Source of the DNA: Spirochaetes bacterium GWE1_32_154 | Lineage (GTDB): Bacteria > Spirochaetota > GWE2-31-10 | NCBI GenBank assembly: GCA_001829315.1 | Contig: MIAY01000014.1 | Coordinates: 60,801-124,800 of the forward strand | Length of the DNA stretch: 64,000 nt | Direction of reading: 5' to 3' | Shown: positions 1 through 64,000 of the stretch, piece after piece | How the letters are laid out: every line of letters starts with the position of its first letter | How positions within the stretch are numbered: the first letter of the stretch is position 1 | Notes under the pieces: model-generated | Told to the model about the DNA's origin: nothing | Databases searched by the model: none | What the model saw: only the letters and a program-made list of their open reading frames with translations | Program-made: the position numbers and the translations under genes

Positions 1-524
1 TATTGAACACCTGAAATCGCACTAAATAAAAATAAAATGACCATTGTAAAAAAAAATAGGTAATAAAATTTTTTATTTTTTACTACTATATATAGTATAT
101 AAAAAATCATAATTATACACAATAAAATAATTAGGATATTAAAAATTATTGATGGTTTTATAAACAGAATAATTTTATCTAAATATCGACCATCATCAAA
201 ATCATTGTGATAAATTTGTTTATTTAATTTGTTAAGAAAAAAAATAGTATCTGATTTAAAAGGTGAATAATAAAATGCTTTTTCAAAGTGATAGACAGAT
301 TTGCCGATTCTACCGATTTTATCATATGAATAACCCAGATTATAATTGATTGTGAAGTTATCATACCCTGCAGAAAGTAATGTATTATAAACTATTATTG
401 CATCTGTAAATTTATTATTTGAAAATAATAAATTTGCTTTATCAAATAATTCCTTTTCTGTTTGAGAATAATTAAAAAACAAAATAAATAAAAATATAGA
501 AATTGAGATAATTTTTTTACTCAT
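1..524 (-). CDS. TPR-like membrane protein, partial (start codon at 524..522, runs off the window start); possible Bat-operon BatC/BatE-like component
   Basis: Manual minus-strand translation from ATG at 524 gives MSKKIISISIFLFILFF...TPR-like segment...hydrophobic stretches with no stop before position 1; absent from ORF track because it has no in-window stop; lies 7 bp downstream of batD on the same strand. Confidence 0.4.
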   Translation of the reverse strand, partial: MSKKIISISIFLFILFFNYSQTEKELFDKANLLFSNNKFTDAIIVYNTLLSAGYDNFTINYNLGYSYDKIGRIGKSVYHFEKAFYYSPFKSDTIFFLNKLNKQIYHNDFDDGRYLDKIILFIKPSIIFNILIILLCIIMIFYILYIVVKNKKFYYLFFFTMVILFLFSAISGVQ

Positions 525-530
525 ACAATG

Positions 531-2225
531 TTACTCCAAATGCGATAATATATCAGTACACGTTTTAATAATAACATCTTCAGATATCTTTATACCTGAA
601 AACCGAATATAATCTAAATCAGTAAGAATTTTTTTAATAAATAAAGACATTGTTTCACTGACTTTGTCTTTTAATATCACTTCAATTTCATTACTTTTAA
701 TATTTGAAACATCTAATCCGGATTTAGCTCGAATAAAGTTAATAAGAATTAAGTTAATAGCATCTAATGATTTTGAAGAATCATATTTATGAATATTTTT
801 TTTAATTATTAATAATTCATGTTTTAAAATAATCTCCGGTGACTTTTTTATACATAATGAGGTAATACAAATTAACTTTTTTGAGAAAAAATGTATTAAG
901 AATATAATTATTATAGATATATAAATTAAAATAATTATATAAAAATTATATTGTAAATAATTAACCCTATTTTTCTTTCCCAGAATAGTTGAAATATAAA
1001 ATTTCTTTTCGGGATTTTCAATGATTATTTTATCCTGAATAACAGAATTCTTTTTTACATTACTTACTGACGGATCATCTTTAACATGCAATGTAATTGG
1101 ATCAGGATTAATAGAGATGAAATCTTTTAATTCAGGATCAAAATAAACAAAATCATCAAAAATAATTGTATGAACCCCCGGTTCTTTAGGAAGAATTAAT
1201 ATATCCCAGTTTTTCCTGACTATCTGATTATTATCTTTAACAAGATCACTTTTTGATGAAAATATTTCAATTTCTTTATTAGATCTAAATGGAATATCTT
1301 CAATATTATGAAAATCACCTACTCCTTGTAAAATAAGTTGTAATGTCAAAGGTGAATTCTCGATAATTTCATTTTTATTAATTGTGTAATCTAACTTAAA
1401 TTTGCCAACCCTGATATCTTTATTTACATACTGAGTATCAGGAAGTTTTTTAACAGTTAACACAATTGGTTCGGTTTCTAAAGATACAGGTGTTGAATAA
1501 AATGAGAACATTGAGGATCTGGTAAAAACATAAAAATCCAAGTGTGCTGATTCTAGCTTAAAAACACCAGGTTGATTAATATATACTCTTTTCCTTTCAA
1601 TGAGATACTCATCATATATTTTATTATTAATATTTTTTTTGCCACGATAATCATCTCCGATTTTATTATTTTCAATCCACGTATTTGGAGGAAATTGAAT
1701 TGACGTATAACTATTAAATCTCACTTCGATTGTAGTATAAAAAACAATATCAACATCAACATATTCATTTACATATATAGAATCCTTTGAAACTAATGCT
1801 TGAATCAAATAATCAGGGGAATTTGAAATATTTACAGATGTCTTAGACAAAGACGATTCTATTACTTTAATACTTTTTGATGATATTTCTATTGTTTCGT
1901 TTTTATCACTCAAACGAAAAGGTCCAATGGTATAATTTCCCGGAGAATTGATTGTTATAATATATGAATTTGTTACTGATAAAGATTGAACTCCATTAAT
2001 CAAACTTAAACTCTTTGAAACCCCGGCTTGTTTAATTGATATTGAATCATCTTGCTTCAGTAATTGAATATCAACTTTTGCATTATTCATAACTTCTATA
2101 TCCATTCGAAAAGGAACGCCAACTTCGACCTCATTATCAATATTTAATGTAAAATTATAATCTATACAAAATATTAATTGAGGTAGAAAAAAAATAGTAA
2201 AAAAAATTATCGTAATATTTTTCAC
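531..2225 (-). CDS. batD: BatD-like oxygen-tolerance protein (signal peptide, large beta-rich ectodomain, C-terminal TM anchor)
   Basis: 564 aa ORF; N-terminal signal peptide, C-terminal hydrophobic helix, architecture and operon position typical of BatD. Confidence 0.6.
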   Translation of the reverse strand: MKNITIIFFTIFFLPQLIFCIDYNFTLNIDNEVEVGVPFRMDIEVMNNAKVDIQLLKQDDSISIKQAGVSKSLSLINGVQSLSVTNSYIITINSPGNYTIGPFRLSDKNETIEISSKSIKVIESSLSKTSVNISNSPDYLIQALVSKDSIYVNEYVDVDIVFYTTIEVRFNSYTSIQFPPNTWIENNKIGDDYRGKKNINNKIYDEYLIERKRVYINQPGVFKLESAHLDFYVFTRSSMFSFYSTPVSLETEPIVLTVKKLPDTQYVNKDIRVGKFKLDYTINKNEIIENSPLTLQLILQGVGDFHNIEDIPFRSNKEIEIFSSKSDLVKDNNQIVRKNWDILILPKEPGVHTIIFDDFVYFDPELKDFISINPDPITLHVKDDPSVSNVKKNSVIQDKIIIENPEKKFYISTILGKKNRVNYLQYNFYIIILIYISIIIIFLIHFFSKKLICITSLCIKKSPEIILKHELLIIKKNIHKYDSSKSLDAINLILINFIRAKSGLDVSNIKSNEIEVILKDKVSETMSLFIKKILTDLDYIRFSGIKISEDVIIKTCTDILSHLE

Positions 2226-3970
2226 CAGTAAACACCCCTATCTAATGAAGATTTTTCTTTATTTTGATCAACCACATCTTTCAAATCATTTTTTTCTTTT
2301 TGTTCGAGAGCTTTTAATAATTGATCAAAATTTTCACTTTCTTTTTTTTGTTCATCTGATTTAGAATCTGATTGTTCTTTATCACTTTTATCTTCAGATT
2401 TTTCTTTATCATCATCTTTATTCTCACTATTTTCCTGATTAAGAAACAATTTTGCAATACTATAATTATATCGTGCTTCATCTGTGGGATTGTTTTTCAG
2501 TGATTCTTTAAAATAACTGACAGATTCTTTGATTTTTTTATTTTTGAAATTTATAATACCACGATTATAATAAATATCTGATAATATAAGCTCGTTTTTA
2601 GTATTTTCTATTGCTTTAGCATAGGATTTATCTGCATTCTCAAAATCATTCATTTTTTCAAAAACACTAGCAATATTAAAATGTAACTTAGCAAGATTAT
2701 CCTGTTTAAATGAATTAATTGATCTTGCATATTCTTTTAATGCTTTAGAATAATCTTTTTTATTAAAATAATGATTTCCCAAAAAAGCACCATTTTTATA
2801 TATACTATTCGATAGAGAATTATTTTTAACATTCTCTTGAGATATGAGTTGTAAATTAAATACAAATAAAACTGAAAAAATTAAAATTGTTTTATTAAAT
2901 ATATTACTTAACACCCATCTTTTTTCCTTTTTATATAATTTACCGAGATCTAATAAAAATCCAATACATAAAAAAAAGAGTGCCGGACCAAGAAAAAGAA
3001 TATATTGATCTTTAATTTGCCTGACTTGTTGATTATCTTTCGATGTTCTTTTTATAGCAGAAATAGTATTTATGAAAGTTATAAAATCATCGGAAATTGT
3101 TGAAGCTCGAAAATATGTGCCATTTGAAATAGTTGATAATTCTTTTAAAAAAGACTCATCTAATTTACTAACAACAGGATTTCCTGATCTATCTCTTAAA
3201 TATGATTCAATTTCACCTTTTTCATTTCTAACAGGTACCGGTTGCCCATTCGTTGTTCCAACTCCAACAGTATACACCTTAATTTTTGATTTCTTAATTT
3301 TAGTTATATTTTCTTCTTTGTTTTTTGATAGATCTTCCCCATCAGTTATTAATAAAATCATTTTATCAGATACAGAACTATCATCAAAAAAACTTATTGC
3401 ATCAACTAATCCTTTGCTAATATCTGTACCGCCGGTTCCAATCATACCGGGATGTATAGAATCAATAAAATATGATAAAGCGGAATAATCATGAGTTAAT
3501 GGAACAAGTAACTCTGTTTCAGATGTAAAAACCATTATTCCTATTCTATCGGTCACGCCGGAATCAAGCATTTTATTCAATGTTCTTTTAACAAGTTCAA
3601 GTCTTGTTGGAAAAACATCCGGAACCGACATTGAAACAGAGACATCAATTAAAACCAGAATATCGCGTCCGACTATCTTTTGATTAATTTCCTCAATTCC
3701 CCATTTGGGTCTTGCAACTGACAATACAATAAAAATAAAACCTATTGTGTAAAAAATATTCCTGATCCACTTTTGCCCTTCAGTGAAATATGGAATAATC
3801 ATTTCTTTATTAGCACCTGCAATCTTTTGAGTTCTTTTTCTATACAAAAATATTTCTACAAAAAAAGCAATAAATATAAATGGAAGCATCAGTAATAATA
3901 ATAATAAATGTGAATACTCGAACATTAACCAAGCCTCCTGAAAATAAAAGTATATAAAAATAAACCACAT
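2222..3970 (-). CDS. batB: BatB-like von Willebrand factor A domain membrane protein with C-terminal TPR repeats and acidic low-complexity tail
   Basis: VWA/MIDAS-like motif LVLIDVSVSMS, N-terminal TM helices, TPR-like region, Asp/Glu/Lys/Ser-rich C-terminus; 4 bp overlap with batD; true start may be an internal Met. Confidence 0.7.
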   Translation of the reverse strand: MWFIFIYFYFQEAWLMFEYSHLLLLLLMLPFIFIAFFVEIFLYRKRTQKIAGANKEMIIPYFTEGQKWIRNIFYTIGFIFIVLSVARPKWGIEEINQKIVGRDILVLIDVSVSMSVPDVFPTRLELVKRTLNKMLDSGVTDRIGIMVFTSETELLVPLTHDYSALSYFIDSIHPGMIGTGGTDISKGLVDAISFFDDSSVSDKMILLITDGEDLSKNKEENITKIKKSKIKVYTVGVGTTNGQPVPVRNEKGEIESYLRDRSGNPVVSKLDESFLKELSTISNGTYFRASTISDDFITFINTISAIKRTSKDNQQVRQIKDQYILFLGPALFFLCIGFLLDLGKLYKKEKRWVLSNIFNKTILIFSVLFVFNLQLISQENVKNNSLSNSIYKNGAFLGNHYFNKKDYSKALKEYARSINSFKQDNLAKLHFNIASVFEKMNDFENADKSYAKAIENTKNELILSDIYYNRGIINFKNKKIKESVSYFKESLKNNPTDEARYNYSIAKLFLNQENSENKDDDKEKSEDKSDKEQSDSKSDEQKKESENFDQLLKALEQKEKNDLKDVVDQNKEKSSLDRGVYW

Positions 3971-4887
3971 AAAAAAAATATAATACCGAAAATTGAAATT
4001 ATATAACCGATATTTTTAAAATTTGTAAATTCTATGGTATTAAGAGTTTGTTTTTCAAGAGTATCAATAGTATCAAATGTTGTTTTTATTTCATTTGAAT
4101 TCCTCGCAAAGAAAAATTCACCGCTTGTTTGTTCTGCAATATTTTTTAATAAAGACATATCCAATTCTTCAGCAGTACCAATACCAATTGTGTATATTTT
4201 TATTGCAGATTTCTTTGCAATTTCTGTAGCTGTTTGAGGAGTTATTTCCCCTGAATTATTTTCACCATCAGTAATTAAAATTATTATTTTCGATTGATTT
4301 TCCAGGTTATCCTTTATACTTAATAAACGATTTACTCCACTTGCTAAACCTAATCCGATAGATGTAGAACCTTGTTTTTCCGGTGAAATAAAAATTCTAC
4401 TCAATATATCCTTCAGTAACTTATAATTATTAGTAGCCGGAGCTTTCAAAAATGAATTCGTAGAAAATGTTACTAAACCTAACCTGTCACCATGCCTTTT
4501 ATCAACAAAATTAGAAGTTACAAGTTTTGCAACATCCAATCGTGTATAATTACCATAATCTTTAGTTAACATACTCGGAGAAACATCTAAAACTAACATA
4601 ATATCAATCCCGCTATATTGAGTAATTTCTCTTTTAGCTCCGGATTGCGGTTTTGATAAACTGAAAGCAATTAAAAAAAGTCCAAGAAACAGTAGAACAA
4701 CTGATAAATAATGAAACAGTATCTTGTAAGAAAAATCACGCTTTAAACTACTGATTTCAGATAAAAAAACACCTTTTTTAATAACTCTACTGGAAATAAA
4801 ATAATAAGTCAGCAATAAAACCGGAAGTAACAGATATAATAATCCGGGTAAATTATCGAATCGTATTGAGCTCATTTTCCCTCTCAT
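3925..4887 (-). CDS. batA: BatA-like von Willebrand factor A domain membrane protein
   Basis: 320 aa; two N-terminal TM helices, VWA motif IMLVLDVSPSM, C-terminal TM; operon context. Confidence 0.7.
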   Translation of the reverse strand: MRGKMSSIRFDNLPGLLYLLLPVLLLTYYFISSRVIKKGVFLSEISSLKRDFSYKILFHYLSVVLLFLGLFLIAFSLSKPQSGAKREITQYSGIDIMLVLDVSPSMLTKDYGNYTRLDVAKLVTSNFVDKRHGDRLGLVTFSTNSFLKAPATNNYKLLKDILSRIFISPEKQGSTSIGLGLASGVNRLLSIKDNLENQSKIIILITDGENNSGEITPQTATEIAKKSAIKIYTIGIGTAEELDMSLLKNIAEQTSGEFFFARNSNEIKTTFDTIDTLEKQTLNTIEFTNFKNIGYIISIFGIIFFLCGLFLYTFIFRRLG

Positions 4888-5815
4888 TCTTTAATTTTAC
4901 AAAATTATTTATATTCACCCCAATATCTTTAATTGAATCAATATATTCATAAAACTGTTCTTTTGTAACCGATGCTTTAGCAAATTTTATCATATCCAGT
5001 TTATTTAAAATAGTACTTGTTTTGTATATTAATTCATTTTCAACTTGAGATTCACGTAAAGATGAAATAAGTTCTCTTGTTGTTTCTGAAACAGCATTAA
5101 ATGCTAATAATCGATATATAAACTCTTTAAATGTTTCTGATAAAACGGATATTTTCATCTCATATTCTTTTCTGTCTTCAGTTTCTAATCGTATTTTTTC
5201 AAGATCAGAAATAAATTTTTCAAATGAAGATATTGCATTAGAACTATCTTTATTTTTTTTACTCTTTATTAATCTTTTAATAATAAATTTATATACAATT
5301 AAAATAATAAATACGATTAATATGACAATAAAAATTAATAACAAAATATTTTCAAAATAAAATCTGAATTTATATATATCTTTATTGTTCTTTAATTCAA
5401 TTTTTTCAGGTTCTTTGATTTTTGAAAATGCGGTTTTCTCATCCTCAGTTAATACTGATTCGATTATAATTGTAAATTTCTTTGTTTCATATTCAATTAC
5501 AGTTCCACTTGATAATGAAACAGGAATTGTGAAAAATAAATTATCAAATGTACCGTCTTCAAAAATAGCACAAATATAAGTACACTGAATTGTATCATTT
5601 GATTGAACATAGGTTGAAGAAACAATCTCAAGAGGAGCTGTTACTTTCTGAATTTCTTTTAAAACAGAATATTTTTCTTGTACCGGTAAATTAAATGTAA
5701 CGGTAAATTTATCACCTATTTTTAAATTTGTCTGTGAAATATTGATATCAATTGAAGTATTAGAATAAATAAGAACATTTATAAAAATGAACAAAAAAAT
5801 AATTATATTTTTCAT
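4853..5815 (-). CDS. Hypothetical membrane protein of the MoxR/Bat operon (occupies the position usually held by a DUF4381-type protein)
   Basis: 320 aa ORF with signal peptide and one internal TM helix; overlaps both neighbours; family assignment is by position only. Confidence 0.5.
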   Translation of the reverse strand: MKNIIIFLFIFINVLIYSNTSIDINISQTNLKIGDKFTVTFNLPVQEKYSVLKEIQKVTAPLEIVSSTYVQSNDTIQCTYICAIFEDGTFDNLFFTIPVSLSSGTVIEYETKKFTIIIESVLTEDEKTAFSKIKEPEKIELKNNKDIYKFRFYFENILLLIFIVILIVFIILIVYKFIIKRLIKSKKNKDSSNAISSFEKFISDLEKIRLETEDRKEYEMKISVLSETFKEFIYRLLAFNAVSETTRELISSLRESQVENELIYKTSTILNKLDMIKFAKASVTKEQFYEYIDSIKDIGVNINNFVKLKNERENELNTIR

Positions 5816-6705
5816 TTTCGAATTTTTTTCCTTTTTTCAAAATATGAAATGATTGCTTTCTCAGTGTTTTCATTGGTATTAATAATAAGCGGTGTTATAT
5901 TATTTTTTTTAAATTCCTGCAAAATTGCTTCTCTTTTTTCAATTCTATTTCTTATCATTTTTTTATAGGATGCTGAGCTTGTGTCAATTAGCATTCTTTT
6001 ACCATTTTCATTGTCAATTGCATCAACTAATCCGACATTGATTTCTGAAAATTCAAATACATCATTAATTATAACTGGAATTAAGTCATGTTTTCTTGAT
6101 AAGATATACAATTTTGAGCTGTCTATCTCAGAAAAAAAATCAGAAAATAAAAAAATAACACCCTTTCGTTTCATTGTTTTCAGCGTAAAATCAAAAGCCC
6201 CATTAATATCAGTTAACAGCCCCTTTGGTTTGTAAAACAAAATATCTCTTATAAGACGCAATATTGAATTCTTATTTTTTGTAGGCGGAATATACTCTTC
6301 AATTTCATTTGTAAAAAAAACAGCACCGATTTTATCCTGATTAAATAAACCTGTAAATGATAAAATTGCTGCAGTTTCCAGAAGAATATCTTTTTTTAAT
6401 TTTAATCCTGAACCATATTTTAAAGAACCTGATAAATCAAGAAGCATAAGCACATTAAGTTCTCTTTCTTCCTTATATCTTTTTATATAAGGAACTCCAT
6501 GGCGTGCAGTAACATTCCAATCTATTTTTCTTACATCATCACCTGGAATATATTCTCTTACTTCCTGAAATTCAATTCCCTGTCCTTTAAAAACTGAAGA
6601 ATAACCGCCGGAAGAAACATCAGCAACAAGTACACCTGCTTTCAACTCTATTCTTTTAATTCTTTTTAAAAGCTCAGGGGGTATTTTGTCATTTTCATTT
6701 TTCAT
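5812..6705 (-). CDS. DUF58 family protein (MoxR-associated VWA-like)
   Basis: 297 aa; motifs VREYIPGDDVRKIDWNVTAR and LLDLSGSL typical of DUF58 proteins encoded next to MoxR ATPases. Confidence 0.75.
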   Translation of the reverse strand: MKNENDKIPPELLKRIKRIELKAGVLVADVSSGGYSSVFKGQGIEFQEVREYIPGDDVRKIDWNVTARHGVPYIKRYKEERELNVLMLLDLSGSLKYGSGLKLKKDILLETAAILSFTGLFNQDKIGAVFFTNEIEEYIPPTKNKNSILRLIRDILFYKPKGLLTDINGAFDFTLKTMKRKGVIFLFSDFFSEIDSSKLYILSRKHDLIPVIINDVFEFSEINVGLVDAIDNENGKRMLIDTSSASYKKMIRNRIEKREAILQEFKKNNITPLIINTNENTEKAIISYFEKRKKIRK

Positions 6706-7691
6706 TATGGAACCACTACCGAATTAAAAATTTGTTTAATAATATCTTCCGATGTAACACCCTCAGCTTCTGCTTCATAACTCAAAATTAATCGATGTCT
6801 TAAAACCATCAGGCTTACATTTTTTATATCATCTGCTGTTACAAAACCTCTTCCATTTAATATGGCAATCCCTTTTGCTGCTCTTGCCAGGAAAATACTG
6901 GCTCGCGGTGAAGCAGGATAATTAATTAAACTTTGTATTTTCAAACCATACTCAGAAGGATTTCTTGTTGAATCTACTATATCAACAATGTATGATTTTA
7001 TTCTATCACTTATGTAAACGTCATTTATCAAATTTGATAATTCAATTATTTTATTCTGATCGATAACCTGGTTTATTGAAATTTCTTTATTACTTATCAT
7101 TCTATCGAGTATTACTTTCTCTTCATCTTTTGTCGGATACGTTATTTTTATCTTCATCATAAATCTATCGATCTGAGCTTCAGGTAAATTATAAGTTCCT
7201 TCCTGATCAATAGGATTTTGTGTTGCCATAACAAGAAATGGAGAAGGTAAAGCATATGTAACATCACCCAAAGTGACCTTTTTCTCTTGCATAGACTCTA
7301 ATAAAGCTGATTGAACCTTTGCAGGGGCTCTGTTTATTTCATCAGCAAGTATAATATTGGCAAAAACTGGTCCTTTTTTAGGCTGAAAATCACCGGTTTT
7401 CTGATTATAAATTAATGTACCGATAATATCAGATGGCAGCAAGTCAGGAGTAAATTGTATTCTTTTAAAGTCTAATTTAACAGCTTTTGATAGAGTGCTT
7501 ACCGCTAATGTTTTTGCAAGACCGGGTACACCTTCGACAAGTATATGCCCACCGGTAATTAAACCGATTAATAAACCGTCCAGCATTTCATTTTGACCGA
7601 CAATAACTTTCTTTAACTCATTTTTTAAAGTTTCAATTAAAGGTAATTCCTTTTCTACTTTTGTTTGAATCTCTTGTACTTGTAAATCCAT
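6705..7691 (-). CDS. moxR: MoxR-family AAA+ ATPase
   Basis: 328 aa; Walker A GVPGLAKT, MoxR-type sensor motifs, typical length. Confidence 0.9.
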   Translation of the reverse strand: MDLQVQEIQTKVEKELPLIETLKNELKKVIVGQNEMLDGLLIGLITGGHILVEGVPGLAKTLAVSTLSKAVKLDFKRIQFTPDLLPSDIIGTLIYNQKTGDFQPKKGPVFANIILADEINRAPAKVQSALLESMQEKKVTLGDVTYALPSPFLVMATQNPIDQEGTYNLPEAQIDRFMMKIKITYPTKDEEKVILDRMISNKEISINQVIDQNKIIELSNLINDVYISDRIKSYIVDIVDSTRNPSEYGLKIQSLINYPASPRASIFLARAAKGIAILNGRGFVTADDIKNVSLMVLRHRLILSYEAEAEGVTSEDIIKQIFNSVVVP

Positions 7692-7927
7692 TTTTTAACA
7701 CCTGTTCATTAGTAAAATTAATTATTACAATAATACATTTACGTTGTATGGTAAATATATATTTCATAATATAACACTTTAAACTGTTGTTTTACGAAGT
7801 GCTTTTACATAACTTTTACACAGACACGTTAATACAAATCAAAAGAAGCATATGCAAAAATTTGATTTAAAAAATAAATCTTTTATCATTAATTTAAATT
7901 TATATTCAATAAATTGGATAATGTGAT

Positions 7928-8539
7928 ATGATTAAATCTCATAAAAAAATATTAACTGGAGTATTTAGTTTGACTTTAACCTCTTTTAGAAAAAATTTAA
8001 TATTAGATTTTTTATTAATTCTTTTATCATTTTTTATTTCGATTTTAGTATATAACGCTAATTCAGTACTTTTCGAAAAATCTATTTCAAAAAAAGTAAT
8101 AGACACTTTGATAAAAGACAGTTCAATACCCAATGTTCCGGGTAACATTATAGATATTGTATGGGTAACAAAAGATTTTGAAAACTGGTTACCTTATTTT
8201 TATAATACAAATAAATATAAAAATTCTACACTATTTAAAAGCATGCATCCTAATATTCATTCAAAAACAATTAAATCAATTACCATTAATAAAAATAATG
8301 TAATTTTTACTGTGTGGATTAACAAAAATTCAGCAAGTGTTATTTTTAAATACTTAATTATCCCTTTTTTACTTTTAATTCTATTTTTATTCATTGTTAA
8401 ATTATTCTTTACATGGACTCTACAATTACTTAATATCCATTCTTTACCAGTTGAAAACATAGAAGAAACTAATAGTGACGGGCGAAAACCGTATGATTTA
8501 ACAAATGATGAAATAGAAGGTTTAATAGGTCATAAATAA
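7928..8539 (+). CDS. Hypothetical membrane protein
   Basis: 203 aa ORF with two predicted TM helices, divergent from moxR operon; no recognisable domain. Confidence 0.4.
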   Translation: MIKSHKKILTGVFSLTLTSFRKNLILDFLLILLSFFISILVYNANSVLFEKSISKKVIDTLIKDSSIPNVPGNIIDIVWVTKDFENWLPYFYNTNKYKNSTLFKSMHPNIHSKTIKSITINKNNVIFTVWINKNSASVIFKYLIIPFLLLILFLFIVKLFFTWTLQLLNIHSLPVENIEETNSDGRKPYDLTNDEIEGLIGHK

Positions 8540-8548
8540 TTAAATTAT

Positions 8549-9286
8549 TTATTTGTGAAGAAAATCTAAAACATCTTGAGAATTATATGAGTATTTTTTT
8601 TGCCAGTCATTTTCTGAAACAAAATGACCATATTCTTTAAGCATTTGCAAATAATCAGTTCGTTCAATTGTAACAGCACCAAAACGCTCAAGGTTTGCAG
8701 TATACACCTGACAATCTATTAACTTATAACCGGCATTAAAAAGCATTGAAGCTAACGCTATAAAACCGACTTTTGATGCATCATCAACTAACGAAAACAT
8801 TGACTCACCACAGAATATTTTTCCGACTGCTACTCCATACAATCCTCCACATAATCTATCATTGCTCCAAACCTCTACAGAATGTGCATACCCGGATTTA
8901 TGCAATGCAGTATAATGCTTAATAATATCAGATGTAATCCATGTACCATTTTGAGAAGGTCTTGAAATGAAACTGCATTGTTCGATTACTTCTTTGAAAT
9001 TGGCATCTACCGTAACGGTAAAAATATTTTTCTTAATCGTTTTAAGCAGTGATTTACTGCAATGAAGGGAATCAGGAAACAAAACAAAACGCTCAAAGGG
9101 CGAATACCACTGAACAGGAGGATGTGAATACCAGGGAAATATCCCTTTAGAATATGCATCCAGGAGAATTTCTTTTGAAATTCTCCCCCCGACTGCTATG
9201 ATATCTGAAGAAATATTTTCAGGATAGGGTAATTGTTGAGTAAGAGAATCAAGAAAAAGAATATTATTATACGTGAATGTTGACAA
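8549..9286 (-). CDS. aat: Leucyl/phenylalanyl-tRNA--protein transferase
   Basis: 245 aa; motifs FPWYS, GGLYGVAVGKIFCGESMFS; immediately downstream of clpA as in many Gram-negatives. Confidence 0.85.
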   Translation of the reverse strand: MSTFTYNNILFLDSLTQQLPYPENISSDIIAVGGRISKEILLDAYSKGIFPWYSHPPVQWYSPFERFVLFPDSLHCSKSLLKTIKKNIFTVTVDANFKEVIEQCSFISRPSQNGTWITSDIIKHYTALHKSGYAHSVEVWSNDRLCGGLYGVAVGKIFCGESMFSLVDDASKVGFIALASMLFNAGYKLIDCQVYTANLERFGAVTIERTDYLQMLKEYGHFVSENDWQKKYSYNSQDVLDFLHK

Positions 9287-11500
9287 TTAACTGTTCTCCA
9301 AAACAATTTTATTATCAACAAGTTTTATTGTTATATTTTTAAGATTACTTTCAATTTCATTAAAAAGCACCAGATCAATTAATTTGTCTTTTATTTCATT
9401 TTGAAAAACCCGTGTTATTTCTCTTGCACCAAATTCATTTGAATACCCTTTATCAGCAATCCAATTAATTACTTCTTCTGTTAACAGAAGATTAAAATTT
9501 TTGTTTTCAAGCGACTTCTGAAATAATGAAATTTCTTTATGAACAATTTTTAATATCTCATCTTTATGTAAAGCATTAAATTTAACAATACTGTCAATTC
9601 TATTTCTAAACTCAGGCGTAAATACATCCTTTAAAGCATCATTTATAGCATAATCTTTACTTTTCTCAGAACTACCGAAACCTATAAATGCCTTTCCAAT
9701 ATCTTTAGCACCGGCATTTGATGTCATAATAATTATGACATTTCTAAAATCAGCCTTTCGCCCCTGATTATCGGTAACAGTTGCATAATCCATGATTTGT
9801 AATAATGTATTAAAAATATCTTTATGCGCTTTTTCAATTTCATCAAGCAGTAGAACCGAATGCGGATTTTTTCTTATCTGATCGGTCAGTAACCCACCAT
9901 CTTCGTATCCGACATACCCTGGGGGTGACCCAATTAAACGGGAAACAGTATGTTTTTCCTGATATTCACTCATATCAAATCGAAGTAAAGGAACACCAAG
10001 ATGAACAGATAATTGTTTTGCCAGTTCTGTTTTCCCCACCCCGGTCGGCCCTACAAATAATAATGATGCAATTGGTTTTGTCCCCTCTTTAAAACCTGCA
10101 CGGGACCTTTTTATAGCATGAACCATAGTTTCAATTGCCTCATTCTGCCCAAATAAAACCGATTGTAAATACGATGATAAATCTTTAAGCTTTAAGCGTT
10201 CATCATTACCCATTGTTTCAACCGGAATATTAGCTATTAAGGATATAACTTTTTCTATATCAGTTTTTGTAATATTTATTGTTGTATTATCTTTCTTCAA
10301 TAAATGTGTCAGAGCACCAGCTTCATCAAGTACGTCAATTGCTTTATCCGGTAATTTTCTTTCATTTATGTATTTGTATGATAACTCAACGCATGAGCGA
10401 ATCGCTTCATCATCATAAACTACTGAATGATGTTTTTCATACAATTCTTTAAGCCCGTACAGAATTTTTACTGCAGTCTCAATATCAGGTTCTTTAATTT
10501 CTATTTTTTGAAATCGCCGTGTTAATGCTCTATCCTTTTCAAAATATTTATTATACTCTTCATACGTCGTAGAACCAATACATCTGATATCGCCTGAAGA
10601 AAGAAATGGTTTTAAAATATTTGAAGCATCCATTGATCCACCCGATACGGCACCAGCTCCTACAACAGTATGAATCTCATCAATAAACAGGATAACTTTT
10701 CCTGCCTTAACCGCTTCATTTAGAACAGATTTTAATCGTTCTTCAAAGTCCCCCCTGTATTTTGTTCCCGCTAATAAAGATCCCATATCAACAGAATATA
10801 TTGTAAACCCCTTAATTATATCAGGCACTTCGTTTTTTGAAATTAAATCAGCCAAACCATTTGCTATTGCAGTTTTACCGACCCCCGGATCACCTACAAG
10901 AATCGGATTGTTTTTTGATCTCCGGCATAACACATGAATTACTCTTTGTATTACATCTTCACGACCGATTAGCGGATCAAACGTATGTAAAGCAGCTTGC
11001 GCAGTTAAATCAACACAAAATTTTTGCAAAGCTGTTTCTTTTTTCTTATTTTCAGAACTATTATCTTGAGTCTCAATATTTCCAATGGCCAGTTCGCGTA
11101 ATAAATCCAATAAAGCAACACCATTTTTCTTCAAATAATATGATGCATACGATTGTTCAAGATTATATATTGAAACAAGATAATCGCTCACTTCAATACT
11201 ATTTTTAGCGGCTGACAAACAATGTGCATACGCATCATTAAGTGCTAACACAACATCATTACTTTGAATTGGTTCTTTTTTTCTGTTATAAAGTTTCGGG
11301 ATTTTACTATCAAAAAAATCCTGCAGTGCTGATACAATACCTTCACAATCTCCGCCAATTGAAAGAATAATTTCCTGATAATTTTTAATTTGAAGGATCA
11401 GAAATAAAATATGCTCAGGGGTTACATACTCATGCTTATTATCCTGGGCAAATTTGTAAGCTTTATCAAAAATATCATTAAGCTCTTGTTGAATTTTCAT
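9287..11500 (-). CDS. clpA: ATP-dependent Clp protease ATP-binding subunit ClpA
   Basis: 737 aa; two AAA modules ([10 protein letters not shown] and GPTGVGKTE), ClpA-type N-domain; follows clpS. Confidence 0.92.
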
Positions 11501-11811
11501 TTTAATTCCTCAATAGTACACAGTAAAGGATATGTATTTTTTTCAGATAGTTTATTAGTCTGATCGAGCTTTGTTTTTGCTATATCATAAATATACGTTC
11601 CCGCAACACCACTTCCTTTAGTATGTATATTAATCATAATTTCTTTCGCTTCATCTTCAGATTTGTTATATACTTCCTTTAAAATGAATATAACAAATTC
11701 CATTGTAGTATAATCATCATTATGCATTATAACATTATATAAACTAGGTTCCTGTATTTCGATTTCCTCTTCATTACTGTATGAAAAATCATTACTAAAT
11801 CCAAATGACAT
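11497..11811 (-). CDS. clpS: ATP-dependent Clp protease adaptor ClpS
   Basis: 104 aa; YNVIMHNDDYTTMEFVI and HPLLCT motifs characteristic of ClpS; overlaps clpA start. Confidence 0.9.
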   Translation of the reverse strand: MSFGFSNDFSYSNEEEIEIQEPSLYNVIMHNDDYTTMEFVIFILKEVYNKSEDEAKEIMINIHTKGSGVAGTYIYDIAKTKLDQTNKLSEKNTYPLLCTIEELK

Positions 11812-11826
11812 ATAAACACTCCATAA

Positions 11827-12384
11827 CTAACAAGAATAAACGATAGATTTTTTTATTTTATCTGATAATTCTTTATTTCTAAATATTTCAACTAATTTCA
11901 AACCGAGATCAATTGACGTTCCCATTCCCCTGCTTGTAATAACTGTTCCATCAACAACAACTTTATCTTCTTTATAATATCCATGAATGACTGCATCTTT
12001 CATAGAGGGATAGATTGTAAAAGATTTATTATCCATAATACCAATCTTTTCCAGAATAGAGGGAGCTGCGCATATTGCAATAATCCATTTTTTATCATTA
12101 TAAAATTTTTTAACAATTGAAAGTACCTTTGAATCAGCAATAATATTTTCAACTCCGGTTCCACCACCTGGTAAAAAAATACCATCATATAAATCTAAAT
12201 CAACTTCAGAAACTAATAAATCGGAAACGATAGAAATATCATGACCACCTATAACAATTTTATTTTTTAATGATGCTAAAGTCACTGATATTTGAGCTCT
12301 TCTTAAAATATCAACAACAGTTACCATCTCACTCTCTTCACACCCGTCAGCCAATACAGTTAATACATTCATATAATTCCTCAT
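11827..12384 (-). CDS. DJ-1/PfpI (ThiJ) family protein
   Basis: 185 aa; nucleophile-elbow motif AICAAP and glycine-rich FLPGG motif. Confidence 0.8.
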   Translation of the reverse strand: MRNYMNVLTVLADGCEESEMVTVVDILRRAQISVTLASLKNKIVIGGHDISIVSDLLVSEVDLDLYDGIFLPGGGTGVENIIADSKVLSIVKKFYNDKKWIIAICAAPSILEKIGIMDNKSFTIYPSMKDAVIHGYYKEDKVVVDGTVITSRGMGTSIDLGLKLVEIFRNKELSDKIKKSIVYSC

Positions 12385-12508
12385 TAATTAAAAATAATAT
12401 TTTTTATTATTGACACTAATTCAAAAAACAGTTACACTTAGAATAGCCTTATAATAAGCGAATGGATTAGATTAACCCCTCCCCAATCGAAATCCATTCG
12501 TTTTCATT

Positions 12509-13528
12509 TTAATATAGTTTAACATCAAATAATTTTTTAAATTCTGCTATTTTTTGAATTCTTACTTCTTTACGTTTTTTTTCAATTGTATCAGATATCA
12601 AAATATTTTGCGCAATTGATGCAGCTTCAGATCCCTCAATTACTTTCTCAGGTTCTCTATTTACTATTTTAAAAATATACAATCCATTGTCTGTACCAAA
12701 TATTTTATGTAAAACTCCAATTTTCTCAGTTGCAAAAGCATCCATAATATCAGTAGAAAAACGCTTAAACATATATTCATCATTTTTTTCTATTGAACCT
12801 ATTAATCCGGGCGGATTAGTTCTTAAAGATAAGGAATCATCAGAATATTTCATTGCGACTCCACTAAAATTAGCACCTTTTTTTAACTCATCAAGACATT
12901 CTGCTGCTTTTTTTACTTTTTGCTTAATTTTATCATCACTCAATAAATTACCCTGCTTATCAAAATAAGAAAAATAAATCATCATAATTTCATATTTTTC
13001 ATTTTTAATAAATCTTTCCGGATGACTCTTAACATACTCTGCGATTTCATTACTACTAATATATGAAGAATTATTCACAACCTCTTCATATAATTTATTT
13101 AAATATTCAGAAACCATAATCTGTTTTTTAGTATATTCAACATACTCAGACATCGTTCCATTACCAATTCCGGCTGCATTTAAAAATTCTAAATTTGTTA
13201 TAGCCGATTCATCTTTAATAAATTGTGCAGCATAATATTTTTTATCATTTTGAATATGCTCATCGATAGCTTTCATATCAGGCTCTTGAAGTTCAATTTT
13301 AGCAGCTAGATAAAGCAATTCGAATTCCACAATCTCCTCTAACGCTACATCAAATGATATGGAATACTTTATTGATCTTTTAACGACATCTTGCTTAGTT
13401 ATAATTTTATCTAATATTTTTGCTACGATATTTTTCTTAATTTGAATAACCTGAGCATTAACACATATTGTAAACATTATTATAAAAATTGATATTACTG
13501 TTTTTTTCATGATTACCTCTTGCATCAA
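12509..13528 (-). CDS. Periplasmic parvulin-type peptidyl-prolyl isomerase (SurA/PpiD-like)
   Basis: 339 aa; signal peptide, SurA-N-like chaperone region and C-terminal PpiC-type rotamase region; divergent from tig. Confidence 0.6.
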   Translation of the reverse strand: MMQEVIMKKTVISIFIIMFTICVNAQVIQIKKNIVAKILDKIITKQDVVKRSIKYSISFDVALEEIVEFELLYLAAKIELQEPDMKAIDEHIQNDKKYYAAQFIKDESAITNLEFLNAAGIGNGTMSEYVEYTKKQIMVSEYLNKLYEEVVNNSSYISSNEIAEYVKSHPERFIKNEKYEIMMIYFSYFDKQGNLLSDDKIKQKVKKAAECLDELKKGANFSGVAMKYSDDSLSLRTNPPGLIGSIEKNDEYMFKRFSTDIMDAFATEKIGVLHKIFGTDNGLYIFKIVNREPEKVIEGSEAASIAQNILISDTIEKKRKEVRIQKIAEFKKLFDVKLY

Positions 13529-13599
13529 TGATTACCATAAATTAATTCAAATATCAATAGACGTTACAAAATGATGATAGTATCATTTATAGAACTGTC

Positions 13600-13628
13600 T
13601 TGACTTTTAAATGATAAATTGCTATTTA
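13600..13628 (+). promoter_or_regulatory. Candidate sigma70-type promoter for tig-clpP-clpX-lon (TTGACT-17-TATTTA)
   Basis: TTGACT at 13600-13605, 17 nt spacer, TATTTA at 13623-13628, about 70 bp upstream of tig start. Confidence 0.3.
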
Positions 13629-13701
13629 TAGCGGAATAATCTAAAACTACTTAATTAAGATAAATGAGTAGTATAACTTTTAATAATTTTTAAAGGAAAG
13701 T

Positions 13702-15042
13702 GTGGTAAATAATATGGAACTAAAATTTCAAACAGAAAAGAAAGAAAACTCACAGATTCAATTATCAGTAACAATTGATAAAAATGAAATTGCATCACAA
13801 TACAAAGAATTACTTAATGAAACACAAAAAAACATTGTTATGAATGGTTTTAGAAAAGGAAAAGTTCCTTTATCAATTATAGAAACAAAATATAAAAAAG
13901 CATTACTTGCCGAAGTTGCCCATAAATTAGTTGATAAAAGTTATCAGGAAATTTTTGAGAAACTAGAAGATAAACCATTGGCAACAAGTACTCCGACACT
14001 TGATGATATAGAAGAAATTAAACTGGATAGTGATTTTACTTATAAAATTACATACGAAACATATCCAACAATTACTTTTGGTGAATATAAAAATATTGAA
14101 ATTGAAAAAGATGAAATTACAGCTTCAGAAAAAGACATTTCAGAAGAAATAAATAGGTATTTATCAGAATTTTCATCAATCGAAACAAAAGATTCTCAAA
14201 TTGAAGACGGTGATATAGCATTAATTGAATACAAAGTATTCGAAGGTGATACTGAAATAGAATCAAAAGACAATGAGTATGTTCATATTGGTAAAGATTA
14301 TGATAAATATAAAATCGGTAAAGAATTAATCGGTTTAAAAAGCAGTGATACTAAAGACTTCAAAAAGAAATTCACTGATAAAGATGGAGACGCATTTGCC
14401 GGAAAAACATATAAATTCAAAGCAACAGTTAAAGAAGTAAAAGTTGAAAAAAAACCGGAACTAACTGACGAACTTGCTAAACAAATTGATAAAACTGTTG
14501 AAACTGCTGAAGCATTTAAAAATAAAGTTAAAGAAAATCTTGAACACTATGCAGCTGATACAACAAAACAAAAAGCAATTGATAAAATAATGGATAAAAT
14601 TATTAAAACATTCAAAGGGGTTGTACCTCAATCAATGATCGACGCACAAATCGACTCATATTATAAAGAGCTTTTACAAAAAGTTGGCGGTGATGAAAAG
14701 CGTGCTAATAATATGCTTAGTCTTGAGGGGTTAAATAAAGAAACATACAGAGAAAAAATGAAAGAAAAAGCAACTAATGCTATTCAACGTTCATTAATAC
14801 TCAATGAAATTATAAAAAAAGAAAGCATAAAAGCTACAGAAGAAGATATAAAAGCTCATATTAATAAATTTGCAAAATTTTATAATCTCAATACAAATGA
14901 TCTTTTTGATAATTACAAAAAGAACAATCAATTAGCAATGTTTGAAGGCGAAGTAGAAATAGAAAAAGCTATTGATATTATTTATAATTCACTTAAAGCT
15001 AAAAAAATTAACAAACTTTCACTAAAAGAGCTTGACGATTAA
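13702..15042 (+). CDS. tig: Trigger factor
   Basis: 446 aa; N-terminal ribosome-binding GFRKGKVP motif, FKBP-like middle domain; conserved tig-clpP-clpX-lon order. Confidence 0.92.
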   Translation: MVNNMELKFQTEKKENSQIQLSVTIDKNEIASQYKELLNETQKNIVMNGFRKGKVPLSIIETKYKKALLAEVAHKLVDKSYQEIFEKLEDKPLATSTPTLDDIEEIKLDSDFTYKITYETYPTITFGEYKNIEIEKDEITASEKDISEEINRYLSEFSSIETKDSQIEDGDIALIEYKVFEGDTEIESKDNEYVHIGKDYDKYKIGKELIGLKSSDTKDFKKKFTDKDGDAFAGKTYKFKATVKEVKVEKKPELTDELAKQIDKTVETAEAFKNKVKENLEHYAADTTKQKAIDKIMDKIIKTFKGVVPQSMIDAQIDSYYKELLQKVGGDEKRANNMLSLEGLNKETYREKMKEKATNAIQRSLILNEIIKKESIKATEEDIKAHINKFAKFYNLNTNDLFDNYKKNNQLAMFEGEVEIEKAIDIIYNSLKAKKINKLSLKELDD

Positions 15043-15081
15043 CAACTTAAATACGTATATTATACATTCAAGGGGAAATAA

Positions 15082-15696
15082 ATGATAATTACACCGTATA
15101 TGGGACATGGAATACTTCCGAGAATAGTAGAAAGAACAAGTCGCGGTGAAGAAGTCTGGGATATTTATTCAAGACTCATTAAGGATAATATTATATTTAT
15201 TGGTGGTGAAATCAATGATTTTGAAGCTGATACTGTAATGGCAACTTTACTATTTATGGAAAGTCAGGATCCAGATAAAGATATATCGCTTTATATAAAT
15301 TCTCCCGGTGGCTCTGTTACAGCAGGACTTGCAATATTTGATACAATAAAAAATATCAAACCTGATGTTTCAACTATTTGTATTGGACAAGCTGCAAGTG
15401 CAGCAGCATTAATACTATCAAGTGGAACGAAAGGTAAAAGATTTGCATTGCCTCATTCACGAATAATGCTTCATCAACCCTGGGGTGGCGCAGGTGGTCA
15501 GGCTTCAGATATCATTATTCAGGCTAATGAAATAAATAGAATAAAAAAACAAATAAACACTATTTTAGCCGAAAACTGTAGTAAACCTTTAGAACAAATA
15601 GAGCAGGATACACAAAGAGATTTCTTTTTATCCCCTACTGAAGCATTAGAATATGGATTAATTGATAAAATTTTGAAGAGAGAAGATAAAAAATGA
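15082..15696 (+). CDS. clpP: ATP-dependent Clp protease proteolytic subunit ClpP
   Basis: 204 aa; catalytic Ser motif GQAASAAA and MLHQPWGG. Confidence 0.95.
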
Positions 15697-16964
15697 GCAA
15701 ATATAAAATGAATTTTGAAGACATCTGTTCGTTCTGTGGTAGAAATTTAGAAGAGTATAATCTAAAATTCGTACGGGGTTTTAATTGCAGTATTTGTTCT
15801 GATTGTATAAAAAAAGGATACACGGCAGTTAAATCAACTGAAACAGATGGTGTACTCAATTCATTAGAAGATAGCAAACTTCCTTCTCCAAAAGAGATTA
15901 AAGGTTTTCTTGACCAATATGTTATCGGTCAGGAAGATGCAAAAAAATATATGTCTGTAGCCGTATACAATCATTATAAAAGAATTGTATACGGTTTAGA
16001 TTTATCTGATTCAGAACATTATAAAGATCTTGAAGTAGAAAAATCAAATATTCTTTTAATAGGACCCACCGGTTCAGGTAAAACACTGATTGCAAAATCA
16101 TTAGCAAAGAAATTAAACGTTCCATTTGCAATCGCTGATGCAACAACGTTAACTGAAGCCGGTTATGTTGGCGATGATGTTGAAAATATTTTACTTAAGT
16201 TAATACAGGCAGCTGATTACAATATACCTCTTGCCGAAAAAGGCATCATATACATTGATGAAATTGATAAAATCGCAAAAAAAGGCGAAAATATGTCTAT
16301 TACAAGAGACGTATCAGGTGAAGGTGTCCAACAGGCCTTATTAAAAATTATTGAAGGAACTGAAGCCTCAGTACCTCCGCAAGGCGGACGAAAGCACCCT
16401 AATCAGGAATTGCTTCAAATTAATACAAAAAATATTTTATTTATTTGTGGCGGTGCATTTGTTGGTCTTGATAAAATATTAGAAGCTCGAATTAATGTTA
16501 AACCTATGGGTTTTGGTGCAGAAATAGTAAAATCAAAAGACAAAAATATGGTTTCACTTTTTAAAAATCTTCATCCTGAAGATTTAGTGAAATTTGGTTT
16601 AATCCCTGAGTTTGTCGGACGACTTCCAATAATTACAACATTAAACCCGTTAACTGAAGATGATCTTGTTAAAATAATTAAAGAACCAAAAAATTCAATT
16701 CTAAAACAATTTGAATGGGCTTTCTCAATTGAAAATGTTTCATTTGAATTTACTGAAGAAGCTATACGTGCAATGGCGATTAAAGCAATCAAGCAAAACA
16801 CCGGTGCTCGAGGTTTACGATCCATTATGGAAAAATTAATGCTTGATGCAATGTATGAAGTCCCGTCAGTTGATGATATCGAAAAAATTATTGTTGACGA
16901 AGAAGTCATTAATCAAGATATCCCTGTAAAGATTATAAAAAAAGGTGCATCTAAAACAGCATGA
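15693..16964 (+). CDS. clpX: ATP-dependent Clp protease ATP-binding subunit ClpX
   Basis: 423 aa; N-terminal C4 zinc finger (CSFCGR...CSICSDC), Walker A GPTGSGKT. Confidence 0.95.
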
Positions 16965-19345
16965 AAATATTAAAAAAAGACAATAGTTTCTCATATAATA
17001 CTCTTCCAATAATACCATTGAGAGAGATGGTTATTTTTCCCAATGTCATAAAAACATTTTATGTCGGTAGAAAGGAATCAATTACAGGAATTGAAAAAGC
17101 AATTGAAAATTTTGACAGCAAAGTTTTTTTAGTTACTCAAAAGAGTTCAAATATTAATAATCCGGGAATAAATGATTTATATGATATCGGTGTTATCGCT
17201 AATATTATCGAAGTTAAACCTACACCTGATAAAAAGGTTTTAAAACTTGTAATAAAAGGTATAAAACCTTGCAAACTTACAGAGATTATCGATTGTAATG
17301 ATTTCAACACAGCAAATATTGAATATCTTGGAGATGCAATAATTGAAGATCCCAAAAAAGTAGAAACTTTATTTTCTTTAATCAATAAAGAATTTAAAAA
17401 ATTTGTTGAGCAATCAAGATTTCAACCTGATATAGTACGAAATATTGAATCATCTAAAAATCATATTGATTTTTTCAATAACATAATGCAGTATTTAACT
17501 GTAAATATTGAAACTCAAATTGAAATACTTCGGGATAACAGGATCGACACTTATTTTTCGAAACTCGCTGAACTAATTTATGCTAATATTGAAAATGTCC
17601 AACTTGAAAAAAAAATAACCATGGAAGTTCGTAAAAAGATGGAAAAAAATCAAAAAGATTTTTTCCTTTATGAACAAATGAAAGAAATACAAAAAGAACT
17701 CGGTAATTCTCCTGAGGAGAATGAATTTTATAATATTGATGAATTTATAAAAAAACTTGATTCAATGGGTATTCCCGCTGAAATAAAAGAAAGAATTGTA
17801 AAAGAACAAAAGCGACTAATGAAAATGCCTCCAATATCACAGGAATCAGGTATAATAAAAAATTATATTGATACACTTCTTGAATTGCCATGGAGTATAA
17901 ATAGTGAAGATAATAAAGATTTAAATAAAGCAAAAGAGATCCTTGACTCGAAACATTATTCTTTAACAAAAGTAAAAAGTAGAATTTTAGAGTTTCTTGC
18001 AGTCAGACAATTAAATCCAAATACAAAAGGTCCAATACTTTGTTTTATAGGTCCTCCGGGAACCGGAAAAACAAGTCTTTCAAAATCTGTCGCAGATGCA
18101 ATTAATAGAGAATTCCTTCGTATTTCCTTAGGCGGAGTTCGCGATGAAGCAGAAATTAGAGGACATAGAAGAACGTATTTAGGTGCTCTACCCGGAAAAA
18201 TTATACAATCGATGAAAAAAGTTAAGACACTTAATCCGGTATTCCTTCTTGATGAAATTGACAAAATGAGTTCTGACTTTCGTGGTGACCCAGCATCAGC
18301 ACTTCTTGAAGTATTAGACCCTGAGCAAAATCAACAATTTGTTGATCATTTCCTTGAGGTTCCCTATGATTTATCAGCTGTTATGTTTATTTGTACAGCT
18401 AATTCAGTACAAGGAATTCCATACCCCCTACTCGATCGAATGGAACTAATATATATAAACAGTTATTCTGATGAAGAAAAAATAAAAATTGTACGAAATT
18501 TTATTATCCCAAAAGAAAAAATAGAAAATGGAATAGGTAATGTTGAATTAGCTATATCCCAAGCAGCTTTAAAAGAGATAATAAGAAATTATACTATGGA
18601 ATCAGGTGTGCGATCACTTCAAAGACAAATTGCTTCAATATGCAGAAAAACGGCAAAAGAAATCGTTTTAAATAACACACATACTGAAAAAATGACTATT
18701 TCAACAAAAAATCTTTCAAAATTCCTTGGTAAAAAGAAATACCTTGAACCTTCAATTGATGATTTTTTAGACATTGGGGTTGCTCATGGTCTGGCATGGT
18801 CCGAATTAGGCGGTGCATTATTACCAATTGAAATAGTATTATACCCCGGTAAAGGCGGAATTATATTAACGGGTAAACTTGGTGAAGTTATGAAAGAATC
18901 TGCTCAAACAGCTTTTTCTTACATTAAATCAAAAAGTCATTTATTTGCAATTAAATATCCTGACTTTAGTAAAGAATATGATTTACATATTCATTTTCCT
19001 GAAGGTGCCACACCAAAAGACGGCCCTTCCGGAGGTATAGCAATAACCTGCGGTATTTTATCAGCATTAACAAAAACCCCGATTAAGACAACTGTAGCGA
19101 TGACCGGAGAGGTTACACTTACCGGCAGAGTATTAGCAATTGGCGGATTACGGGAAAAATCACTTGCTGCACTACGGCATGGAAAAAAAGAAGTTGTTGT
19201 CCCTTTTGCAAATACGAAAGATTTACAGGATTTACCAGGTAATGTAAAAAGTAAAATTGAATTTAAAACGGTAAAAAGAGTAGAAGATTTATTTGGTATT
19301 GTTTTTGACAGTTCAATATATTTAGAAAATGAAAACAACAATTAA
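16961..19345 (+). CDS. lon: ATP-dependent protease Lon
   Basis: 794 aa; LON N-domain, Walker [10 protein letters not shown], protease domain with PKDGPSGG. Confidence 0.95.
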
Positions 19346-20303
19346 TAAACCAAAACTATTAGTAGCATCACCTTTTCATACTACCTTGCTTGATACATTA
19401 CATTCTAATTTTTCAATTACATATATTCCAAATGCAAAAAAAATTGATATTGACAGCATCATAGATCAATATGAATGTATAATTATAGCAACTAAACCAG
19501 GGCTTGATCAAACTATACTATCTAAAGCACATAAATTAAAAATGATAATCAGACTGGGAATTGGCATTGATCACATCAATATTGAATATTGCCGGGAACA
19601 TAATATCATAGTTGCAATAACACCAAATTCAAATATATCACCGGTACTTGAATTAGTTTTTTCAAAATTAGTTTATGTACTTCGCAATTTTGATAAAGCA
19701 ACTAACAATTTATTTTCAGGACATTTTCGAGACCATTTAGAAAACGGTACTGAACTTAATTCAAAAACAATTGGTGTTATAGGAACGGGTCGAATCGGTT
19801 CAAATATATGCCGTCTTGCTTCACTTTTCGGTATGAAAGTATTAGCCTATGACCCATACATAACTAATAGGTCTGAAATTCAGGCTTTATTTGTAGAAAA
19901 AGATGTATTAATTTCACAATCAGATATTATTACAATTCATACACCTCATACTTTGGAAACTGATAATATGGTTGATTTTGATTTTCTTGAATTAATGAAA
20001 AAAGACAGTATTTTGATAAACACAGCAAGAGGTCGAATTGCCCCTATGAAAACTCTCATCGAATATTCGAAAAAAGAAAAAATTAAAAATTTCATAATTG
20101 ATGTATATGATAACGAACCTTTTATACCTGATAATGATGATATTTTTTTCTTAAGAAAATATTTTACACTATCTCCTCACATTGGTGCATTTACAGAACA
20201 ATCGTTACACAATAGATCACAAGAAGCACTTATTCAATTAAATGATTATTTTATTAAGAGCAAGCAACCTCATGGAATGATTGATTTACTAAAAGGGTAT
20301 TAA
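19329..20303 (+). CDS. D-isomer-specific 2-hydroxyacid dehydrogenase family protein
   Basis: 324 aa; NAD-binding GVIGTGRIGS motif; overlaps lon stop. Confidence 0.8.
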   Translation: MKTTINKPKLLVASPFHTTLLDTLHSNFSITYIPNAKKIDIDSIIDQYECIIIATKPGLDQTILSKAHKLKMIIRLGIGIDHINIEYCREHNIIVAITPNSNISPVLELVFSKLVYVLRNFDKATNNLFSGHFRDHLENGTELNSKTIGVIGTGRIGSNICRLASLFGMKVLAYDPYITNRSEIQALFVEKDVLISQSDIITIHTPHTLETDNMVDFDFLELMKKDSILINTARGRIAPMKTLIEYSKKEKIKNFIIDVYDNEPFIPDNDDIFFLRKYFTLSPHIGAFTEQSLHNRSQEALIQLNDYFIKSKQPHGMIDLLKGY

Positions 20304-20756
20304 TTGTATAAATATATATGATATATAGGATGAAAAAAAACCAATAATGATGCCTGCTATACAATCACTTGGATAATGAAACCCTTTTACAATACGTGCA
20401 ACTGATACAATTATCGCAATGAACAAAACTGAGTATATTATTAGATACATCCCGTATAAGGGTGCAAGAACCGCTGTTATTCTTGTCACATGTCCAGATG
20501 GAAATGAATAAGGATCCAATTCACGGAGAAAAACATCATTTCCAACAGATTTACGTTTTCTTTTAATTGTAAATTTAAGAATAAAAACAATGATTGTCGA
20601 AATCAAAAAGGATAAAAAAGAAAATAAAATCACCATATTCTTCATGGAAACTTCAGTAAAAATTGAAATGGCAACAAAATATAGAACAATATAATACATA
20701 TTTCCTATAGTAGATACAAATGAAAATAATTTATTGTTACTAAATTTATTGTACAA
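20289..20756 (-). CDS. PAP2-family membrane phosphatase
   Basis: 155 aa; PSGH and HYPSD phosphatase motifs within TM helices. Confidence 0.75.
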   Translation of the reverse strand: MYNKFSNNKLFSFVSTIGNMYYIVLYFVAISIFTEVSMKNMVILFSFLSFLISTIIVFILKFTIKRKRKSVGNDVFLRELDPYSFPSGHVTRITAVLAPLYGMYLIIYSVLFIAIIVSVARIVKGFHYPSDCIAGIIIGFFSSYISYIFIQLIPF

Positions 20757-20820
20757 AAAATCAGAAACAACCGTATCAAATTTTAATATTTTTTCGATTT
20801 TTTTAATTCCTTATTTACTA

Positions 20821-21129
20821 CTATGGTGTAATTCGAATATAAGCAATTGATTTTTTTGTTATAAAAATATAATTATTAAACGCAGTTTGAATATAAATAC
20901 CATCACTATATGCAGAAATAAGTTTACCACTTAACGTATTATCAGTTACACTGATAGTTACCGATATATTTTCACCTATTGCATTTGATATAAAAGAGTC
21001 AAACCCTGGTACTAAAGTTGATGATTGTTCAGTAGCTGAAGAACCATCGTTAATTATTATATCTTCAGCATGTACTGAAATTAAAGCCATTAGAAAAACA
21101 AAAAATATAATCAAATGTTTACTGTTCAT
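20821..21129 (-). CDS. Hypothetical small secreted protein
   Basis: 102 aa ORF with signal peptide; no recognisable domain. Confidence 0.4.
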   Translation of the reverse strand: MNSKHLIIFFVFLMALISVHAEDIIINDGSSATEQSSTLVPGFDSFISNAIGENISVTISVTDNTLSGKLISAYSDGIYIQTAFNNYIFITKKSIAYIRITP

Positions 21130-21196
21130 TGATAACTCCTTTTTTTTTATTTATACTTCTTTTTTATTATTTTTCAAATATAAATTGTTATTTATT

Positions 21197-22066
21197 TTAT
21201 AAAATTGATTCAATTATTTTTACATTCTGCCTTACATGCTCCGGTCTTGTCATAGTGATGAGTGCTGTTGTAACCCCGTCTGTCTCAAGCACATACTTTA
21301 ATGAGGAATACAACGGCGAAACAGCTAAAGACTCTTTTATTGTTAATGCATTACTAAAGTTATTGCTATTTGAAAAAACCGGATTAAATCGTCGCACATC
21401 TTTTTTTGACAATTTAAAATCAGCATTAATTTTATCCGTAAATAGTCCCTGTGATAACGGACTATAAGCAAAATATCCCATTGAATTTGCTTTACAAAAT
21501 GGAATGATTTCATTAACATCATTTGAATCAATCAAATTAAATTTATTCTGAATAATAGTTACTCCACATGAATGTGCAATTCTAACATTCTCAATTGAAA
21601 GATTAGAAGCTGCTATATTTTTAATAACATTGTTTTTTTTGAGCAATAACAATTCATTAAAAACATTTTCTAATGAATTAATTCCATCAGGAAAATGAAC
21701 AGTATAAATATCAATATAATCCGTCTTTAATCGTGTAAGACTAGTATCAAGTTCTCTTAACATGGAATCTCTTGATAAATCATGTTGAATCTTCCCGAAT
21801 CCGTTATCAACCAGACCAAATTTTGTAGAAATAATAACGTATTTCCGCCATGAAGAAAGCATAGCCCCAAGGATGGCCTCTGACATACCATTCCCATATA
21901 ATGGTGAAGTATCAAATATATTAATGCCATATTTAATAGCTTCATTAATTGATTCGCATACTTTTTTTTCACTCACATCCGGCCACCCTTTTATTCCGGC
22001 CCCCCACCCTCCATATCCAATAACAGAAACAAGAAGATCAGTATTTTGTACTTGTCTATAAATCAT
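21197..22066 (-). CDS. Aldo/keto reductase family oxidoreductase
   Basis: 289 aa; AKR-like N-terminus with IGYGGWG and FDTSPLYGNG motifs. Confidence 0.75.
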   Translation of the reverse strand: MIYRQVQNTDLLVSVIGYGGWGAGIKGWPDVSEKKVCESINEAIKYGINIFDTSPLYGNGMSEAILGAMLSSWRKYVIISTKFGLVDNGFGKIQHDLSRDSMLRELDTSLTRLKTDYIDIYTVHFPDGINSLENVFNELLLLKKNNVIKNIAASNLSIENVRIAHSCGVTIIQNKFNLIDSNDVNEIIPFCKANSMGYFAYSPLSQGLFTDKINADFKLSKKDVRRFNPVFSNSNNFSNALTIKESLAVSPLYSSLKYVLETDGVTTALITMTRPEHVRQNVKIIESIL

Positions 22067-22216
22067 TGATTATCCCTCAGAAGTTTCTTTTATCATACTT
22101 AATAAAATTATTCGAGCCTCTTGTATAATTTATTTATTTTTGTTAGAAAAGAGGGTCTCTTAAAAAAATCAAGATAGAAAGACTATTTTAGGAGAAATTA
22201 TTTTGAGGAGAAACAT

Positions 22217-23197
22217 TTGAAAGCATTAGCATTATTTTCAGGAGGACTTGACAGTGCCCTTGCTGTAAAACTTATTCAATCACAAGGGATTGAAGTTATA
22301 CCACTAAATTTTGTATCGCATTTTTTTGGTGGTGCTAATGAAAGAGCTTCTAAAATGGCACAACAATTAGCTGCTGATATTCAATATATTGATTTTAAAC
22401 AAGAACATCTTGATATTGTAAAAAACCCGCCTCATGGTTATGGTGGTTACATGAACCCATGTATAGATTGTCATGCACTAATGATAAAAACAGCAGTTAA
22501 TCTTTTACCTCAATATAATGCTTCATTTGTTATTACCGGTGAAGTACTTGGTCAAAGACCGATGTCACAAACATCAAGGTCAATACGATTAATAAATAAA
22601 TTAGCAGGTGATACTGAATTAATAGTACGCCCCTTATCAGGTAAACTGATGAATGAAACTCTTCCGGAAAAAAACAAATGGATTGATAGAAATAAGCTTC
22701 TTGATATATCAGGCAGAAGTCGGACAAGACAGATTGCTTTAGCTATTGAATATGGGATAGTTGAATATCCGACTCCGGCCGGTGGCTGTTTATTAACGGT
22801 TGAAGGGTATTCAAATAGATTACGGTCTATTAAAAAAGACAATCAGATGAATAATGAGGATTTGTTTGAAATAATTAAAACATCGAGGTTTTTCAGACTT
22901 GATGAGGGTAAATATGTCATTGTTAGCAGAAATGAAGAAGAAAATACAATTCTTGACAGCTTTGAAAATAAAGTTGATTATTTTATCAGACCGGCGATTG
23001 ATACTTTTGGCCCCCATATAGCAATTACAGGAAAAAATTTCACCGATAATGATTTTGAGCTAATTTATCGAATTTTTTCACGATATTCAAAAGGAAAAGG
23101 AACAACACCGGTAGACTTTACTATTAATAATACACTAACTCATAGAGGTATTGGAACAATGACCGATGCAGAATTTGACAAATATATTATACGCTAA
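22217..23197 (+). CDS. PP-loop ATP pyrophosphatase, ThiI-like thiolation domain without a THUMP domain
   Basis: 326 aa; SGGLDS PP-loop, ITGEVLGQRPMSQT motif resembling the ThiI C-terminal domain; no THUMP-like N-terminus. Confidence 0.6.
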   Translation: MKALALFSGGLDSALAVKLIQSQGIEVIPLNFVSHFFGGANERASKMAQQLAADIQYIDFKQEHLDIVKNPPHGYGGYMNPCIDCHALMIKTAVNLLPQYNASFVITGEVLGQRPMSQTSRSIRLINKLAGDTELIVRPLSGKLMNETLPEKNKWIDRNKLLDISGRSRTRQIALAIEYGIVEYPTPAGGCLLTVEGYSNRLRSIKKDNQMNNEDLFEIIKTSRFFRLDEGKYVIVSRNEEENTILDSFENKVDYFIRPAIDTFGPHIAITGKNFTDNDFELIYRIFSRYSKGKGTTPVDFTINNTLTHRGIGTMTDAEFDKYIIR

Positions 23198-23224
23198 AAG
23201 GTTTGTCGTAATGACAAACCTTTT
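23196..23224. terminator. Bidirectional intrinsic terminator hairpin between convergent genes
   Basis: Perfect inverted repeat AAAAGGTTTGTC-gtaat-GACAAACCTTTT, A/T-flanked on both sides. Confidence 0.7.
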
Positions 23225-23242
23225 AGCAAAACGATAATCAAT

Positions 23243-24550
23243 TCAGGTAAACATAAAATATCTGATATAAAAATAGATCGTTGCAACAAATAAATTAATA
23301 ACTGTTGTAATCCCACCAATTTTAGTAAACTCAATAAATGATATATTATAACCTGATTTTTTTGCAATACCTGCAGAAACAACATTAGCAGATGCACCTA
23401 TAAGTGTTCCATTTCCACCGATACAGGCACCTACTGACAATGCCCACCAAACAGGCTCCATTTCCTGAAATGGTATATTATTTCCTACTTCTTTTAGAAT
23501 AGGTATCATAGTAGCAACATAGGGAATATTATCTATAAATGCAGAGAAAAAGCCGGATGCCCAAAGAATTATATTAGTTGTAAAAAAGATATTGCCTTTA
23601 GTTGCATCGATCATATATTCTGCGATTTTTTTTATAACGCCAACCTGAACAAGACCATCTACTAAAATAAATAGCCCGATAAAGAAAAAAATTGTCCCCC
23701 ATTCCACTTCTTTATAAAATTCCTCAGCAATTTCCTCAGATTTTTCATTTTTCGGGAAAACGCTTAATAACATTAATAATGAAGCCCCTGATAATGCAAT
23801 AATTGAAGCATCAAGATGTACTGTATCATGCAAAATAAAACCTGAAATAACCAATGCTAAAACGATTAAAGATTTAATTAACAATGGAAAATCTTTAATA
23901 GCCTTATTTTCATTAAAATCCATAATCCGGGCTTTTTTCTCCTGGGTTACTATAAGTTGCTTTTTATATTTTAATAGGACAACAAATAAAGTAACAATCA
24001 TCATGATAATAACTATTAAAGATTGATTTGTAATAAAATCATTAAAGCTTAATCCTATAGCACTTCCAATCATAATATTGGGAGGATCGCCTATAAGTGT
24101 TGCTGTTCCACCAATATTTGACGCGATAGCCTGAGAAATAATAAATGGAATTGGTGACAAACCCAATTCTACAGCAATTAATATTGTCACCGGAGTCAGT
24201 ATTAAAACTGTTGTGACATTATCAAGAAAAGCAGAAAATAAACCTGTAATAATAAATAACATTATTATTATCTTAACAGGATCTCCTTTTGCAATTTTTG
24301 AAGCTTTAATAGCAACATATTGAAATAAACCCGATCTTTTCGTAATTCCTACAATTATCATCATACTAATTAAAAGGAAAATTACGTTCCAATCTATAAC
24401 ATTAAATACATTTTCTTTATTAATAACACCTAATATTATTACAAGTGCAGAGCCTACTAATACAGCTATTGTTTTATTTATGTATTCAGTTGTAATAAAT
24501 ACATATACAACAGCAAAAATTGCTATTGCAAAAATCATATGAAAATTCAT
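23243..24550 (-). CDS. Anion/ion permease of the ArsB/NhaD/CitMHS superfamily
   Basis: 435 aa polytopic membrane protein with duplicated hydrophobic halves typical of this transporter superfamily. Confidence 0.6.
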   Translation of the reverse strand: MNFHMIFAIAIFAVVYVFITTEYINKTIAVLVGSALVIILGVINKENVFNVIDWNVIFLLISMMIIVGITKRSGLFQYVAIKASKIAKGDPVKIIIMLFIITGLFSAFLDNVTTVLILTPVTILIAVELGLSPIPFIISQAIASNIGGTATLIGDPPNIMIGSAIGLSFNDFITNQSLIVIIMMIVTLFVVLLKYKKQLIVTQEKKARIMDFNENKAIKDFPLLIKSLIVLALVISGFILHDTVHLDASIIALSGASLLMLLSVFPKNEKSEEIAEEFYKEVEWGTIFFFIGLFILVDGLVQVGVIKKIAEYMIDATKGNIFFTTNIILWASGFFSAFIDNIPYVATMIPILKEVGNNIPFQEMEPVWWALSVGACIGGNGTLIGASANVVSAGIAKKSGYNISFIEFTKIGGITTVINLFVATIYFYIRYFMFT

Positions 24551-24552
24551 AA

Positions 24553-25452
24553 CTATCCCCTTAAAATCTTTTTTAATATGTCCATATAACTGATGACACC
24601 AACAATTTTTTTATCTTTGACAACCGGAATTTGTCTTCTTTTATGTTGCGTCATTTCAAATGTAGCCTCAATAATTGAAGCCTCGGGAGCTAATTGGACA
24701 AGAGGTTTATTCATAATTTTCTTTATTTGAATCGTATCTTCATTCTCAAGCAGTTTATCAAAAGGGTCTAATGTTGATAAGAAACTTAAATTATCCAACA
24801 TCATCGCATAATTGGGAATACCTTCTTTTAATAGATCAAGCGTTGTTACTTCCCCGATAAATTCATCTTTTTCGTCAACTACAGGAATATAACTGATATT
24901 GTTTTTATAAAAAAGGTCTGAAAGCGTTTTTAAAGTATCACTTGGCTTTAAAGTAATGACATTTTTCGTCATTATATCATTAACTGTAGACCCCTTAGTC
25001 AATAAAAACCCGGCCTTTTCAATATTGCTAATAAAATGCCGGGGGTCTTTACTCTTCAAAATAGTTTCAAACAAACTCTCATTACTACTTATTTGAGCAA
25101 ATGCTGATAATATTTTTAAATATAGATTAGAAGTTGTTTTACCAATTAAAAATAATACAACCATTTTTACTGATATACCTTCCTGAATAAATTCCTCTTC
25201 AGGAATATAAATCGAAACAATAATATCATTAAAATTTTCTAATCTGCCATGTGGAATCCAAACACCAGTTGGTAATACAGTTCCACCGAGTGATTCTCTT
25301 TCTTCTATAGTATTAATAACCTTTGGAGAATCAATTTTAAAATCATAGTTTCTTTCAAATTGTCTTATTAAAAAAGAAATTATTTCTTCTTTATTCTTCA
25401 AATTTCCATTAATTACAATGTAATCTTCATTTAATATACTTGATAATTTCAT
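24553..25452 (-). CDS. Regulatory protein with PTS EIIA(Ntr)-type domain fused to a CBS domain pair
   Basis: 299 aa; N-terminal EIIA-2-like region with conserved His in a VWIPHGR context, followed by a CBS-pair-like C-terminal half; 2 bp from the permease gene. Confidence 0.55.
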   Translation of the reverse strand: MKLSSILNEDYIVINGNLKNKEEIISFLIRQFERNYDFKIDSPKVINTIEERESLGGTVLPTGVWIPHGRLENFNDIIVSIYIPEEEFIQEGISVKMVVLFLIGKTTSNLYLKILSAFAQISSNESLFETILKSKDPRHFISNIEKAGFLLTKGSTVNDIMTKNVITLKPSDTLKTLSDLFYKNNISYIPVVDEKDEFIGEVTTLDLLKEGIPNYAMMLDNLSFLSTLDPFDKLLENEDTIQIKKIMNKPLVQLAPEASIIEATFEMTQHKRRQIPVVKDKKIVGVISYMDILKKILRG

Positions 25453-25500
25453 ATATCCACCTTTAAATTTTTAAAATTCAGAATTATGATATATATACCA

Positions 25501-25812
25501 CTATGGAAATGAAAGAACAAAAAGAAGTTTTTTTAATATATATTTATAAAATAATTGATTATAAATAAAAATACGATCAAATTTTATTATATAATCATTA
25601 AAAAAGTCAGAAAATAAAAAAATTATAAGTAAATTTTTATCAAACTTAGTTGTATCATTTTCATTACATGTCATTAAATTAATCTCATAATCTTCATTAT
25701 AAAATAATTGGTTCTTTGTATTTATTCCACACGATTGAAGAAAGGTTAATAATACTAACATTATAACTATAATTTTATTTACCATTTTATAATTATACAA
25801 AAAAAAATTCAC
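25501..25812 (-). CDS. Hypothetical small lipoprotein
   Basis: 103 aa ORF; signal peptide ending in LQSCG lipobox-like sequence. Confidence 0.35.
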   Translation of the reverse strand: MNFFLYNYKMVNKIIVIMLVLLTFLQSCGINTKNQLFYNEDYEINLMTCNENDTTKFDKNLLIIFLFSDFFNDYIIKFDRIFIYNQLFYKYILKKLLFVLSFP

Positions 25813-25888
25813 AAATGCATTTTCTTTTACATTTATATTGATATTTTACTCTATAGAGTTTATTTTAATGTATTAGTAAGGAATCAAA

Positions 25889-26098
25889 ATGAAAGAATTA
25901 AAATGGAGAAAATGCCCTCTATGTGGTGCATGGAGTTTCTACATAGATATTCCTGGTAATGTAATTATTACTTTTAGAATAACAAATACTGGAGAAATTA
26001 CATTTACCTGTCATGATAGAACATATCCAATAACTGATCAAACTCGCATTCATTGTTTAAGTTGCTCATGGTCAGGAACAATTGACGATTTGGATTAA
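25889..26098 (+). CDS. Small zinc-ribbon-like protein (69 aa)
   Basis: Cys pairs CPLCG and CLSCS plus CHD; located 70 bp upstream of mnmG on the same strand. Confidence 0.45.
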   Translation: MKELKWRKCPLCGAWSFYIDIPGNVIITFRITNTGEITFTCHDRTYPITDQTRIHCLSCSWSGTIDDLD

Positions 26099-26166
26099 TA
26101 ATATTTTACTAATTTTCTATTATATGATAAAACCGCAATAGTAACATACAAGGAAGGTTTTTTTCA

Positions 26167-28038
26167 ATGATACATAGAGATTACGACATTATAATAGTAG
26201 GTGGTGGGCATGCAGGTTGTGAAGCTGCATATATAGCATCAAAAAGAGGATATAAAACCATTCTAATAACCCAGAATCCTGATACAATTGCAAAAATGAG
26301 TTGTAACCCATCAATTGGCGGAATCGGGAAAGGACACCTTGTAAGAGAATTAGATGCATTAGGCGGTATAATGGCTAAAACAATAGACCGTTCAATGATT
26401 CAATTCAGAATGTTAAATACTAAAAAAGGACCTGCTGTTCAAGCAATGCGTTCACAAGCTGATAAACTTGATTATCATGTCGCAATGAAAAAAACTCTTG
26501 AAAACAGTAAAGATCTTGATATATTTATGGATACTGTTGTGGACTTAAAAATAGAAAACAACGCAATTATTGGTGTCATAACAGAGCGGGGAAATACAAT
26601 TTCTGCTAAAGCTGTAGTATTAACCACCGGAACATTTATGGAAGGAAAAATACACATCGGACAATATAACAGTATGAATGGAAGAATTGGAGAATTAGCA
26701 GCATTAGGTTTATCTGCTAATCTTCGAAAGATCGGATTTGATGTCGGTAGATTAAAAACAGGAACCCCTGCACGAGTTACCAAAAGAAGTATAGATTTTT
26801 CAATACTTGAAAAACAGGATGGTGACCCGATGCTATTTCGTTTTGCAAATTTTGATGACACTCCAATAGACCGGCCAAATGTGCCTTGTTATGTCACTTA
26901 TACAAATGAAAAAACGCATTCAATTCTTCGTGATAATTTTGAACGCTCTCCTTTATTCTCAGGACGTATAAAAGGTGTCGGCCCCCGTTACTGCCCTTCT
27001 ATAGAAGATAAAGTAAAGAAATTCCCGGATAGAGAAAGACATCAGGTTTTTATAGAACCGGAAGGTTTGTATACGGATGAACTTTATTTAAACGGGTTAT
27101 CAACATCAATGCCGGAAGATGTGCAATACGCATTCTTAAAATCTATTGCGGGGTTTGAAAATATTGAGATAGTCAGACCGGCATACGCTGTAGAATATGA
27201 CTATCTTAATCCGATTCAATTAAAACCATCACTTGAAACAAAACTTATTTCAGGGTTATTTTTAGCTGGTCAAACCAATGGCACTTCAGGATATGAAGAA
27301 GCTGCAGCTCAAGGTACTATTGCAGGGATTAATGCATGTCTATTCGTAGAAGGTTCAGAACCATTAATACTGGGAAGAGATGAAGCGTATTTAGGTGTTC
27401 TTATTGACGACCTGGTAACTCAAGGGACTACTGAACCATATAGAATGTTTACATCGCGTGCTGAATATCGTTTACGACTGCGACAGGATAATTGTGATTT
27501 ACGACTCACTCAATATGCAATTGAAAGAGGTTTTATTTCCGGGGTTGAAAAAGATAGATTTGAAAATCGAATCATTGAAATATCCACAATAAAAGACCTT
27601 CTTAATAAAACAAAACTAAAAAAAGATCAGATTGAATTAATCAATCTGCAAGGAATAAAAAGCGGTTCAAAATGGGAAGATTATATAAAAAACCCGAATA
27701 CTGATTTTCAAGATGCTTTTAGTTTATTTATTAAAGATTTTTCAAATATCACTCAATCCTCATTTAATACTGCTGCTATAGAAATAAAATATGAAGGGTA
27801 TGTGGCAAAACAGGAAAAAGATGTTCAAAAAACAAAAAAACAAACAGAACGAATCATCCCGCTTGATATAAACTATGATGATATCCGTGGCATTTCAAAT
27901 GAAAGTCGGGATAAGTTCAAATCAGTAAAACCTGTGAATATAGGTCAGGCATCACGAATCAGCGGAATAACACCGGCAGACATTACAATTTTAAGTATTT
28001 ATATATACACCCAAAATCAGAAGAAAAATAAATTATAA
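26167..28038 (+). CDS. mnmG: tRNA uridine 5-carboxymethylaminomethyl modification enzyme MnmG (GidA)
   Basis: 623 aa; FAD-binding [13 protein letters not shown]-terminus, full-length GidA architecture. Confidence 0.95.
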
Positions 28039-28056
28039 ATGAAGTAAAAGGTGAAA

Positions 28057-29466
28057 TTAATCAATATCACCTTTTGTTTGTAATAAATGCCCTATTTCTT
28101 TTAATATTTCTGTCAATTGTTTCTTTTCTACAACCTCAAGCATTCTTGATTCAATAAAATTAATAGCAGTATCACTAAAACTGCCGGCAGTAATACAAAC
28201 TCCTTTATCTGTTTTTTCATCTTTTAACATATTATAAATATTTCTAACTGTAAAATCACCAATGATTGTATTTGATCTAAAAAAAATAAAATAATATGTT
28301 AAAACAAATTTATTACTGGAAACTTCAACACGTATCTCCATTTCACCTCTTTGATTTAACTGAGTCGAAATATATTTAAGATTACCTGTCAGCGTTGAAT
28401 ATTTTGAAATATAATATTTCACAAACATTTTACAAATATTGGTAAATTCGTTGATAGAACCAATCAAATATTTTTCTAATAAAGTATTTCTCGCAAGCTG
28501 TGCATATAAATCGATTTTTTGTTGAACATCTTTATATGACGCATCGATTTTAGCAGCTTCTTCTAAATAATACAGAGATTTTGCAACATTATGGATATTA
28601 AAATAACATTCAGATAATAAATAATACATTTCCAATAAATATGCTGTTTTTGATGAAAATTTATCTTTCATTTTAATTAATTTTTCTAGCATTTCTATTG
28701 CTTGAACATATGCTTTATCTTTTTTATTAATATTTGCAATAATAAATAATGCATCAATAGAATATTTATCAATATTCATAATATTAACTAAAATCCGTTT
28801 TGCATCTTCACTTTTATTCAATTTATAAAGTCCATACCCCATATAATATAAAGCTTCATAGTCATCAGGTTTCAATTCAATAATTTTACTCATAGAATTA
28901 ACACATTCACGATATGAACCTGCTTGAAATGATAAAATTCCTTTAATTTTTTGAGACTCTTCGTCTTCCGGCTTAACCCTTGAAGCAATTGTCATAAAAG
29001 CCAATGCTTTTTCGAAATTTTCAGCATCATATTCAATTTTACCCAAATAAAAATTAGTTTCAAAATCAAGATCATCAATTTTTTTAGCAAATGAAAAATA
29101 TTTTTTTGCATCAGCAATATTATTGAGATGATAATAACTTTTTCCGGCTGTTACAGTATATTTTAATTCACTTATATCAGGATTTGAAACTGAAGCATCA
29201 ATTAATAACATGCATTCTTTGATAGCCGGTAAATACATTTTTGACAAAAACAAAACCTCTACTAATTTTTCTCTTGTTTTATGATCTGATGGTTTATTTT
29301 TCAAAATTTTCCTTAATTCATCTATAGCAAGGTAACTATTTTCTTTATTGATATTTTTTAAATTGCTGTCAACTTTCTTTTTTCCCATTTTTTTTAACAC
29401 TGTAATGGCAATTGAAAAAAAAACTATTAAACCACACAAAAGAGTAAGTATTAAAAGTATATCCAC
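28057..29466 (-). CDS. Membrane-anchored TPR-repeat protein with C-terminal restriction-endonuclease-like (Mrr-cat-like) domain
   Basis: 469 aa; N-terminal TM helix, several TPR-like repeats, C-terminal segment (TIIGDFTVRNIYNMLKDEKTDKGVCITAGSFSDTAINFI) resembling the Mrr catalytic-fold region. Confidence 0.5.
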   Translation of the reverse strand: MDILLILTLLCGLIVFFSIAITVLKKMGKKKVDSNLKNINKENSYLAIDELRKILKNKPSDHKTREKLVEVLFLSKMYLPAIKECMLLIDASVSNPDISELKYTVTAGKSYYHLNNIADAKKYFSFAKKIDDLDFETNFYLGKIEYDAENFEKALAFMTIASRVKPEDEESQKIKGILSFQAGSYRECVNSMSKIIELKPDDYEALYYMGYGLYKLNKSEDAKRILVNIMNIDKYSIDALFIIANINKKDKAYVQAIEMLEKLIKMKDKFSSKTAYLLEMYYLLSECYFNIHNVAKSLYYLEEAAKIDASYKDVQQKIDLYAQLARNTLLEKYLIGSINEFTNICKMFVKYYISKYSTLTGNLKYISTQLNQRGEMEIRVEVSSNKFVLTYYFIFFRSNTIIGDFTVRNIYNMLKDEKTDKGVCITAGSFSDTAINFIESRMLEVVEKKQLTEILKEIGHLLQTKGDID

Positions 29467-29496
29467 TTGTCCTCCAAAAAATTTTTATATGAAAAA

Positions 29497-29606
29497 CCTC
29501 TTGCAAAAATACTTTTCTTTTCTCGAATTTTTGCATGAGGGTACTTCTAACGCAATTATATTGCGTATGGCGGGAGCAAAAATAATGTACTCATGATTTT
29601 TGCAAG
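29497..29606. promoter_or_regulatory. Divergent intergenic region with three copies of 12-mer TCTTGCAAAAAT (one direct, two inverted), candidate operator cluster
   Basis: TCTTGCAAAAAT at 29499-29510; ATTTTTGCATGA at 29527-29538; ATTTTTGCAAGA at 29595-29606; the first two form a 13/14 bp inverted repeat. Confidence 0.4.
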
Positions 29607-29802
29607 AACCTCTGAATATTCTAAATTATTTTTTAATTTTTTACAATAGCTGTACATGCAAATAAAAAATTTAATACTGATTAAAGATCTGCTTTATAGT
29701 TAAAATATTTTACAAGTATCTCTTAAGATAATACATTATAATGCCGAAAAAATAAATACTGCAATAAAAAAAAGCAGAATTTTACAATGTAAGGAGGACA
29801 AA

Positions 29803-30726
29803 GTGGCTCTCCCAAAAAGTATTGGAATTAGATTATTTGATGACAGTTTTGTTCCTGTTTTAACTGAAGGTGAAGTAAAAAATAAAAGAGTAATTTTAAC
29901 AACAGTAAGAGATAATCAGGAAAAGGCAATTATTGAACTGTTTGAAGGAACAAGTGATACTTGTTCTGAAAATGAATATCTTGGTAAATTAACAATCGAT
30001 ATAAATAGGAATACTGACAAAGGTGAACCGGGACTTGAGGTTAATCTACGATTAGATGATGATGGTGTTCTTTATGCAAAAGCATGGGATCAGGAAAGTA
30101 AAGAAGAGAGTGAAATAGTGATTGAACATTCTTCTGCAAGACAGATTATTCCTGAAACATTGACTGATGATGAGATCAATGATATGGGGGATACAAAATA
30201 TCAGGAAATTCCGAGTTATTATGAAGACTCAAATCAGGATTATGTGACTCACAAAATGAATAATGAACCTGTAACATCTTACAGCGAAGAAAAATCTCCG
30301 GATAAAAAACTGATTATTATAATTTTAGCAATTATTCTTTTATTAATTCTTGGTATCTTAGTATTTTTTATGCTAAAAAACAATGCTAAAAAAGAACCAA
30401 AACCAGTTGTTACCGAAACTATTGTTGAGACAACAAATGTTATTGAAGAACCTGAAATATTACCTCCGCCTGAAGAAATAAAACCGGTTGAAATGAAGCA
30501 GGAAACAGAAACAATAATTGGAACAAATAAACTTGAAGGTAAAAAGCACTTTGTAAAAAGAGGTGACAATCTATGGAATATTTGTAAAAAGTACTACAAA
30601 GATCCATGGTATTATCCGAATCTCGCTGAATTAAATCAAATAAATAACCCACGATTGATATTAGCAGGATCATATATTATAATACCGCAAAAATCATCAG
30701 TTAAAAGGTGGGATTTTTCCAGATAA
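29803..30726 (+). CDS. Membrane protein with N-terminal Hsp70 (DnaK) substrate-binding-domain-like region, single TM helix and C-terminal LysM domain
   Basis: 307 aa; GTG start preceded by AAGGAGG; residues 5-125 align by eye with the DnaK beta-sandwich SBD (SIGIRLFDD..VLTEG..DNQEKAIIELFEG..YLGKLTIDI..LEVNLRLDDDGVLYAKAWD); hydrophobic helix about 170-192; C-terminal LysM-like motif (HFVKRGDNLWNICKKYY..LAELNQINNP..ILAGSYIIIP). Confidence 0.6.
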   Translation: MALPKSIGIRLFDDSFVPVLTEGEVKNKRVILTTVRDNQEKAIIELFEGTSDTCSENEYLGKLTIDINRNTDKGEPGLEVNLRLDDDGVLYAKAWDQESKEESEIVIEHSSARQIIPETLTDDEINDMGDTKYQEIPSYYEDSNQDYVTHKMNNEPVTSYSEEKSPDKKLIIIILAIILLLILGILVFFMLKNNAKKEPKPVVTETIVETTNVIEEPEILPPPEEIKPVEMKQETETIIGTNKLEGKKHFVKRGDNLWNICKKYYKDPWYYPNLAELNQINNPRLILAGSYIIIPQKSSVKRWDFSR

Positions 30727-30815
30727 TATGTATAATCGATAAAAGCGTAATTATTTATAATTACGCTTTTTTTAGCATTTCGACACTTGTATTAATTTAA
30801 AAAAAATCGTAAGTT

Positions 30816-31808
30816 ATGAAAATGAATAAAAAACTCAATCATATAATTGTACTCTTAATTTTAATTTTTATTGGATGTAAATCTACTGTCCCCCCAATAG
30901 TATATGATCAATCATATTCAAATTTAAAAAATGAAATTGAAATTATAACACTATTAATTAATCAAAATGACTTTAATAATGCACAAAAAAGAATCAATCA
31001 AAACCTTTCAGTTTACAATAATGATTTACAACTATTGACACTATCGATTCATTTATTAACAAAAGAAGGTAAGTATTCTGAAGCATTAAATAATGCTGAG
31101 AATTTATTATTAAAAAACAAGTCAAATCCCCTGCTCTATGCTCTATTAGCAACGATTTATTATCATAATGGTGATATTGAAAAAGCACACAATTATATTA
31201 AATTATCATTAAGTATTTCAAAAAATATTTCTTATACATGGTATCAAAAAGGTTTTTTTGAATATAATGAAAAAAATTATAATGCATCTGAAATAAGTTT
31301 TAACAGAGCTTATTTATTGGATAAAAACAATACCGATGCTTATTTTTTTCGATATTTATCAAGACTTTACATACAACAGAATATTGACGAATTAAAAAAA
31401 GAATGGAACTTTATTAAAGAAAATATCATACTTTCGTCAGCTCATTATGTATATCATGCTATTGTTTTATATGAAATAAAGAGTATCAAAGATGCTGAAG
31501 AAATAATTAATGAAGGGTTCTCATTATTTCCCGATGATCCTTTTATTTTAAATTGCATCGCATACTTAATTACAATAAACTATAGTAATACTCAAGAAAA
31601 AGATGACTTGCTCTTAACAGATGCATTGGATAAAATATTGAAATCATTATCCTATACTATTCTGCCGGAATTCGCAGATACTCATTTACAAATACTTTAT
31701 TTACAGAAAAATTATACTGAACTGGAAAATAACTATAATAAATATAAACTTCTATTTCCTGAAAATCAAATTATTCAGGAATGGAATATAAAAATCAAAC
31801 CGGAGTAA
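30816..31808 (+). CDS. TPR-repeat lipoprotein
   Basis: 330 aa; signal peptide with LIFIGC lipobox, TPR-like repeats. Confidence 0.5.
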   Translation: MKMNKKLNHIIVLLILIFIGCKSTVPPIVYDQSYSNLKNEIEIITLLINQNDFNNAQKRINQNLSVYNNDLQLLTLSIHLLTKEGKYSEALNNAENLLLKNKSNPLLYALLATIYYHNGDIEKAHNYIKLSLSISKNISYTWYQKGFFEYNEKNYNASEISFNRAYLLDKNNTDAYFFRYLSRLYIQQNIDELKKEWNFIKENIILSSAHYVYHAIVLYEIKSIKDAEEIINEGFSLFPDDPFILNCIAYLITINYSNTQEKDDLLLTDALDKILKSLSYTILPEFADTHLQILYLQKNYTELENNYNKYKLLFPENQIIQEWNIKIKPE

Positions 31809-31812
31809 AATA

Positions 31813-33087
31813 ATGAAATATTCAATAATGAAAAACTCTTGCAAAAATACATTTTTTACTTCTTTTTTTTGCAAAAGCTTTTATATACTCTTTCTATTTA
31901 TAAGTCTGTCATGTTCAAACATGAAGGATAAAAGTAAAATAGTCCCGATTTTTTCTTTTGATATAGGTTATGATGAAAAAGAGTTAGGGCTGGTTAATGA
32001 AGTAATACATCAGGAACAAAAAAATATAAATTACTGTTATTCTAACGGTTTTTATTTTATTTCAGATAGAATCAATAATAAAATACTCAAAGTTACCGAA
32101 TCGGGAGAAATATTACTCACTATTTTTAATAAAATAAATTATCCTGTTATTGCTGAAAATACAGGTAACACTGATAATAATCAAACAAGTGATGTAGACT
32201 ATTTAATTCTATATAGTGAATACAATTTAATGTCTCCAGGGTTAATATCAGCTGATAATGAAAAGAATATTTTCATAATTAATAGCAACCCGGATTATAA
32301 AAAACTGAAAAATAATGTTGTTGAAGATAAAATAATCTTAAAATTTAATCCTAATGGTATACTGGAATTTGAATTAGGTCGAAATGGTATTAATACAGAA
32401 CCCTTTGGCTATATTATCAGCATGAAAAATGATGTAGATAATAATCTTGTTATTATTGAAAAAATGAATGATGGTTTTCAAATCTACAAATTCTCATCTC
32501 AAGGCACATTAATATTAAAATCAACAATTACATTAAAAAATATTCCTTTATTAAAAAATGAAATTAGTTACATTATTTCGTTTGTTGACATCAGATCAGA
32601 TTATCGGGAAAATGAAATTTATATTACCTGTCAATTTGCAAGTAAAGAAACGACAATGATGTTGGAAACATATTCTATTGAATATGAAAAGATTTATTTA
32701 TATTCGCTAAAAGAAAACAAAATATCAAAAATGTTATTAAAAATTAACCAGGAATATGAAGATTTATCTAAATTTAAATTAAATCAGGATATTACAGAAC
32801 TTTATGGAGATAAAAAATCAATTGCCAAGCCATTTCAATCAATAATCGGTTTAGATAATGTAAACAATATATATTTATTTCAGAAAGAAATTCCTTTTCA
32901 GAGTATTACTGCTAATAATCAATATATTATGAAATATCTCGAAACAGGTAAACTTAGTAAAACTTCTTTTGTTGAATTTGAAAAAAACGCACTTTTTGTT
33001 AATAATTACTATTTAACTAATGATGGAAGAATAATAACATACATAATTAAGGAAGATAAAATTAACTTTGTTAAAATACTACTGTAA
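31813..33087 (+). CDS. Hypothetical lipoprotein
   Basis: 424 aa; hydrophobic N-terminus with LSC lipobox-like motif; no recognisable domain; contains a fourth copy of the TCTTGCAAAAAT 12-mer at 31837-31848. Confidence 0.45.
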   Translation: MKYSIMKNSCKNTFFTSFFCKSFYILFLFISLSCSNMKDKSKIVPIFSFDIGYDEKELGLVNEVIHQEQKNINYCYSNGFYFISDRINNKILKVTESGEILLTIFNKINYPVIAENTGNTDNNQTSDVDYLILYSEYNLMSPGLISADNEKNIFIINSNPDYKKLKNNVVEDKIILKFNPNGILEFELGRNGINTEPFGYIISMKNDVDNNLVIIEKMNDGFQIYKFSSQGTLILKSTITLKNIPLLKNEISYIISFVDIRSDYRENEIYITCQFASKETTMMLETYSIEYEKIYLYSLKENKISKMLLKINQEYEDLSKFKLNQDITELYGDKKSIAKPFQSIIGLDNVNNIYLFQKEIPFQSITANNQYIMKYLETGKLSKTSFVEFEKNALFVNNYYLTNDGRIITYIIKEDKINFVKILL

Positions 33088-33098
33088 GTTGGTAATTC

Positions 33099-33647
33099 AT
33101 GAAAAAAAATACATATAACAAACCGGAAAACATCGTTGTAGATGGAGAAGTTGTTAGTTTTCATTACAAAAGAGATGACAGATTAAAAATGACCGGTGTT
33201 TTGACTGGTAATGAAAAAACATCTTTTTTTTCCAAAAAATATAGATATTTACACATCATGTTAGTTGATTTACTTATAATAGCTATTATCGGGATCATTT
33301 TAACCTCCTTTTACGGAAGAACAAAATCAGTTATTCATAATGATATCAAGTATTTATTTTCACGAAAATCATATTCAAATAATTCAATAATGAGTTTTAA
33401 TCTACAAATCAAAAATGAAAGTTCCGAGATCAGAGAATTGCCCGGGAATTATTACAATTGCTATCTTCTTGATGAAAATAATAACAAACCTTTTTCCAAA
33501 GAAATTTTCATACAAAAAACACGACTTATGCCATCTGAATTTTATATTGAAAATATTGTAATTAATAATTTACCTCCCGGTATGTATACATTTGTTTTTA
33601 TTATTGATAACAATATAACATTTGAAATGAATTTTAAAACAAAATAA
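33099..33647 (+). CDS. Hypothetical membrane protein
   Basis: 182 aa ORF with one TM helix (residues about 55-75); no recognisable domain. Confidence 0.4.
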   Translation: MKKNTYNKPENIVVDGEVVSFHYKRDDRLKMTGVLTGNEKTSFFSKKYRYLHIMLVDLLIIAIIGIILTSFYGRTKSVIHNDIKYLFSRKSYSNNSIMSFNLQIKNESSEIRELPGNYYNCYLLDENNNKPFSKEIFIQKTRLMPSEFYIENIVINNLPPGMYTFVFIIDNNITFEMNFKTK

Positions 33648-33648
33648 T

Positions 33649-34422
33649 ATGAGTAATACACTTATTGATACACACGCACATATTTTTTCTCATGAATATG
33701 AAAATGACCTTGAAACAGTAATTAAAAACTCAATTGCATCAGGTGTAACAAAAATAATTATACCCAATATTAATGCCGATTCAATCCTTCCTATGATTGA
33801 ATTGTGTGATGCCTATCCCGGTATTTGTTTTCCGGCTATAGGTATTCATCCGACTGACATTGAAAGCTCACCAGTTGAACAAATTAAATGTTTAGAAAAA
33901 GAACTATTAAAACGCAAATTTATTGCTATTGGTGAAACTGGTATTGATTTATATTGGGACAAATCAAATCTTTCAAATCAAATAGTTGCACTTTCTACTC
34001 ACATTAAATTAGCATCTTCTTTTGATTTACCTTTAATTATACATTCAAGAAATTCATTTCAAGAAACAATAGATACTATTGTAACACATAAAAAAAGTAA
34101 TACTCGAGGTGTTTTTCATTGTTTTTCCGGAACATATAAAGAAGCATGCACAATAATTGAATCGGGGTTTTTACTGGGAATCGGGGGAACTGTTACTTTT
34201 AAAAATAGCACTCTGCCTGATATATTACCGTTAATAGACTTAAAAAATATTGTATTGGAAACTGATAGCCCCTATCTTGCTCCGATTCCATATCGGGGAA
34301 AAAGAAATGAACCTGCTTATATAAAAGATATTGCAAGAAAAATTTCTGATATATATACAATTTCAATAGACGAGGTTGCAAAAATTACGACAGAAAATGC
34401 GAATATTCTCTTCAATTTCTAA
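33649..34422 (+). CDS. tatD: TatD-family metal-dependent hydrolase/DNase
   Basis: 257 aa; N-terminal IDTHAH motif and TatD-like TIM-barrel spacing of His/Asp residues. Confidence 0.85.
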   Translation: MSNTLIDTHAHIFSHEYENDLETVIKNSIASGVTKIIIPNINADSILPMIELCDAYPGICFPAIGIHPTDIESSPVEQIKCLEKELLKRKFIAIGETGIDLYWDKSNLSNQIVALSTHIKLASSFDLPLIIHSRNSFQETIDTIVTHKKSNTRGVFHCFSGTYKEACTIIESGFLLGIGGTVTFKNSTLPDILPLIDLKNIVLETDSPYLAPIPYRGKRNEPAYIKDIARKISDIYTISIDEVAKITTENANILFNF

Positions 34423-35449
34423 TATCTAAAGCCTCTTGTGATTTTTCATAATACAACTGACCACAATCAGCTTTTATATCATCACCCCGCCGGTATCTTC
34501 TTGTTACGCAAAACCCCTTATTTTCTAAAGTATCAATAAAGTGTTTAATTGCTTTTTCATCCGGTCTTGAAATTGAGTTATCAGAGTGATTTAAAGGAAT
34601 TATATTTAAATGAAATGCTTCATTGTTAAATATTTCAAGAGCGTTAATATCTTCTATTGTATCATTAACACCTTTAATCAGAACATATTCAAGGGTTATA
34701 CGATTCTTGAATGTAAAATAGATTCTTTTTAATTGTGATTCGATATCCCGTACTGAGAATTTCTTTGTAATAGGCATAATTTTCATTCTTTCTTCTTGTA
34801 TTGCACTATTAAGTGATACCGCAACTCGTAATGTAGGATATATAGTCAGGATTTGTTCAATTTTATCGAGAATACCACAGGTTGATACGGTAATACGTGT
34901 TGGTGACAAAGAAAAATTATTTTTTTCAGTAATAAAGCCAATTGCCTTGATAACTTCATCAATAGTATCTAGTGGTTCACCCATTCCCATAAATACAATA
35001 TTAAATAATCTGTCATCAATTTTTTTCTCATTAACCATAAATGAATATAAAAAAATTACTTGTGAAACAATTTCATAAGATGTTAAATTTCTTAATAACC
35101 CCATTTTTCCTGTCTGACAAAATACACACCCCATTCGACAACCGACTTGTGAAGAAATACAGAATGTTACATGATTATTTTTATCAATAAGAAAAACTGA
35201 CTCAATAAAATGATCATCATTAAGTCTGAATAAAAACTTTACAGTACCATCAGTTGATACCTGCCTTGTTTCTTCCCGAAGAGAAACAATCTCAAATTTT
35301 TCAATTAATTGATTTCGTAATGGAAATGGAATAGTAGTTACATTATTAAGATCGATTATTCCATTAGAAAAAACAGCTGTTTTCAGCTGTTTTATTCTAA
35401 ATGGTTTATCAACATCAGAATCATTTATCGTAAGAAAGGAATCTTTCAA
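34412..35449 (-). CDS. rlmN: 23S rRNA/tRNA adenine C2 methyltransferase RlmN (radical SAM)
   Basis: 345 aa; radical SAM CxxxCxxC (CRMGCVFCQTG), RlmN/Cfr-type conserved regions including MGMGEPL. Confidence 0.88.
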   Translation of the reverse strand: MKDSFLTINDSDVDKPFRIKQLKTAVFSNGIIDLNNVTTIPFPLRNQLIEKFEIVSLREETRQVSTDGTVKFLFRLNDDHFIESVFLIDKNNHVTFCISSQVGCRMGCVFCQTGKMGLLRNLTSYEIVSQVIFLYSFMVNEKKIDDRLFNIVFMGMGEPLDTIDEVIKAIGFITEKNNFSLSPTRITVSTCGILDKIEQILTIYPTLRVAVSLNSAIQEERMKIMPITKKFSVRDIESQLKRIYFTFKNRITLEYVLIKGVNDTIEDINALEIFNNEAFHLNIIPLNHSDNSISRPDEKAIKHFIDTLENKGFCVTRRYRRGDDIKADCGQLYYEKSQEALDIRN

Positions 35450-35454
35450 TCTAA

Positions 35455-36573
35455 TTATATTCTCCGCTTTAATTCATTGTACAACTCAGAAACAATAGGA
35501 GTTACATGACCTGTAGAAATATACTTATCAAGTACTTTTATCCCTTCCGCGTAATCTCCGCTTTCCTTATAACAAAGAGCTAATTCATACAATGATCGAT
35601 TATTACCAGGATCTCTATTATATGCATCTTTCAAAATATTGATCGCTTTACTATAATCTTTACGTTCAATATTGATAAATGCCAATCCTAAAATAGCATA
35701 ATAATCATAATCAACATCTAAAGCTTCTTTATAATACTTTTCAGCATCATCTAAATAACTAAGATTTCGATACGCGTCTGCTAAACGGGTCATAATAACT
35801 TTATTATTCGGACTTAAATCCAACAGTTCCTTCCAGGCATGTAAACTCTCTTCATGCATAGCAAGCCCTCTGTAACAATCTGCCAAACCATATAATGCAT
35901 AAAAATTCTTACCTTGAACTTTCAAGGCATTTTCAAAAAAGACAATACCTTCATCAAATGATTTTCGTTTTCTATGACAGTTACCAATTGCTGTTAGTAT
36001 TCGAATATTATCAGGTTCCAGTTCAAACATTTTCATCCAATATTCTAAAGCCCAATCATATTTCTTATTTTCAAAAAATAAATATCCGATACCGGTTAGT
36101 GCATAAGAATTATTTGGATCTATTTCAAAAACTTTTAAATAGAATTTCTTTGAATTCTCATAATCACCAAGTTTTCTATACGAATCCGCCAATCGTGTTA
36201 AAACGGTAATATCAACACCATAGTGAACAATAAAATGTTCCCATAAACTAATCGACTCTCGAAAATTACCTGTTTCTCTATACACATCAGCAAGACCAAT
36301 TAGTGCATATTTATTTTCGTGATGATGATCTAAACAACTTTTATAAAACGTAATTGCATTATTATAATTACCTGTTTTTCTGGCAATATCACCTAAACCA
36401 ACAAGTGCATAATGATTAAACTGATCTAAACTAACAATTTTATTAAATAACTCTTTAGCTTCTTCAAATTTAGAATGCTTCACAAGGTCATAAGCTTCTT
36501 TAGAAATTTTACTCAATTCATCTACCGGATCTATATCATTCCCAAACAATTCTTCATTAAATTCACTTCCCAT
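35455..36573 (-). CDS. TPR-repeat protein
   Basis: 372 aa; at least seven tandem TPR-like 34-residue repeats. Confidence 0.6.
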   Translation of the reverse strand: MGSEFNEELFGNDIDPVDELSKISKEAYDLVKHSKFEEAKELFNKIVSLDQFNHYALVGLGDIARKTGNYNNAITFYKSCLDHHHENKYALIGLADVYRETGNFRESISLWEHFIVHYGVDITVLTRLADSYRKLGDYENSKKFYLKVFEIDPNNSYALTGIGYLFFENKKYDWALEYWMKMFELEPDNIRILTAIGNCHRKRKSFDEGIVFFENALKVQGKNFYALYGLADCYRGLAMHEESLHAWKELLDLSPNNKVIMTRLADAYRNLSYLDDAEKYYKEALDVDYDYYAILGLAFINIERKDYSKAINILKDAYNRDPGNNRSLYELALCYKESGDYAEGIKVLDKYISTGHVTPIVSELYNELKRRI

Positions 36574-36925
36574 TTTTATTCCCCGTCATCATAATTTTAT
36601 CGTATGTTTTAATTTCTTTAATAGTTTTATTAGTACCATCTTCATTAATTAATGAACTTATAATCCTGGCACAATTTTCTGAAAACATCCGTATTTTTTG
36701 TTCATTACCGGACATAAAGTACATTTCAGCCGCTTTATAAATTGTATTATTATCATAATAATAATCACCAAGTCGCAATATACCATCTTTATAGTCAACA
36801 CTGACAAAAATTTTTTCTGCTGCTTTAATATTACCTTCAGAAAAAAACTGATTACCTTTCCTAATAAGCATAGCTCTAGTTGAAGGATCTACATTTTTTT
36901 TGTAAACATTACCCTTTTTTATCAT
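36563..36925 (-). CDS. Hypothetical protein
   Basis: 120 aa ORF overlapping the downstream TPR gene start by 11 bp; no recognisable domain. Confidence 0.4.
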   Translation of the reverse strand: MIKKGNVYKKNVDPSTRAMLIRKGNQFFSEGNIKAAEKIFVSVDYKDGILRLGDYYYDNNTIYKAAEMYFMSGNEQKIRMFSENCARIISSLINEDGTNKTIKEIKTYDKIMMTGNKNGK

Positions 36926-37013
36926 ATTATATACTCATGTGTCAATTTTTATTATCTATAATAACTACAAATCTTAGTATCGTCAACTCAAATAAAAAAA
37001 AATAATAGAACTC

Positions 37014-37493
37014 TTACTTATGGTCCTTAGAACCATTTTGAACCTGATCTATTAAATGCTCTAAAATCGGTTCAACTATTTTAAAAGTCTGATAAGCTCC
37101 ATCGGGTGAACCGGGTAGATTAATGACTACTTTTTTATTTATTATTCCTGAAACACCTCTTGATAAAAAGGCATTAAGTGTTATCTCGGAACTTTTATAC
37201 CGTATCAATTCAGATATACCCGGAATTATTTTTTCGACAACATCAATAGTTGCTTCAGGCGTTACGTCTCTATCAGTACACCCGGTTCCTCCGGCTGTAA
37301 TAATCAAATCAATCTCTTTTATCTCAGAAAATTCTTTAATTACATCACTAATTATCCCCTGAATATCGGGCACTAACTTAAAATACGATCCATACCCTTT
37401 AGATGCAAAATATTCAAGCATTTTAGGGCCTGTCCGATCAACCCTTTCATTAGAAAAACCTTTATCACTTACAATGATTAATCCAATCTCCAT
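37014..37493 (-). CDS. mogA: Molybdopterin adenylyltransferase MogA/MoaB family
   Basis: 159 aa; GGTGCTDRDVTPEA motif typical of MogA/MoaB. Confidence 0.85.
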   Translation of the reverse strand: MEIGLIIVSDKGFSNERVDRTGPKMLEYFASKGYGSYFKLVPDIQGIISDVIKEFSEIKEIDLIITAGGTGCTDRDVTPEATIDVVEKIIPGISELIRYKSSEITLNAFLSRGVSGIINKKVVINLPGSPDGAYQTFKIVEPILEHLIDQVQNGSKDHK

Positions 37494-37899
37494 TTTTAAT
37501 AACTCCCCCTTTTAACACTTTGCAAAAAATCCCTGTTTCCGGCATAATACATTTCCCTGTTGTTTGTTGTATAATACAAGGTGTATGACATTCTTTACCG
37601 ATTATTGTTACTAACAATTCGATACTTTCATTAAAAACGAAAGTATCGCCAATTGATATTGCACCTATTTCGATACCTGATATAATAATATTCTCACCAA
37701 AAGCACCGATTCCCGGCGTATACCCTGCTTGTATTATCTTTTCAATTTCATTATCCAGCAAAAGACTTACTTGCCTGTTACTTCCTGTTGCAGCGTGATA
37801 ATCACCAATTACACCCCAATTTTCTAATAACTCAATGCAGTCAACTTGTATCTTCGGCCCTTTATTACTATTTAAACAGACTGCTTTGACTTGCTGCAC
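37465..37899 (-). CDS. MOSC domain protein
   Basis: 144 aa; GENIIISG...IGD...PC motifs characteristic of MOSC beta-barrel domains. Confidence 0.7.
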   Translation of the reverse strand: MQQVKAVCLNSNKGPKIQVDCIELLENWGVIGDYHAATGSNRQVSLLLDNEIEKIIQAGYTPGIGAFGENIIISGIEIGAISIGDTFVFNESIELLVTIIGKECHTPCIIQQTTGKCIMPETGIFCKVLKGGVIKNGDWINHCK

Positions 37900-38336
37900 A
37901 ATGAAACCTCCGAAATAACCATATTTTTATCAACTGCTTTACACATATCATAAATAGTTAATGCTGCTACAGTTACAGCATGTAATGCCTCCATCTCGGC
38001 ACCGGTTTTATCTAAACACTTCACTAAACTATGAATCTGTATGCTATCTTTATGCACGGTAAAATCAATATCAACAGAAGACAAACTAATCTGATGACAA
38101 AGAGGAATTGTTAATTGCGTTGACTTTGCTGCCATTATGCCGGCTATTTTTGCAGTGGTTAAAACATTTCCTTTTTTAATATTTCCGCTATTAATCATTT
38201 CTATTACTTCGCTTGATATATGAATTGTAGCTACGGCACGAGCGACTCTTTTTGAAACGGTTTTTTCTGAAATATCAACCATTTGAACAAAACCATCTTT
38301 ATCAAGATGTGAAAATTCTGCCATATTAACCTCCAA
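37872..38336 (-). CDS. moaC: Cyclic pyranopterin monophosphate synthase MoaC
   Basis: 154 aa; MoaC-like sequence including GAEMEALHAVTVAALTIYDMCKA. Confidence 0.9.
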   Translation of the reverse strand: MEVNMAEFSHLDKDGFVQMVDISEKTVSKRVARAVATIHISSEVIEMINSGNIKKGNVLTTAKIAGIMAAKSTQLTIPLCHQISLSSVDIDFTVHKDSIQIHSLVKCLDKTGAEMEALHAVTVAALTIYDMCKAVDKNMVISEVSLCSKSKQSV

Positions 38337-39174
38337 TATCTTTCATAACTCTATCAATTGCTTTGAAACCTTTAAAAGGTTTTTTTATTATACATTCATG
38401 TATTGCTTCAGAATACGTTTCAAATTGTTCAGGATCAACAACTACATCAGAAAATAAACATGGTAATAATTTCCCGTCAGCTGATAACCTGATTCGAGAG
38501 CATTGAGCACATACAGGGGGTTTTTCTGTATCACAATTTTCAGATAATTCTTTATTTTCTTTAAGATTCATCATATTTATCGTCTGATGACCTACATTAA
38601 GAGAAGAAGCAAATTCTTTAATTTTTTTTATTTCATCATTGTTAACGCCGTCAATTAATACTGTATTAATTTTTAATGGTACTAACTTAGCACTAATGGC
38701 TGTATGTATACCATCGATTACAGATTGTAACGAATCAAAACCCGTGATTTTTCTATATTTTTCTGAATTCAATGAATCAAGCGATACATTGATTCGATCA
38801 AGCCCTGCATTTTTTAATTGAAAAGCCATATCAGCTAATAACACACCATTGGTTGTTAATGAAATATCAGTGATACCTTTAATTTTTTTTGTTTCTGACA
38901 AAAGGTAATATAAATCAGCTCGTAATAACGGTTCTCCACCTGTAAATTTCACACGTTTTATACCTAGCAATGCAGCTTCATGTATAAACGTAAGTATTTT
39001 GTCTGAAGAAACTGCCGGAGAAGAATTAATTATACTTTCTTCAGATGGAGCACAATAAAAACACTTTAAATTACACGATGATGTTATTGAAATGCGAATA
39101 GTATCAATTTCTCTATTAAAAGTATCAAGCAAATATAACTCCGATAGAAAGTATAAGAAGAAAATAATATACAT
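38326..39174 (-). CDS. moaA: GTP 3',8-cyclase MoaA (radical SAM)
   Basis: Radical SAM motif CNLKCFYCAP, FTGGEPLLR, C-terminal Cys cluster for the second Fe-S cluster; annotated start probably too far upstream (hydrophobic N-terminus). Confidence 0.85.
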   Translation of the reverse strand: MYIIFFLYFLSELYLLDTFNREIDTIRISITSSCNLKCFYCAPSEESIINSSPAVSSDKILTFIHEAALLGIKRVKFTGGEPLLRADLYYLLSETKKIKGITDISLTTNGVLLADMAFQLKNAGLDRINVSLDSLNSEKYRKITGFDSLQSVIDGIHTAISAKLVPLKINTVLIDGVNNDEIKKIKEFASSLNVGHQTINMMNLKENKELSENCDTEKPPVCAQCSRIRLSADGKLLPCLFSDVVVDPEQFETYSEAIHECIIKKPFKGFKAIDRVMKDIGG

Positions 39175-39248
39175 TTAATACTGTAAAAAGTAAAGGTCAT
39201 GCACAAGATCTAATACAGTTTAGATGTTATACAAGAACCATAATAATG

Positions 39249-41237
39249 CTACATTTCCCTGTCAATATCAAAAGAAAATGATATTTCTATAGTACTGTCT
39301 TTTTCAAGTATAAATGATGCAATAAACTCATAATAATTCCCGAGAATCATTTTTCGCTCTTCAATTTTTAAATCAATTAAATCATCAGATAAAACTTTTA
39401 ATTTGACTAATCCATTTCCATCTGATTTCAATACAATACCCTTTTCAGCTACCTTCGACGATAAGGATTTCATACCACGATAGAGCATTTCAATAGTATC
39501 ATAAGAAAAACCTGTTGCAGAATTAAGAGAAATTTTTCTTTTTCTATGAGTCATATCCTGAAATACATAGGTAAGTAATAATGAATTTTCAGAAAAATCA
39601 TACACTTTATCAATATGTAAACCATCATGCACATAGCTATAGGTAATTACATCATTTGAAAATTTTTCCTTCATTTGTGTATTAGCCATAGTATTTCTTA
39701 AAACCCATTTTTCAATAAAATCAAGCCTTTCAATTTTAGTTTCTTCACCAATATAAAACCGGTTTACTTTGATGGTATCTTCAAACCCTTTTCTTTTAAA
39801 ACGAACTTCATTATCAAAATCCATAAAATGTTTTGTATTATAATCATAAATATATGATGAATTATTTTTCCATTTTCTTTGCCAATCCTCATACAGCGGA
39901 TTACCAATAATATCAACGCCTTTTTCTAAATCATAACAATGTATTATTTTTCCACCAACCGGAGATAATACATAAAACAAATTATTTCGTACAACACACA
40001 TTTCAGTAATCGAGTCACCATCTATATCTTTATGATAAAACTTTTCTTTATAATTACGAACATGCTCTATTGCTTCAAGAACAAACAAAACTTCCCGTAT
40101 ACATTCCCAATTTGCAGAACCTTTATTACACATCGGATAAATCGTATCCTCAGTACCTGCACTACCAAAAGCACAGCCAAATTCATATTGATAAACAGCA
40201 TAAATATGCTTTGCCAGATTAAAAAGTTTTAATACACTGGAGTTCTCTTCATCAGGAATCTTAGTTTCAATAATACTCATTTTATTTGAAATGTTTTTAT
40301 AAAGCTCGCGGTAATATACAATACCCTCATAATTTTTATTAAAATCAAACCAGTCGGCAAACCCCTCTCTTTGTGCAGAATCAATCATCCAGGTTGCCTG
40401 ATTTTCCGGAATACTTTCAATGTGAGTCGAAATCTCATTATCTTTTAAGTAGTCCGAGAAAGTTGTAATTCGTAACCAGGGTGTTTTTTCAAACATCGTT
40501 AATAATGTATCAAGGTTTTCAATTACAGATGCTGCTGACTCATTATTCTGAACTTGCCACATTCCTGTAGCCTCGGCATCTTCGGCATAACAAATAACCG
40601 ATGAGTCACTATCATCACCATTTTCATAAATTGATTGATAGAATTGAAATAACTCATCAAATTTACCTTTGTTTAAAGCCTCACTCACCCGTAGCTGATG
40701 AGTCAGATCATCGGTAAATAACTTAAGTGAACCTGAGTTTATACCGTCAGTATTTCGCACCTGATCCAGTCCTTCAGTAATACCGGCTTCTCTTAGAAAC
40801 CTCTCTTCAATTAATGTATATTCATACCCGTTAGTTGCTATCAAATCAACATACTTCTGATTCCAGCATCGTTCAGGATTCCAGAAACCCTTCGGTTCAA
40901 CACCAAAATATTCGCTAATTACCTCTTTATGAAGTTTAATCTGATTATCATTATCATAACTATTACATGAATACATGACATTTTGTGAATAGGTGCTTCC
41001 TAATATTTCAAATTGACCATCGTCAATTCCTTGTTTAATACTTGCAATACGTTCTTCATTAAAATATTTTAAACCATGCAAAAGGGTTCCTGAAATATGC
41101 AGTACAATTTTCACTGAAGGATGCTTTCTGAACATTTCAAAAAGGTTTTTATAACAAACTTTATCAGCATACGGTATAACCCCGTTAAAACATTGATTTG
41201 CATGAAAAACAAAAACGACATTCAATTTTTTACCCAT
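39249..41237 (-). CDS. Glycoside hydrolase family 57-like protein
   Basis: 662 aa; GH57-like conserved regions (GQFEILGSTYSQ, WNPERCW) by eye. Confidence 0.5.
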   Translation of the reverse strand: MGKKLNVVFVFHANQCFNGVIPYADKVCYKNLFEMFRKHPSVKIVLHISGTLLHGLKYFNEERIASIKQGIDDGQFEILGSTYSQNVMYSCNSYDNDNQIKLHKEVISEYFGVEPKGFWNPERCWNQKYVDLIATNGYEYTLIEERFLREAGITEGLDQVRNTDGINSGSLKLFTDDLTHQLRVSEALNKGKFDELFQFYQSIYENGDDSDSSVICYAEDAEATGMWQVQNNESAASVIENLDTLLTMFEKTPWLRITTFSDYLKDNEISTHIESIPENQATWMIDSAQREGFADWFDFNKNYEGIVYYRELYKNISNKMSIIETKIPDEENSSVLKLFNLAKHIYAVYQYEFGCAFGSAGTEDTIYPMCNKGSANWECIREVLFVLEAIEHVRNYKEKFYHKDIDGDSITEMCVVRNNLFYVLSPVGGKIIHCYDLEKGVDIIGNPLYEDWQRKWKNNSSYIYDYNTKHFMDFDNEVRFKRKGFEDTIKVNRFYIGEETKIERLDFIEKWVLRNTMANTQMKEKFSNDVITYSYVHDGLHIDKVYDFSENSLLLTYVFQDMTHRKRKISLNSATGFSYDTIEMLYRGMKSLSSKVAEKGIVLKSDGNGLVKLKVLSDDLIDLKIEERKMILGNYYEFIASFILEKDSTIEISFSFDIDREM

Positions 41238-41255
41238 CTTAAACCCCTTATTTAA

Positions 41256-42656
41256 TTAACTATTTTCGTCAAGTAAATTTGATCGCACCATTTCCTCGGT
41301 ATCCGCCTGCATTGTACTATTAATTTTTCCTTTTATCCACTTCCCGCTTCTAAATCTATAAAAAAATATCACTGACTTTGAAATTTCCTCAATAGTCATC
41401 GCCGTAAATATACCGACAATACCTAATTGGAATACCGGTCCGGCTAAAAATGTTAATGGTAATCCAATCATTACAAATGCTATAAATGATGTAAAAAAAG
41501 GAAATTTTGTATCTTTTCCTGCCCGTATTGCTGCCGGTAAAACGCCATTTGCCGTAGCAAACGGTTGTCGCAAACCAAGTATAATTATTGTAATTATACA
41601 AAATCTAACCGATTGTGCTTCGAGTTTAAAAATACCGGGAATAAGCGGAGAAAATAAAATTATCAACACACCTGCTACTGCACCAAACAGCATAGAAAAC
41701 CACAACGCTTTATAGCCGAATTTCATTGCCTTATCTGATTTGCCTGCACCAATTATCTGACTCACACTTACCCCTGTCCCTGTTACAAACCCGCTTACTG
41801 TTAAGTATAATACAGAAAAAAACAAACCGATTACACCATAAATAGCAACAGCTTCCTTACCCGCCATACCAATGAATTTTAAATAAACCATCATAGCAAA
41901 CTGCCAGAAAAACATATCACCCAGAACCGGTAACCCGATATGCAATATTTCTTTGATATTACTCATTGCAGGCCTTACAATGCTTTGTAACGACGGTAAT
42001 CGACCTGTTCTGACCGCAACTATATACATATATAATAAACCGGTTAATGTCGAAATTAAAGACGACCATGCAGCACCCGAAACACCCAGTTTTGGAAAAC
42101 CGAAATTTCCGAATATCAGCAGATAATTAAATATGACATTTAAAACCGTCGTAATAACCTGCTGGTAAAAAGGAATTTTTGTGTCCCCCTGGGATGTAAA
42201 TATTACCGACATTCCAATACTGATTCCGGTGAACACAAAACAAATTGCAATAACACGCATATACTCAGCAGAATACTGTATAATTTTAGCATCACTGATA
42301 ATTATAGCTGCTGATACTCTGCTACCGAAAAACATAATTAAACCAAAAAGTAATGAAATAAGCGTTGAAATAAATAAAGTCACTCCACAAACATTATAAA
42401 ATTCTTTTTTATCCCCCCGCCCCCACAACTGCCCGGCGATTATTGACCCTGCATTTGAAAATGCAAATAAAAGAACAATAAAAAAGAAAAAATAACTTGT
42501 AGAAATCCTTAACGCAGCCATATAATCAGGCCCCAGCACTCCAACCATAAAATTATCTGTTAATCCGACAATATTCCTCAATAAAACCTGAAGAGTAATC
42601 GGGAAGGTAAAAATAAGAAATTTCTTTAATTTAAAATCCTCTTGAATAGTGTGCAT
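41256..42656 (-). CDS. MATE-family multidrug/efflux transporter
   Basis: 466 aa; 12 predicted TM helices with duplicated MATE-like halves. Confidence 0.75.
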   Translation of the reverse strand: MHTIQEDFKLKKFLIFTFPITLQVLLRNIVGLTDNFMVGVLGPDYMAALRISTSYFFFFIVLLFAFSNAGSIIAGQLWGRGDKKEFYNVCGVTLFISTLISLLFGLIMFFGSRVSAAIIISDAKIIQYSAEYMRVIAICFVFTGISIGMSVIFTSQGDTKIPFYQQVITTVLNVIFNYLLIFGNFGFPKLGVSGAAWSSLISTLTGLLYMYIVAVRTGRLPSLQSIVRPAMSNIKEILHIGLPVLGDMFFWQFAMMVYLKFIGMAGKEAVAIYGVIGLFFSVLYLTVSGFVTGTGVSVSQIIGAGKSDKAMKFGYKALWFSMLFGAVAGVLIILFSPLIPGIFKLEAQSVRFCIITIIILGLRQPFATANGVLPAAIRAGKDTKFPFFTSFIAFVMIGLPLTFLAGPVFQLGIVGIFTAMTIEEISKSVIFFYRFRSGKWIKGKINSTMQADTEEMVRSNLLDENS

Positions 42657-42753
42657 TGTATACCTTTGTATTGAATTTTTGATTATTTTATTATACTATA
42701 ATTTTAATATACTGAATGTGACATTAATCAAATAATTAAAATAAGGGAAAAAT

Positions 42754-43107
42754 ATGGAAACTTTCATTTTAGTACGGCCTGAGCATCTTAATCACTACGG
42801 CTATTTATTTGGCGGTATGATGTTAAAATGGGTCGATGAATTTGCATGGATTGCCGCATCTAAGGAGTTTACAGGAGCGAAACTTGTTACAATCGCAATG
42901 AACAATATATTATTTAAAGAGCGTGTCGTTAATGGTTCAATTCTCCGCTTTCATATCAATCTGGCAAAAAAAGGAACTACATCGGTTGAATATGCTGTTG
43001 ATGTATACGCTGATGAACCCGATAATCAAATTGAAAAAAAAGTATTCTCAACAAGCATCACATTTGTTAATATCAATGAACATGGAGAAAAATTAAAAAT
43101 TATTTAG
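42754..43107 (+). CDS. Acyl-CoA thioesterase (hotdog fold)
   Basis: 117 aa; ILVRPEHLNHYGYLFGGMMLKWVDE motif typical of YciA/4HBT-type thioesterases. Confidence 0.8.
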   Translation: METFILVRPEHLNHYGYLFGGMMLKWVDEFAWIAASKEFTGAKLVTIAMNNILFKERVVNGSILRFHINLAKKGTTSVEYAVDVYADEPDNQIEKKVFSTSITFVNINEHGEKLKII

Positions 43108-43909
43108 CACCGATACGTCTTTTCCACTCCCACAGTACAATTGAAATTGAAACTGATGCATTTAATGATTCTACACCACTTTGCATCGGAATAGATATTG
43201 CCATATTCCGGACTTTCTGTGGTAATCCCTGACCTTCAACACCGGGAAGTAAAATAAAATTCTCGGGAAATGAGAAGTGGGATAAGTCACGTCCTTTCAT
43301 ATCAAGGGTAATAAGATTAGAATATGATTTTGTGTTACTGATAATTTCATCCAATGACGGTCCATACAGTAGTTTAACTTTAAAAACAGTACCCGATGAT
43401 GCACGAATTGATTTGGGATGAAAAGGATTAGCAGCTTCTTTCAACAAAACAACCCTGCCAGCCCCCATCGCAGCAGCACTCCTTATAGCAGAACCTATAT
43501 TAACCGGATTTTGAAATGGTAATAAAACAGTACAACCAGCTAATGTTTTATCATTCCATTTATCTAAATTTGGTAATGCAGCAATTAAAAGCGGTGATTT
43601 AGTTCTAAATATATCAAGTTCATTGAATAATATTTTACTAAGCACAATAAGAGCATTTTTATTTTTATACGATGCAATACAATCTAATAATTCTTTATCG
43701 GTTTCTTTATAATCTTCATGTACTATCAATTCCATAGACTTCACACAATTTTCTCTAAGTAACTCAAGTATTATCTTTTTCCCTGATATGAGGATTTTAT
43801 TATTTTTTACAATACCGGCATTTTCAGATAATGATTTTATTTCTTTAAATTTAGTGTTTTCTTTTGATGTTATCGTTTCAGAATTATTCATACATAAGCT
43901 CCATGTCAT
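43100..43909 (-). CDS. SpoU/TrmH-family RNA 2'-O-methyltransferase
   Basis: 269 aa; SPOUT motifs (GSAIRSAAAMGA, LLPGVEGQG, SLNASVSISIVL). Confidence 0.8.
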   Translation of the reverse strand: MTWSLCMNNSETITSKENTKFKEIKSLSENAGIVKNNKILISGKKIILELLRENCVKSMELIVHEDYKETDKELLDCIASYKNKNALIVLSKILFNELDIFRTKSPLLIAALPNLDKWNDKTLAGCTVLLPFQNPVNIGSAIRSAAAMGAGRVVLLKEAANPFHPKSIRASSGTVFKVKLLYGPSLDEIISNTKSYSNLITLDMKGRDLSHFSFPENFILLPGVEGQGLPQKVRNMAISIPMQSGVESLNASVSISIVLWEWKRRIGAK

Positions 43910-44033
43910 TTTTTTAAAGCCTTTTTATTATCGCATTATTTAAAACAAAAAGCACTAAAATAATGTTTAAATTGATTTTAGCGTGGTTCTAAAAACTAAA
44001 AACCAATTTTTATTAAATTTAATAAAAATATTA

Positions 44034-44062
44034 TTGACACCGGGTCTATAACATGGTATAAG
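44034..44062 (+). promoter_or_regulatory. Sigma70-type promoter for the tRNA cluster (TTGACA-17-TATAAG)
   Basis: TTGACA at 44034-44039, 17 nt spacer, TATAAG at 44057-44062, about 12 bp upstream of tRNA-Pro. Confidence 0.6.
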
Positions 44063-44074
44063 CGTCAATGTCTA

Positions 44075-44149
44075 CGGGATGTGGCCTAGTCCGGTTATGG
44101 CGTCTGGCTTGGGACCAGAAGATCGGGGGTTCGAATCCCTCCATCCCGA
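44075..44149 (+). tRNA. tRNA-Pro (anticodon TGG)
   Basis: Hand-folded cloverleaf: acceptor CGGGATG/CATCCCG, anticodon loop CTTGGGA, T-loop TTCGAAT. Confidence 0.85.
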
Positions 44150-44153
44150 ATTT

Positions 44154-44227
44154 GCGCCAGTAGCTCAGTTGGATAGAGCAACAGCCTTCTAAGCTGTGGG
44201 TCAGGAGTTCGATTCTTCTCTGGCGCA
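44154..44227 (+). tRNA. tRNA-Arg (anticodon TCT)
   Basis: Acceptor GCGCCAG/CTGGCGC, anticodon stem ACAGC/GCTGT with loop CTTCTAA, T-loop TTCGATT. Confidence 0.85.
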
Positions 44228-44240
44228 TTCTCAATTTTAT

Positions 44241-44313
44241 GGTGGATGTAGTTCAGTGGTAGAGCGCCAGATTGTGATTCTGGTTGTCGTGGGTTCAAAC
44301 CCCATCATTCACC
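44241..44313 (+). tRNA. tRNA-His (anticodon GTG)
   Basis: Anticodon stem CCAGA/TCTGG with loop TTGTGAT, T-loop TTCAAAC, encoded 5' G(-1) and discriminator C. Confidence 0.8.
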
Positions 44314-44319
44314 CAACAC

Positions 44320-44393
44320 GCGTCCGTGGCTCAGCTGGATAGAGTAGCGGACTTCGAATCCGTCGGTCGCAGGTTCGAATCCTGCCGGGCGCA
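44320..44393 (+). tRNA. tRNA-Arg (anticodon TCG)
   Basis: Acceptor GCGTCCG/CGGGCGC, anticodon loop CTTCGAA, T-loop TTCGAAT. Confidence 0.8.
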
Positions 44394-44400
44394 TGATTTT

Positions 44401-44473
44401 GGGCCGTTAGCTCAGTTGGTAGAGCAGCAGACTCTTAATCTGCGGGTCAAAGGTTCGACCCCTTTACGGCTCA
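44401..44473 (+). tRNA. tRNA-Lys (anticodon CTT)
   Basis: Acceptor GGGCCGT/ACGGCTC, anticodon stem GCAGA/TCTGC with loop CTCTTAA, T-loop TTCGACC. Confidence 0.8.
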
Positions 44474-44485
44474 TGTTTATTTATT

Positions 44486-44566
44486 GCGAGCGTGGTGAAA
44501 TTGGTAGACACGCTAGACTTAGGATCTAGTGCCTTTGGTATAGGAGTTCGAGTCTCCTCGCTCGCA
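44486..44566 (+). tRNA. tRNA-Leu (anticodon TAG), long variable arm
   Basis: Acceptor GCGAGCG/CGCTCGC, anticodon stem CTAGA/TCTAG with loop CTTAGGA, extended variable arm, T-loop TTCGAGT. Confidence 0.8.
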
Positions 44567-44580
44567 TTTTTTTTATTTAC

Positions 44581-44653
44581 GCGAGAATAGCTCAGTTGGT
44601 AGAGCGCAACCTTGCCAAGGTTGATGTCGAGAGTTCGAGTCTCTTTTCTCGCT
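44581..44653 (+). tRNA. tRNA-Gly (anticodon GCC), copy 1
   Basis: Acceptor GCGAGAA/TTCTCGC, anticodon stem CAACC/GGTTG with loop TTGCCAA, T-loop TTCGAGT. Confidence 0.85.
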
Positions 44654-44721
44654 CATTCCGGTACTGTCATTTTTGATATTTACCGGACAAACAGTCACTT
44701 TTTGTGATAAAACAAACATAC

Positions 44722-44794
44722 GCGAGAATAGCTCAGTTGGTAGAGCGCAACCTTGCCAAGGTTGATGTCGAGAGTTCGAGTCTCTTTTCTCGCT
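44722..44794 (+). tRNA. tRNA-Gly (anticodon GCC), copy 2 (identical to copy 1)
   Basis: Exact repeat of the 73-nt sequence at 44581-44653, separated by a 68-nt spacer. Confidence 0.85.
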
Positions 44795-44796
44795 TT

Positions 44797-44830
44797 GTAG
44801 CGGTAAGTTAATCTTACCGCTTTTTTTATT
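44797..44830 (+). terminator. Intrinsic terminator closing the tRNA cluster
   Basis: Hairpin AGCGGTAAG-ttaat-CTTACCGCT followed by a T-run. Confidence 0.75.
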
Positions 44831-44896
44831 TTTAAATATAATCCACCTGTATTTCGACTATTTATATTCAAATAAATTTATATACAACTTGACAAA

Positions 44897-44941
44897 TGAC
44901 ACGTGTCATATTATATATAACACATATTATGACACATGTCA
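44897..44941. promoter_or_regulatory. Two copies of a 12-bp palindrome TGACACGTGTCA (second copy TGACACATGTCA), candidate TetR-type operator pair
   Basis: Perfect palindrome at 44897-44908 and one-mismatch copy at 44930-44941, centres 33 bp apart, immediately upstream of the QueG-like/TetR gene pair. Confidence 0.5.
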
Positions 44942-44962
44942 CAATGTTCTTCAGGGGATAAA

Positions 44963-46009
44963 ATGAAAACAAAAAATGAAATAAAATTTACTGCTTTTCT
45001 AAAAAGATATCCGGAAAAATTCTTACTATCAGGAAAAAACTCGGTAATGGATGGATTCGAATATTTTGAAACTTCTGAATATAAAAACAAACCGGGAGCT
45101 ATTTTAAGTCGCCCGAAAGCAATGATAACTAATAAAAGTGTTAAAGATATAATACGAATAGGAATGACATTTATTACAATTCTTCCATGTATGCTAAAAA
45201 ATATTAAAAAAAACTATACAGATATGAATGGATATTTAAAATCCGTTAAAAATGGTTCTTTTAATAATGTTTCTATTGAAAATAACAACTCATATCCCAA
45301 TAAAAACGTATGGGTAGAACTGAAGAATTATGCCTGGGAAAACCATCAGTTAATAGTCGGATTTACAGAACTGCCACAGGAATATGTATTCAGTGGTAAA
45401 GCATCACCTTTTAGACATGCATTAGTTTTTGCACAGGAAATGAAAAAAGAACCAATTGAAAAAGCTCCTGAGTTGGATGCTGGAATTGAAGTAATGAGAG
45501 TATACAACTCTTTAGGTATTGCAACAAACGATATTGCCAATTGGTTGAGAAAAACATACAATGTTGTTTGTATGGCAAATCATCCTTTAGGGGGATTGGT
45601 TGATACAGTGCCTCTTGCAGAAAAAGCCGGCCTAGGCGCTATCGGAAAACATGGAATGTTAATTACTAAAGAATTCGGCCCCCGCTGTCGAATATCACCA
45701 CTATTTACTGAGCTAAAACTTTTTGAATACACGGGTTCTCATGAACATTCATGGATCAATACATTCTGTTCAAAATGCAGACATTGCATTAGTTCATGCC
45801 CTACTTCAGCTATATATTCTGAATCAAAACTTTCAAAAAGGTATAATAAAATCGGTTTAAAAGATCGTTACGAAAATTATGATAGAGAAAAATGCTTTAC
45901 TTCTTTCGCAGCAACAATGGGATGTGCAGTTTGTATAAGCGTCTGCCCTTTTTCAAAAAATCCGGCTATCTACGATACAATGAAGTTAAAATATACAAAT
46001 ACAAATTAA
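44963..46009 (+). CDS. QueG-like/reductive-dehalogenase-like iron-sulfur protein (two 4Fe-4S ferredoxin motifs)
   Basis: GLGAIGKHGMLITKEFG motif resembling epoxyqueuosine reductase, CSKCRHCISSCP and CAVCISVCPF cluster motifs; start placed at ATG 44963 (AGGGGA upstream) rather than the ORF-track ATG 44936, which lies inside the palindrome. Confidence 0.6.
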   Translation: MKTKNEIKFTAFLKRYPEKFLLSGKNSVMDGFEYFETSEYKNKPGAILSRPKAMITNKSVKDIIRIGMTFITILPCMLKNIKKNYTDMNGYLKSVKNGSFNNVSIENNNSYPNKNVWVELKNYAWENHQLIVGFTELPQEYVFSGKASPFRHALVFAQEMKKEPIEKAPELDAGIEVMRVYNSLGIATNDIANWLRKTYNVVCMANHPLGGLVDTVPLAEKAGLGAIGKHGMLITKEFGPRCRISPLFTELKLFEYTGSHEHSWINTFCSKCRHCISSCPTSAIYSESKLSKRYNKIGLKDRYENYDREKCFTSFAATMGCAVCISVCPFSKNPAIYDTMKLKYTNTN

Positions 46010-46018
46010 GGATAAAAA

Positions 46019-46639
46019 ATGCCACAGGATACTTTCTTTAATTTACATGAAGAAAAACGGGATAAAGTTCTTCAAGCAATAATAAATGAATTCACAAAAG
46101 TAACGTTAGAAAATGCGTCTATAAAAAACATAGTGCAAAACGCCGGAATCCCACGGGGTAGTTTTTACCAATACTTTATTGATAAAGAAGATGCCATGCG
46201 ATACATAATTTTCAATACATGCATACAGGAAGAAAAAAATGTTACCAGAGATACAAATTTCGAGCCTGGTGATTTATATGATTTTATTCTATATATCTAT
46301 AACCGGGAAATTCGATTCTTAGAGAAGAAAACAATTTCTATTCGTATGCAACTTCTTAAACAGATTTCAGAAAGTCCACGTGCAACTGCATTATTTAATG
46401 AAGAAATTACAAATGCTATAACACAAAGTGCAATGTTCAAAAAATATTGGGATATTTCCGGATTAAATCATTTAACAGAAAAAGAAAACATCACTTTAAT
46501 GGATCTATTAATTACGTCATTAAAAGAAACCTTAATTAACGTTCTTCGAGATAAAAATTGTATTACCATGGCAGAAGAACAACTCAGGTTAAAACTAATA
46601 ATAATAAAAGAAGGCGTTAGAGCAGTTTTCAAAATATAA
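46019..46639 (+). CDS. TetR/AcrR-family transcriptional regulator
   Basis: 206 aa; N-terminal helix-turn-helix region (SIKNIVQNAGIPRGSFYQYF) typical of TetR family. Confidence 0.8.
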   Translation: MPQDTFFNLHEEKRDKVLQAIINEFTKVTLENASIKNIVQNAGIPRGSFYQYFIDKEDAMRYIIFNTCIQEEKNVTRDTNFEPGDLYDFILYIYNREIRFLEKKTISIRMQLLKQISESPRATALFNEEITNAITQSAMFKKYWDISGLNHLTEKENITLMDLLITSLKETLINVLRDKNCITMAEEQLRLKLIIIKEGVRAVFKI

Positions 46640-46848
46640 GTTTAATATAAATAAATTTTATGCTAAAACAGATGAAACGGGAGAATAGCGTGGAAATTAA
46701 GAAAAATGATGATAACAAAAAAAAACCAAAAAAATTATCGTACAAAGAAGTAAGAAGAAAAAAAACAGATAATATAAAGAAAAATAAAAAACTTGCTCTG
46801 GAAAAAAAGAAAAAAAAGAAAACAAAAACCAACGAAGATGGAAATCAG

Positions 46849-49800
46849 CTAAAGCCCCTCTAAAGTCTCTTTAATAATCCTGCCTTTATCTTCGATAGTA
46901 AATTCATCATATTCACCAATCTTAATGAAAATTGAAGAGCTTTTACTTCCTTGTAGATAGACTCTTCCTTTCGATTGGGTCACCATAATCATTAATTTCC
47001 CGAAATTGATTTTATCTGATGAGTTAAATTTTATTTCAATACAATTTGATTTCTCAATAATCTCATTAACACCCATTTTCCTGCAAATTATTCGTATTTC
47101 ACCAATATATAATAATCGCTTCACATCTTCAGGAATCGGACCAAATCTATCAAGTAATAAACTCTTTATTCTATCTAAATCTTCCTCGTGAGTTATACCG
47201 GAAATTCTTTTATAGATTTCAATCTTTTCTTTAGGATCAGAAATATAACTATCCGGGATAAAACCATTATATTTAATATCAAGAAAAATATCATCATCCT
47301 CATCAACTAACTCATCAAACATTTCAGGGGTATCAGACGTCTTTTTTAACTCTTTTACAGCGTCAGTTAATAATTTACAGTATAAACTAAAACCGACGGC
47401 AAGAATATCACCATGCTGTTCAGGGCCTAACATATTACCGGCACCTCTGATTTCCATGTCTTTCATTGCAACTTTAAAACCACTACCCAACTCAGTATAC
47501 TCTGAAATTACCCGCAATTTCTTCATAGCATCCTCAGAGACAGCTACATTATCATCGTAGAACAAATATGCATACGCTTTAATATTTGACCTGCCAACAC
47601 GTCCTCTTAACTGATACAATTGAGCTAAACCAAACATATGCGCTCTATCAATAAATATAGTATTAACACGTGGAATATCAATTCCTGATTCAATAATTGT
47701 CGTTGTTAATAAAATGTCATATTTATAATTAATAAAATCATGAATAATATCTTCAAGTTCATCACCTTCCATTTGTCCGTGAGCGACAACAATTCGTGCT
47801 TGCGGAACAACGGTTTCAATATACTTTTTCATCTCGTTAATTGTCTTTACTCTATTATAGAGAAAAAACACCTGTCCTTCTCGCGCTAATTCATGTTCAA
47901 TTCCCATTTTAAGAATATCCTGATTAAACTCCATAACAAAAGTTTCAACAGGAAGACGTTCACGGGGAGGTGTATTTATTATTGACATATCACGAATTTT
48001 TGCTAAAGACATATGAAGTGTCCGTGGTATAGGCGTTGCAGTCATTGATAAACAATCAAGATTCTTTTTTACCTGTTTAATTTTTTCTTTATGCTTTACA
48101 CCAAAACGATGTTCTTCATCAATTATCAATAATCCAAGGTTTTTATAGACAACATCATCTGAAATCAACCGGTGCGTTCCTACGATTATATCAACTTCGC
48201 CATCCGCTAAGAGCTTAATAATTTTCTTTTGCTCAGCGGGTGTTCTAAAACGTGATAACATTTCCACTTTTACAGGGTAATCTGATAGTCGTAATGAAAT
48301 ATTTTCAAAATGCTGCTCGGTTAAAATTGTTGTCGGAACTAAAATTGCCACTTGCCGACCACTCATAACAGCTTTAAATGCAGCCCGAATTGCAACCTCA
48401 GTTTTTCCAAAACCGACATCCCCGCAAATTAACCGGTCCATCGGTCGATTGGATTCCATATCACGTTTAACTTCTTCTATAGTAAGTAATTGATCTTCAG
48501 TTTCATCATAAGGAAATTTAGCCTCAAACTCTTTCTGCCAGGGTGTATCGGGTAAAAATGAAATTCCTCTTTGATTTAATCTGAATGAATATAATTTCAC
48601 AAGTTCAGCAGCAAGTTTATTAACCGACTCTTTAACTTTTTCTTTAGCACGAGCCCACCCTTTTGAACCGATTTTATCAAGTTTCGGTTTTTCAAGATCA
48701 CCTGAACTATATTTTTGTACAAAATTCATTTGTTCAATAGGAATAAAAACTTTATCATCATCAGCATACAAAATAGCTATATAATCTTTTTCAACTTCCT
48801 TACTCTTTACTCTTTCAATACCAATAAATTTACCAATTCCATGATGAATATGAACAACATAATCACCCGGTTTTAAATCAATAAATGATTCGATACTTTC
48901 AGTTCTTCTCGTATAAAAATGTTTCGAAAGTTTATTTCGCTTACCAAATATTTCATAATCATTAAGAAACATTATTTTCATACTCTCAGAAATAAACCCG
49001 CTACTTAGTACAGAGGGAATAATTGAAACCCCTTCCGGCCTGAAATCATTCATATCATTTACCGGATTAAATTCATCAAATAAAACAGTAAGTCTTCCAG
49101 CTTGAGCTTCGGTAACTGCAAATATAACAATTCTGAATTTATTTTCAAGATATCGTCTTATGTCTTCTTTAAATAAGTCTAATGAACCTGCATAGGCATT
49201 AACACCTTTACAGTCAAACAAAACATTAAATGTTTCACCGGCTTTATTAAAATAATTTGCTTCTATAATTTTAAATGATTTACTATATAAATCCTGCAGG
49301 GAAAATAATAAAGCATCTGGATGAAATTTCGGTCTGTATTTATTATAACTTGCATTAAAATTCTGTGAAAATTCAATACAAATTGAATCACATCGCTTCT
49401 CAATCATATCACGATCATTAACTATAATAACAGAATCATTAACAAAATCAAGTATTGATGTTTTTTCATAGAATAAAGGAAGAAAAAAATGTTCACCATC
49501 AAATGTATTAAATTGTGATATTTTATGTTCAATATGATGTACATTTTCCTCATCACCACCAATTGTTTTCAAAACTGATAATGCATGTGATAATTCATCT
49601 TTCCCATAAAGAATCTCTTTAAAAGGTGGAATTTCTACACAATCCAATCTATCACAACTTTTTTGAGTTTCGGGATTAAAACTTTTTATTATTTCAATTT
49701 CATCATCAAAAAATTCTAACCTCACCGGGTTTCTTAATGTTGAAAAATAAATATCAACAATTTCACCACGTACGGCAAATTCACCGGGATATGTTACCTG

Positions 49801-50298
49801 TTTCACACGACTATACCCGGATTCAATTAAAAATGAAAAAAGTTGTTCAATTGGATATTTTAAACCAATTGATATTTTTAAAAAATATTTTTTAAGTACC
49901 GCTTTAGGAGTAAAAGTCAGAACTAAGGCATCAATCGTTGTTATAATTAACATCTTTTTTGAATTGATTAACCCGTTTACAACATCAAGCCTCATAGAAA
50001 CAATTTCTTCATTAACAACAGATAATTGATATGGTGTTAAACCCAGTGAAGGAAACCGGTATAAACTTTCGGTCTCCAAAGCTTCAAGATCATTATAAAC
50101 TGCTTCTAACTCATCATTATCTTTACATATAAAAAAAATAGAATTAGAATATTTTTTAATAAGATTATCAGATAATAAAGATAAAAAACTACCTGAACAT
50201 CCGCTTAATCGAATTGTTTTGTTTGAATCTATTGATTTATACAGGTTATCAAGAGATTCTGTATTAATTTTTTCATTTACCCAGTTTTTAAATCGCAT
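46849..50298 (-). CDS. mfd: Transcription-repair coupling factor Mfd
   Basis: 1149 aa; UvrB-homology N-terminal region, CarD-like RNAP-interacting domain, superfamily-2 helicase motifs (GDVGFGKTEV, DEEH), TRG motif region. Confidence 0.95.
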   Translation of the reverse strand: MRFKNWVNEKINTESLDNLYKSIDSNKTIRLSGCSGSFLSLLSDNLIKKYSNSIFFICKDNDELEAVYNDLEALETESLYRFPSLGLTPYQLSVVNEEIVSMRLDVVNGLINSKKMLIITTIDALVLTFTPKAVLKKYFLKISIGLKYPIEQLFSFLIESGYSRVKQVTYPGEFAVRGEIVDIYFSTLRNPVRLEFFDDEIEIIKSFNPETQKSCDRLDCVEIPPFKEILYGKDELSHALSVLKTIGGDEENVHHIEHKISQFNTFDGEHFFLPLFYEKTSILDFVNDSVIIVNDRDMIEKRCDSICIEFSQNFNASYNKYRPKFHPDALLFSLQDLYSKSFKIIEANYFNKAGETFNVLFDCKGVNAYAGSLDLFKEDIRRYLENKFRIVIFAVTEAQAGRLTVLFDEFNPVNDMNDFRPEGVSIIPSVLSSGFISESMKIMFLNDYEIFGKRNKLSKHFYTRRTESIESFIDLKPGDYVVHIHHGIGKFIGIERVKSKEVEKDYIAILYADDDKVFIPIEQMNFVQKYSSGDLEKPKLDKIGSKGWARAKEKVKESVNKLAAELVKLYSFRLNQRGISFLPDTPWQKEFEAKFPYDETEDQLLTIEEVKRDMESNRPMDRLICGDVGFGKTEVAIRAAFKAVMSGRQVAILVPTTILTEQHFENISLRLSDYPVKVEMLSRFRTPAEQKKIIKLLADGEVDIIVGTHRLISDDVVYKNLGLLIIDEEHRFGVKHKEKIKQVKKNLDCLSMTATPIPRTLHMSLAKIRDMSIINTPPRERLPVETFVMEFNQDILKMGIEHELAREGQVFFLYNRVKTINEMKKYIETVVPQARIVVAHGQMEGDELEDIIHDFINYKYDILLTTTIIESGIDIPRVNTIFIDRAHMFGLAQLYQLRGRVGRSNIKAYAYLFYDDNVAVSEDAMKKLRVISEYTELGSGFKVAMKDMEIRGAGNMLGPEQHGDILAVGFSLYCKLLTDAVKELKKTSDTPEMFDELVDEDDDIFLDIKYNGFIPDSYISDPKEKIEIYKRISGITHEEDLDRIKSLLLDRFGPIPEDVKRLLYIGEIRIICRKMGVNEIIEKSNCIEIKFNSSDKINFGKLMIMVTQSKGRVYLQGSKSSSIFIKIGEYDEFTIEDKGRIIKETLEGL

Positions 50299-50333
50299 CT
50301 TCGCTAAACCTTTTAAATTATTGTTCCGATATT

Positions 50334-51305
50334 TTGTTTATGAATAAGCTAACACTAATATTAACAATTATACTATTTTCTTTTTCACTTTGTGCCGTTG
50401 AAAATCATTCGACTGAAATTTCATATAATGATGTTGCAGTTATGATACGGTTTAGTGAACCGAAAATTTTTAAAATCAATGATTCAATTTATATCGACAT
50501 AGAAATTAAGAACAAATCAAATAAGCCTTCGGCAGTTCTTATTGCAGATGATAAAAGATATACATTCGATTTTGAATTAGTTTCACTTCAAAACAAACCG
50601 GTAGGATACAACAAAGATTATAGCAATTTTTTTAACAGGGTGCAACCGATTTTTAATTCAATGATTCGATTAAATAAAGATGAAGGTTTTACCTACAGAG
50701 TATTGTTAAATGATTATTATGATATTGATACAAGCGGTCAATATTATATTAGAGCAGTTTTTCATCCGGCATTAAAATTAAGTGAAAATAATGTAAATGT
50801 TATGAAATCAAATTATCTCACGATCAACGTCAGACCGGAATCAATCAATGACCGTTACATTGTTGAACAAAAAGAAGCTGAGATGGAACGAATGTTATTT
50901 GCAGAAAAAAAAGCACCTGATGAAGTAATAGAATATATGTTAAATGCAAGAATGAAATCAGAATGGGAAAAATACTTTCTCTATATTGATGTATCAAAAA
51001 TGATTTTAACAAACAGTAAATTTAAAGATAAATATAGAAAAGCTGATAGTGAAAGACAAAGTAAAATTATTGAAGAATATAAAGAATATTTAAAACAAAA
51101 TACAATTGACGAAATGAGTTATATACCAATTCTTTTTAATATTGTTAAAACAGAATATTCAACTGGTGAAGCGAAAGTTGAAGCAATTTTGAAGTTTAAA
51201 CAATATGACTTTATTGAAGACAAATATTATACTTACTTTTTGAATAAAAAAGATGATAAATGGTTTGTTACATCCTATACTGTATTAAATATCGGTGCAC
51301 GATAA
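50334..51305 (+). CDS. Hypothetical secreted protein
   Basis: 323 aa ORF with signal peptide; no recognisable domain. Confidence 0.45.
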   Translation: MFMNKLTLILTIILFSFSLCAVENHSTEISYNDVAVMIRFSEPKIFKINDSIYIDIEIKNKSNKPSAVLIADDKRYTFDFELVSLQNKPVGYNKDYSNFFNRVQPIFNSMIRLNKDEGFTYRVLLNDYYDIDTSGQYYIRAVFHPALKLSENNVNVMKSNYLTINVRPESINDRYIVEQKEAEMERMLFAEKKAPDEVIEYMLNARMKSEWEKYFLYIDVSKMILTNSKFKDKYRKADSERQSKIIEEYKEYLKQNTIDEMSYIPILFNIVKTEYSTGEAKVEAILKFKQYDFIEDKYYTYFLNKKDDKWFVTSYTVLNIGAR

Positions 51306-51310
51306 AAAAA

Positions 51311-51332
51311 AGGGTAGCTTTTCAGCTACCCT
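51311..51332. terminator. Bidirectional intrinsic terminator between convergent genes
   Basis: Hairpin AGGGTAGC-ttttc-AGCTACCCT flanked by A-run upstream and T-rich sequence downstream. Confidence 0.65.
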
Positions 51333-51348
51333 TTATCAATTAAATAAA

Positions 51349-51621
51349 TTAAACCATGCCATTACCGGAAAATGAACTCCCCGACTTTTCATTACTCATC
51401 TTGTCCATTAAAATCTGCTGTAATTCAACAGGATTAATGTAAGTCAACCAGCTTTTTGTTAAGGTTGTATAATACTTTACAAGATAGTCCTCATCATCAA
51501 CAAGATAATCCTTGATTCTGTTAGATGCACCGGGGTGTTTTTCATTAAAAATCTGAAATGCATGATCAAAGAAAATCTTTTCTATAGAGTTTACAAGTTT
51601 CATTCTTTCGCTGATTCCCAT
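51349..51621 (-). CDS. Hypothetical small protein (90 aa)
   Basis: ORF at the distal end of the minus-strand gene string; no recognisable domain. Confidence 0.4.
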   Translation of the reverse strand: MGISERMKLVNSIEKIFFDHAFQIFNEKHPGASNRIKDYLVDDEDYLVKYYTTLTKSWLTYINPVELQQILMDKMSNEKSGSSFSGNGMV

Positions 51622-51695
51622 AGCATCCTCCTGTGATTAAGTTATAATAAGTATAATGTAAATGATTAAAAAAATCAAAATAAAATGAATAAATA

Positions 51696-52652
51696 TTACA
51701 AATGAGCGTTTAACTTATTGTTTAAATAAATACAATCAGAAGATACACTAACCATATTAAATGTAATCATTAAAAAAATTGCCCGGTCAATAATCCTTTC
51801 TATATCTTCGAATGTATAACCTGTTGGAAGATGAGCTCTAATCGGGCGATTTAAATAATCTATAAAAGTTTTAATGGCACTATCTTTCTTTATTCCCTGA
51901 TTATTATGAAAAAAAAGCTCTAATACAGGTATTATATTATTAATAACCATGATTTCGCTGTCATTTCTAAATTTTTTAATTTTTTTTGTATACAATAACC
52001 AATCTTTATCTGTCGGATTGAAAACATCACCATGTCCCGGACAAATTACTTTAATTCCTGAATTTTTAATTAACTCATAACTTTTCTCTAACTCATCAAG
52101 GCTTTGATTTAAAGCATAATTATAATCAACTTGAGTAATTACACCCTTATAGATTAAATCACCGGTAAATAGAGTATTTGTTTCTTTTAATAACAATGAT
52201 ATTGAATCTTTAGAATGTCCCGGTGTATGATACAATACTGCAATATCATTGCCAAGATCAATTTCATAATAATCAGAAACTTTGATATCATGATTAAATG
52301 GTTTAAATGAGACTTCTAGTTCAGGGTATAAATTAAGGGCTGATTTTTTTAACACATAATCTTCTGATAAAGCAGAAATAACCACCTTGGCATTAACAAA
52401 AAAATCATTAATAAACGTTGCAGTTCCGCCAATATGATCAAAATGAGTATGTGTATTTACAATATATTTAACAGAATCAGGTACTAAACCAAAATTCTTT
52501 AATAAACTCAAATTTTTTTCATCGTCTAATGGATGACCAGTATCAATCAAAACACCATTTTCCCTCTTAATATAATAAATATGACTTCCCCGACTTCCCG
52601 GTAATCGATAGATATTATTGCCTAAATCATCCATTATTGTTTTCCTGTCCAT
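51696..52652 (-). CDS. MBL-fold metallo-hydrolase
   Basis: 318 aa; HTHFDHIGG metal-binding motif plus downstream HTPGHS and CPGHG motifs; start overlaps the kinase gene stop by 19 bp. Confidence 0.8.
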   Translation of the reverse strand: MDRKTIMDDLGNNIYRLPGSRGSHIYYIKRENGVLIDTGHPLDDEKNLSLLKNFGLVPDSVKYIVNTHTHFDHIGGTATFINDFFVNAKVVISALSEDYVLKKSALNLYPELEVSFKPFNHDIKVSDYYEIDLGNDIAVLYHTPGHSKDSISLLLKETNTLFTGDLIYKGVITQVDYNYALNQSLDELEKSYELIKNSGIKVICPGHGDVFNPTDKDWLLYTKKIKKFRNDSEIMVINNIIPVLELFFHNNQGIKKDSAIKTFIDYLNRPIRAHLPTGYTFEDIERIIDRAIFLMITFNMVSVSSDCIYLNNKLNAHL

Positions 52653-54067
52653 AATTTTTTTTCAATTATTGAATAAAACTCTTCATTTTTAAAAGGTTTC
52701 AAAATAAGTCCAACTCCATACTGCTTAATTAATGTATCAACAATATTTTCATTGGATGTTCCGGTTAACATTATCACGGGCATATCTTTTTTCTTTTCAA
52801 TAATCTTAAAATATAACTCATCTCCGCGTACCCCTGGCATCATTATATCAAGAAGTACCAGATCAATATTCTGATTATCCAGTATATCTAATGCCTCCGT
52901 ATGATCTTTCGCAGAAAATGTGGTATACCCTTTTACTTTTAATAACAATGAAGCTAAATTCCTGATAGATTGTTTATCATCAATAATAAGTATTGTAGCA
53001 TGAAGAGGTTCACTTTGTTCATCATTTACAGGTGTTTCAATATCATGAAGATCAACAAATTTATTTGGTATAATAAATGTGAATACACTTCCCTTTTTAT
53101 GCTTTGTTTCAACTTCGATTCTTCCACCCATATTTTTTATGATACCGTCAGAAACGGCAAGCCCTAAACCTGAATGATATTTCAAATTTTTTGTAGTGAA
53201 ATTTTTTTGAAAGATTCGGGATTTGAATTCATCAGGGATTCCAAGACCATCATCTTCAATTTTTATATAAATAGCATCTTTATCCATAGTAGTATATATC
53301 CCTATTCTACCGGTTGATAATTTACTTTCGATTGCTTCTTTTGCATTCATAATTGCATTTATTATTAATTGATTTACCTGATTTTCATCCCAGAAAATTA
53401 ATGGCTCACCGGGATATAATGAAAGATCTATTCTAATTTTAGCCGGGAAAACTTTTCTTAAAATATCAACATTTTGAGTAATAATTTTATTAATATTAAT
53501 ATATTTTTGTCTAAAATAATCAATGCCGGTATACGTCAATAACTGATTAGTTAAACTAGCTGCATGAACTGCTGCATTTTCTATGATATTAAAATATTTA
53601 AATAAATCACTCTCAGGATTTAAAGCTGTTTTTGCAAATGATGCAAAACCAAGTATAGCTGTTAATTGATTATTGTATTCAATCGAAATCAAATCAGTAA
53701 TATTTTTATAAATTTCAATTCTGTTTTTAAAATAAATCTTTGATAAAAAAGGATCCAGGGCTGTGCAATCAAATGCTGTAATAATAAATTCATTATCATC
53801 AAGCTTACTCACAATAAGTTTTACACATTTTCTTATAGTATCGTCGTTTGCTAATTCGAAAACTTCCTCATAGGTAACAGCTGATTCATACTCATTAATA
53901 ATTGAGTCTAAAAACAAATCTATTTTATTTGAATATAAATTAAAACCATCTTTTACAAATTGGTCATAACTAAAACCCATAATTACAAAAAAAAGATTAT
54001 TTGACTCAATAATCTTCTTTTCTTTATCAACGATTAATATGCCATAATTAAGTTTTTCAATATCCAT
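52634..54067 (-). CDS. Hybrid sensor histidine kinase/response regulator (PAS-like N-terminus, HisKA, HATPase, C-terminal receiver domain)
   Basis: 477 aa; HATPase G-box GLGLAVSDG, C-terminal REC domain (ILIIDD...DLVLLDIMMPG); no TM segments, so cytoplasmic. Confidence 0.75.
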   Translation of the reverse strand: MDIEKLNYGILIVDKEKKIIESNNLFFVIMGFSYDQFVKDGFNLYSNKIDLFLDSIINEYESAVTYEEVFELANDDTIRKCVKLIVSKLDDNEFIITAFDCTALDPFLSKIYFKNRIEIYKNITDLISIEYNNQLTAILGFASFAKTALNPESDLFKYFNIIENAAVHAASLTNQLLTYTGIDYFRQKYININKIITQNVDILRKVFPAKIRIDLSLYPGEPLIFWDENQVNQLIINAIMNAKEAIESKLSTGRIGIYTTMDKDAIYIKIEDDGLGIPDEFKSRIFQKNFTTKNLKYHSGLGLAVSDGIIKNMGGRIEVETKHKKGSVFTFIIPNKFVDLHDIETPVNDEQSEPLHATILIIDDKQSIRNLASLLLKVKGYTTFSAKDHTEALDILDNQNIDLVLLDIMMPGVRGDELYFKIIEKKKDMPVIMLTGTSNENIVDTLIKQYGVGLILKPFKNEEFYSIIEKKLWTGKQ

Positions 54068-54070
54068 TTG

Positions 54071-56515
54071 TTATTCCAAATAAAATAAATCTTTAAGTTC
54101 ATTATGCGTTTGCATAATCATCTTTATTTTAATTATAGTTATTTCTTTATTTAATAAAACACTTTTTACAATATTTATTAATTTTGGCCCCGGATTAATA
54201 CGATTTATTGTAAGAGAGATTGAATTATTGCTATCAACTTCAAAAAAAACAAATTGTTTCAAGTCGAAAGTGATTTCTTTCTCAATAAGTTTAAATTCAC
54301 TAGCTGTATTATACAAATTAATATAATTAATACTATCAGTAACATCCGCGTTATTACATTCTATCCGATACACTGTAGAATATAAATTATCATAAAGCGA
54401 TGATTTTTTGGTACTCTCGCATCTTCGAATTCTATTTATTACGATATCATTATTTGTAATACTATTAAATTTAGTTAATAATATTTCATCAGGGTAAAAT
54501 GTTGTCGTATACAATTCAAGCAATTCACACATCGATTCAAGACCAAGTGACATTGCACTGGAAAACTGAAATCGCGGATGAGGGTTAAACCCTTCGCTTA
54601 ACATAATATCAATACCTAAAATCCTCGATAAAGTCTCAAAATATCTCATTAAATCTTTATGTGAAATATATTTAGAAAGACCTTTCTTTGTGAATTCTAC
54701 AATATATCTGTATCTTCCTTTTTCAATAGATTTACATTCTTCAACAGAATCTGTTTTGAGAACATAGTTGTTTGTACTATTTTTTTTTAATACTTCACTG
54801 TTACATATTGAACAATCAGATTCGCATTCATCTTTACACAAAGAAGTGAGAGTGTGTTGTATTGATTTTTCTCTTTCATTAATTAAATATTCTTCATTTA
54901 ATAAAGAGTCAACCATATTCCATGGTTTTTTTGTATAATTCCCCGTTAAATACGTATCATAAATAATTGATTTTTTTTCAAATTCATTTAAATACAATGA
55001 AAAATTAAATTTATCATTCCAACCGTCAAAGCGTGCCCCTTGTAAAAAAGCAGCTTCAATACCATACCCGACACTCTCATCACCCCTGGCAATAAATCCT
55101 TCAATGTACGACATTTCAGGCGGATGATATTTAACATTTACCCTGGTTTTCTTATAATAATTTTTGATATACATTAACTTTTCTTTTGACTCGGGATAAT
55201 CTAATTGTTTAACAAGCTCATACGGTGTATGCGGCTTAGGAACAAATGTTGAGACATTAAGATTTATTGTCAGACCTTTAAATTTTTTTAGAACATTATC
55301 TACAAATGAGATAATATGAGCTACATCATCATTATCATCCGGTAATCCCACCATAAAATAAAATTTAACAAGACGCCAGCCCTTTTTAATAGCATATTCA
55401 ATAATTGAATATATTTTCTCAATATCAACCATTTTATTAATTGACAACTGACCTTCATTACTACCTGATTCAATGGCGAACGTTAAACCTGACTTTCTAA
55501 TTAATGATATTTTATCAAGAATATCAATATCAAATGATTCAACCTTTAAAGACGGTAATGAAACAGAAATACCTTTTTTTGAATATAAATCATTAAAGTA
55601 ATCACATAATTCGACAATATAAGTATAATCTCCACTTGATAAACTTGCAAATGTTACTTCATTGACACCGGTTAATCGTAAACCTTTTTCGATAGAATCC
55701 ATAATTGTCTGAGTATTTTTTTCACGATACGGTTTATATAAAACGCCGGCCTGACAAAATCTGCATTTATTAGGACAACCACGCATTATTTCTACAACAA
55801 GCTTATTCTGAACTATATCAATCGATGGAATAATCGAAATATCTACACCTTTATCATTTTCAAAGTTGGTATAAACCTGTCTTGTAACTTTATTTTCTGA
55901 ATATTCAGGACTCAAAACTCCTGGAATCTCTGATAAATGCTTAATTTTTTCACTTCTTGATCTATTTAATTTTTTTAATTGATCAATTTTAGAAATAATC
56001 TTCGCAATTACTTCCTCCCCTTCACCAATTACAATTAAATCAACAAATGGGAAATAAGGAACAGGATTTGAAACAGCCGGACCGCCAATTATTATAATCG
56101 GATCACTTTCGATTCTATTTTCACGTCGTAACGGGATTCCCCCCAAATCAATTATATTTAAAAAGTTTGAAAATAATAATTCGTATTGTATTGATATCCC
56201 AACAATATCAAATTGATGTAATGGGGTTTTTGTTTCTAATGAATACAGATCATACTTTTTGTCACGCAGATATTTCTCAAAATCAGGCCACACTGAAAAT
56301 ACACGTTCGCATGAAGCATATTCAATCTTATTAACAATATCATATAATATTTTAATTCCATTATTTGACATTCCAATTTCATAAATATCAGGATATGAAA
56401 TAACCATTCTTACATTTGTATTTGTAAAATCTTTTTTTGGGATGCCGGCTTCATTTCCAATATAGCGTGCCGGCTTCTCAACAAAAATTAAATCTTTCTC
56501 TATTTCGCTAAACAT
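54071..56515 (-). CDS. B12-binding-domain radical SAM protein fused to a C-terminal DUF2344-like (radical-SAM-linked) domain
   Basis: 814 aa; radical SAM CxxxCxxC (CPNKCRFCQAG) after an N-terminal Rossmann-like region; C-terminal about 220 aa resembles the separately encoded radical-SAM-linked protein family; 12 bp downstream of rodA. Confidence 0.65.
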   Translation of the reverse strand: MFSEIEKDLIFVEKPARYIGNEAGIPKKDFTNTNVRMVISYPDIYEIGMSNNGIKILYDIVNKIEYASCERVFSVWPDFEKYLRDKKYDLYSLETKTPLHQFDIVGISIQYELLFSNFLNIIDLGGIPLRRENRIESDPIIIIGGPAVSNPVPYFPFVDLIVIGEGEEVIAKIISKIDQLKKLNRSRSEKIKHLSEIPGVLSPEYSENKVTRQVYTNFENDKGVDISIIPSIDIVQNKLVVEIMRGCPNKCRFCQAGVLYKPYREKNTQTIMDSIEKGLRLTGVNEVTFASLSSGDYTYIVELCDYFNDLYSKKGISVSLPSLKVESFDIDILDKISLIRKSGLTFAIESGSNEGQLSINKMVDIEKIYSIIEYAIKKGWRLVKFYFMVGLPDDNDDVAHIISFVDNVLKKFKGLTINLNVSTFVPKPHTPYELVKQLDYPESKEKLMYIKNYYKKTRVNVKYHPPEMSYIEGFIARGDESVGYGIEAAFLQGARFDGWNDKFNFSLYLNEFEKKSIIYDTYLTGNYTKKPWNMVDSLLNEEYLINEREKSIQHTLTSLCKDECESDCSICNSEVLKKNSTNNYVLKTDSVEECKSIEKGRYRYIVEFTKKGLSKYISHKDLMRYFETLSRILGIDIMLSEGFNPHPRFQFSSAMSLGLESMCELLELYTTTFYPDEILLTKFNSITNNDIVINRIRRCESTKKSSLYDNLYSTVYRIECNNADVTDSINYINLYNTASEFKLIEKEITFDLKQFVFFEVDSNNSISLTINRINPGPKLINIVKSVLLNKEITIIKIKMIMQTHNELKDLFYLE

Positions 56516-56527
56516 TCTAAATCCTAT

Positions 56528-57856
56528 TTAATATTGAAATCTATTTATATGAAAATTTAATAATAATCCCGTAGTTAAAAAACATGATACGATAAATGTT
56601 CCACCATAGGAAATAAATGGTAAAGGAATACCGGTAACAGGCATTATACCAATACACATTCCGATATTTTGAAGAATATGAAATAATAAATAGGATAATA
56701 ATCCGGCAGTTACACATGAAGACCACAAATCCTTACAGTTGATCGCAATATAAAAACCTCGGAAGAAAAATAAACCATACAAAAAAACGATTAAAACGGT
56801 ACCAAGAAAACCAAGTTCTTCTGCAATAACTGGAAAAATGAAATCAGTTGATTGTTCCGGTACAAATAAATTTTGAATCATTTCACCTTTTTGCCAGCCT
56901 TTTCCCGAAAAACCACCATTACCAATGGCCGTCATTGCTTGAATAATATTATATCCACTATTCATAGGATCAGAATATGGATTAAAAAAAATCAATAATC
57001 TGTCTTTCTGATACCCCTTCAAAACAAACTTATTAACCGGATAAGATAATAGTAATCCAAAAAAAGCAATTGAAGCAAAAAAAACAAACCAGTAAAATAA
57101 TAATTTAAATTTATTTGAAATTCCTTTAATAATATCTAAATATGCCAGAATAGATATTGCGATTGTAATAAAAAGAAAAATAAAAACAAGAATAACATAT
57201 TTCATATTAGTCATAAGATAAATAATTTCATTTTCATTTTTAAAAAATAAACTATTAACTGTTGTGATAATTGGTATAAAACCAACGGTAAAAAAAAATA
57301 ATACGGTATACAATAAATATCTTTTTCTAATACCTGCAACAAATGATATAGCAAGAATTATTGGGATAAAAACTAAAGATGACCCTAAATCAGGCTGAAG
57401 CATTATTGCACCTACCGGAATAAATGCAATAAGAGAGCCTTTTAAATAAACAGTCAATGATTTAATATTAACATAATTTGAAGAATAAAATTTTGATAAA
57501 TAAAATGTCACTGCTATTTTCATAAATTCAGCAAACTGAATAGATACGCCAAATAAACTAAATCGCCGTTGACCTTTTACACTTGGAAAAAATAACGTTA
57601 AAAACAAACCAATAAAACAAATAATATAAAAAATCTCAACTGAACTTTTCATTGTCCGCATATTCATAAACAAAACTGAAATTAAAACTGCCAAACCTGC
57701 CAATGCAAAAATTATCTGTTTTAAATACTCTATTTTTAAATGCTCATTTTTATTTATATTCGCTGAATATATAAAAGCTATTCCAACAACACTTAGTATA
57801 ATAGAAGTTAATAATAATGTATAATCAAAATTCACAACTATTTTTCTTAAATTCAT
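56528..57856 (-). CDS. rodA: Rod shape-determining SEDS protein RodA
   Basis: 442 aa; FtsW/RodA/SpoVE family polytopic membrane protein; follows mrdA. Confidence 0.85.
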   Translation of the reverse strand: MNLRKIVVNFDYTLLLTSIILSVVGIAFIYSANINKNEHLKIEYLKQIIFALAGLAVLISVLFMNMRTMKSSVEIFYIICFIGLFLTLFFPSVKGQRRFSLFGVSIQFAEFMKIAVTFYLSKFYSSNYVNIKSLTVYLKGSLIAFIPVGAIMLQPDLGSSLVFIPIILAISFVAGIRKRYLLYTVLFFFTVGFIPIITTVNSLFFKNENEIIYLMTNMKYVILVFIFLFITIAISILAYLDIIKGISNKFKLLFYWFVFFASIAFFGLLLSYPVNKFVLKGYQKDRLLIFFNPYSDPMNSGYNIIQAMTAIGNGGFSGKGWQKGEMIQNLFVPEQSTDFIFPVIAEELGFLGTVLIVFLYGLFFFRGFYIAINCKDLWSSCVTAGLLSYLLFHILQNIGMCIGIMPVTGIPLPFISYGGTFIVSCFLTTGLLLNFHINRFQY

Positions 57857-57954
57857 TTACTATTCCTCATTTAGATACTTAAAATATTTGAGCTGTATGC
57901 AAAATCATTTATACGTGACTATTACTACAATTCGAAGCCTCTTCGATACATAAA

Positions 57955-59820
57955 TTAATTATAACTATCTTTTACTGGATACCACATTCTTTTTGCGGTT
58001 GCAGGAAAATCTTCTTTATGTATCCATGAACTGAAAACCATTGCAGCAACATTACCGGCATATTTTAAAGGTTGTCCATTTTCAAATTCAATTAAAACAG
58101 CAACTACTACTTGTTCCTCAATAGGAATATCAAGTGGTCCAAACCCGACAAATAAAGAATGAGTTTGTTTTTTTTGTCCGACACCAACTTCAGATGTACC
58201 TGTTTTCCCTGCAAATGGTCTTTTTAAATTATAAAATGCCTTATTTGCAGTACCCTGACTTATAACCATACCCATAGCCTGATTTACTACAAAAAAAGTA
58301 TCCTGACTAATATTAACTTTATTTAGAATCTCAGGTTTAATTTCTTTTTTAACATCACCAGTATTTGGATCAATAATTTTCTTTAAAACATGTGGTTTAT
58401 ATGAAACACCCCGGTTAGCAATTACAGATACATAATCAGCTAATTGTAAAACCGTTGTTGTAACATCACCTTGTCCAATAACTGTATTTAATGTATTTCC
58501 AAGATACCATGTTTCACCTTTTTCTTTTAATGCAGTTACAGAAGGTATAAAACCTCTTCGTTCAAAAGGAATATCAACTCCGGTAGAAGCACCTAAACCG
58601 AATAATGATGCATATTCAGTAATCTTTTCTATACCAAAAAGTAAACTTGTATTATAATAATATGTATCACATGAATTTGCCAGTGCTTCAAAAAAATTCT
58701 CATTACCATGATAAGCCCAGCAACCAAAAGTTTGGCTGTTCAATCTAAAACTCTTAGAACAAAAATATGATTTCGTTAATGGAACAACATTTTCTTCTGC
58801 AATAATAAAAGAACTAATCATTTTAAAAGTTGAACCAGGCGGGTACTCAGACTGAATTGTTCTATTAATTAAGGGAGTTCCTTTAGTATCTAATGACATT
58901 TCAATTCGTTTAGTATAATTCTCAGGATTTTGCAGTATGTAAATGTTCGGGTCAAAATTCGGGTAACTAACCATTGCAAGTATTTCTCCGCTTGATGGTT
59001 TCATTACTACTATACCGCCTGCTCTATCAGCTAATATAGCTTCAACATTTTTTTGAAATTGTAAATCAATAGACAATAATAAATCATCTCCCGGTAAAGC
59101 AGCTTCTTTTCTAACAAAATTATTTCTGCTGACATTCATTTTTGCATCAATTTCATAAGCTACAAAACCATCCTTACCACGAAGTTCTTTCTCATAACTA
59201 TTTTCAATGCCGATTTTGCCTATCCAATCCTGTTTTTTATACCCCGAAGCTTGTAATTTTGAAAATTCATTAAAATTAATAGGTCCAATATAGCCAATAA
59301 CGTGACTTGCTAATTGTTGATTCGGATAATCCCGAATAAGAAGCTCTTCCGGCTCAACACCTGGCATTGTATCAATATTTTCAAGGATTTTTATATAATT
59401 AGTAAATGAAACATTTTCGGCGATTGTTAATCGTTCTTTTTTTATTTTTGCAGTTTGAACCATTTTCTCAATATCAGGGTAATCAATATCAGTCATTTCA
59501 GATAAATACAATAATGTTTTTTGCCGTTTAATTTGATCTTTACTTAAATTATTCGGATCAATAATAATATTATAGATTTTTTTATTTGAAGCTAAAATAG
59601 AACCATCATCAGAAAATATCCGTCCCCGAATTGGAGGAATTCGTATTACAACTTCTCTATTTCTTTGAGATCTTTCACTAAAATTGGTATTCTTAACAAT
59701 TTGTAAATATCCTGCACGTAAAACAATAATAACAAGTATAAATGTAGTAAATAGTGCTAAAATAATTAATCTGAATTGAATATCTTTCTCAAAAGAATCA
59801 TTATTACTTGAATTATACAT
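57955..59820 (-). CDS. mrdA: Penicillin-binding protein 2 (peptidoglycan D,D-transpeptidase)
   Basis: 621 aa; N-terminal TM anchor, transpeptidase motifs STFK and KTGT. Confidence 0.9.
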   Translation of the reverse strand: MYNSSNNDSFEKDIQFRLIILALFTTFILVIIVLRAGYLQIVKNTNFSERSQRNREVVIRIPPIRGRIFSDDGSILASNKKIYNIIIDPNNLSKDQIKRQKTLLYLSEMTDIDYPDIEKMVQTAKIKKERLTIAENVSFTNYIKILENIDTMPGVEPEELLIRDYPNQQLASHVIGYIGPINFNEFSKLQASGYKKQDWIGKIGIENSYEKELRGKDGFVAYEIDAKMNVSRNNFVRKEAALPGDDLLLSIDLQFQKNVEAILADRAGGIVVMKPSSGEILAMVSYPNFDPNIYILQNPENYTKRIEMSLDTKGTPLINRTIQSEYPPGSTFKMISSFIIAEENVVPLTKSYFCSKSFRLNSQTFGCWAYHGNENFFEALANSCDTYYYNTSLLFGIEKITEYASLFGLGASTGVDIPFERRGFIPSVTALKEKGETWYLGNTLNTVIGQGDVTTTVLQLADYVSVIANRGVSYKPHVLKKIIDPNTGDVKKEIKPEILNKVNISQDTFFVVNQAMGMVISQGTANKAFYNLKRPFAGKTGTSEVGVGQKKQTHSLFVGFGPLDIPIEEQVVVAVLIEFENGQPLKYAGNVAAMVFSSWIHKEDFPATAKRMWYPVKDSYN

Positions 59821-60322
59821 ATCTTTTTAATTTTTCCATAAATGAATATATATTTTTAAAAATGAAAAATACAGGTATAGAAATTAATATCGTATATATA
59901 AATTCACCCATAAAAATAGTATTAAAATAAACTGCCAATGAATTTGTAGTAAAAAAAATATAAGCTAAAATCATATAAATAAAAGCTTTTATAAGATAAA
60001 AAATAAATATGACTATCGGTGATAATATTACAGACTCAATATGAAATAATTTATGCGGTAAAATCGCAATATATCCGATTAATGTATACATTAATGCATT
60101 TACTCCCAATAGATTTGAACCTGACATAATATCTATTGTTAAACCACCAAAAAAACCAAAAATAATTGAATGATATTTCCCTTCAAATAAACCAATAAAT
60201 GTAACAAAAATTAACAATAAATCAGGTCTTGCACCATACAAACTAATATCCACATATCTTGTATATAATAAACCAACAATAGAAAGAATTAATAGTGCAT
60301 CTATAATTAATTTTCTTATCAA
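59813..60322 (-). CDS. mreD: Rod shape-determining protein MreD
   Basis: 169 aa polytopic membrane protein between mreC and mrdA. Confidence 0.75.
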   Translation of the reverse strand: MIRKLIIDALLILSIVGLLYTRYVDISLYGARPDLLLIFVTFIGLFEGKYHSIIFGFFGGLTIDIMSGSNLLGVNALMYTLIGYIAILPHKLFHIESVILSPIVIFIFYLIKAFIYMILAYIFFTTNSLAVYFNTIFMGEFIYTILISIPVFFIFKNIYSFMEKLKRYV

Positions 60323-61203
60323 AATGGATTCTCCAACAAATTAAAATCATCTTTCTTAAAATTTACAATTAAAACAAGTACAAATTCTATTTTATTGTAG
60401 TTTTCTGTAAGTTTAATAACAGCTTCATTATATATTTCATATTTTTTTGAAGGTAATACCTCAGTCATCACCCCGATTTCAATTCCTTTAGGATAAAAAA
60501 TTGAATCACCGGAAGTATAAACAAGAGATGATTTTGAACCTGGAAAATCATAGTCTTTAGGTAAATAGAGTAATTTAGCATAATCTAAAGATGAATTATC
60601 GCCTTGAACAACACAATGAGTATTTTCATTACCAACAACTACTCCGACATTCATTTCAGGATTATTTAATGTAATTACCTTGGAAGAAAATGGTGTTACA
60701 AGGCTTACTCTCCCAATCAGTGCTTTTCTTCCTTTTTTATAACTGATAACAGGCATATTCTCTATAATTCCTGCATTAGACCCTTTATCAATTATTAAAT
60801 AATCAAAAAAATTATTTGGATCCCTACCGACTATTTGTGCTGCAACAGTTTTATAATCAAGATTATCTTTTAAATCCAGAGTGTTTCTTAAATCAGAATT
60901 TTCTTTAATAATTACATTAAAATCAACCATCATTTTCCGATATAAATCTAATTCATCCCGAAGTCCTTTAACTTCATCCTCAATTTGTTTTATTTGAGAA
61001 ACAGCGTTTACCATATCATTAAATTTATCACCTAATGAATTTATCATAAATTGGAAAGGATATATTATTGACAAACCAATTTTTGAAAATGAAATCAAAC
61101 CTCTTGTATCGCTAAAAATAATAAGAATAAATGAAATAATTACAAAAAAAAGTGTAAGAAGACCTCTTCTTGACCTATAAATTAAACCTTTTATTGCTGA
61201 CAT
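60319..61203 (-). CDS. mreC: Rod shape-determining protein MreC
   Basis: 294 aa; N-terminal TM, coiled-coil, C-terminal beta domain; follows mreB. Confidence 0.8.
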   Translation of the reverse strand: MSAIKGLIYRSRRGLLTLFFVIISFILIIFSDTRGLISFSKIGLSIIYPFQFMINSLGDKFNDMVNAVSQIKQIEDEVKGLRDELDLYRKMMVDFNVIIKENSDLRNTLDLKDNLDYKTVAAQIVGRDPNNFFDYLIIDKGSNAGIIENMPVISYKKGRKALIGRVSLVTPFSSKVITLNNPEMNVGVVVGNENTHCVVQGDNSSLDYAKLLYLPKDYDFPGSKSSLVYTSGDSIFYPKGIEIGVMTEVLPSKKYEIYNEAVIKLTENYNKIEFVLVLIVNFKKDDFNLLENPF

Positions 61204-61204
61204 A

Positions 61205-62215
61205 TTACTTTTTTATCGACTCCAGAAATTTTCCGGCTCCAAGAGCAACGCATAATAAAGGATTCTCTGCAATAATTACCGGTACACCTGTTTGTTGAGA
61301 TAATAATTTTGGTAAACCACTCAATAATGCACCACCGCCGGTTAAAACGATTCCTCGTTCAACTATATCAGCAGCTAATTCCGGAGGTGTCTGATCCAGA
61401 GTCTTTTTGACTTCTTCAATAATTATATTAATTGGCTCCTGTAATGCTTCTCTAATCTCAACTGAATCTACTTCCTGAATTTTTGGCAATCCACTAATTG
61501 CATCCCGTCCTCTAATTTCTATCTTTTTCACTTCACCTTCAGGGTATGCATTACCAATTTTTATTTTTACATCTTCAGCTGTTGACTCTCCAATTATAAG
61601 ATTGTGTACTAATTTTACATGTTTTAAAATTGCTTCATCAAATTCATCACCGCCAATTCTTATGGCATTTGATATTACCATACCACCTAACGAAATAACA
61701 GATATTTCTGTTGTTCCACCACCAATATCGCATATCATATTTCCGGCAGGTTCATGAATAGGAATATTTGCTCCGATTGCAGCTGCCATTGACTCTTCGA
61801 TTAAATAAATTTCTTTAGCACCTGCTTGTTCAGCAGATTCTTTCACAGCACGCCTTTCAACCTCTGTTATACAAGAAGGAATACCTATGACAATTCTTGG
61901 CTTTATACTGAAAAGACTTTTTGGAGAAACCTTTTCTATAAAATATTTTATCATTTTTTCTGTTGTTTCAAAGTCAGCAATAACACCATCCCTTAATGGT
62001 CTGATTGCAATAATATCTCTATGAGTTTTTCCCAGCATTTTTTTAGCTTCCTGACCAACAGCAATTACTTTTTTAGTACCCCGTTCTACAGCAACAACAG
62101 AAGGCTCAGACAAAACGATCCCTCTTCCTCTTACATGAATCAAAGTATTTGCAGTTCCAAGATCTATACCAAGATCTAAAGAAAACATGTCTGAAAATTT
62201 CCCCATATGTATCAC
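61205..62215 (-). CDS. mreB: Rod shape-determining actin homologue MreB
   Basis: 336 aa; actin-fold phosphate-binding motifs ([15 protein letters not shown]); true start likely a few codons downstream of the annotated Met. Confidence 0.95.
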
Positions 62216-62221
62216 CTCTTT

Positions 62222-63178
62222 TTATAATCTTCTATATGCTTTTATATGACTGGGATTAATACTCAGTGTCTTACGCCACTCAGATCGTGCCCTTATATTG
62301 TCTTTATAATAAATAAAATAAATCTCGCCTCTCAAAAAAAAAGCATCTGCATTGTTTTCATTTAATTCAGTAACTGAATTTAAAGTGAATAATGCTTTTT
62401 CATATTCTTTTTTATTCAATTGTATTTCTGCAAGTGTTATTAAAGCTGTTTCCTTTATTTTATCACTGCTTTTATTTTCCAGTACTTTATTTATATATTT
62501 TTCAGCGTTATTAAAATCACTGCTTCTATAGTAATTTAGGGCAACAGCTATTGAAACAATATCAGAATACTCAATATCTAAAGATCTTTTAAAAACCTTA
62601 TTCGATTCTTCATAATTACTTATATTTGAATAAACCAACCCCAAAACATACAATAAATCAACCCGTTCATTGCCATAGGATAATGATTTTTTTAAATAAT
62701 CAATACTCTGATTGTAATAAGAACGACCATAAAAATAATATATTTTACCGATACAAAAATATACATCAGGTGCAATATTATCAGCCACACCAACAGCTAA
62801 AGATCTTCGTAAATCAATAATCGATAATGAGAAATAAAGTGATCTTTTATTAACATCTTTCTCAGCTTCTCCTAATAAATAATAAGAAAAACCACGGTAA
62901 ATTAAATATTCGACTCTTAAGGAATTATTCTTAAGCTCATTATCCATCTTATCAATGAGTTCCAAGTAATTTTTACTATCATATAACTTTCTATATGATT
63001 CCCGTAACTCAAAACTTATTTTCTGATTTCTTTTATAATTTTTATAGAAATAACCAATAGAAGTTATAAAAAAAACAATAAATAGAAATAAGAATAAAAA
63101 CAGTAAAACTTTATTTACTACATGATTATTATTTCTTCTAACCGTTTTTCCTTGAAAAGATGTATATTTATAACTCAA
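62222..63178 (-). CDS. TPR-repeat membrane-anchored protein (first gene of the mre operon)
   Basis: 318 aa; N-terminal TM helix, TPR-like repeats; 6 bp upstream of mreB. Confidence 0.55.
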   Translation of the reverse strand: MSYKYTSFQGKTVRRNNNHVVNKVLLFLFLFLFIVFFITSIGYFYKNYKRNQKISFELRESYRKLYDSKNYLELIDKMDNELKNNSLRVEYLIYRGFSYYLLGEAEKDVNKRSLYFSLSIIDLRRSLAVGVADNIAPDVYFCIGKIYYFYGRSYYNQSIDYLKKSLSYGNERVDLLYVLGLVYSNISNYEESNKVFKRSLDIEYSDIVSIAVALNYYRSSDFNNAEKYINKVLENKSSDKIKETALITLAEIQLNKKEYEKALFTLNSVTELNENNADAFFLRGEIYFIYYKDNIRARSEWRKTLSINPSHIKAYRRL

Positions 63179-63400
63179 AGTTGGAAATCCTAAAATTTAA
63201 TTATCAGACCTTAAAAACTCTTATAATAAAAAGTATTGTTTGTCAATAGAACGAGTTGCAAATATCAAAAAGTGTCATAAATATTGATAATGGAATCTTT
63301 TACAAAAATCAAGAAAACTTGATAAATAATTCTTTATATAATAACACTTTAATGTATCATTTTTTTTAAATTTTATCTATTGAATAAAAAGATTCTACAT

Positions 63401-64000
63401 CTAAACAGTTTTTTCAATAGTATCTCTTAATAGAACATCTTTAAAATGTTTGGGTAATTTCACTTTAAAATCCAATAATTGATTGCTGAATTTATCAAAA
63501 AAACTGATTCTTGATGAAAGCAGGCATAAAGTTGACTCAGGATATCTTTTATCTTTTCGTGAGTAAACAGGATCCCCTAATACAGGATAACCAATACTTG
63601 AAGCATGAACTCTAATTTGATGTGTTCTTCCGGTTTTAATATTGATAGCGGCTAATGTAATATTATCAAAATGTTTCATTACTCTAAATATTGATAAACT
63701 TTCCTTACCACCAGTTTTTAAAACAGTCATTTTTTTTCTTGATCTTTGATCTCTCCCGATATTCGTATCAACCCTGATACTTAACGGCATCATACGACCT
63801 TTCAAAATTGCCTTGTATACTTTTCTTACCTTTCTATTTCTAAAAAGTCCACTTAAATACTCATGAGCCTCTATATTTTTTGTTACAACAATTAAACCTG
63901 ATGTATCTTTATCAAGCCTGTGAACAATACCCGGACGAACATCCGCATCCAATGAAATTTTCTTCATACCCATTAAAGCGTTAACCAGCGTTCCTGAATA
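63401..64000 (-). CDS. RluA-family pseudouridine synthase, partial (N-terminus lies beyond the window end)
   Basis: Catalytic motif HRLDKDTSGL and C-terminal HQIRVH motif; reading frame is open to the window edge. Confidence 0.8.
   Translation of the reverse strand, partial: YSGTLVNALMGMKKISLDADVRPGIVHRLDKDTSGLIVVTKNIEAHEYLSGLFRNRKVRKVYKAILKGRMMPLSIRVDTNIGRDQRSRKKMTVLKTGGKESLSIFRVMKHFDNITLAAINIKTGRTHQIRVHASSIGYPVLGDPVYSRKDKRYPESTLCLLSSRISFFDKFSNQLLDFKVKLPKHFKDVLLRDTIEKTV

Follow-up and report, generated by a model that had tools for sequence, protein, structure and literature searches.

A PTS EIIA-CBS fusion protein encoded together with an ArsB-fold permease: a candidate dedicated transporter regulator in Spirochaetota and other phyla

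Here we describe a two-gene unit of Spirochaetes bacterium GWE1_32_154 in which a 299-aa protein (the regulator), joining a type-2 PTS EIIA domain to a pair of CBS domains, is encoded immediately upstream of a 435-aa permease of the ion-transporter superfamily. The two genes are best explained as a dedicated, co-translated module. The pairing recurs in almost all of the relatives examined, which belong to several phyla, and the EIIA-CBS protein therefore looks like a built-in regulator of the permease. Our preferred reading, which we hold to be reasonably probable, is that it is a dedicated regulatory subunit through which the PTS phosphorylation state and a CBS-bound adenosyl ligand gate the permease. 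Phosphorylation, the identity of the ligand, physical contact, the direction of control and the substrate are the parts of this reading that we infer.

Domain architecture and layout of the locus

Both genes lie on the minus strand of the window, by which we mean the whole 64,000-nucleotide stretch of contig MIAY01000014.1 that was analysed. Their features, in window coordinates, are the following.

23193..23227, both strands: perfect hairpin with a 15-bp stem and a 5-nt loop, between the convergent permease and ThiI-like genes (folding)
23243..24550, minus strand: permease gene, ion-transporter superfamily (CitMHS/ArsB fold), 435 aa (ORF and Pfam)
24553..25452, minus strand: regulator gene, PTS_EIIA_2 plus CBS-pair protein, 299 aa (ORF and Pfam)
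24556..24562, minus strand: Shine-Dalgarno-like AAGGGGA for the permease, within the last codons (L-R-G) of the regulator (sequence)
24562..24726, minus strand: CBS domain 2, residues about 243-297, motif G-V-I-S-Y-M-D (second CBS stretch)
24742..24822, minus strand: CBS1-CBS2 linker, residues 211-237, "GIPNYAxMxxNLSFL..." (family conservation)
24823..24984, minus strand: CBS domain 1, residues 157-210, motif G-E-V-T-T-L-D (best Pfam stretch)
25015..25437, minus strand: EIIA type-2 domain, residues 6-146 (Pfam stretch)
25249..25251, minus strand: codon of His68, the predicted phospho-acceptor, motif W-I-P-H-G-R (translation; alignment to E. coli PtsN His73)
25453..25888, minus strand: upstream non-conserved region with a presumed promoter and a small lipoprotein-like ORF (25501-25812) (sequence)

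In the regulator, Pfam finds PTS_EIIA_2 (PF00359) at residues 6-146, with 69.2 bits against a cut-off of 27 and coverage of profile positions 2-143 of 144, and two stretches of CBS (PF00571), with 98.1 bits against a cut-off of 24. The architecture proposed in a preliminary description of this DNA is thus right, and the ORF coordinates given there were exact. The same sequence, at 100% identity, is recorded as a hypothetical protein of the metagenome-assembled genome "Spirochaetes bacterium GWF1_31_7". Within the AlphaFold2 model (pLDDT 91) the relative orientation of the domains is undefined, because the pTM is 0.56. Solved structures most similar to the EIIA domain are the PtsN/EIIA(Ntr) chains 3urr, 2a0j, 1a6j and 4gqx (target-normalised TM-score 0.80-0.86, rmsd 2.1-2.3), and in structure comparison the CBS-pair fold matches the CBS pairs of 4esy, AcuB, CBSX2 and MJ0100. 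The regulator looks like a small cytoplasmic protein in which an EIIA domain is linked to a CBS pair with a putative nucleotide-sensing role.

The earlier label "EIIA(Ntr)-like" stands at the level of fold and superfamily only, as the PtsN models score far under their cut-offs (TIGR01419, 27.2 versus 138.7 bits; NF008145, 28.5 versus 221), and an assignment as a PtsN orthologue was rejected. So was a sugar-PTS EIIA of the fructose/mannitol type: TIGR00848 (fructose-type IIA) is the top NCBIfam match of the domain, with 49.9 bits against a cut-off of 103.5, and there are no EIIB/EIIC partners in the window or related loci.

The permease matches CitMHS (PF03600) with 317 bits against a cut-off of 31.9, followed by ArsB (75 bits) and Na_sulph_symp (72 bits). 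The first score places it in the broad Pfam family PF03600, and failure at the cut-off of TIGR00784 citMHS (23.9 versus 259.7) places it outside the citrate subfamily, so that CitM was rejected as an identity. Assignments to ArsB (NF011980, 130 versus 457 bits; TIGR00935, 112 versus 415; NF033877, 112 versus 760), DASS (TIGR00785, 114 versus 198.6), MamN (NF040989, 192 versus 500) and NhaB (NF007093, 29 versus 640) were rejected in the same way. Profile-library scans gave no match to an NhaD-specific model, and the name NhaD was seen only in the source annotations of homologues. The AlphaFold2 model (pLDDT 91, pTM 0.90) has as its closest solved structure ArsB 10tp_A (TM 0.87-0.89, 20% identity, rmsd 2.6 over 433 columns), then VcINDY/DASS, and the permease has the fold of an elevator-type secondary transporter, probably dimeric. 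Its invariant motifs are SAxLDNVTT (106-114), D340-N341-I-P and a central loop A207-R-I-M..F-D-E.

As to the substrate, our best guess is an inorganic ion, with transport coupled to Na+, K+ or H+. A search for riboswitches that might give a clue returned tRNAs only from Rfam at gathering threshold over the whole window, no credible match from an E-value Rfam scan of 25300-26300 and no matches in 18 related loci; the related loci also held no metabolic neighbour genes that would hint at a substrate. No Rfam element was found within the upstream region 25453..25888, and the ORF 25501-25812, which appears in public records with 94-103 aa and no Pfam match, is not conserved in related loci.

The two genes are translationally coupled. 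At their junction (...AAGGGGA TAG TT ATG) the permease gene lies downstream after a gap of 2 bp, as the preliminary description had it, and in 25 of 35 related loci the gap likewise ranges from -4 to +15 nt, with agg/gag-rich last regulator codons that contain the Shine-Dalgarno sequence. On the far side of the permease gene, the hairpin at 23193-23227 (-22.9 kcal/mol; z -8.1 on one strand and -7.9 on the other) is probably a two-way terminator. The earlier claim of a strong bidirectional terminator holds for the strength of the hairpin, with z about -8 on both strands, but a canonical U tail is lacking: the only U run, of 4 U, lies inside the stem, and because it is so short the hairpin was missed by the consensus scan for terminators.

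Conservation of the active site and of the gene pair

The regulator family comprises about 466 clusters at 50% identity, spread over Spirochaetota, Fusobacterium, WOR-3, Marinimicrobia, Cloacimonadota and others, with Dependentiae also among the host lineages. An apparent archaeal occurrence was rejected, as the "Pacearchaeota" contig (L014) has 89.5% DNA identity to a Brevinematales contig.

The predicted phosphorylation site is strongly conserved. His68 aligns with His73 of E. coli PtsN, which bears out the earlier expectation of a phosphorylatable histidine, and 200 of the 204 full-length sequences of the family share it (98%), which makes it, together with Gly285, the most conserved residue of the family. 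Arg52, which aligns with PtsN Arg57, and Arg70 are each conserved at 94%. A histidine in an (I/V)-P-H-(G/A)-R active-site loop, accompanied by the equivalent of PtsN Arg57, is the sequence pattern expected of a live phospho-acceptor. The position of PtsN His120, the second catalytic histidine, is occupied by Tyr111 in the window regulator and by Tyr in 79% of the 204 members, Met in 10% and His in five.

Both CBS domains of the window regulator carry the ribose-contacting Asp motif G-h-h-S/T-x-x-D. In the family, CBS1 has Gly200 at 97% and an acidic residue at position 206 in 82% (Asp 59%, Glu 24%), and CBS2 has Gly285 at 98% and Asp291 at 77%. The linker between them holds Pro213 (97%), Tyr215 (92%) and Phe224 (94%), all of which rank within the family's 14 best-conserved positions, and we infer that it is a candidate docking surface.

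The pairing of the two genes is tight and exclusive, and holds in both directions and across phyla, in agreement with the two-gene unit first proposed. Starting from the regulator, in a genome scan with a 12-sequence alignment, 23 of the 26 GTDB species loci that could be evaluated have the permease as the next gene downstream; starting from the permease, an EIIA_2 plus CBS gene lies directly upstream in all six homologues, which were picked blind to their neighbours. The pairing extends to the distant regulators P0067, at 30% identity, and P0061, from Cloacimonas. Three regulators (L012, L020 and L022) lack an adjoining permease, and in Fusobacterium and at locus L018 one regulator occurs with two permease paralogues. 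When the neighbouring ORFs of 41 loci were clustered all against all, no third conserved gene emerged: regulator and permease are the only gene families common to all of them, and the other clusters are antisense shadow ORFs or reflect synteny limited to Fusobacterium. The two families also co-diverge, their identity matrices correlating with r=0.88 (reached by 0 of 2000 permutations), and with r=0.71 when Fusobacterium is left out.

Proposed gating mechanism and competing explanations

In the mechanism that we propose, the 299-aa protein would act from the cytoplasm as a subunit that regulates the 435-aa ArsB-fold permease. His68, with Arg52 and Arg70, would accept a phosphoryl group from HPr~P or NPr~P, and the regulator would therefore report the PEP-dependent phosphorelay, that is, carbon and energy status. 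The EIIA domain would be a terminal phospho-acceptor and not a donor, because the second catalytic histidine is replaced by Tyr and there is no EIIB/EIIC. The CBS pair would bind an adenosyl ligand, most likely ATP, ADP or AMP, with c-di-AMP or SAM as possible alternatives. The combined state of the two domains would determine whether the permease is bound by the regulator on its cytoplasmic side and so inhibited or activated, and the contact might plausibly join the CBS-linker motif to the central-loop motif A-R-I-M-x-F-D-E of the permease. The best 120 matches to a concatenated regulator-permease query, all of them stand-alone permeases of 408-438 aa, include no natural fusion, and such a contact is therefore without Rosetta-stone support within the permease family. 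Also counting against the mechanism are the absence of EI, HPr and NPr genes from the window and related loci, the three regulators that adjoin no permease, the 59% conservation of the ribose-contacting Asp in CBS1 and the undefined domain orientation in the AlphaFold2 model. In its favour, both domain types occur with other ion transporters in genes near the pair: a Na_H_Exchanger-EIIA_2 fusion gene adjoins it at L045, a Na_H_Exchanger-CBS gene lies near it at L049 with a stand-alone EIIA_2 just before, and stand-alone CBS and EIIA_2 genes lie beside it at L050.

The genomic context argues for a regulatory and not a sugar-transport role, as had been suggested from the absence of sugar-PTS permease components in the window. 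That absence was confirmed with Pfam and tblastn: EIIB and EIIC are found neither in the window nor in related loci, and the second catalytic histidine is Tyr in 79% of the family. A Pfam search of all ORFs of at least 150 aa detected no other PTS families in the window, and tblastn queries with E. coli EI, HPr, NPr, Crr and RapZ recovered nothing but EIIA_2 domains from the window and 38 related loci. None of the genes of the rpoN-hpf-ptsN-rapZ-npr linkage was found in the window, where the conserved neighbour is the permease.

The same observations leave room for a less likely alternative, in which the regulator does control the permease but its EIIA-fold domain is an unphosphorylated module for binding a protein or ligand, His68 and the arginines binding a small anion or making a structural contact, and the CBS pair is the sole true sensor. 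Loss of the second catalytic histidine would fit, as would the lack of a phosphoryl donor gene in the window or in about 45 loci, and the family occurs in lineages with a small or poorly known PTS content; Dependentiae, WOR-3 and Marinimicrobia are not known to carry a PTS. EIIA_2 domains are, moreover, found fused to non-PTS antiporters, as at L045. Against this explanation stand the 98% conservation of His68 and a canonical active-site loop with the PtsN Arg57-equivalent arginine, and PtsN itself is encoded without an adjacent EI in many genomes. Fusobacterium does have EI, HPr and HPrK, as do spirochaetes such as Borrelia (PMC2405797).

We regard as improbable a pleiotropic role like that of PtsN, in which the regulator would signal to several targets and the permease would be one target of many or would be no direct target and merely share its operon. 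In E. coli, PtsN has numerous partners, TrkA, KdpD and YcgO among them (PMC13104625), and the three regulators without an adjoining permease, like the two paralogues per regulator in Fusobacterium and L018, would be compatible with such a role. PtsN, however, is linked to rpoN/hpf/rapZ and not to a target, whereas here the pairing in 6/6 and 23/26 loci, the near-zero intergenic distance and the co-divergence of r=0.88 are the signature of an obligate partnership and not of a global regulator. That the pair is a new PTS transport unit, with EIIA-CBS passing phosphate on and the permease acting as an EIIC-like group translocator, is very improbable, since the fructose-type IIA match that would favour it (TIGR00848, the top NCBIfam match) stays at 49.9 bits under a cut-off of 103.5, no locus has an EIIB domain or a Cys/His acceptor partner, the histidine needed for onward transfer (PtsN His120 position) is Tyr, and the permease has an ArsB/DASS fold and not that of EIIC.

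Relation to known systems and significance

Most known cases in which PTS proteins regulate secondary transporters come from Proteobacteria and Firmicutes, where the EIIA regulators are global and have many targets. The EIIA-CBS/permease pair is a variation on this already known regulatory theme, in which the EIIA domain would be tied to a single transporter and is joined to another sensor domain.

The regulator resembles PtsN, which in Proteobacteria controls TrkA, KdpD and YcgO, in its type-2 EIIA fold, its His/Arg active site and its lack of a sugar permease partner. PtsN regulates ion transporters through phosphorylation-dependent protein contact (PMC11808508, PMC13104625), its unphosphorylated form binding and inhibiting the CPA1 antiporter YcgO (PMC11808508), and by analogy we propose the same for the regulator. 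Unlike PtsN, the regulator has Tyr in place of His120, carries a fused CBS pair and is encoded with its putative target instead of with rpoN/hpf/rapZ/npr, and that target has an ArsB/CitMHS fold whereas those of PtsN are of the Trk or CPA1 type.

A tandem CBS pair tied to a membrane transporter is also found in MgtE, CorB/CorC, ClC and OpuCA, with adenosyl-ligand sensing presumed, and CBS pairs gate MgtE, CorB and OpuC (PMC10710835). In those proteins the pair is fused to the transporter or ATPase, whereas the regulator is a separate soluble subunit with an added PTS domain and hence two inputs. A non-PTS transporter switched by the phosphorylation state of a PTS EIIA has a precedent in LacS, with its EIIA-like domain, and in the inducer exclusion that EIIA-Glc exerts on LacY, MalK and MelB (PMC10710835); EIIA-Glc, however, is of another fold and family (PF00358, not PF00359), lacks a CBS pair and is a global regulator with a further part in sugar transport. 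The Na_H_Exchanger-PTS_EIIA_2 and Na_H_Exchanger-CBS proteins of L045 and L049 place the two domain types of the regulator in cis on cation/proton antiporters, but these are of the CPA superfamily and carry one domain each, with no separate two-domain subunit. On the transporter side, the arsenite/antimonite efflux permease ArsB shares the topology of the permease over its full length (10tp_A), but identity is 20-23% (23% to E. coli ArsB), no arsR/arsC/arsA context accompanies the pair, and the hairpin-tip motifs are L-D-N-V and I-D-N-I in the permease as against A-N-D and M-N-N in E. coli ArsB. Full-text searches of the literature found no paper on an EIIA_2 plus CBS protein or on this permease branch, and a 2026 review of PTS-Ntr does not mention a CBS fusion.

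The pair offers a clean and probably tractable system for the question of how phosphorylation state and nucleotide binding might jointly gate an elevator-type transporter, and its cultured hosts include Spirochaeta lutea, Fusobacterium perfoetens and Fusobacterium sp. SB021. It also attaches a testable function to about 470 uncharacterised regulator-family clusters (50% identity) and to a large branch of "ArsB/NhaD family transporters" that is without annotation. More speculatively, the pair may represent a new class of two-input regulator that brings the PTS phosphorelay and a nucleotide signal (ATP/AMP or c-di-AMP) together on one polypeptide and sets Na+/K+/H+ homeostasis in Spirochaetota, Fusobacteriota and several candidate phyla, with the neighbouring Na+/H+ exchangers that bear EIIA_2 or CBS domains belonging to the same network. 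If true, such a class would be a compact counterpart of the proteobacterial PtsN-TrkA/YcgO and the Firmicute c-di-AMP-Ktr/CpaA circuits combined.

A dedicated, translationally coupled two-gene module

The regulator and permease genes lie exactly where the preliminary description had placed them, in a window of ~28% G+C that also has a match in a metagenome-assembled genome from groundwater, 'Spirochaetes bacterium GWF1_31_7' (GCA_001829335.1, contig MIBA01000047.1). The elements of the locus are as follows.

24553..25452 (-): regulator ORF, 299 aa
23243..24550 (-): permease ORF, 435 aa
23193-23227: hairpin of a perfect 15-bp stem and a 5-nt loop, between the permease gene and a convergent ThiI-like gene

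The junction between the two genes reads AAGGGGA-TAG-TT-ATG and therefore leaves a 2-bp gap, as had been described, with the Shine-Dalgarno-like ribosome-binding site of the permease (AAGGGGA) sitting within the final codons of the regulator. The downstream hairpin, previously called a strong bidirectional terminator, is indeed strong (-22.9 kcal/mol, z about -8 on either strand), but a consensus terminator scan made no call there and its sole U tract consists of four U within the stem; a two-way terminator is plausible. The convergent gene that shares this hairpin (22217-23197, +) encodes a 326-aa protein with a ThiI/PP-loop ATPase-like N-terminal half and a C-terminal NFACT-R_2 RNA-binding domain.

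Upstream of the regulator by 48 nt, and on the same strand, is a small ORF (25501-25812, -; 94-103 aa in public gene calls) with a lipoprotein-signal-like N-terminus (…LLTFLQSCG…), which has no Pfam match and is not conserved at related loci. Just upstream of mnmG, a 69-aa Cys-rich ORF (25889-26098, +) carries a zinc-ribbon-like CPLCG…CHDR…CLSCSW pattern and is called in public records, with no Pfam or NCBIfam match. Elsewhere in the window are eight tRNA genes clustered within 720 bp (44075-44794, +), a Bat/MoxR-type operon (531-7691, -; MoxR AAA_3 ATPase, DUF58, an ORF with no match, VWA, VWA-TPR, BatD), and housekeeping clusters for trigger factor, ClpP, a ClpX-like ATPase and Lon (13702-19345, +) and for MreB, MreC, MreD, PBP2 and RodA (56528-62215, -).

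The two genes occur together in other genomes, whichever of them is taken as the starting point. Starting from the regulator, one genome per GTDB species yielded 30 loci where a relative is present in full or cut, and a permease homologue follows immediately downstream in 23; the contig ends before any possible permease in four, and the remaining three (L012, L020, L022) hold orphan regulators with no adjacent permease. Pairing with a permease extends to two distant regulators, P0067 (30% identity) and P0061 (Cloacimonas). From the permease side, six homologues of 55-60% identity were chosen blind to their neighbours, among them those of Spirochaeta lutea and a 'Deltaproteobacteria' MAG; every one (6/6) is directly preceded by an EIIA_2+CBS gene. 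Clustering of neighbouring ORFs across 41 loci left only the regulator and permease families common to all, with no third conserved gene. Intergenic spacing, measured between the regulator stop and the permease start, is -4 to +15 nt at 25 of 35 loci, 22-28 nt at two and 43-63 nt at the eight Fusobacterium loci; where the gap is tight, the Shine-Dalgarno sequence is supplied by codons of a conserved C-terminal L-R-G of the regulator. Pairwise identities of the two proteins are correlated (r=0.88, with 0/2000 permutations as high; r=0.71 without Fusobacterium); regulators diverge faster (mean identity 38% versus 53% for permeases). These data support a dedicated, translationally coupled two-gene module.

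Hosts include Spirochaetota, Brevinematales, Fusobacterium, WOR-3, Marinimicrobia, Cloacimonadota, Dependentiae and the 'Deltaproteobacteria' MAG. An apparent archaeal occurrence (L014, 'Candidatus Pacearchaeota archaeon') was rejected: its whole 2650 bp shares 89.5% DNA identity with a pair-bearing Brevinematales MAG contig (L015:7039-9685), and L014 is probably bacterial and mis-binned. Four Fusobacterium loci (L019, L021, L025, L028; about 6690-10280) have a permease-regulator-permease arrangement with two same-strand paralogues, and at L018:8926-11461 two tandem permease paralogues follow the regulator.

Architecture and active site of the regulator

Pfam agrees with the proposed architecture, placing PTS_EIIA_2 on residues 6-146 (69 bits, cut-off 27) followed by two CBS domains (98 bits, cut-off 24). 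By the curated models it is neither a PtsN orthologue (TIGR01419, 27 vs a cut-off of 139; NF008145, 28.5 vs 221) nor a sugar EIIA (TIGR00848, 50 vs 103.5). A word-indexed search returned 69 clusters of the same architecture, about 297-305 aa in length, and when 1.84 billion representatives were searched exhaustively with a profile, 466 proteins scored E <=1e-30, the best 150 of which are nearly all full-length at ~300 aa. The AF2 model has confident domains (pLDDT 91) in a mutual orientation that is not (pTM 0.56). PtsN structures (3urr, 2a0j, 1a6j, 4gqx; TM 0.80-0.86) give the best superpositions for its N-terminal domain, and CBS pairs (4esy, AcuB, CBSX2, MJ0100) superpose on its C-terminal half; none of the solved structures matched holds both domains in one chain.

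Arg52, His68 and Tyr111 of the regulator align with Arg57, His73 and His120 of E. coli PtsN. PtsN is phosphorylated at His73; the regulator thus keeps the phospho-acceptor His, on which the earlier reading depended, together with its Arg. In an alignment of 204 full-length members, His68 and Gly285 are each conserved in 98%, Pro213 in 97%, Pro67 in 96%, Arg70, Phe224 and Arg52 in 94%, and Tyr215 in 92%. The second His position is Tyr in 79% of members and His in only 5/204. Work on mannitol EIIA indicates that sugar EIIA requires this second His to pass the phosphoryl group on. With the first His and the Arg kept and the second His mostly Tyr, the active-site pattern fits a terminal acceptor of phosphate and not a donor. 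Outside the catalytic residues, conservation is highest in the CBS1-CBS2 linker, G-I-P-N-Y-A-x-M-x-x-N-L-S-F-L. In the window regulator each CBS domain has a G-h-h-S/T-x-x-D motif, whose Asp is conserved across the family in 77% (CBS2) and 59% (CBS1).

Fold and candidate substrate of the permease

The permease matches Pfam CitMHS (317 bits) and, more weakly, ArsB, Na_sulph_symp and CitMHS_2. Among solved structures its sequence matches ArsB over the full length (E 1.5e-15) and VcINDY over the N-terminal half only (E 3e-18), and the closest fold to its AF2 model (pLDDT 91, pTM 0.90) is ArsB 10tp_A (TM 0.87-0.89, 20% identity), followed by DASS transporters. It fell below the cut-off of every curated model tried: MamN (192, cut-off 500), ArsB (130, 457), DASS (114, 199), citMHS (24, 260) and NhaB (29, 640). 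It is 23% identical to E. coli ArsB and 24% to YbiR. Two motifs, S-A-x-L-D-N-V-T-T and D-N-I-P, are invariant among the partnered permeases and occupy the two pseudo-symmetric positions where ArsB has A-N-D and M-N-N and YbiR T-N-D and S-N-V. A short central loop, A-R-I-M-x-F-D-E, is nearly invariant among these permeases. The window permease has a 7-residue loop insertion, V-F-P-K-N-E-K (residues 264-270; 23741-23761), which is a gap in almost all 143 aligned homologues and around which pLDDT falls to 66-72.

We lean weakly towards an inorganic ion as substrate, because no conserved metabolic neighbour or riboswitch was found at pair loci, both tip motifs contain an acidic residue, and occasional neighbours include CPA antiporters, V-ATPase genes, CorA and Amt. 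At L051:1-1559, the genes immediately preceding the pair encode the V-ATPase I and c subunits. At L008:12368-16811(-), 2 kb from the pair, a stand-alone 151-aa EIIA_2 (PtsN-like) gene and a UspA-like gene end a V-type ATPase operon whose translations resemble A, B and D subunits.

A putative gating subunit and its alternatives

The regulator is probably a soluble regulatory subunit that binds and gates the permease, with His68 phosphorylation by HPr/NPr~P and an adenosyl ligand on the CBS pair as its two putative inputs. A regulatory role is favoured because relatives carry the same domains on neighbouring cation/proton antiporters: adjoining the pair are a 731-aa Na_H_Exchanger-PTS_EIIA_2 fusion (L045:8236-10431) and a 557-aa Na_H_Exchanger-CBS protein with a stand-alone EIIA_2 just before it (L049:1-2076). 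At L050:1072-2024 the neighbours of the pair are stand-alone genes for CBS (144 aa) and for EIIA_2 (150 aa). The literature also lends support: in E. coli, unphosphorylated PtsN inhibits the CPA1 antiporter YcgO and binds to its cytoplasmic region (PMC11808508), TrkA and KdpD are further PtsN targets (PMC13104625), CBS pairs gate MgtE, CorB and OpuC (PMC10710835), and Fusobacterium and spirochaetes such as Borrelia have EI, HPr and HPrK (PMC2405797).

The proposal is weakened by the three orphan regulators, by the lack of a phosphoryl donor gene near the pair at any locus examined and by the lack of a regulator-permease fusion among the best 120 matches to a concatenated query. An EIIA-fold domain acting as a non-phosphorylated adaptor, with CBS as the sole sensor, is unlikely given the near-universal His68, though it deserves some weight. 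Less probable still is a pleiotropic PtsN-like protein that is merely an operon-mate of the permease, a reading that the orphans favour and the otherwise regular pairing disfavours. An unconventional PTS translocator is very improbable: EIIB is missing, the EIIA domain has a His-to-Tyr change and the permease has an ArsB fold. The window itself holds no sugar-PTS permease parts, as had been stated (Pfam on every ORF of >=150 aa found no other PTS component), and E. coli EI, HPr, NPr and EIIA-Glc as tblastn queries gave no match in it.

The preliminary interpretation, a regulator of an ion permease, is supported as far as the checks reach. Full-text literature searches and a 2026 PTS-Ntr review yielded no description of an EIIA_2+CBS protein or of this permease branch; public records annotate homologues as 'hypothetical protein', 'CBS domain-containing protein', 'PTS sugar transporter subunit IIA' or 'ArsB/NhaD family transporter'. 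Both underlying principles, EIIA-type control of non-PTS transporters and CBS gating, are already well known. What is new is their combination: both sensor types in one soluble subunit, tied exclusively to one permease family, outside Proteobacteria and Firmicutes.

Follow-up and report, generated by a model that had tools for sequence, protein, structure and literature searches.

Several described systems resemble parts of the spirochaete locus analysed here, although none of them matches it as a whole. Among bitopic divisome tethers, ZipA has a hydrophobic groove that receives an extended peptide. In Borrelia burgdorferi, BB0238 carries TPR motifs and BB0323 carries a LysM domain. The two proteins are reported to form an interacting pair whose interaction is needed for infectivity (PMC5462797). 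The same species encodes BB0259 (LTaseBb), a lipoprotein of 717 aa that ends in an SLT domain. This protein is needed to assemble periplasmic flagella and its gene adjoins bb0258 (PMC8517470); the Borrelia FtsK is BB_0257 (PMC11185795). In Treponema pallidum, TP0042 (TPANIC_0042) is a LysM protein with an N-terminal Hsp70 substrate-binding domain (SBD), a combination called previously unreported in the 2026 preprint describing its architecture (10.64898/2026.05.05.717303). In the literature, only that preprint, through the architecture of TP0042, bears on the gene pair considered below, and no function is reported for TP0042.

The pair lies in a 64,000-nucleotide stretch of DNA from Spirochaetes bacterium GWE1_32_154, which is referred to as the window. 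Downstream of mnmG (gidA; 26167-28038, plus strand), a gene here called TPR_Mrr (28057-29466, minus strand, 469 aa) and a second called SBD_LysM (29803-30726, plus strand, 307 aa), both delimited from the open reading frame (ORF) list, diverge from an intergenic region of 336 bp (29467-29802). The plus strand continues with genes for a TPR lipoprotein, a second lipoprotein and a small membrane protein. An earlier note made from the sequence had placed these five ORFs and the intergenic gap exactly, as an ORF check confirmed. The reading somewhat favoured here is that three separate things stand side by side: a MITE in the intergenic region, a conserved pair with a proposed role in wall remodelling, and an independent lipoprotein block.

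Two membrane proteins from a divergent gene pair

SBD_LysM opens with an Hsp70 substrate-binding β-domain (residues ~4-110) and the beginning of helix A; an acidic linker then leads to a transmembrane (TM) helix (170-191), and a second, variable linker to a LysM domain (~247-295). Pfam matches cover the substrate-binding domain of HSP70 (profile positions 391-536, 43.5 bits) and LysM (34.4 bits); a PDB profile search returned the Hsc70/DnaK SBD (E = 6e-13), the best Foldseek matches of the model were to the DnaK SBD (E = 7e-9), and BLASTP against residues 389-607 of E. coli DnaK gave E = 5e-15. The eight-stranded β-sandwich is homologous to the Hsp70/DnaK SBDβ by sequence and fold, and pocket positions are kept. 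Judged from an alignment of 58 members, the best-conserved residues of the family are those at DnaK hydrophobic-pocket positions. Conservation is at least 90% at the equivalents of G400, I401, F426 (as L), S427 (as T), T428, D431, N432, Q433, I438, G443, G468, P470, D479, G482, L484, A488 and D490; it does not extend to M404 and A429, which form the 'arch' in DnaK. In contrast to Hsp70/DnaK, SBD_LysM lacks the nucleotide-binding (ATPase) domain, the interdomain linker and any helical lid past the start of helix A, an ATP-driven chaperone cycle is impossible for it, and its β-sandwich is fused to a TM helix and LysM. K/R counts are similar on both flanks of the TM helix, so that the positive-inside rule does not settle the topology. 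TP0042, set beside SBD_LysM by its published description, has the same domain architecture, and a Treponema porcinum homologue has the same order of SBD, TM helix and LysM. However, the acidic linker of the Treponema versions is very long (711 aa in T. porcinum), and no TPR_Mrr gene adjoins them at the loci retrieved.

TPR_Mrr, whose sequence recurs unchanged (100% identity) in a hypothetical protein of Spirochaetes bacterium GWF1_31_7, is composed of an N-terminal TM helix, a K-rich stretch, about eight TPR-like helix pairs forming cytoplasmic repeats, and a C-terminal restriction-endonuclease-fold domain (~338-464). Pfam recognises the TPR repeats and Mrr_cat (residues 402-454, 25.1 bits; gathering score 21), and the AlphaFold model (pLDDT 86.7) gives the C-terminal domain an alpha-beta-beta-beta-alpha-beta-alpha-beta-alpha topology. 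The alpha-beta-beta-beta-alpha-beta part is shared with the PD-(D/E)xK folds Mrr_cat and NA-iREase1, whose profiles match 13/13 (best 4e-10) and 12/13 family members. The likeness is qualified by matches that span the second half of the domain only and by the family alignment, in which the canonical (D/E)xK is not present: E377, E381, F393, F395 and R397 are invariant, and the last three occupy beta-3, where the motif is expected. The domain is probably inactive. It differs further in being joined to TM and TPR segments, an architecture to which it is nearly confined (132 cluster representatives among 1.84 billion proteins), and in a family limited to Spirochaetota-type proteins. In topology, with an N-terminal TM helix, a cytoplasmic TPR scaffold and a C-terminal domain, TPR_Mrr resembles LapB (YciM), and it matches the NCBIfam LapB model weakly over the TPR region (E = 3e-8, 33 bits; cut-off 363), but its C-terminal domain has a restriction-endonuclease fold where that of LapB has a rubredoxin fold. 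For both proteins of the pair, the domains named in the earlier note (TPR/Mrr-like; Hsp70-SBD/TM/LysM) were borne out by Pfam, PDB-profile, AlphaFold and Foldseek comparisons.

The Mrr_cat domain, together with a faint PADLOC match to mREase_IV (E = 0.007), could be taken to indicate an anti-phage or restriction-type defence system built from an Mrr-like nuclease and a chaperone-like sensor. However, the pair holds a fixed core-genome position beside mnmG across the whole class, among cell-wall and division genes, the TPR_Mrr family matches an 'inactive REase' model and has no canonical (D/E)xK, and the PADLOC matches to the pair are insignificant or fall in low-complexity sequence; defence is regarded as the least credible of the readings weighed here. 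The remark in the earlier note that no described system fits holds good for the pair, PADLOC having returned nothing meaningful.

The divergent pair, whose membrane proteins the same note had called unusual, is real and unusual, and it is kept in relatives: TPR_Mrr lies divergently within 1.5 kb upstream of SBD_LysM in 45 of 65 species-representative Spirochaetia loci, with identities of 22-45% for TPR_Mrr and 24-53% for SBD_LysM across the paired loci and a median gap of about 100 nt (ORF-based). The two genes are a conserved, uncharacterised spirochaete gene pair. By tblastn, mnmG is found upstream of TPR_Mrr in most loci, and the pair stays intact while its flanks vary, rsmG being present or absent upstream and the downstream genes being slt-uppP-ftsK, maf-rpsB or the lipoprotein block, depending on the locus. 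The adjacency might still be inherited gene order near mnmE-mnmG-rsmG, with the two proteins acting in unrelated processes, since mnmG and rsmG are likewise conserved beside the pair with no obvious functional link, since the pairing is missing in the other 20 of the 65 loci (including all Treponema loci retrieved), and since at least two relatives (L082 and L083) carry TPR_Mrr-like genes away from SBD_LysM. This explanation is the less likely one but deserves weight; against it, the head-to-head layout persists down to ~22-25% identity while both flanks rearrange, the median gap is short, and both products are modelled as anchored in the inner membrane with cytoplasmic protein-binding domains.

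A transposable element in the intergenic region

The intergenic region had been described as a repeat-rich control region with three copies of one 12-mer, TCTTGCAAAAAT. The clustered copies belong to a MITE, a non-autonomous transposable element, which here spans 119 nt (29494-29612): two of them mark its ends, and the other is an internal complement. The termini of the element are AAACCTCTTGCAAAAAT and ATTTTTGCAAGAACCTC, it forms three hairpins, and a TGAA target-site duplication lies on either side (29490-29493 and 29613-29616). Exact copies form the cores of the left (29499-29510, plus) and right (29596-29607, minus) terminal inverted repeats, while the supposed third (29527-29538, minus), an internal complement of the left terminus that closes hairpin 1, carries one mismatch; of the three, one is therefore forward and two are reverse, the imperfect one included. 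The only further exact copy in the window starts at 31837 (plus), and matches with at most one mismatch number 7 in the whole window against 2.24 expected, a value reached by 1 of 100 shuffles.

The element resembles bacterial MITEs in its terminal inverted repeats, target-site duplication, non-coding nature and length (~110-120 nt), and equally in its many copies, intergenic insertion and empty orthologous site. It differs in that searches found no described family, parent IS or autonomous transposon with these ends. In metagenomes the family occupies at least 118 stretches, and some contigs carry several copies; removal of duplicates leaves at least 98 copies. These lie in both orientations at many unrelated loci; the window copy is 97% identical to one of them (in L173), 93-94% to copies in L184 and L190 and ~76-90% to 27 further. 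Perfect 4-bp duplications, at the same offset as in the window, flank 25 of the 32 AT-rich copies listed, and 3-bp duplications flank 47 of the 66 listed from GC-richer contigs. The family comprises two structurally different subfamilies with one common 12-nt terminal core. In the sister genomes L077 and L078 the orthologous site lacks the element while gene order is the same, and in L077, which has the same five genes, the 12-mer is not found even at one mismatch. The MITE is thus lineage-specific and not a shared operator, and the description as a control region does not hold.

The MITE sits ~27 nt in front of the start codon of TPR_Mrr, and its insertion separates the likely promoter of this gene from its ribosome-binding site. 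The promoter-like site, TTGTAA-17 nt-TAGAAT (29618-29646, minus), comes from a consensus scan that gave 3 sites against 2.8 expected, so that the match is not significant by itself, and the stretch is conserved with L077. If this site is used, the MITE would be transcribed as a 5' leader of TPR_Mrr. The position between these two sites, a strong fold on both strands (z -4.1 and -4.5) and a consensus structure in which 7 of the 30 pairs show compensatory changes that keep the three hairpins would suit an element that works chiefly as an RNA, be it an sRNA or a cis-regulatory leader of TPR_Mrr, with mobility secondary. This is improbable, however: no Rfam family matches, copies sit at unrelated loci in both orientations with target duplications, sister genomes without the element retain TPR_Mrr, and recognition by a transposase would also conserve the hairpins.

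The fourth 12-mer (31837-31848) had been reported at the start of the 424-aa gene, and an exact copy is indeed there. It lies within an in-frame insertion of ~30 nt in the signal-peptide region (31836-31865, plus; limits ambiguous), identified by alignment to the sister genome, whose protein has 414 aa; L077 lacks the 12-mer, which speaks against shared control. The insertion resembles the left arm of the MITE, a 58-nt stretch being 72% similar to 29478-29535 and a 20-nt stretch of the region 95% identical (E = 0.002).

The lipoprotein block and its counterparts in relatives

The earlier note had joined the five genes into one co-regulated envelope module, a model in which the 12-mer would be a shared operator both for the divergent promoters and for the 424-aa gene, at whose start it recurs. 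The 12-mer is locally over-represented, the five genes are contiguous in the window genome and its sisters, and L082 and L083 have their TPR_Mrr-like gene 4-5 kb from the lipoprotein block. However, a sister genome has all five genes and not one copy of the 12-mer, the copies between the divergent genes belong to the ends of a MITE flanked by a target duplication, and none of the 72 species-level loci holding SBD_LysM has the 330-, 424- or 182-aa gene beside it. A gene-neighbourhood comparison upholds the pair but finds the five-gene order at none of these 72 loci, and the model is very unlikely.

The TPR lipoprotein gene (30816-31808, plus, 330 aa, lipobox FIGC), the LIC_12708-like lipoprotein gene (31813-33087, plus, 424 aa, lipobox LSC), the gene for a single-pass membrane protein (33099-33647, plus, 182 aa) and the tatD-family gene that closes the series (33649-34422, plus) are an independent conserved block of unknown function, recurring together at other loci without SBD_LysM. 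Homologues of the 330-aa (28-32% identity) and 182-aa (28-31%) proteins occupy corresponding positions in the block of L081-L083, and TatD_DNase follows it in L077, L081 and L083. The 424-aa and 182-aa proteins had been said to have no recognisable domains, which is true of the latter, without a significant match in domain searches, but not of the former, which matches NCBIfam LIC_12708_fam (E = 1e-38), although its 133 bits fall short of the curated cut-off (150).

In most Spirochaetia, SBD_LysM instead heads a tight same-strand run with an SLT lytic-transglycosylase lipoprotein gene directly after it (44/53 loci), followed by genes for BacA/UppP (30/47) and FtsK (26/40). The SLT lipoprotein has 680-733 aa and a C-terminal SLT domain, an architecture which, by description, is that of BB0259, and the order slt-uppP-ftsK mirrors bb0259-bb0258-bb0257 (ftsK) of Borrelia, where a genome scan recovered neither SBD_LysM nor TPR_Mrr. 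The window differs in having no slt-uppP-ftsK: the lipoprotein block took their place downstream of SBD_LysM in its lineage. As the three genes are not near SBD_LysM there, the wall-remodelling context is borrowed from relatives.

A possible role of the pair in wall remodelling

In the mechanism proposed for the pair, SBD_LysM would cross the inner membrane with its N-terminus in the cytoplasm and its C-terminus in the periplasm, where the LysM domain would keep it on peptidoglycan. On the cytoplasmic side, its β-domain may act as a constitutive clamp, independent of any ATP cycle, on an extended hydrophobic peptide that belongs to a partner. Candidate partners are TPR_Mrr, which would act as the membrane-anchored cytoplasmic scaffold, and divisome or flagellar-assembly proteins. 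By analogy, the logic would be that of FtsN and ZipA, which have a module that binds a partner in the cytoplasm, a charged and flexible linker and one TM helix, and in FtsN a C-terminal peptidoglycan-binding domain. However, this comparison involves no sequence or fold relationship, and SBD_LysM has LysM and not SPOR as its wall-binding domain, with an Hsp70-derived peptide-binding module. BB0238 and BB0323, compared by description, are likewise a spirochaete pair of a TPR and a LysM protein; BB0323, a periplasmic lipoprotein, is not known to contain an Hsp70-like domain, though, nor BB0238 an Mrr-like one, and their genes lie apart. At sites of division or flagellar assembly, the module of SBD_LysM and TPR_Mrr would position the remodelling of the wall or regulate it, the lytic transglycosylase included. 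The pair may thus represent an inner-membrane module specific to spirochaetes, through which a cytoplasmic client is tied to peptidoglycan so that the wall can be remodelled at division or during flagellar assembly.

A conserved gene pair beside cell-wall genes of spirochaetes

In a scan limited to one genome per species, relatives of SBD_LysM (the 307-aa protein with an Hsp70-like substrate-binding domain and a LysM domain, encoded at 29803-30726, plus strand) were recovered at 72 loci, all of them in Spirochaetota and including Treponema, Sediminispirochaeta and Marispirochaeta. Counting only loci with enough flanking sequence, TPR_Mrr (the 469-aa protein with TPR repeats and an Mrr-like domain, encoded at 28057-29466, minus strand, in the window) lies divergently within 1.5 kb upstream of SBD_LysM in 45 of 65, and the pairing of the two genes is conserved; in these paired loci identity ranges over 22-45% for TPR_Mrr and 24-53% for SBD_LysM. 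Downstream, an SLT-domain lipoprotein of 680-733 aa follows on the same strand (44/53 loci), its start often overlapping the SBD_LysM stop, and BacA/UppP (30/47) and FtsK (26/40) are found beyond. A conserved same-strand run of SBD_LysM, SLT lipoprotein, BacA/UppP and FtsK occurs in L011, L014, L015, L033, L068 and about 40 other comparison loci, with mnmE-mnmG-rsmG upstream, and slt-uppP-ftsK is retained even in relatives with 45-48% identity to the window SBD_LysM. The link of SBD_LysM to slt-uppP-ftsK is also conserved. In the window and its sister genomes these three genes are not beside SBD_LysM, and a search through the whole 64-kb window for SLT, BacA, FtsK, RsmG and MnmE found none.

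The same gene orders can be read as inherited synteny without functional coupling, a serious alternative that we nevertheless consider rather unlikely. It draws on the neighbourhood itself, where rsmG is conserved upstream of SBD_LysM (33/53 loci) and mnmG usually lies beyond TPR_Mrr in loci where TPR_Mrr adjoins SBD_LysM, and on the 20 of 65 loci in which the pairing is missing.

The downstream gene order is paralleled by bb0259-bb0258-bb0257 of B. burgdorferi, a likeness of architecture and order. BB0259, a lipoprotein of 717 aa that carries an SLT domain at its C-terminus, is required for assembly of the periplasmic flagella (PMC8517470), and BB_0257 is FtsK (PMC11185795). A 2026 preprint describes T. 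pallidum TPANIC_0042 as a protein that joins an Hsp70 substrate-binding domain, at the N-terminus, to LysM, terms this domain combination previously unreported and offers no function (10.64898/2026.05.05.717303); a literature search on TP0042 and TP0043 found nothing beyond that preprint.

An Hsp70 β-domain and a nuclease fold at the membrane

All five open reading frames that an earlier note had joined into one envelope module were found where it placed them, and its domain readings for the divergent pair were borne out by Pfam. SBD_LysM matches profile positions 391-536 of HSP70 with 43.5 bits, so that the β part of the substrate-binding domain (SBDβ) is present, and LysM at residues 251-295 with 34.4 bits against a gathering score of 20.9. 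A profile of 18 homologues retrieved the substrate-binding domains of Hsc70, DnaK and Ssb from the PDB (E = 6e-13), and the best Foldseek matches of the AlphaFold model were to that of DnaK (E = 7e-9). In the model, eight β-strands (residues 6-108) are followed by a transmembrane (TM) helix at 168-192 and by a confidently predicted LysM domain, in which a beta-alpha-alpha-beta element reaches a pLDDT of about 90. The N-terminal actin-like ATPase (nucleotide-binding) domain and the interdomain linker are both lacking: the protein begins at the first SBDβ strand and the sequence upstream is intergenic. Of the helical lid (SBDα) only the start of helix A is recognisable, and past residue 110 the model falls below a pLDDT of 50 and runs into the TM helix. 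SBD_LysM holds a true Hsp70 β-domain yet is not an Hsp70, since it has neither ATPase nor lid.

Across an alignment of 58 family members, extending down to about 25% identity, the positions conserved in at least 90% include those aligned to DnaK I401, F426, S427, T428, Q433 and I438; the DnaK sequence, entered by hand, aligned to SBD_LysM at E = 5e-15. Known DnaK structures place these residues in the lining of the peptide pocket. The DnaK 'arch' positions M404 and A429 are not kept among the 58 members. SBD_LysM has a single TM helix and no signal peptide, and the charge bias around the helix is neutral and not decisive for topology; an orientation with the N-terminus in the cytoplasm and the C-terminus in the periplasm is nonetheless the likely one, because a signal peptide is absent and the LysM domain must reach the wall. 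The Treponema porcinum homologue (L068:9998-12133) is far longer at 711 aa and carries about 450 strongly acidic residues, probably disordered, between the Hsp70-like domain and the TM helix.

TPR_Mrr matches a hypothetical protein from 'Spirochaetes bacterium GWF1_31_7' at 100% identity. Pfam finds TPR repeats in it, and Mrr_cat in a match that is weak but exceeds the threshold (25.1 bits against 21). The AlphaFold model (pLDDT 86.7) shows a long N-terminal TM helix followed by TPR-like helix pairs to about residue 335 and a C-terminal domain of alpha-beta-beta-beta-alpha-beta-alpha-beta-alpha topology. Among 13 C-terminal domains of the family, all matched Mrr_cat (best 4e-10) and 12 matched NA-iREase1, a model of an 'inactive restriction endonuclease'; a PDB sequence-profile search gave only a marginal match to RPB5 (E = 0.98). 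By profile match and model topology, the restriction-endonuclease core fold is present in this domain. In the family alignment E377 and E381 are invariant in beta-2, and the catalytic D...(D/E)xK is absent. Nuclease activity is unlikely because the beta-3 site, where (D/E)xK would be expected, holds invariant F393, F395 and R397; an unusual active site is possible on the same alignment. The domain is mildly basic (pI 7.9-9.3). A search of 1.84 billion proteins gave 132 cluster representatives, of which almost every one measures 445-470 aa and has the domain at its C-terminal end, so that it is almost confined to the TPR_Mrr architecture.

The one TM helix of TPR_Mrr is followed by lysines, and the bulk of the protein is presumably cytoplasmic. 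LapB/YciM has a common topology only: TPR_Mrr scores 33 bits on its NCBIfam equivalog against a cut-off of 363, and LapB/YciM ends in a rubredoxin domain whereas TPR_Mrr ends in the restriction-endonuclease fold. A defence role for the pair is hardly tenable. PADLOC matches were all weak or of low complexity: mREase_IV (E = 0.007), and PD-T4-6 in the region of TM helix and linker.

A mobile element and an independent lipoprotein block

The window is AT-rich (29% G+C), and the 12-mer TCTTGCAAAAAT matches it seven times at up to one mismatch, against 2.2 expected, with exact copies at 29499 (plus), 29596 (minus) and 31837 (plus) and a copy with one mismatch at 29527 (minus). The earlier note had read three intergenic copies as a control region shared by the pair. 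The three are indeed there, but one carries the mismatch and two are reversed, and they form the left end of a 119-nt miniature element (MITE, 29494-29612), the internal complement of that end, and the right end. In the sister genomes L077 and L078, where SBD_LysM is 93% identical and the gene order of the window is kept for more than 15 kb, the divergent intergenic region measures 177 nt as against 336 nt (29467-29802), and the alignment shows both to lack the entire repeat-bearing block. TGAA flanks the element on either side in the window, which becomes collinear with L077/L078 once 29494-29612 and one TGAA copy are removed. A second insertion or deletion relative to L077/L078 in this region (29667-29704, 38 nt) has no relation to the element.

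When metagenome contigs were scanned for TCTTGCAAAAAT, 70-100 nt and ATTTTTGCAAGA in succession, at least 118 stretches matched, several of which share contigs, and after removal of duplicates at least 98 copies in two subfamilies. The family consensus termini are GAGCYTCTTGCAAAAAT ... ATTTTTGCAAGAGCCTC, and the outer left end of the window copy is AAACC. Among the matches listed, 25 of 32 copies on AT-rich contigs carry a perfect 4-bp direct repeat immediately outside a 17-nt terminus, and 47 of 66 copies on contigs of at least 38%, mostly 40-50%, G+C carry a 3-bp repeat. Within the family (the window copy and loci L084-L201), one subfamily is about 119 nt long, resides on AT-rich contigs and has 4-bp duplications; the other has a core of 112-114 nt (from TIR core to TIR core) with a long perfect internal hairpin, resides on contigs of 40-50% G+C and has 3-bp duplications. 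Since very different interiors carry identical ends, a single transposase family may stand behind both. The window MITE is 97% identical to the L173 copy, 93-94% to those of L184 and L190, and about 76-90% to a further 27 copies, which lie at other loci and in either orientation; it is the only full copy in the 64 kb. With terminal inverted repeats, a target-site duplication, dispersed copies and an empty site in relatives, 29494-29612 fits all defining features of a MITE bar a found parent element: in the loci retrieved, widely spaced pairs of termini bracket ordinary genes and no transposase gene, and BLAST against plasmids gave no match. A literature search with the terminal sequence returned primers only, and the family with terminal core TCTTGCAAAAAT is apparently undescribed.

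Both strands of 29490-29620 show unusually strong folding (z-scores -4.1 and -4.5), and three hairpins, totalling 30 pairs, are common to 28 copies, with compensatory double changes in 7 pairs. The element has a conserved promoter-like site on one side (29618-29646, minus strand) and the TPR_Mrr ribosome-binding site on the other, and probably forms the 5' leader of TPR_Mrr. A functional RNA role besides mobility could account for the covariation and the leader position, but dispersal at so many loci in both orientations makes this quite improbable. No known RNA family was found for 29490-29620, Rfam searches of the window at the gathering threshold and of the intergenic sequence at E up to 10 returning only tRNAs and noise. 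The tRNAs of the window include an array of eight genes at 44075-44794 (Pro, Arg, His, Arg, Lys, Leu, Gly, Gly) with two identical tRNA-Gly(GCC) copies 141 nt apart. A 35-aa open reading frame (29489-29596) was rejected as a gene, as its start lies outside the MITE, a ribosome-binding site is lacking and indels of 1 nt distinguish the copies of the family.

A fourth 12-mer had been noted at the start of the 424-aa gene (31813-33087). It sits in a 30-nt in-frame insertion (31836-31865) in the signal-peptide region, which adds 10 residues (424 aa in the window, 414 aa in a sister genome whose locus has no copy of the 12-mer); the insertion resembles the MITE left arm and may be a MITE remnant within coding sequence. 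A shared operator is contradicted by these findings and is very improbable.

The single five-gene module fared no better: at none of the 72 species-level loci do homologues of the 330-aa (30816-31808), 424-aa or 182-aa (33099-33647) proteins lie near SBD_LysM. Elsewhere the 424-aa protein has homologues in a separate block, consisting of a TPR lipoprotein, an LIC_12708-like lipoprotein, sometimes an Nnr/YjeF gene, then a membrane protein of about 181-193 aa, at 28-47% identity to the window proteins and ended by tatD in two of three loci examined. As this block stands alone elsewhere and never near SBD_LysM in the 72 loci, its adjacency to the pair is, judged by gene order, specific to the lineage of the window. 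Two of those contigs also carry a distant TPR_Mrr-like gene, 4-5 kb from the block, which may reflect simple relatedness of the genomes. These two genes (L082:12374-13753 and L083:6801-8177) have 20-22% identity and carry Mrr_cat; DUF212 and a glutamate-5-kinase-like gene come next, and SBD_LysM is not adjacent. The 424-aa protein scores 133.3 bits against NCBIfam LIC_12708, below the cut-off of 150 though with E = 1e-38 over nearly its full length, and is a relative rather than a member under the NCBI rule. The 330-aa TPR lipoprotein was also considered as a truncated N-terminal domain of the SLT lipoprotein and dismissed (hhalign probability 40%); the similarity is generic to TPRs, since the unrelated TPR region of TPR_Mrr scores 96%. 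Nearby on the minus strand, at 35455-36925, two overlapping genes are kept together in a sister genome: one encodes a 372-aa protein that consists of little but TPR repeats (98% identity), the other a 120-aa protein without family match (93%).

The conclusions on the MITE and on the block structure are held jointly with high confidence. The MITE finding is ordinary, yet of use: a false regulatory signal is cleared away, and an element family that is widespread and had not been described is put on record, with structured hairpins that co-vary.

A possible tether between cytoplasm and cell wall

The domain make-up of the two proteins, their single TM helices, the conserved pocket residues of SBD_LysM, the conserved pairing and the link to slt-uppP-ftsK are the observations from which a functional reading starts. 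LysM would anchor SBD_LysM on peptidoglycan, and the β-domain would grip a cytoplasmic partner by an extended hydrophobic segment, with no control by nucleotide; TPR_Mrr would serve as scaffold and possibly as that partner. At forming septa and new flagella, such a module might help in placing or controlling the remodelling of the wall. We put forward this reading tentatively, as plausible rather than probable; the explanation as a whole, with the MITE and the blocks included, is somewhat favoured. A more specific and distinctly doubtful version, built by analogy, makes SBD_LysM a tether across the envelope, specific to spirochaetes, whose orphan Hsp70 substrate-binding domain acts as a static cytoplasmic peptide clamp. 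The clamp, without ATPase or lid, would couple a divisome or flagellar-assembly client, or TPR_Mrr, to peptidoglycan; the tether would also position a lytic transglycosylase of the BB0259 type. The TPR/inactive-nuclease partner might in turn keep DNA at the membrane. With FtsN and ZipA the clamp shares a functional analogy, not descent.

The pair is a new arrangement of known parts, and together with its link to slt-uppP-ftsK it amounts to a conserved, spirochaete-restricted envelope module of familiar domains in an unreported combination. The SBD_LysM family extends to Treponema, where a T. pallidum protein of matching architecture has been flagged and left unexplained. If SBD_LysM positions or controls a lytic transglycosylase of flagella and wall, the module would bear on how peptidoglycan is opened both for periplasmic flagella and for septation, and it would be a clear example of a chaperone domain that has been turned into a fixed adaptor. 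A tether of this kind would account for a lytic transglycosylase being 'pre-localised' at the sites of new flagella and septa.

Follow-up and report, generated by a model that had tools for sequence, protein, structure and literature searches.

The Mrr_cat domains of Mrr, MspJI, AspBHI, LlaBIII and AF1548 are homologous to the C-terminal domain of the spirochaete protein described here, have the same alpha-beta-beta-beta-alpha-beta core, and share its framework of conserved residues: an R after beta3, a G-E/D, the R of 'IRDLY' and the motif 'KG-x-x-x-T-x-G-x-F'. The D-(Q/E)xK configuration of Mrr is, at the point where PMC3424549 mentions it, cited as reference 105 of that paper. The restriction-endonuclease fold can also be kept as a structural or binding module after the loss of catalysis, as in the N-terminal domain of Rpb5, the nuclease-like domain of RecC and NA-iREase1 (PMC3424549). 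The spirochaete family appears to reuse the fold non-catalytically in the same way, although its partner domains and taxonomic range differ from theirs. Similarity to the NA-iREase1 model itself (PF22722, NACHT-associated inactive REase) is well below threshold (E 0.15, 12.5 bits against a cut-off of 27) and the spirochaete protein has no NACHT domain. Escherichia coli LapB (YciM), a membrane adaptor to FtsH, has the same layout of an N-terminal transmembrane (TM) anchor, cytoplasmic tetratricopeptide repeats (TPRs) and a small C-terminal globular domain, but where LapB ends in a rubredoxin the spirochaete protein ends in a degenerate Mrr fold, and there are no LPS genes next to its gene. The LapB model of NCBIfam (NF008757) is matched only weakly and at the level of the TPRs (33.1 bits against a cut-off of 363). 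In the Bacillus subtilis rhomboid YqgP (GluP) extracellular TPRs accompany a rhomboid protease core, whereas the spirochaete protein contains a single TM helix and its TPRs are predicted to be cytoplasmic; no sequence similarity between the two was detected.

The gene lies on the reverse strand of a 64,000-nucleotide stretch of DNA from Spirochaetes bacterium GWE1_32_154, the whole of which is referred to below as the window (Table 1). That the open reading frame is a real gene was confirmed, with the GTG start at 29466 matched by the N-termini of 18 aligned orthologues. In the metagenome-assembled genome 'Spirochaetes bacterium GWF1_31_7' a hypothetical protein has exactly the sequence of its product (100% identity). 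The window has a G+C content of 29%, and both the G+C and the GC3 of the gene fall inside the spread of the other 44 large open reading frames (GC z -1.2). A promoter scan gave 14 promoter-like sites against 14.9 in shuffled sequence, and thus no enrichment.

Table 1. Features of the TPR/Mrr gene, its product and its immediate neighbours, in window coordinates.
Feature	Position	Strand	Basis
Complete ORF, GTG start, TAA stop included, 469 aa	28057..29466	-	ORF list; end-to-end alignment with 18 orthologues
Shine-Dalgarno GGAGG, 4 nt 5' of the GTG	29471..29475	-	Read directly from the sequence
Predicted N-terminal TM helix, residues 3-24 (ILLILTLLCGLIVFFSIAITVL)	29395..29460	-	Sole hydrophobic segment; model; distant relatives
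Basic stretch KKMGKKK, directly after the TM helix	29374..29394	-	Sequence
TPR region, residues 44-308, 16 helices (about 8 helix pairs)	28543..29337	-	Pfam TPR matches; AlphaFold model
Conserved linker helices, residues 314-335 (314-326 and 328-335)	28462..28527	-	Alignments; model
Degenerate (pseudo-nuclease) Mrr_cat / PD-(D/E)xK-fold domain, residues 338-464	28075..28455	-	Pfam; hhalign; model
E377, equivalent of the Mrr catalytic Asp, acidic residue kept	28336..28338	-	hhalign register; 253 relatives
I394-F395-F396, equivalent of Mrr (Q/E)-x-K, both catalytic positions hydrophobic	28279..28287	-	hhalign register; 253 relatives
R397, invariant Arg, also present in canonical Mrr (QxKR)	28276..28278	-	Register; alignments
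mnmG (gidA), convergent neighbour, stop 18 bp from the TPR-gene stop	26167..28038	+	
Divergent neighbour, 307 aa, candidate partner (inferred)	29803..30726	+	Pfam HSP70, LysM

The original prediction, made from the letters of the DNA, was of a TPR protein with an N-terminal membrane anchor and a C-terminal domain of the Mrr-like restriction-endonuclease fold, and all three elements were recovered. The anchor is the one strongly hydrophobic segment of the protein, with a 19-residue Kyte-Doolittle maximum of 3.03 as against 1.6 or less in every other segment, and in the full-length AlphaFold model it forms part of a long N-terminal helix (residues 2-41). Several Pfam TPR families match above their cut-offs (e.g. 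TPR_2 at 51.6 bits and TPR_19 at 33.9 bits), and the model (pLDDT 86.9, pTM 0.60) shows tandem 34-residue helix-turn-helix repeats that build an all-helical solenoid N-terminal to an alpha/beta domain. The placement of these two parts relative to one another is uncertain, given the pTM of 0.60. They are joined by linker helices preceded by a family-wide YKDV motif (residues 311-314 in the window protein); N327, L330, E331 and L334 of the linker, together with G336 just beyond it, do not vary within the close clade.

The C-terminal domain is genuinely homologous to the catalytic domain of Mrr-type restriction endonucleases. In the profile search that had been proposed as a check, Pfam Mrr_cat (PF04471) is matched at 25.1 bits against a gathering cut-off of 21 (E 2.1e-5), with only profile positions 61-114 covered. 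The match covers 112 columns and takes in the N-terminal half as well when a domain alignment of 16 orthologues is compared by hhalign with five canonical Mrr_cat domains (98.3% probability, E 1.1e-14), which had themselves appeared in the search of representative proteins described below at E ~1e-7. The model of the domain (pLDDT 87.1) has the order alpha-alpha-beta-beta-beta-alpha-beta-alpha-beta-alpha, which contains the core fold of the PD-(D/E)xK superfamily. A word-indexed search with the C-terminal-domain alignment returned three proteins only. A profile search of PDB sequences with the alignment of the domain gave only a weak best match, to Rpb5 (E 0.56), and a comparison of structures was needed; here the closest solved folds are modification-dependent restriction enzymes, with Rpb5 again among the best matches. 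Similarity to PD-(D/E)xK nuclease folds, on which the original prediction had staked itself, is therefore seen in the Pfam match, the hhalign comparison and the domain model alike. The two motifs from which the likeness had first been read, GDF (residues 403-405) and KGVCITAGSFS (residues 421-431), are indeed Mrr-like, but they are not catalytic: they correspond to VGEP and NKGILITTGxF in canonical Mrr, and since these counterparts occur in active enzymes the motifs belong to the framework, are evidence of homology and say nothing about catalysis.

The active site itself is degenerate. The canonical Mrr domains compared here carry D ... Q-x-K-R, and in the hhalign register the Asp corresponds to E377, the Gln to I394, the Lys to F396 and the Arg that follows the Lys to R397. 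The register is anchored by a match that is ungapped from R397 onwards (RSNTIIGDFTVRNIY in the window protein, RYTGTVGEPIIRDLY in canonical Mrr). An alternative alignment that places F395 and R397 opposite the Q and K was rejected because of this ungapped match and because the same Arg follows the Lys in the canonical enzymes. Residues were counted in 253 full-length relatives aligned to a profile of the C-terminal domain. Position 377 is acidic in 96% of them (D in 189, E in 54). At position 394, equivalent to the Mrr Gln, R is found in 212 relatives, K in 9, I in 8, V in 6 and E in 3, and Q in none; at position 396, equivalent to the Lys, the residues are I (135), F (32), Y (29), V (24), M (15), L (12), S (3) and A (2), and Lys is absent from all 253. 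Position 397 is R in 250 of the 253. The original prediction had failed to find a clean D-(D/E)xK triad and had suspected a non-catalytic domain; inspection of the alignment, which it had also called for, agrees on both counts, with only the acidic Asp position retained and the (Q/E)xK half gone across the family (Q or E in 3/253, Lys in none), so that the domain is probably non-catalytic. R397 does not replace the missing Lys, as it stands next to the Lys in canonical Mrr too and is thus a framework residue. Other conserved residues are specific to the family, namely E381 (E in 188/253, 74%), C424 (C in 232/253) and R441 (R in 252/253), and C345 is likewise conserved in the alignments. In the clade to which the window protein belongs, even the family-typical Arg394 has given way to I, V, S, N or T; this suggests that the pocket is free of catalytic constraint, and argues against a conserved alternative catalytic arrangement. 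The retained acidic residues at the Asp position (96%) and at E381 (74%) may nevertheless form a metal site and hence support some chemistry.

These proteins differ from the Mrr_cat enzymes in more than the replacement of (Q/E)xK by hydrophobic residues or Arg. Neither Pfam nor the model reveals a DNA-recognition domain of the Mrr_N winged-helix or SRA-like type N-terminal to the Mrr domain, where there are TPR families only; the protein is membrane-anchored and TPR-fused, and it is encoded by a core gene rather than a mobile defence gene. The fusion had been pointed out originally as atypical for restriction enzymes. It is, however, no one-off oddity but the constant architecture of a large spirochaete family that is inherited vertically.

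When 1.84 billion representative proteins were searched with a profile, 457 clusters matched at E<=1e-3, and 108 matched at E<=1e-10; almost every match is about 450 aa long and has the domain at its C-terminus (residues ~315-450). A second search gave at least 1816 clusters of 90% identity at E<=1e-40. The named clusters are 'tetratricopeptide repeat protein' entries from Treponemataceae, Termitinemataceae, Rectinemataceae and Spirochaetaceae, and further named sources include Marispirochaeta aestuarii, Treponema sp. TIM-1 and Spirochaetia bacterium 38H-sp. Among the distant members every name recovered is spirochaetal, the cluster look-ups having supplied few names. A genome scan located 42 loci, one of them in the complete genome of Treponema ruminis RU1; as it used the close-clade alignment, the phyletic pattern that it gives is biased to carriers of D[KR]G[IV]C[VI]TAG, and the scan is silent on Borrelia, Leptospira, Brachyspira, T. 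pallidum and T. denticola. There is no dedicated model of the whole protein in NCBIfam or Pfam. Pseudo-nuclease PD-(D/E)xK domains are known as a kind, and member proteins are present in the databases under a generic name; what is new is the fixed TM-TPR-pseudo-Mrr architecture as a large spirochaete family, the loss of (Q/E)xK throughout that family and its deep synteny. One relative (P0077, NCBI MBQ3923374.1) is named 'restriction endonuclease' although it has neither the catalytic Lys nor an acidic residue at the Asp position, and this name is probably an over-annotation.

The reading that we favour, with a probability of about 0.6, is that these proteins are membrane adaptors on the cytoplasmic face of the inner membrane which carry a pseudo-nuclease as a binding module, and that they are vertically inherited housekeeping factors outside restriction and defence. 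The N-terminal layout of the window protein recurs in 28 distant relatives, with an acidic N-terminus (MD or ME) before the helix and a basic cluster after it, and by the positive-inside rule this arrangement would place the bulk of the TPR/Mrr protein in the cytoplasm. The protein would accordingly be bitopic, with a short N-terminus facing outwards and both the TPR solenoid and the C-terminal domain in the cytoplasm. The Mrr-type domain, having lost the (Q/E)xK half, would not cut DNA, and would serve instead in binding or assembly; it might hold another protein, a nucleic acid, a ligand that bears phosphate or a divalent metal. A metal would sit on the acidic pair E377/E381, while nucleic acid or a ligand that bears phosphate would be suited by the basic framework residues that have been kept. 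Oligomerisation is a further role of Mrr-type domains. The most likely task of the TPR solenoid is to recruit proteins, one or several, from the cytoplasm or the membrane, and the whole could then act as an adaptor or scaffold in the style of LapB/YciM or YqgP. We found no paper or experiment on any member of the TM-TPR-Mrr family in the literature, and the adaptor role therefore rests on analogy. Also to be weighed against the favoured reading are that PD-(D/E)xK enzymes can relocate their catalytic residues (PMC3424549) and that no partner is co-transcribed with the gene in all lineages.

The most persistent feature of the family's neighbourhood is mnmG, which converges on the TPR gene in 12 of the 17 loci of the close clade (38-54% identity). 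A tail-to-tail arrangement with rsmG-mnmG-mnmE, or with rsmG alone, is seen again in three distant lineages (26-28% identity). In Treponema of the rumen and gut the TPR gene comes after hisG-hisB-lrp-aminotransferase, on the strand of these genes, and converges on rsmG in 15 loci. The TPR gene has thus stayed beside the 3' end of the gid operon down to about 23% protein identity. A scan of the 18 bp between the convergent mnmG and TPR genes of the window (28039-28056) found no intrinsic terminator. The mnmG of the window has no adjacent mnmE or rsmG, while two distant loci (L049 and L050) keep mnmE-mnmG-rsmG together. Just 5' of mnmG lies a 69-aa ORF (25889-26098, +) with two CxxC pairs (CPLC ... 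CLSC) and no Pfam match, whose sequence suggests a zinc ribbon. In another locus (L051) a small PDDEXK_3 protein (8384-8791, -) is encoded beside rsmG, two genes from the TPR-pseudo-Mrr gene, as a single occurrence.

The mnmE-mnmG-rsmG operon is origin-proximal in many bacteria. Its presence beside the gene in all of the lineages sampled, together with the retention of the basic Mrr framework residues R397, R408 and K421 and of the family-specific R441, would fit a non-catalytic DNA tether in which the degenerate Mrr domain anchors the chromosome, perhaps its origin-proximal region, to the inner membrane. We consider this unlikely: DNA binding cannot be read off sequence, adjacency to the gid genes may be mere retention of synteny, and Rpb5 and YqgP show the same fold serving protein and metal binding.

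Upstream, the window gene is arranged head-to-head with a gene (Table 1) whose product begins with a DnaK-SBD-like region, in which only the substrate-binding part of HSP70/DnaK is matched (Pfam positions 391-536, E 1.8e-11), followed by a TM helix, a Pro/Glu-rich linker and a C-terminal LysM domain (E 2.2e-8). The tethering of a DnaK-SBD fragment to a peptidoglycan-binding domain is unusual. The head-to-head pair recurs in 8 of the 17 close-clade loci. It is also found in Marispirochaeta aestuarii, in which the divergent LysM homologue (L049, 4995-5774; E 8e-26) and the TPR protein are each 28% identical to their window counterparts, and where genes for a lytic transglycosylase, BacA and FtsK come after the LysM gene. 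The adjacency thus predates the clade of the window protein and has been lost in several lineages. Two more TPR proteins are encoded within 7 kb (30816-31808, +, and 35455-36573, -). The first has a lipoprotein-like N-terminus (LILIFIGC), the next ORF (31813-33087) has a lipobox-like LSC, and this block is kept 3' of the LysM gene in several close-clade loci.

TPR domains are classic Hsp70-binding modules in eukaryotes, and this, with the recurrence of the pair in the close clade and its presence in M. aestuarii in spite of the low identity of both proteins, raises the possibility of a two-protein complex in the inner membrane. Such a complex would link peptidoglycan, bound in the periplasm by the LysM domain, with a client in the cytoplasm that the TPR and pseudo-nuclease part would hold. 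This too is a doubtful reading, as roughly 30 Treponema loci and two further lineages lack the pair and as divergent transcription is weaker evidence than an operon. A more elaborate proposal, that the family is a Spirochaetia-specific inner-membrane organiser in which the pseudo-nuclease holds DNA or a nucleotide or metal signal while the TPRs engage the LysM protein, and so links the origin-proximal chromosome, or a cytoplasmic client, to peptidoglycan across the envelope, is more speculative still and in our view decidedly improbable.

The remaining surroundings of the gene are those of a housekeeping locus. Nearby genes encode, besides MnmG, an EIIA-CBS protein, CitMHS, TatD and Tig-ClpP-ClpX-Lon, and in the wider window there are a ClpA/B-type ATPase, mfd, PBP2, a tRNA cluster, transporters and radical-SAM enzymes. 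The tig-clpP-clpX-lon proteostasis cluster occupies 13702-19345 (+), and the G+C skew changes sign near 13-14 kb, where gene orientation flips. Eight clustered tRNA genes (Pro, Arg, His, Arg, Lys, Leu, Gly, Gly; 44075-44794, +) coincide with the G+C peak of the window (0.43). No methyltransferase, integrase, transposase or defence protein is present among the annotated neighbours for about 15 kb on each side or among the larger ORFs sampled beyond. PADLOC reported only a sub-threshold match to mREase_IV (E 0.0068, 13.8 bits), with no stretch that passes by itself. Its result, the housekeeping neighbours and the conserved synteny are not those of an anti-phage defence or restriction-modification locus.

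These observations bear on the possibility of an active, membrane-tethered nuclease with a rearranged site, in which E377, E381 and R397 or another residue in place of the Lys would serve a type IV-like restriction or defence function. The Mrr_cat match above the Pfam cut-off, the modification-dependent restriction enzymes among the closest folds, the conserved acidic E377 and E381, the weak PADLOC match and the NCBI name of P0077 could all be cited for it. It is nonetheless very unlikely, since the Lys position is scored as hydrophobic in 253/253 relatives and the Q/E position is neither residue in 250/253, R397 already adjoins the Lys in canonical Mrr and so cannot substitute for it, TPRs take the place of Mrr_N with no DNA-recognition domain, and the gene is a core gene of ordinary base composition and deep synteny, with housekeeping neighbours and no methyltransferase, mobile or defence gene near it. 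Least probable of all is a TPR protein held in the periplasm by a signal anchor that is not cleaved, whose Mrr-like domain would then be extracytoplasmic: such an anchor could in principle be provided by the hydrophobic segment at the N-terminus, but the charges flanking it here and in the 28 distant relatives point to the cytoplasm by the positive-inside rule, the 22-residue hydrophobic stretch has no signal-peptidase or lipobox motif, and the near-invariant C345 and C424 would suit a reducing compartment.

The identification of this family removes a false lead, in that the Mrr_cat match here is no marker of a restriction or defence enzyme, and defines a large protein family that is widespread within the class Spirochaetia, including Treponema. 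It also supplies a further case, from a bacterial membrane, of the few restriction-endonuclease folds that have been reused non-catalytically (Rpb5, RecC, YqgP). If these proteins are indeed adaptors, for proteolysis, envelope biogenesis or chromosome anchoring, they would represent a lineage-specific housekeeping factor in a phylum that contains pathogens; if the proposal of a trans-envelope organiser were true, they would constitute a new cell-organisation module in bacteria of unusual cell plan.

What the first reader, a model, noticed from the sequence alone, without database searches (positions are those of the whole stretch)
29803..30726. Stand-alone Hsp70 substrate-binding-domain-like module fused through a TM helix to a LysM domain
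Residues 5-125 follow the DnaK beta-sandwich substrate-binding domain closely (block-by-block similarity to the DnaK SBD consensus) but there is no ATPase domain. A single TM helix and a C-terminal LysM-like domain follow, predicting a cytoplasmic client-binding domain tethered to the membrane with a peptidoglycan-binding domain outside. The gene has a strong AAGGAGG site and a GTG start, so it is probably expressed. I do not recognise this architecture as a described protein family.
Basis: partly seen in the sequence, partly recalled or inferred. Interest (0 to 1): 0.65.

Follow-up and report, generated by a model that had tools for sequence, protein, structure and literature searches.

The report
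Membrane-tethered Hsp70 peptide clamp with LysM
This gene encodes a real, conserved spirochaete membrane protein that carries only the peptide-gripping part of the Hsp70 chaperone (no ATP motor, no lid) inside the cell and a cell-wall-binding LysM domain outside; the family is widespread in spirochaetes, including the syphilis agent according to a 2026 preprint, and has never been studied functionally.

Summary
ORF 29803-30726 (+), 307 aa, has an AAGGAGG site, a GTG start and its own terminator hairpin. Residues 4-128 are an Hsp70 substrate-binding beta-domain (Pfam E=1.8e-11; E. coli DnaK SBD E=4e-12; AF2/Foldseek E=1e-9). There is no ATPase domain, no interdomain linker and no helical lid. 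An acidic disordered linker, one TM helix (168-192), a second linker and a LysM domain (251-295, E=2e-8) follow.

It is not a one-off. At least 423 clusters share this layout, and every named one is spirochaetal (Treponema, Spirochaetia, Spirochaetota MAGs). Peptide-contact residues are the most conserved positions (DnaK T428 and Q433 equivalents in 92/92); NBD-docking residues are not conserved. Charge bias across the superfamily supports SBD inside, LysM outside (p=6e-12).

The gene sits in a conserved cluster: mnmG, a divergent TM-TPR-Mrr-like gene, then SBD-LysM. In many relatives a translationally coupled ~700-aa lytic-transglycosylase lipoprotein built like Borrelia MltS follows, but not in this window.

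Only one sentence in a May 2026 preprint mentions the architecture (T. pallidum TPANIC_0042); no function is known. Best reading: an ATP-independent transmembrane adaptor linking a cytoplasmic client to peptidoglycan remodelling.

The parts
29791..29797 (+). Shine-Dalgarno site AAGGAGG, 5 nt upstream of the GTG start
   Evidence: Read directly from the sequence.
29803..30726 (+). Whole gene: 307-aa SBD-beta / acidic linker / TM / linker / LysM protein (stop codon 30724-30726)
   Evidence: ORF list; 70 close homologues; at least 423 superfamily clusters.
29803..30138 (+). Residues 1-112: Hsp70-type substrate-binding beta-sandwich (SBD-beta), with no NBD or interdomain linker before it
   Evidence: Pfam HSP70 E=1.8e-11; DnaK SBD E=4e-12; AF2 pLDDT 78-89 over residues 1-100; Foldseek against the PDB E=1.4e-9; peptide-contact residues conserved.
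30139..30303 (+). Residues 113-167: conserved RIxPETL[ST]DxEI motif with a 7-residue helix-A stub (122-128), then an acidic disordered linker (net charge -10); no helical lid
   Evidence: AF2: helix 122-128 only, pLDDT below 50 for 137-165; charge; linker length is variable, up to ~220 aa in L007 and far longer in Treponema; motif count 29/37.
30304..30378 (+). Residues 168-192: single transmembrane helix
   Evidence: Kyte-Doolittle maximum 3.74 at 170-188; AF2 helix 167-192, pLDDT ~90; one TM in 36 of 37 family members.
30379..30537 (+). Residues 193-245: variable linker rich in P, E and T, inferred to be periplasmic
   Evidence: AF2 pLDDT below 50; variable in length and composition in the alignment; the C-side linker is richer in S/T/P than the N-side linker.
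30538..30723 (+). Residues 246-307: LysM domain (Pfam 251-295) with family-specific flanks (GKKHF..., ...KRWDF)
   Evidence: Pfam LysM E=2.2e-8; AF2 beta-alpha-alpha-beta at 247-294, pLDDT ~93; TsaP LysM E=9e-6; the same module in lipoprotein P0067.
30741..30773 (+). Intrinsic-terminator-like hairpin (13-bp stem, 4-nt loop) running into a U tract, 15 nt after the stop codon
   Evidence: RNA fold: centroid -12.8 kcal/mol, z=-3.5 against shuffles. The consensus scanner missed it.
28057..29466 (-). Divergently transcribed conserved neighbour: N-terminal TM anchor, cytoplasmic TPR repeats and a C-terminal Mrr_cat-like domain (469 aa); candidate cytoplasmic partner
   Evidence: Pfam TPR families plus Mrr_cat E=2e-5; found next to the SBD-LysM gene in the window and in L001, L002, L003, L006, L014, L015, L017, L019 and L021; a K/R cluster after the TM implies a cytoplasmic body.
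26167..28038 (+). mnmG (gidA), a conserved syntenic marker of the cluster and not a functional part
   Evidence: Present beside the TPR-Mrr gene in L002, L003, L014, L019 and L021.

Best explanation
The gene encodes a bitopic inner-membrane protein belonging to a spirochaete-wide family. Shown here: a cytoplasm-facing, lidless, ATPase-less Hsp70 substrate-binding beta-domain with an intact hydrophobic peptide cleft; a flexible acidic linker of variable length; one TM helix; and a C-terminal LysM domain that faces the periplasm. Inferred: because the nucleotide-binding domain, the interdomain linker, the lid and the NBD-docking residues are all missing, the cleft cannot be driven by ATP. It should therefore act as a passive recognition clamp with fast exchange for an extended hydrophobic segment of a particular partner. 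The LysM domain would fix the protein to the peptidoglycan sacculus. The protein would then be a transmembrane adaptor that couples a cytoplasmic client to sites of peptidoglycan remodelling. The best candidate for the cytoplasmic client is the co-conserved, membrane-anchored TPR-Mrr-like protein encoded divergently next door. On the periplasmic side, most relatives encode a translationally coupled MltS-type lytic transglycosylase lipoprotein. In this particular genome that enzyme gene is not adjacent, and other lipoprotein genes follow instead.
For: Domain identities. No NBD or lid: the Pfam match starts at profile position 391; AF2 shows only a 7-residue helix after the sandwich, followed by disorder; the linker is hypervariable in length. 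Selection on the cleft: equivalents of DnaK T428 and Q433 are invariant in 92/92 sequences and S427 in 89/92; pocket positions I401, F426, V436 and I438 stay hydrophobic; NBD-interface positions K414, N415 and D481 are not conserved. Topology: the superfamily's positive-inside bias, p=6e-12; no signal peptide; the same LysM module in a lipoprotein. Genomic linkage: the divergent TM-TPR-Mrr gene is next to the gene in 10 loci, including members only ~30% identical. A ~700-aa SLT protein lies immediately downstream, abutting or overlapping, in L002, L014/15, L016, L018, L019 and L020, with lipoboxes in L002, L014, L016, L018 and L020 and none recognisable in L019 as called; SLT-domain pieces also lie downstream in L017. 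The SLT partner has the same build as B. burgdorferi BB0259/MltS, which is needed for flagellar assembly and PG turnover (PMC8517470, PMC12279116).
Against: No client has been identified and no binding was tested. The window itself lacks the SLT partner: no SLT homologue was found anywhere in the 64 kb. L004, L007 and L021 also lack it, so the link to lytic transglycosylase is not obligatory. TM flank charges in the window's own subfamily do not follow the positive-inside rule. Gene neighbourhood is only indirect evidence of interaction. Orthology of the SLT partners to BB0259 rests on shared build, not on a sequence comparison. The partner's Mrr_cat-like domain appears to lack the (E/Q)xK motif, so its role is also unknown.
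Confidence: 0.4

Rival explanations
1. Membrane-tethered general holdase. The lidless SBD binds exposed hydrophobic stretches of many nascent secretory or membrane proteins close to the translocon, doing a SecB-like or trigger-factor-like job without ATP. LysM merely immobilises it under the sacculus.
For: The generic Hsp70 hydrophobic pocket is retained. The gene is often translationally coupled to an exported lipoprotein, the SLT protein. In the window's subfamily the downstream genes encode other lipoproteins.
Against: The SBD is very strongly conserved within the subfamily (~65-75% identity against under 30% for the linkers), and arch and pocket residues differ between subfamilies (F/Y12 with A42 against A12 with V42). 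That pattern fits a specific co-evolving partner better than promiscuous binding. A holdase with no release mechanism, fixed to the wall, would be a poor general chaperone. No link to sec genes was seen in any locus.
Confidence: 0.15
2. Anti-sigma-like signalling device. The cytoplasmic SBD sequesters a regulator, as DnaK does with sigma-32, and releases it when the periplasmic LysM domain senses altered or damaged peptidoglycan.
For: The layout (cytoplasmic binding domain, one TM, periplasmic sensor domain) is that of bitopic anti-sigma factors (own knowledge). A sigma-54 activator lies two genes upstream in L018. The gene has its own RBS and terminator, so it can be regulated separately.
Against: No sigma factor or transcription regulator is conserved next to the gene across loci. 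No protease site or RIP-protease gene is linked. The conserved neighbours are a TPR protein and a PG enzyme, not regulators.
Confidence: 0.1
3. Inverted topology. The acidic N-terminal SBD is translocated and acts as an ATP-independent periplasmic chaperone, for example for flagellar or outer-membrane proteins, while the LysM-like domain stays in the cytoplasm as in E. coli Kbp/YgaU.
For: In the window's subfamily the C-terminal TM flank is the more positive one (mean net +2.4 against -0.4). The TM is extremely hydrophobic and the N-terminal part is very acidic (net -21 over residues 1-167). A cytoplasmic LysM has a precedent in Kbp (own knowledge). NCBIfam gives a weak YgaU-type LysM match.
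Against: There is no signal peptide, and a folded N-terminal region of 150 to more than 600 aa is unlikely to be N-tail translocated. The superfamily as a whole shows the opposite, strong charge bias. The same LysM module sits in a lipoprotein with an extracytoplasmic domain. The operon partner is a periplasmic PG enzyme. There is no BON domain, and NF008399 scores 26 bits against a cut-off of 134.
Confidence: 0.05
4. Non-functional remnant of a dnaK gene, or an annotation artefact.
For: The ORF matches only part of an Hsp70.
Against: The N-terminus falls at the same residue in most aligned homologues, and the protein is under obvious purifying selection. The upstream DNA holds no NBD-coding sequence, and the neighbouring gene is on the other strand. 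The gene has a strong RBS and a terminator. The fusion to TM and LysM is conserved.
Confidence: 0.01

Closest known systems
DnaK / Hsp70 substrate-binding domain (e.g. PDB 1DKX/1DKZ, E. coli DnaK 389-607)
   Same: Homologous beta-sandwich (E=4e-12; Foldseek E=1e-9). The protein starts at the equivalent of DnaK ~396. The L3,4-loop T-T-x-x-D-N-Q motif, the hydrophobic pocket (I401, F426, V436, I438 equivalents) and the helix-A start motif L-[ST]-D-x-E-I are retained.
   Different: No nucleotide-binding domain, no VLLLD interdomain linker and no alpha-helical lid (helices B-E). The NBD-docking residues are not conserved. It is fused to a TM helix and a LysM domain. It therefore cannot run the ATP-driven chaperone cycle.
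T. pallidum TPANIC_0042 (TP0042), noted in bioRxiv 10.64898/2026.05.05.717303
   Same: Described there as a LysM peptidoglycan-binding protein with a predicted N-terminal Hsp70 substrate/peptide-binding domain. That is the same domain combination in the same phylum.
   Different: Only one sentence exists, with no topology, distribution, gene context or function. The Treponema members that were seen are ~30% identical and carry much longer acidic linkers.
B. burgdorferi BB0259 / MltS (Slt70-like membrane-bound lytic transglycosylase)
   Same: The ~700-aa SLT proteins encoded immediately downstream of SBD-LysM genes in many relatives have the same build: a divergent N-terminal domain and a C-terminal SLT domain with ES and AYNAG motifs, plus a lipobox signal in most of them (PMC8517470).
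   Different: It is a partner, not a homologue, of the protein in question. It is absent from this window. Orthology to BB0259 was not tested by sequence, and whether Borrelia has an SBD-LysM gene was not established.
Bitopic LysM or PG-binding membrane adaptors (TsaP and FimV LysM, B. subtilis YneA, SPOR-domain FtsN and DamX)
   Same: A PG-binding domain is used to fix an envelope-spanning or membrane protein to the sacculus. The TsaP LysM is the best solved LysM match (E=9e-6), and NCBIfam gives a weak YneA match.
   Different: None of them has an Hsp70-derived cytoplasmic domain. Similarity is limited to the LysM domain.
E. coli Kbp (YgaU), the source of the automatic 'YgaU' labels
   Same: LysM subtype similarity (NF008399 E=9e-6).
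   Different: No BON domain, and the score is far below the family cut-off (26 against 134 bits). Kbp is soluble and cytoplasmic. The label is an annotation carry-over.

Membership tests
Canonical Hsp70/DnaK chaperone | N-terminal actin-like nucleotide-binding (ATPase) domain | tested here: not met
   The Pfam HSP70 match covers only profile positions 391-536 of 599; the protein begins at the SBD; there is no upstream coding sequence on this strand.
Canonical Hsp70/DnaK chaperone | Substrate-binding beta-sandwich with a hydrophobic peptide cleft | tested here: met
   phmmer DnaK SBD E=4e-12; confident AF2 beta-sandwich; Foldseek E=1.4e-9; cleft residues conserved.
Canonical Hsp70/DnaK chaperone | Alpha-helical lid (helices A-E) over the cleft | tested here: not met
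   AF2 shows only helix 122-128 and then disorder; this region is an acidic linker of variable length in homologues.
Canonical Hsp70/DnaK chaperone | Conserved interdomain linker and NBD-SBD allosteric interface residues (DnaK VLLLD, K414, N415, D481) | tested here: not met
   The linker is absent. The K414 equivalent is E, the N415 equivalent is G/N/D, and the D481 equivalent is variable in both alignments.
LysM domain proteins (PF01476) | Profile match above the curated threshold and a beta-alpha-alpha-beta fold | tested here: met
   34.4 bits against a 20.9 cut-off, residues 251-295; AF2 E247-250, H257-265, H268-277, E291-294 at pLDDT ~93.
LysM domain proteins (PF01476) | Extracytoplasmic location and binding of peptidoglycan or chitin glycans | tested here: inconclusive
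   Location is supported indirectly by the superfamily positive-inside bias and by the same module in lipoprotein P0067. It is not supported by flank charges in the window's own subfamily. Glycan binding cannot be tested with these tools.
Spirochaetal SBD-TM-LysM family (TPANIC_0042-type; no curated model exists) | N-terminal SBD-beta, acidic linker, one TM and C-terminal LysM in one polypeptide | tested here: met
   Same layout in 37/37 close homologues. HSP70 in 91/92 and LysM in 76/92 distant members. All 10 longest members carry a C-terminal LysM, 9 of them with a Pfam HSP70 hit as well.
Spirochaetal SBD-TM-LysM family (TPANIC_0042-type; no curated model exists) | Conserved neighbourhood: mnmG, then a divergent TM-TPR-Mrr-like gene | tested here: met
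   Window 26167-28038 and 28057-29466; the same arrangement in L002, L003, L014, L019 and L021, among others.
Spirochaetal SBD-TM-LysM family (TPANIC_0042-type; no curated model exists) | Immediately downstream MltS-like SLT lipoprotein gene | tested here: not met
   No SLT homologue anywhere in the window (tblastn at 1e-3). It is present in L002, L014/15, L016, L018, L019 and L020. This feature is frequent but not universal.
Spirochaetal SBD-TM-LysM family (TPANIC_0042-type; no curated model exists) | Direct sequence homology to T. pallidum TPANIC_0042 itself | not tested
The link rests on the preprint's description and on Treponema sp. members of the superfamily.
Kbp / YgaU (NF008399) | BON domain plus LysM, scoring above the NCBIfam cut-off | tested here: not met
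   26.1 bits against a cut-off of 134; only the LysM part aligns.

The most novel reading that the evidence does not exclude
An Hsp70 substrate-binding domain was detached from its ATPase early in spirochaete evolution and turned into an ATP-independent transmembrane coupling module. Its cytoplasmic clamp, together with the membrane-anchored TPR-Mrr-like protein, would read out a cytoplasmic state or partner. Through the LysM anchor it would position or gate the MltS-type lytic transglycosylase that opens the sacculus for periplasmic flagella and drives peptidoglycan turnover. This would be a chaperone-derived regulator of cell-wall remodelling of a new kind, present in pathogens including T. 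pallidum.
Probability: 0.2. Interest if true: 0.8.

Novelty: new variant of a known kind. Interest (0 to 1): 0.55.

Why it matters
Hsp70 biology is built on ATP-driven allostery between the NBD, the SBD and the lid. A large, strongly conserved family keeps only the peptide cleft, tethers it to the membrane and anchors it to peptidoglycan. That shows the cleft has been reused as a stand-alone recognition module, and it provides a natural 'minimal SBD' for study.

For spirochaete biology the conserved linkage is directly testable. The partners are an MltS-type lytic transglycosylase (required for flagellar assembly, motility and anhydromuropeptide shedding in Borrelia) and a membrane-anchored TPR protein. 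The hypothesis is that these proteins help decide where and when the sacculus is opened. According to one preprint the family includes a T. pallidum protein of unknown function, so it bears on pathogens that are hard to study genetically.

Tried and rejected
1. Consensus promoter scan of 29400-30900: 8 sites against 9.3 expected, so uninformative. The terminator scanner found nothing, but folding shows a clear hairpin.

2. Positive-inside analysis on the close family alone gave the 'wrong' sign. It was resolved only by extending the analysis to the superfamily.

3. L008 and L009 (Myxococcota and a deltaproteobacterium), initially possible out-of-phylum members. L008 encodes a full-length DnaK. 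L009 gave the same SBD-only match and was set aside as the same without reading its ORFs.

4. Is the window's downstream TPR lipoprotein (30816-31808) a remnant of the SLT partner's N-terminal helical domain? BLASTP gives E=0.005 for a single comparison over 86 residues, which is inconclusive. tblastn finds no homologue of it, or of the 424-aa lipoprotein, in any related locus.

5. The AlphaFold-database fold search, intended to find named UniProt members in Borrelia, Leptospira and Brachyspira, was not available.

6. Literature searches on NBD-less Hsp70, DnaK plus LysM, TP0042 and BB0258-BB0264 returned only the one preprint sentence and the MltS papers. My recollection that Borrelia BB0260 might be the orthologue could not be checked and is not claimed.

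7. Truncated-dnaK remnant: rejected on conservation. A local dnaK operon was also looked for; the ORFs scanned gave tig, clpX and lon and no Hsp70 hit.

8. The 'YgaU' label given by some sources: rejected.
Full report

Yes. The window has a 307-codon ORF at 29803..30726 on the + strand. An AAGGAGG site lies at 29791-29797, five bases before a GTG start. Fifteen bases after the stop codon there is a 13-bp hairpin running into a U tract (30741-30773; centroid -12.8 kcal/mol, z = -3.5 against shuffles). The gene upstream is on the opposite strand, so this gene looks like a separate transcription unit. The consensus promoter scan was uninformative (8 sites against 9.3 expected).

**2. Domain identities**

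- **Hsp70 match.** Pfam HSP70 matches residues 4-156 to profile positions 391-536 of 599 (E = 1.8e-11, 43.5 bits against a 20.6 cut-off). Only the substrate-binding part of Hsp70 is matched.
- **NCBIfam.** The DnaK and HscA models match only their positions ~412-523 and score far below the whole-protein cut-offs.
- **Solved structures.** The best hit is the E. coli DnaK substrate-binding domain (E = 4e-12).
- **Predicted structure.** AlphaFold2, run on a 37-sequence family alignment, gives a confident beta-sandwich for residues 1-100 (pLDDT 78-89). After it come one short helix (122-128) and then disorder (137-165, pLDDT below 50). Next are a TM helix (167-192, pLDDT ~90), disorder (195-241) and a beta-alpha-alpha-beta LysM unit (247-294, pLDDT ~93).
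- **Fold search.** Foldseek against the PDB lists only Hsp70 SBDs among its 50 best matches (best E = 1.4e-9; 3dqg_C rmsd 3.1 over 112 alignment columns).
- **LysM.** Pfam LysM matches 251-295 (E = 2.2e-8, 34.4 bits against 20.9).
- **Membrane segment.** There is a single very hydrophobic segment at 170-190.

The protein is therefore SBD-beta plus a helix-A stub, an acidic linker, a TM helix, a second linker and a LysM domain. It has no ATPase domain, no VLLLD interdomain linker and no helical lid. The stretch up to ~160 that HMMER aligns to DnaK helices A and B is a disordered acidic linker (net charge -10 for residues 113-167).

**3. It belongs to a family, and a large one**

- A word-indexed search found 70 relatives, nearly all with the same HSP70 plus LysM Pfam pair. 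All named ones come from Spirochaetota MAGs.
- The nearest relative (93% identity) is from "Spirochaetes bacterium GWF1_31_7 / GWE1_32_154", where it is annotated "hypothetical protein".
- An exhaustive HMMER search with the SBD alone (residues 1-125) against 1.84 billion representatives gave an unexpected result. After ~10 close representatives, nearly all of the next ~140 best hits (E 1e-16 to 1e-11, 33-45% identity) place the SBD at the extreme N-terminus of proteins of 100-1023 aa. In a canonical DnaK it would sit at position ~395.
- Most of these proteins have an acidic linker and a single TM. HSP70 was detected in 91 of 92 scanned and LysM in 76 of 92. All ten of the longest (759-1023 aa) end in a LysM domain, and nine also give a Pfam HSP70 hit.
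- Named members are from Treponema sp., Spirochaetia and Spirochaetota. They carry only generic labels: "Hsp70 family protein", "LysM peptidoglycan-binding domain-containing protein", "YgaU".
- A profile search found at least 423 clusters at E <= 1e-10, with only 8000 candidates scored.
- One apparent out-of-phylum hit (L008, Myxococcota) is a full-length DnaK. The other (L009) gave the same kind of SBD-only match and was not read further.

**4. What is conserved**

Within the close family the SBD-beta and the LysM region are highly conserved, while both linkers vary freely in length and composition. The L007 homologue has a ~220-aa hyper-acidic insert.

I mapped the HMMER alignment onto DnaK numbering:

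| DnaK position | Role | Superfamily (92 sequences) |
|---|---|---|
| T428 | peptide contact, L3,4 loop | T in 92/92 |
| Q433 | peptide contact | Q in 92/92 |
| S427 | peptide contact | T in 89/92 |
| I401, F426, V436, I438 | hydrophobic pocket | remain I/V/L |
| K414, N415, D481 | docking onto the ATPase domain | replaced or variable |

Selection is therefore acting on the peptide cleft and not on allostery.

The arch and pocket differ between subfamilies. The window's group has F/Y12 with A42; the rest have A12 with V42. This suggests specificity has diverged.

Just after the last beta-strand, the wider superfamily carries a Y[DE][IV]P[DE]F[DE]L motif in 59 of 91 members (1.7 expected by chance). 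The window's group instead has RIxPETL[ST]DxEI in 29 of 37, which preserves the Hsp70 helix-A start (DnaK GLNEDEI).

**5. Topology**

In the window's own subfamily the TM flanks do not support this: mean net charge is -0.4 on the N side and +2.4 on the C side. Three independent observations rescue the assumption.

- The superfamily as a whole shows a strong bias the other way. K+R is 4.05 on the N flank against 1.95 on the C flank; 66 of 87 members have more on the N flank against 8 with more on the C flank; Wilcoxon p = 5.6e-12. Stretches such as RRKEHLHRRKRR often lie just before the TM.
- There is no signal peptide, and the region ahead of the TM is 150 to more than 600 residues long, including a folded domain.
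- The family-specific LysM module, including its KRWDF tail, also occurs at 59% identity at the C-terminus of P0067. That protein is a lipoprotein (lipobox FYSC) with an extracytoplasmic Fn3-type domain.

I consider N-in/C-out well supported but not proven. The atypical flank charges of this subfamily remain unexplained.

**6. Gene context**

The divergently transcribed neighbour (28057-29466, minus strand) encodes an N-terminal TM anchor followed by a K/R cluster. Its body is therefore cytoplasmic. It continues with TPR repeats and a C-terminal Mrr_cat-like domain. This gene lies beside the SBD-LysM gene in the window and in L001, L002, L003, L006, L014, L015, L017 (split), L019 and L021. Those loci include members only ~30% identical to the query, and mnmG (with or without mnmE and rsmG) lies beyond it. 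In the Mrr_cat-like region the position of the canonical (E/Q)xK reads F-x-R in all seven orthologues aligned, so it may not be an active nuclease. That reading is an inference.

Downstream, many relatives encode a ~700-aa protein with a C-terminal SLT lytic-transglycosylase domain.

- It is present in L002, L014/L015 (cut by the contig end), L016, L018, L019 and L020. L017 has SLT-domain pieces downstream.
- It abuts or overlaps the SBD-LysM stop codon in most of these loci.
- A lipobox signal is recognisable in L002, L014, L016, L018 and L020. None was seen in L019 as called.
- The catalytic ES lies at ~552-592 and AYNAG at ~621-676.

This is the same build as B. burgdorferi BB0259/MltS. MltS is 717 aa, with a lipobox, an SLT domain at 559-717 and catalytic E580. 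It is required for periplasmic-flagella assembly, motility and cell shape (PMC8517470). It is also responsible for the release of anhydromuropeptides (PMC12279116). FtsK follows in L019 and lies nearby in L017.

The window itself has no SLT homologue. Two lipoprotein genes follow instead: a TPR lipoprotein at 30816-31808 and a 424-aa protein at 31813-33087. Neither has a homologue in the related loci. L002, from the window's own subfamily, keeps the overlapping SLT gene, so the coupling is ancestral and was lost or moved here.

**7. Mechanism**

*Shown:* an intact, conserved Hsp70-type peptide cleft without any ATP machinery; a flexible acidic tether; one TM; a LysM domain; and genomic linkage to a membrane-anchored cytoplasmic TPR protein and, widely, to a periplasmic MltS-like enzyme.

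*Inferred:* the cleft acts as a passive clamp for an extended hydrophobic segment of a specific cytoplasmic or membrane partner. LysM fixes the protein to the sacculus. Together they form a transmembrane adaptor that couples a cytoplasmic partner to sites of peptidoglycan remodelling.

By analogy with eukaryotic Hsp70, whose acidic EEVD tail binds TPR co-chaperones, the conserved acidic motif after the SBD might be what the neighbouring TPR protein recognises. This rests on my own knowledge, and the analogy is imperfect because the motif here is internal. It is speculation that AF-Multimer or two-hybrid assays could test. I give the adaptor model 0.4.

Rivals:

- General membrane-tethered holdase: 0.15
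- Anti-sigma-like sequestration device: 0.1
- Inverted topology, periplasmic clamp: 0.05
- dnaK remnant: 0.01, rejected by the conservation data

**8. Comparison with what is known**

The protein is homologous to the Hsp70 SBD but fails four of the five defining features of an Hsp70 chaperone: NBD, interdomain linker, lid and allosteric interface. It should not be called a chaperone of that family. The database label "Hsp70 family protein" is true only at the domain level. The "YgaU" label is wrong: there is no BON domain, and the score is 26 bits against a cut-off of 134.

The only literature mention I found is one sentence in a May 2026 bioRxiv preprint (10.64898/2026.05.05.717303). It lists T. 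pallidum TPANIC_0042 as a LysM protein with a predicted N-terminal Hsp70 substrate-binding domain and calls this a previously unreported domain combination. It gives no analysis of topology, distribution, context or function. Other searches found nothing relevant.

**9. Verdict**

The novelty is moderate. The domains are known, the fusion is already in databases under generic names, and it has been noticed once. The family has no curated model, no structure and no known function.

New here are:

- the phylum-wide extent of the family;
- the lidless, NBD-less nature of the domain with selective conservation of the cleft;
- the statistical support for the topology;
- the conserved cluster with the TM-TPR-Mrr gene and the MltS-like enzyme.

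I rate it a new variant of a known kind, interest 0.55.

Noticed in passing
window 28057-29466 (-): Conserved divergent neighbour: TM anchor, TPR repeats and an Mrr_cat-like C-terminal domain. In the seven orthologues aligned, the position of the canonical (E/Q)xK nuclease motif reads F-x-R, so this may be an inactive PD-(D/E)xK fold anchored to the membrane. No function is known.
   Followed up: partly
window 29803-30726 and 36 close homologues (alignment A1): The window's subfamily has more positive charge on the C-terminal flank of the TM (net +2.4 against -0.4), opposite to the rest of the superfamily and to the positive-inside rule for the inferred topology. This is unexplained.
   Followed up: partly
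window 30816-31808 (+) and 31813-33087 (+): Two lipoprotein genes (lipoboxes FIGC and SLSC) follow the SBD-LysM gene where relatives have the SLT lytic transglycosylase: a 330-aa TPR protein and a 424-aa protein with no Pfam match. Neither has a homologue in any of the related loci. Similarity of the TPR lipoprotein to the SLT partner's N-terminal domain is inconclusive (E=0.005).
   Followed up: partly
P0067 (Spirochaetes bacterium GWC1_27_15), 198 aa: A small lipoprotein with an Fn3_assoc/CHB_HEX_C-type domain ends in the same family-specific LysM module (GKKHFIRWGENLW...KRWDF, 59% identity). The LysM module has evidently been shuffled between proteins within this lineage.
   Followed up: partly
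L016, L018 (Treponema-type homologues P0108, P0187); L007 7986-9491: Cytoplasmic acidic linkers expand greatly in some lineages (proteins of 501 to 1023 aa, with roughly 200 to 700 residues of D/E-rich disorder between the SBD and the TM) while both end domains stay conserved.
   Followed up: no
window 13702-19345 (+): A protein-quality-control cluster: trigger factor (13702-15042), a 204-aa ORF presumed to be clpP (15082-15696, not scanned), clpX (15693-16964) and lon (16961-19345). None of the ORFs scanned in the window gave an Hsp70 hit.
   Followed up: partly
L021 7799-9613: One called product of 604 aa carries both Ribosomal_S2 and EF_TS Pfam hits. This is either a real rpsB-tsf fusion or a merged gene call.
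   Followed up: no
L018 3234-4295 and 201-1681: In this Treponema-type locus a sigma-54 activator lies two genes upstream of the SBD-LysM gene, and a CtpB_N/S41 peptidase pair lies further upstream. This was seen in one locus only.
   Followed up: no
L017 4524-5817: The TPR-Mrr partner appears split or frameshifted in this contig: the TPR part matches at 5817-4918 and a separate 126-aa Mrr_cat ORF lies at 4904-4524. The SLT gene downstream is also fragmented. This is either a degraded locus or an assembly error.
   Followed up: no
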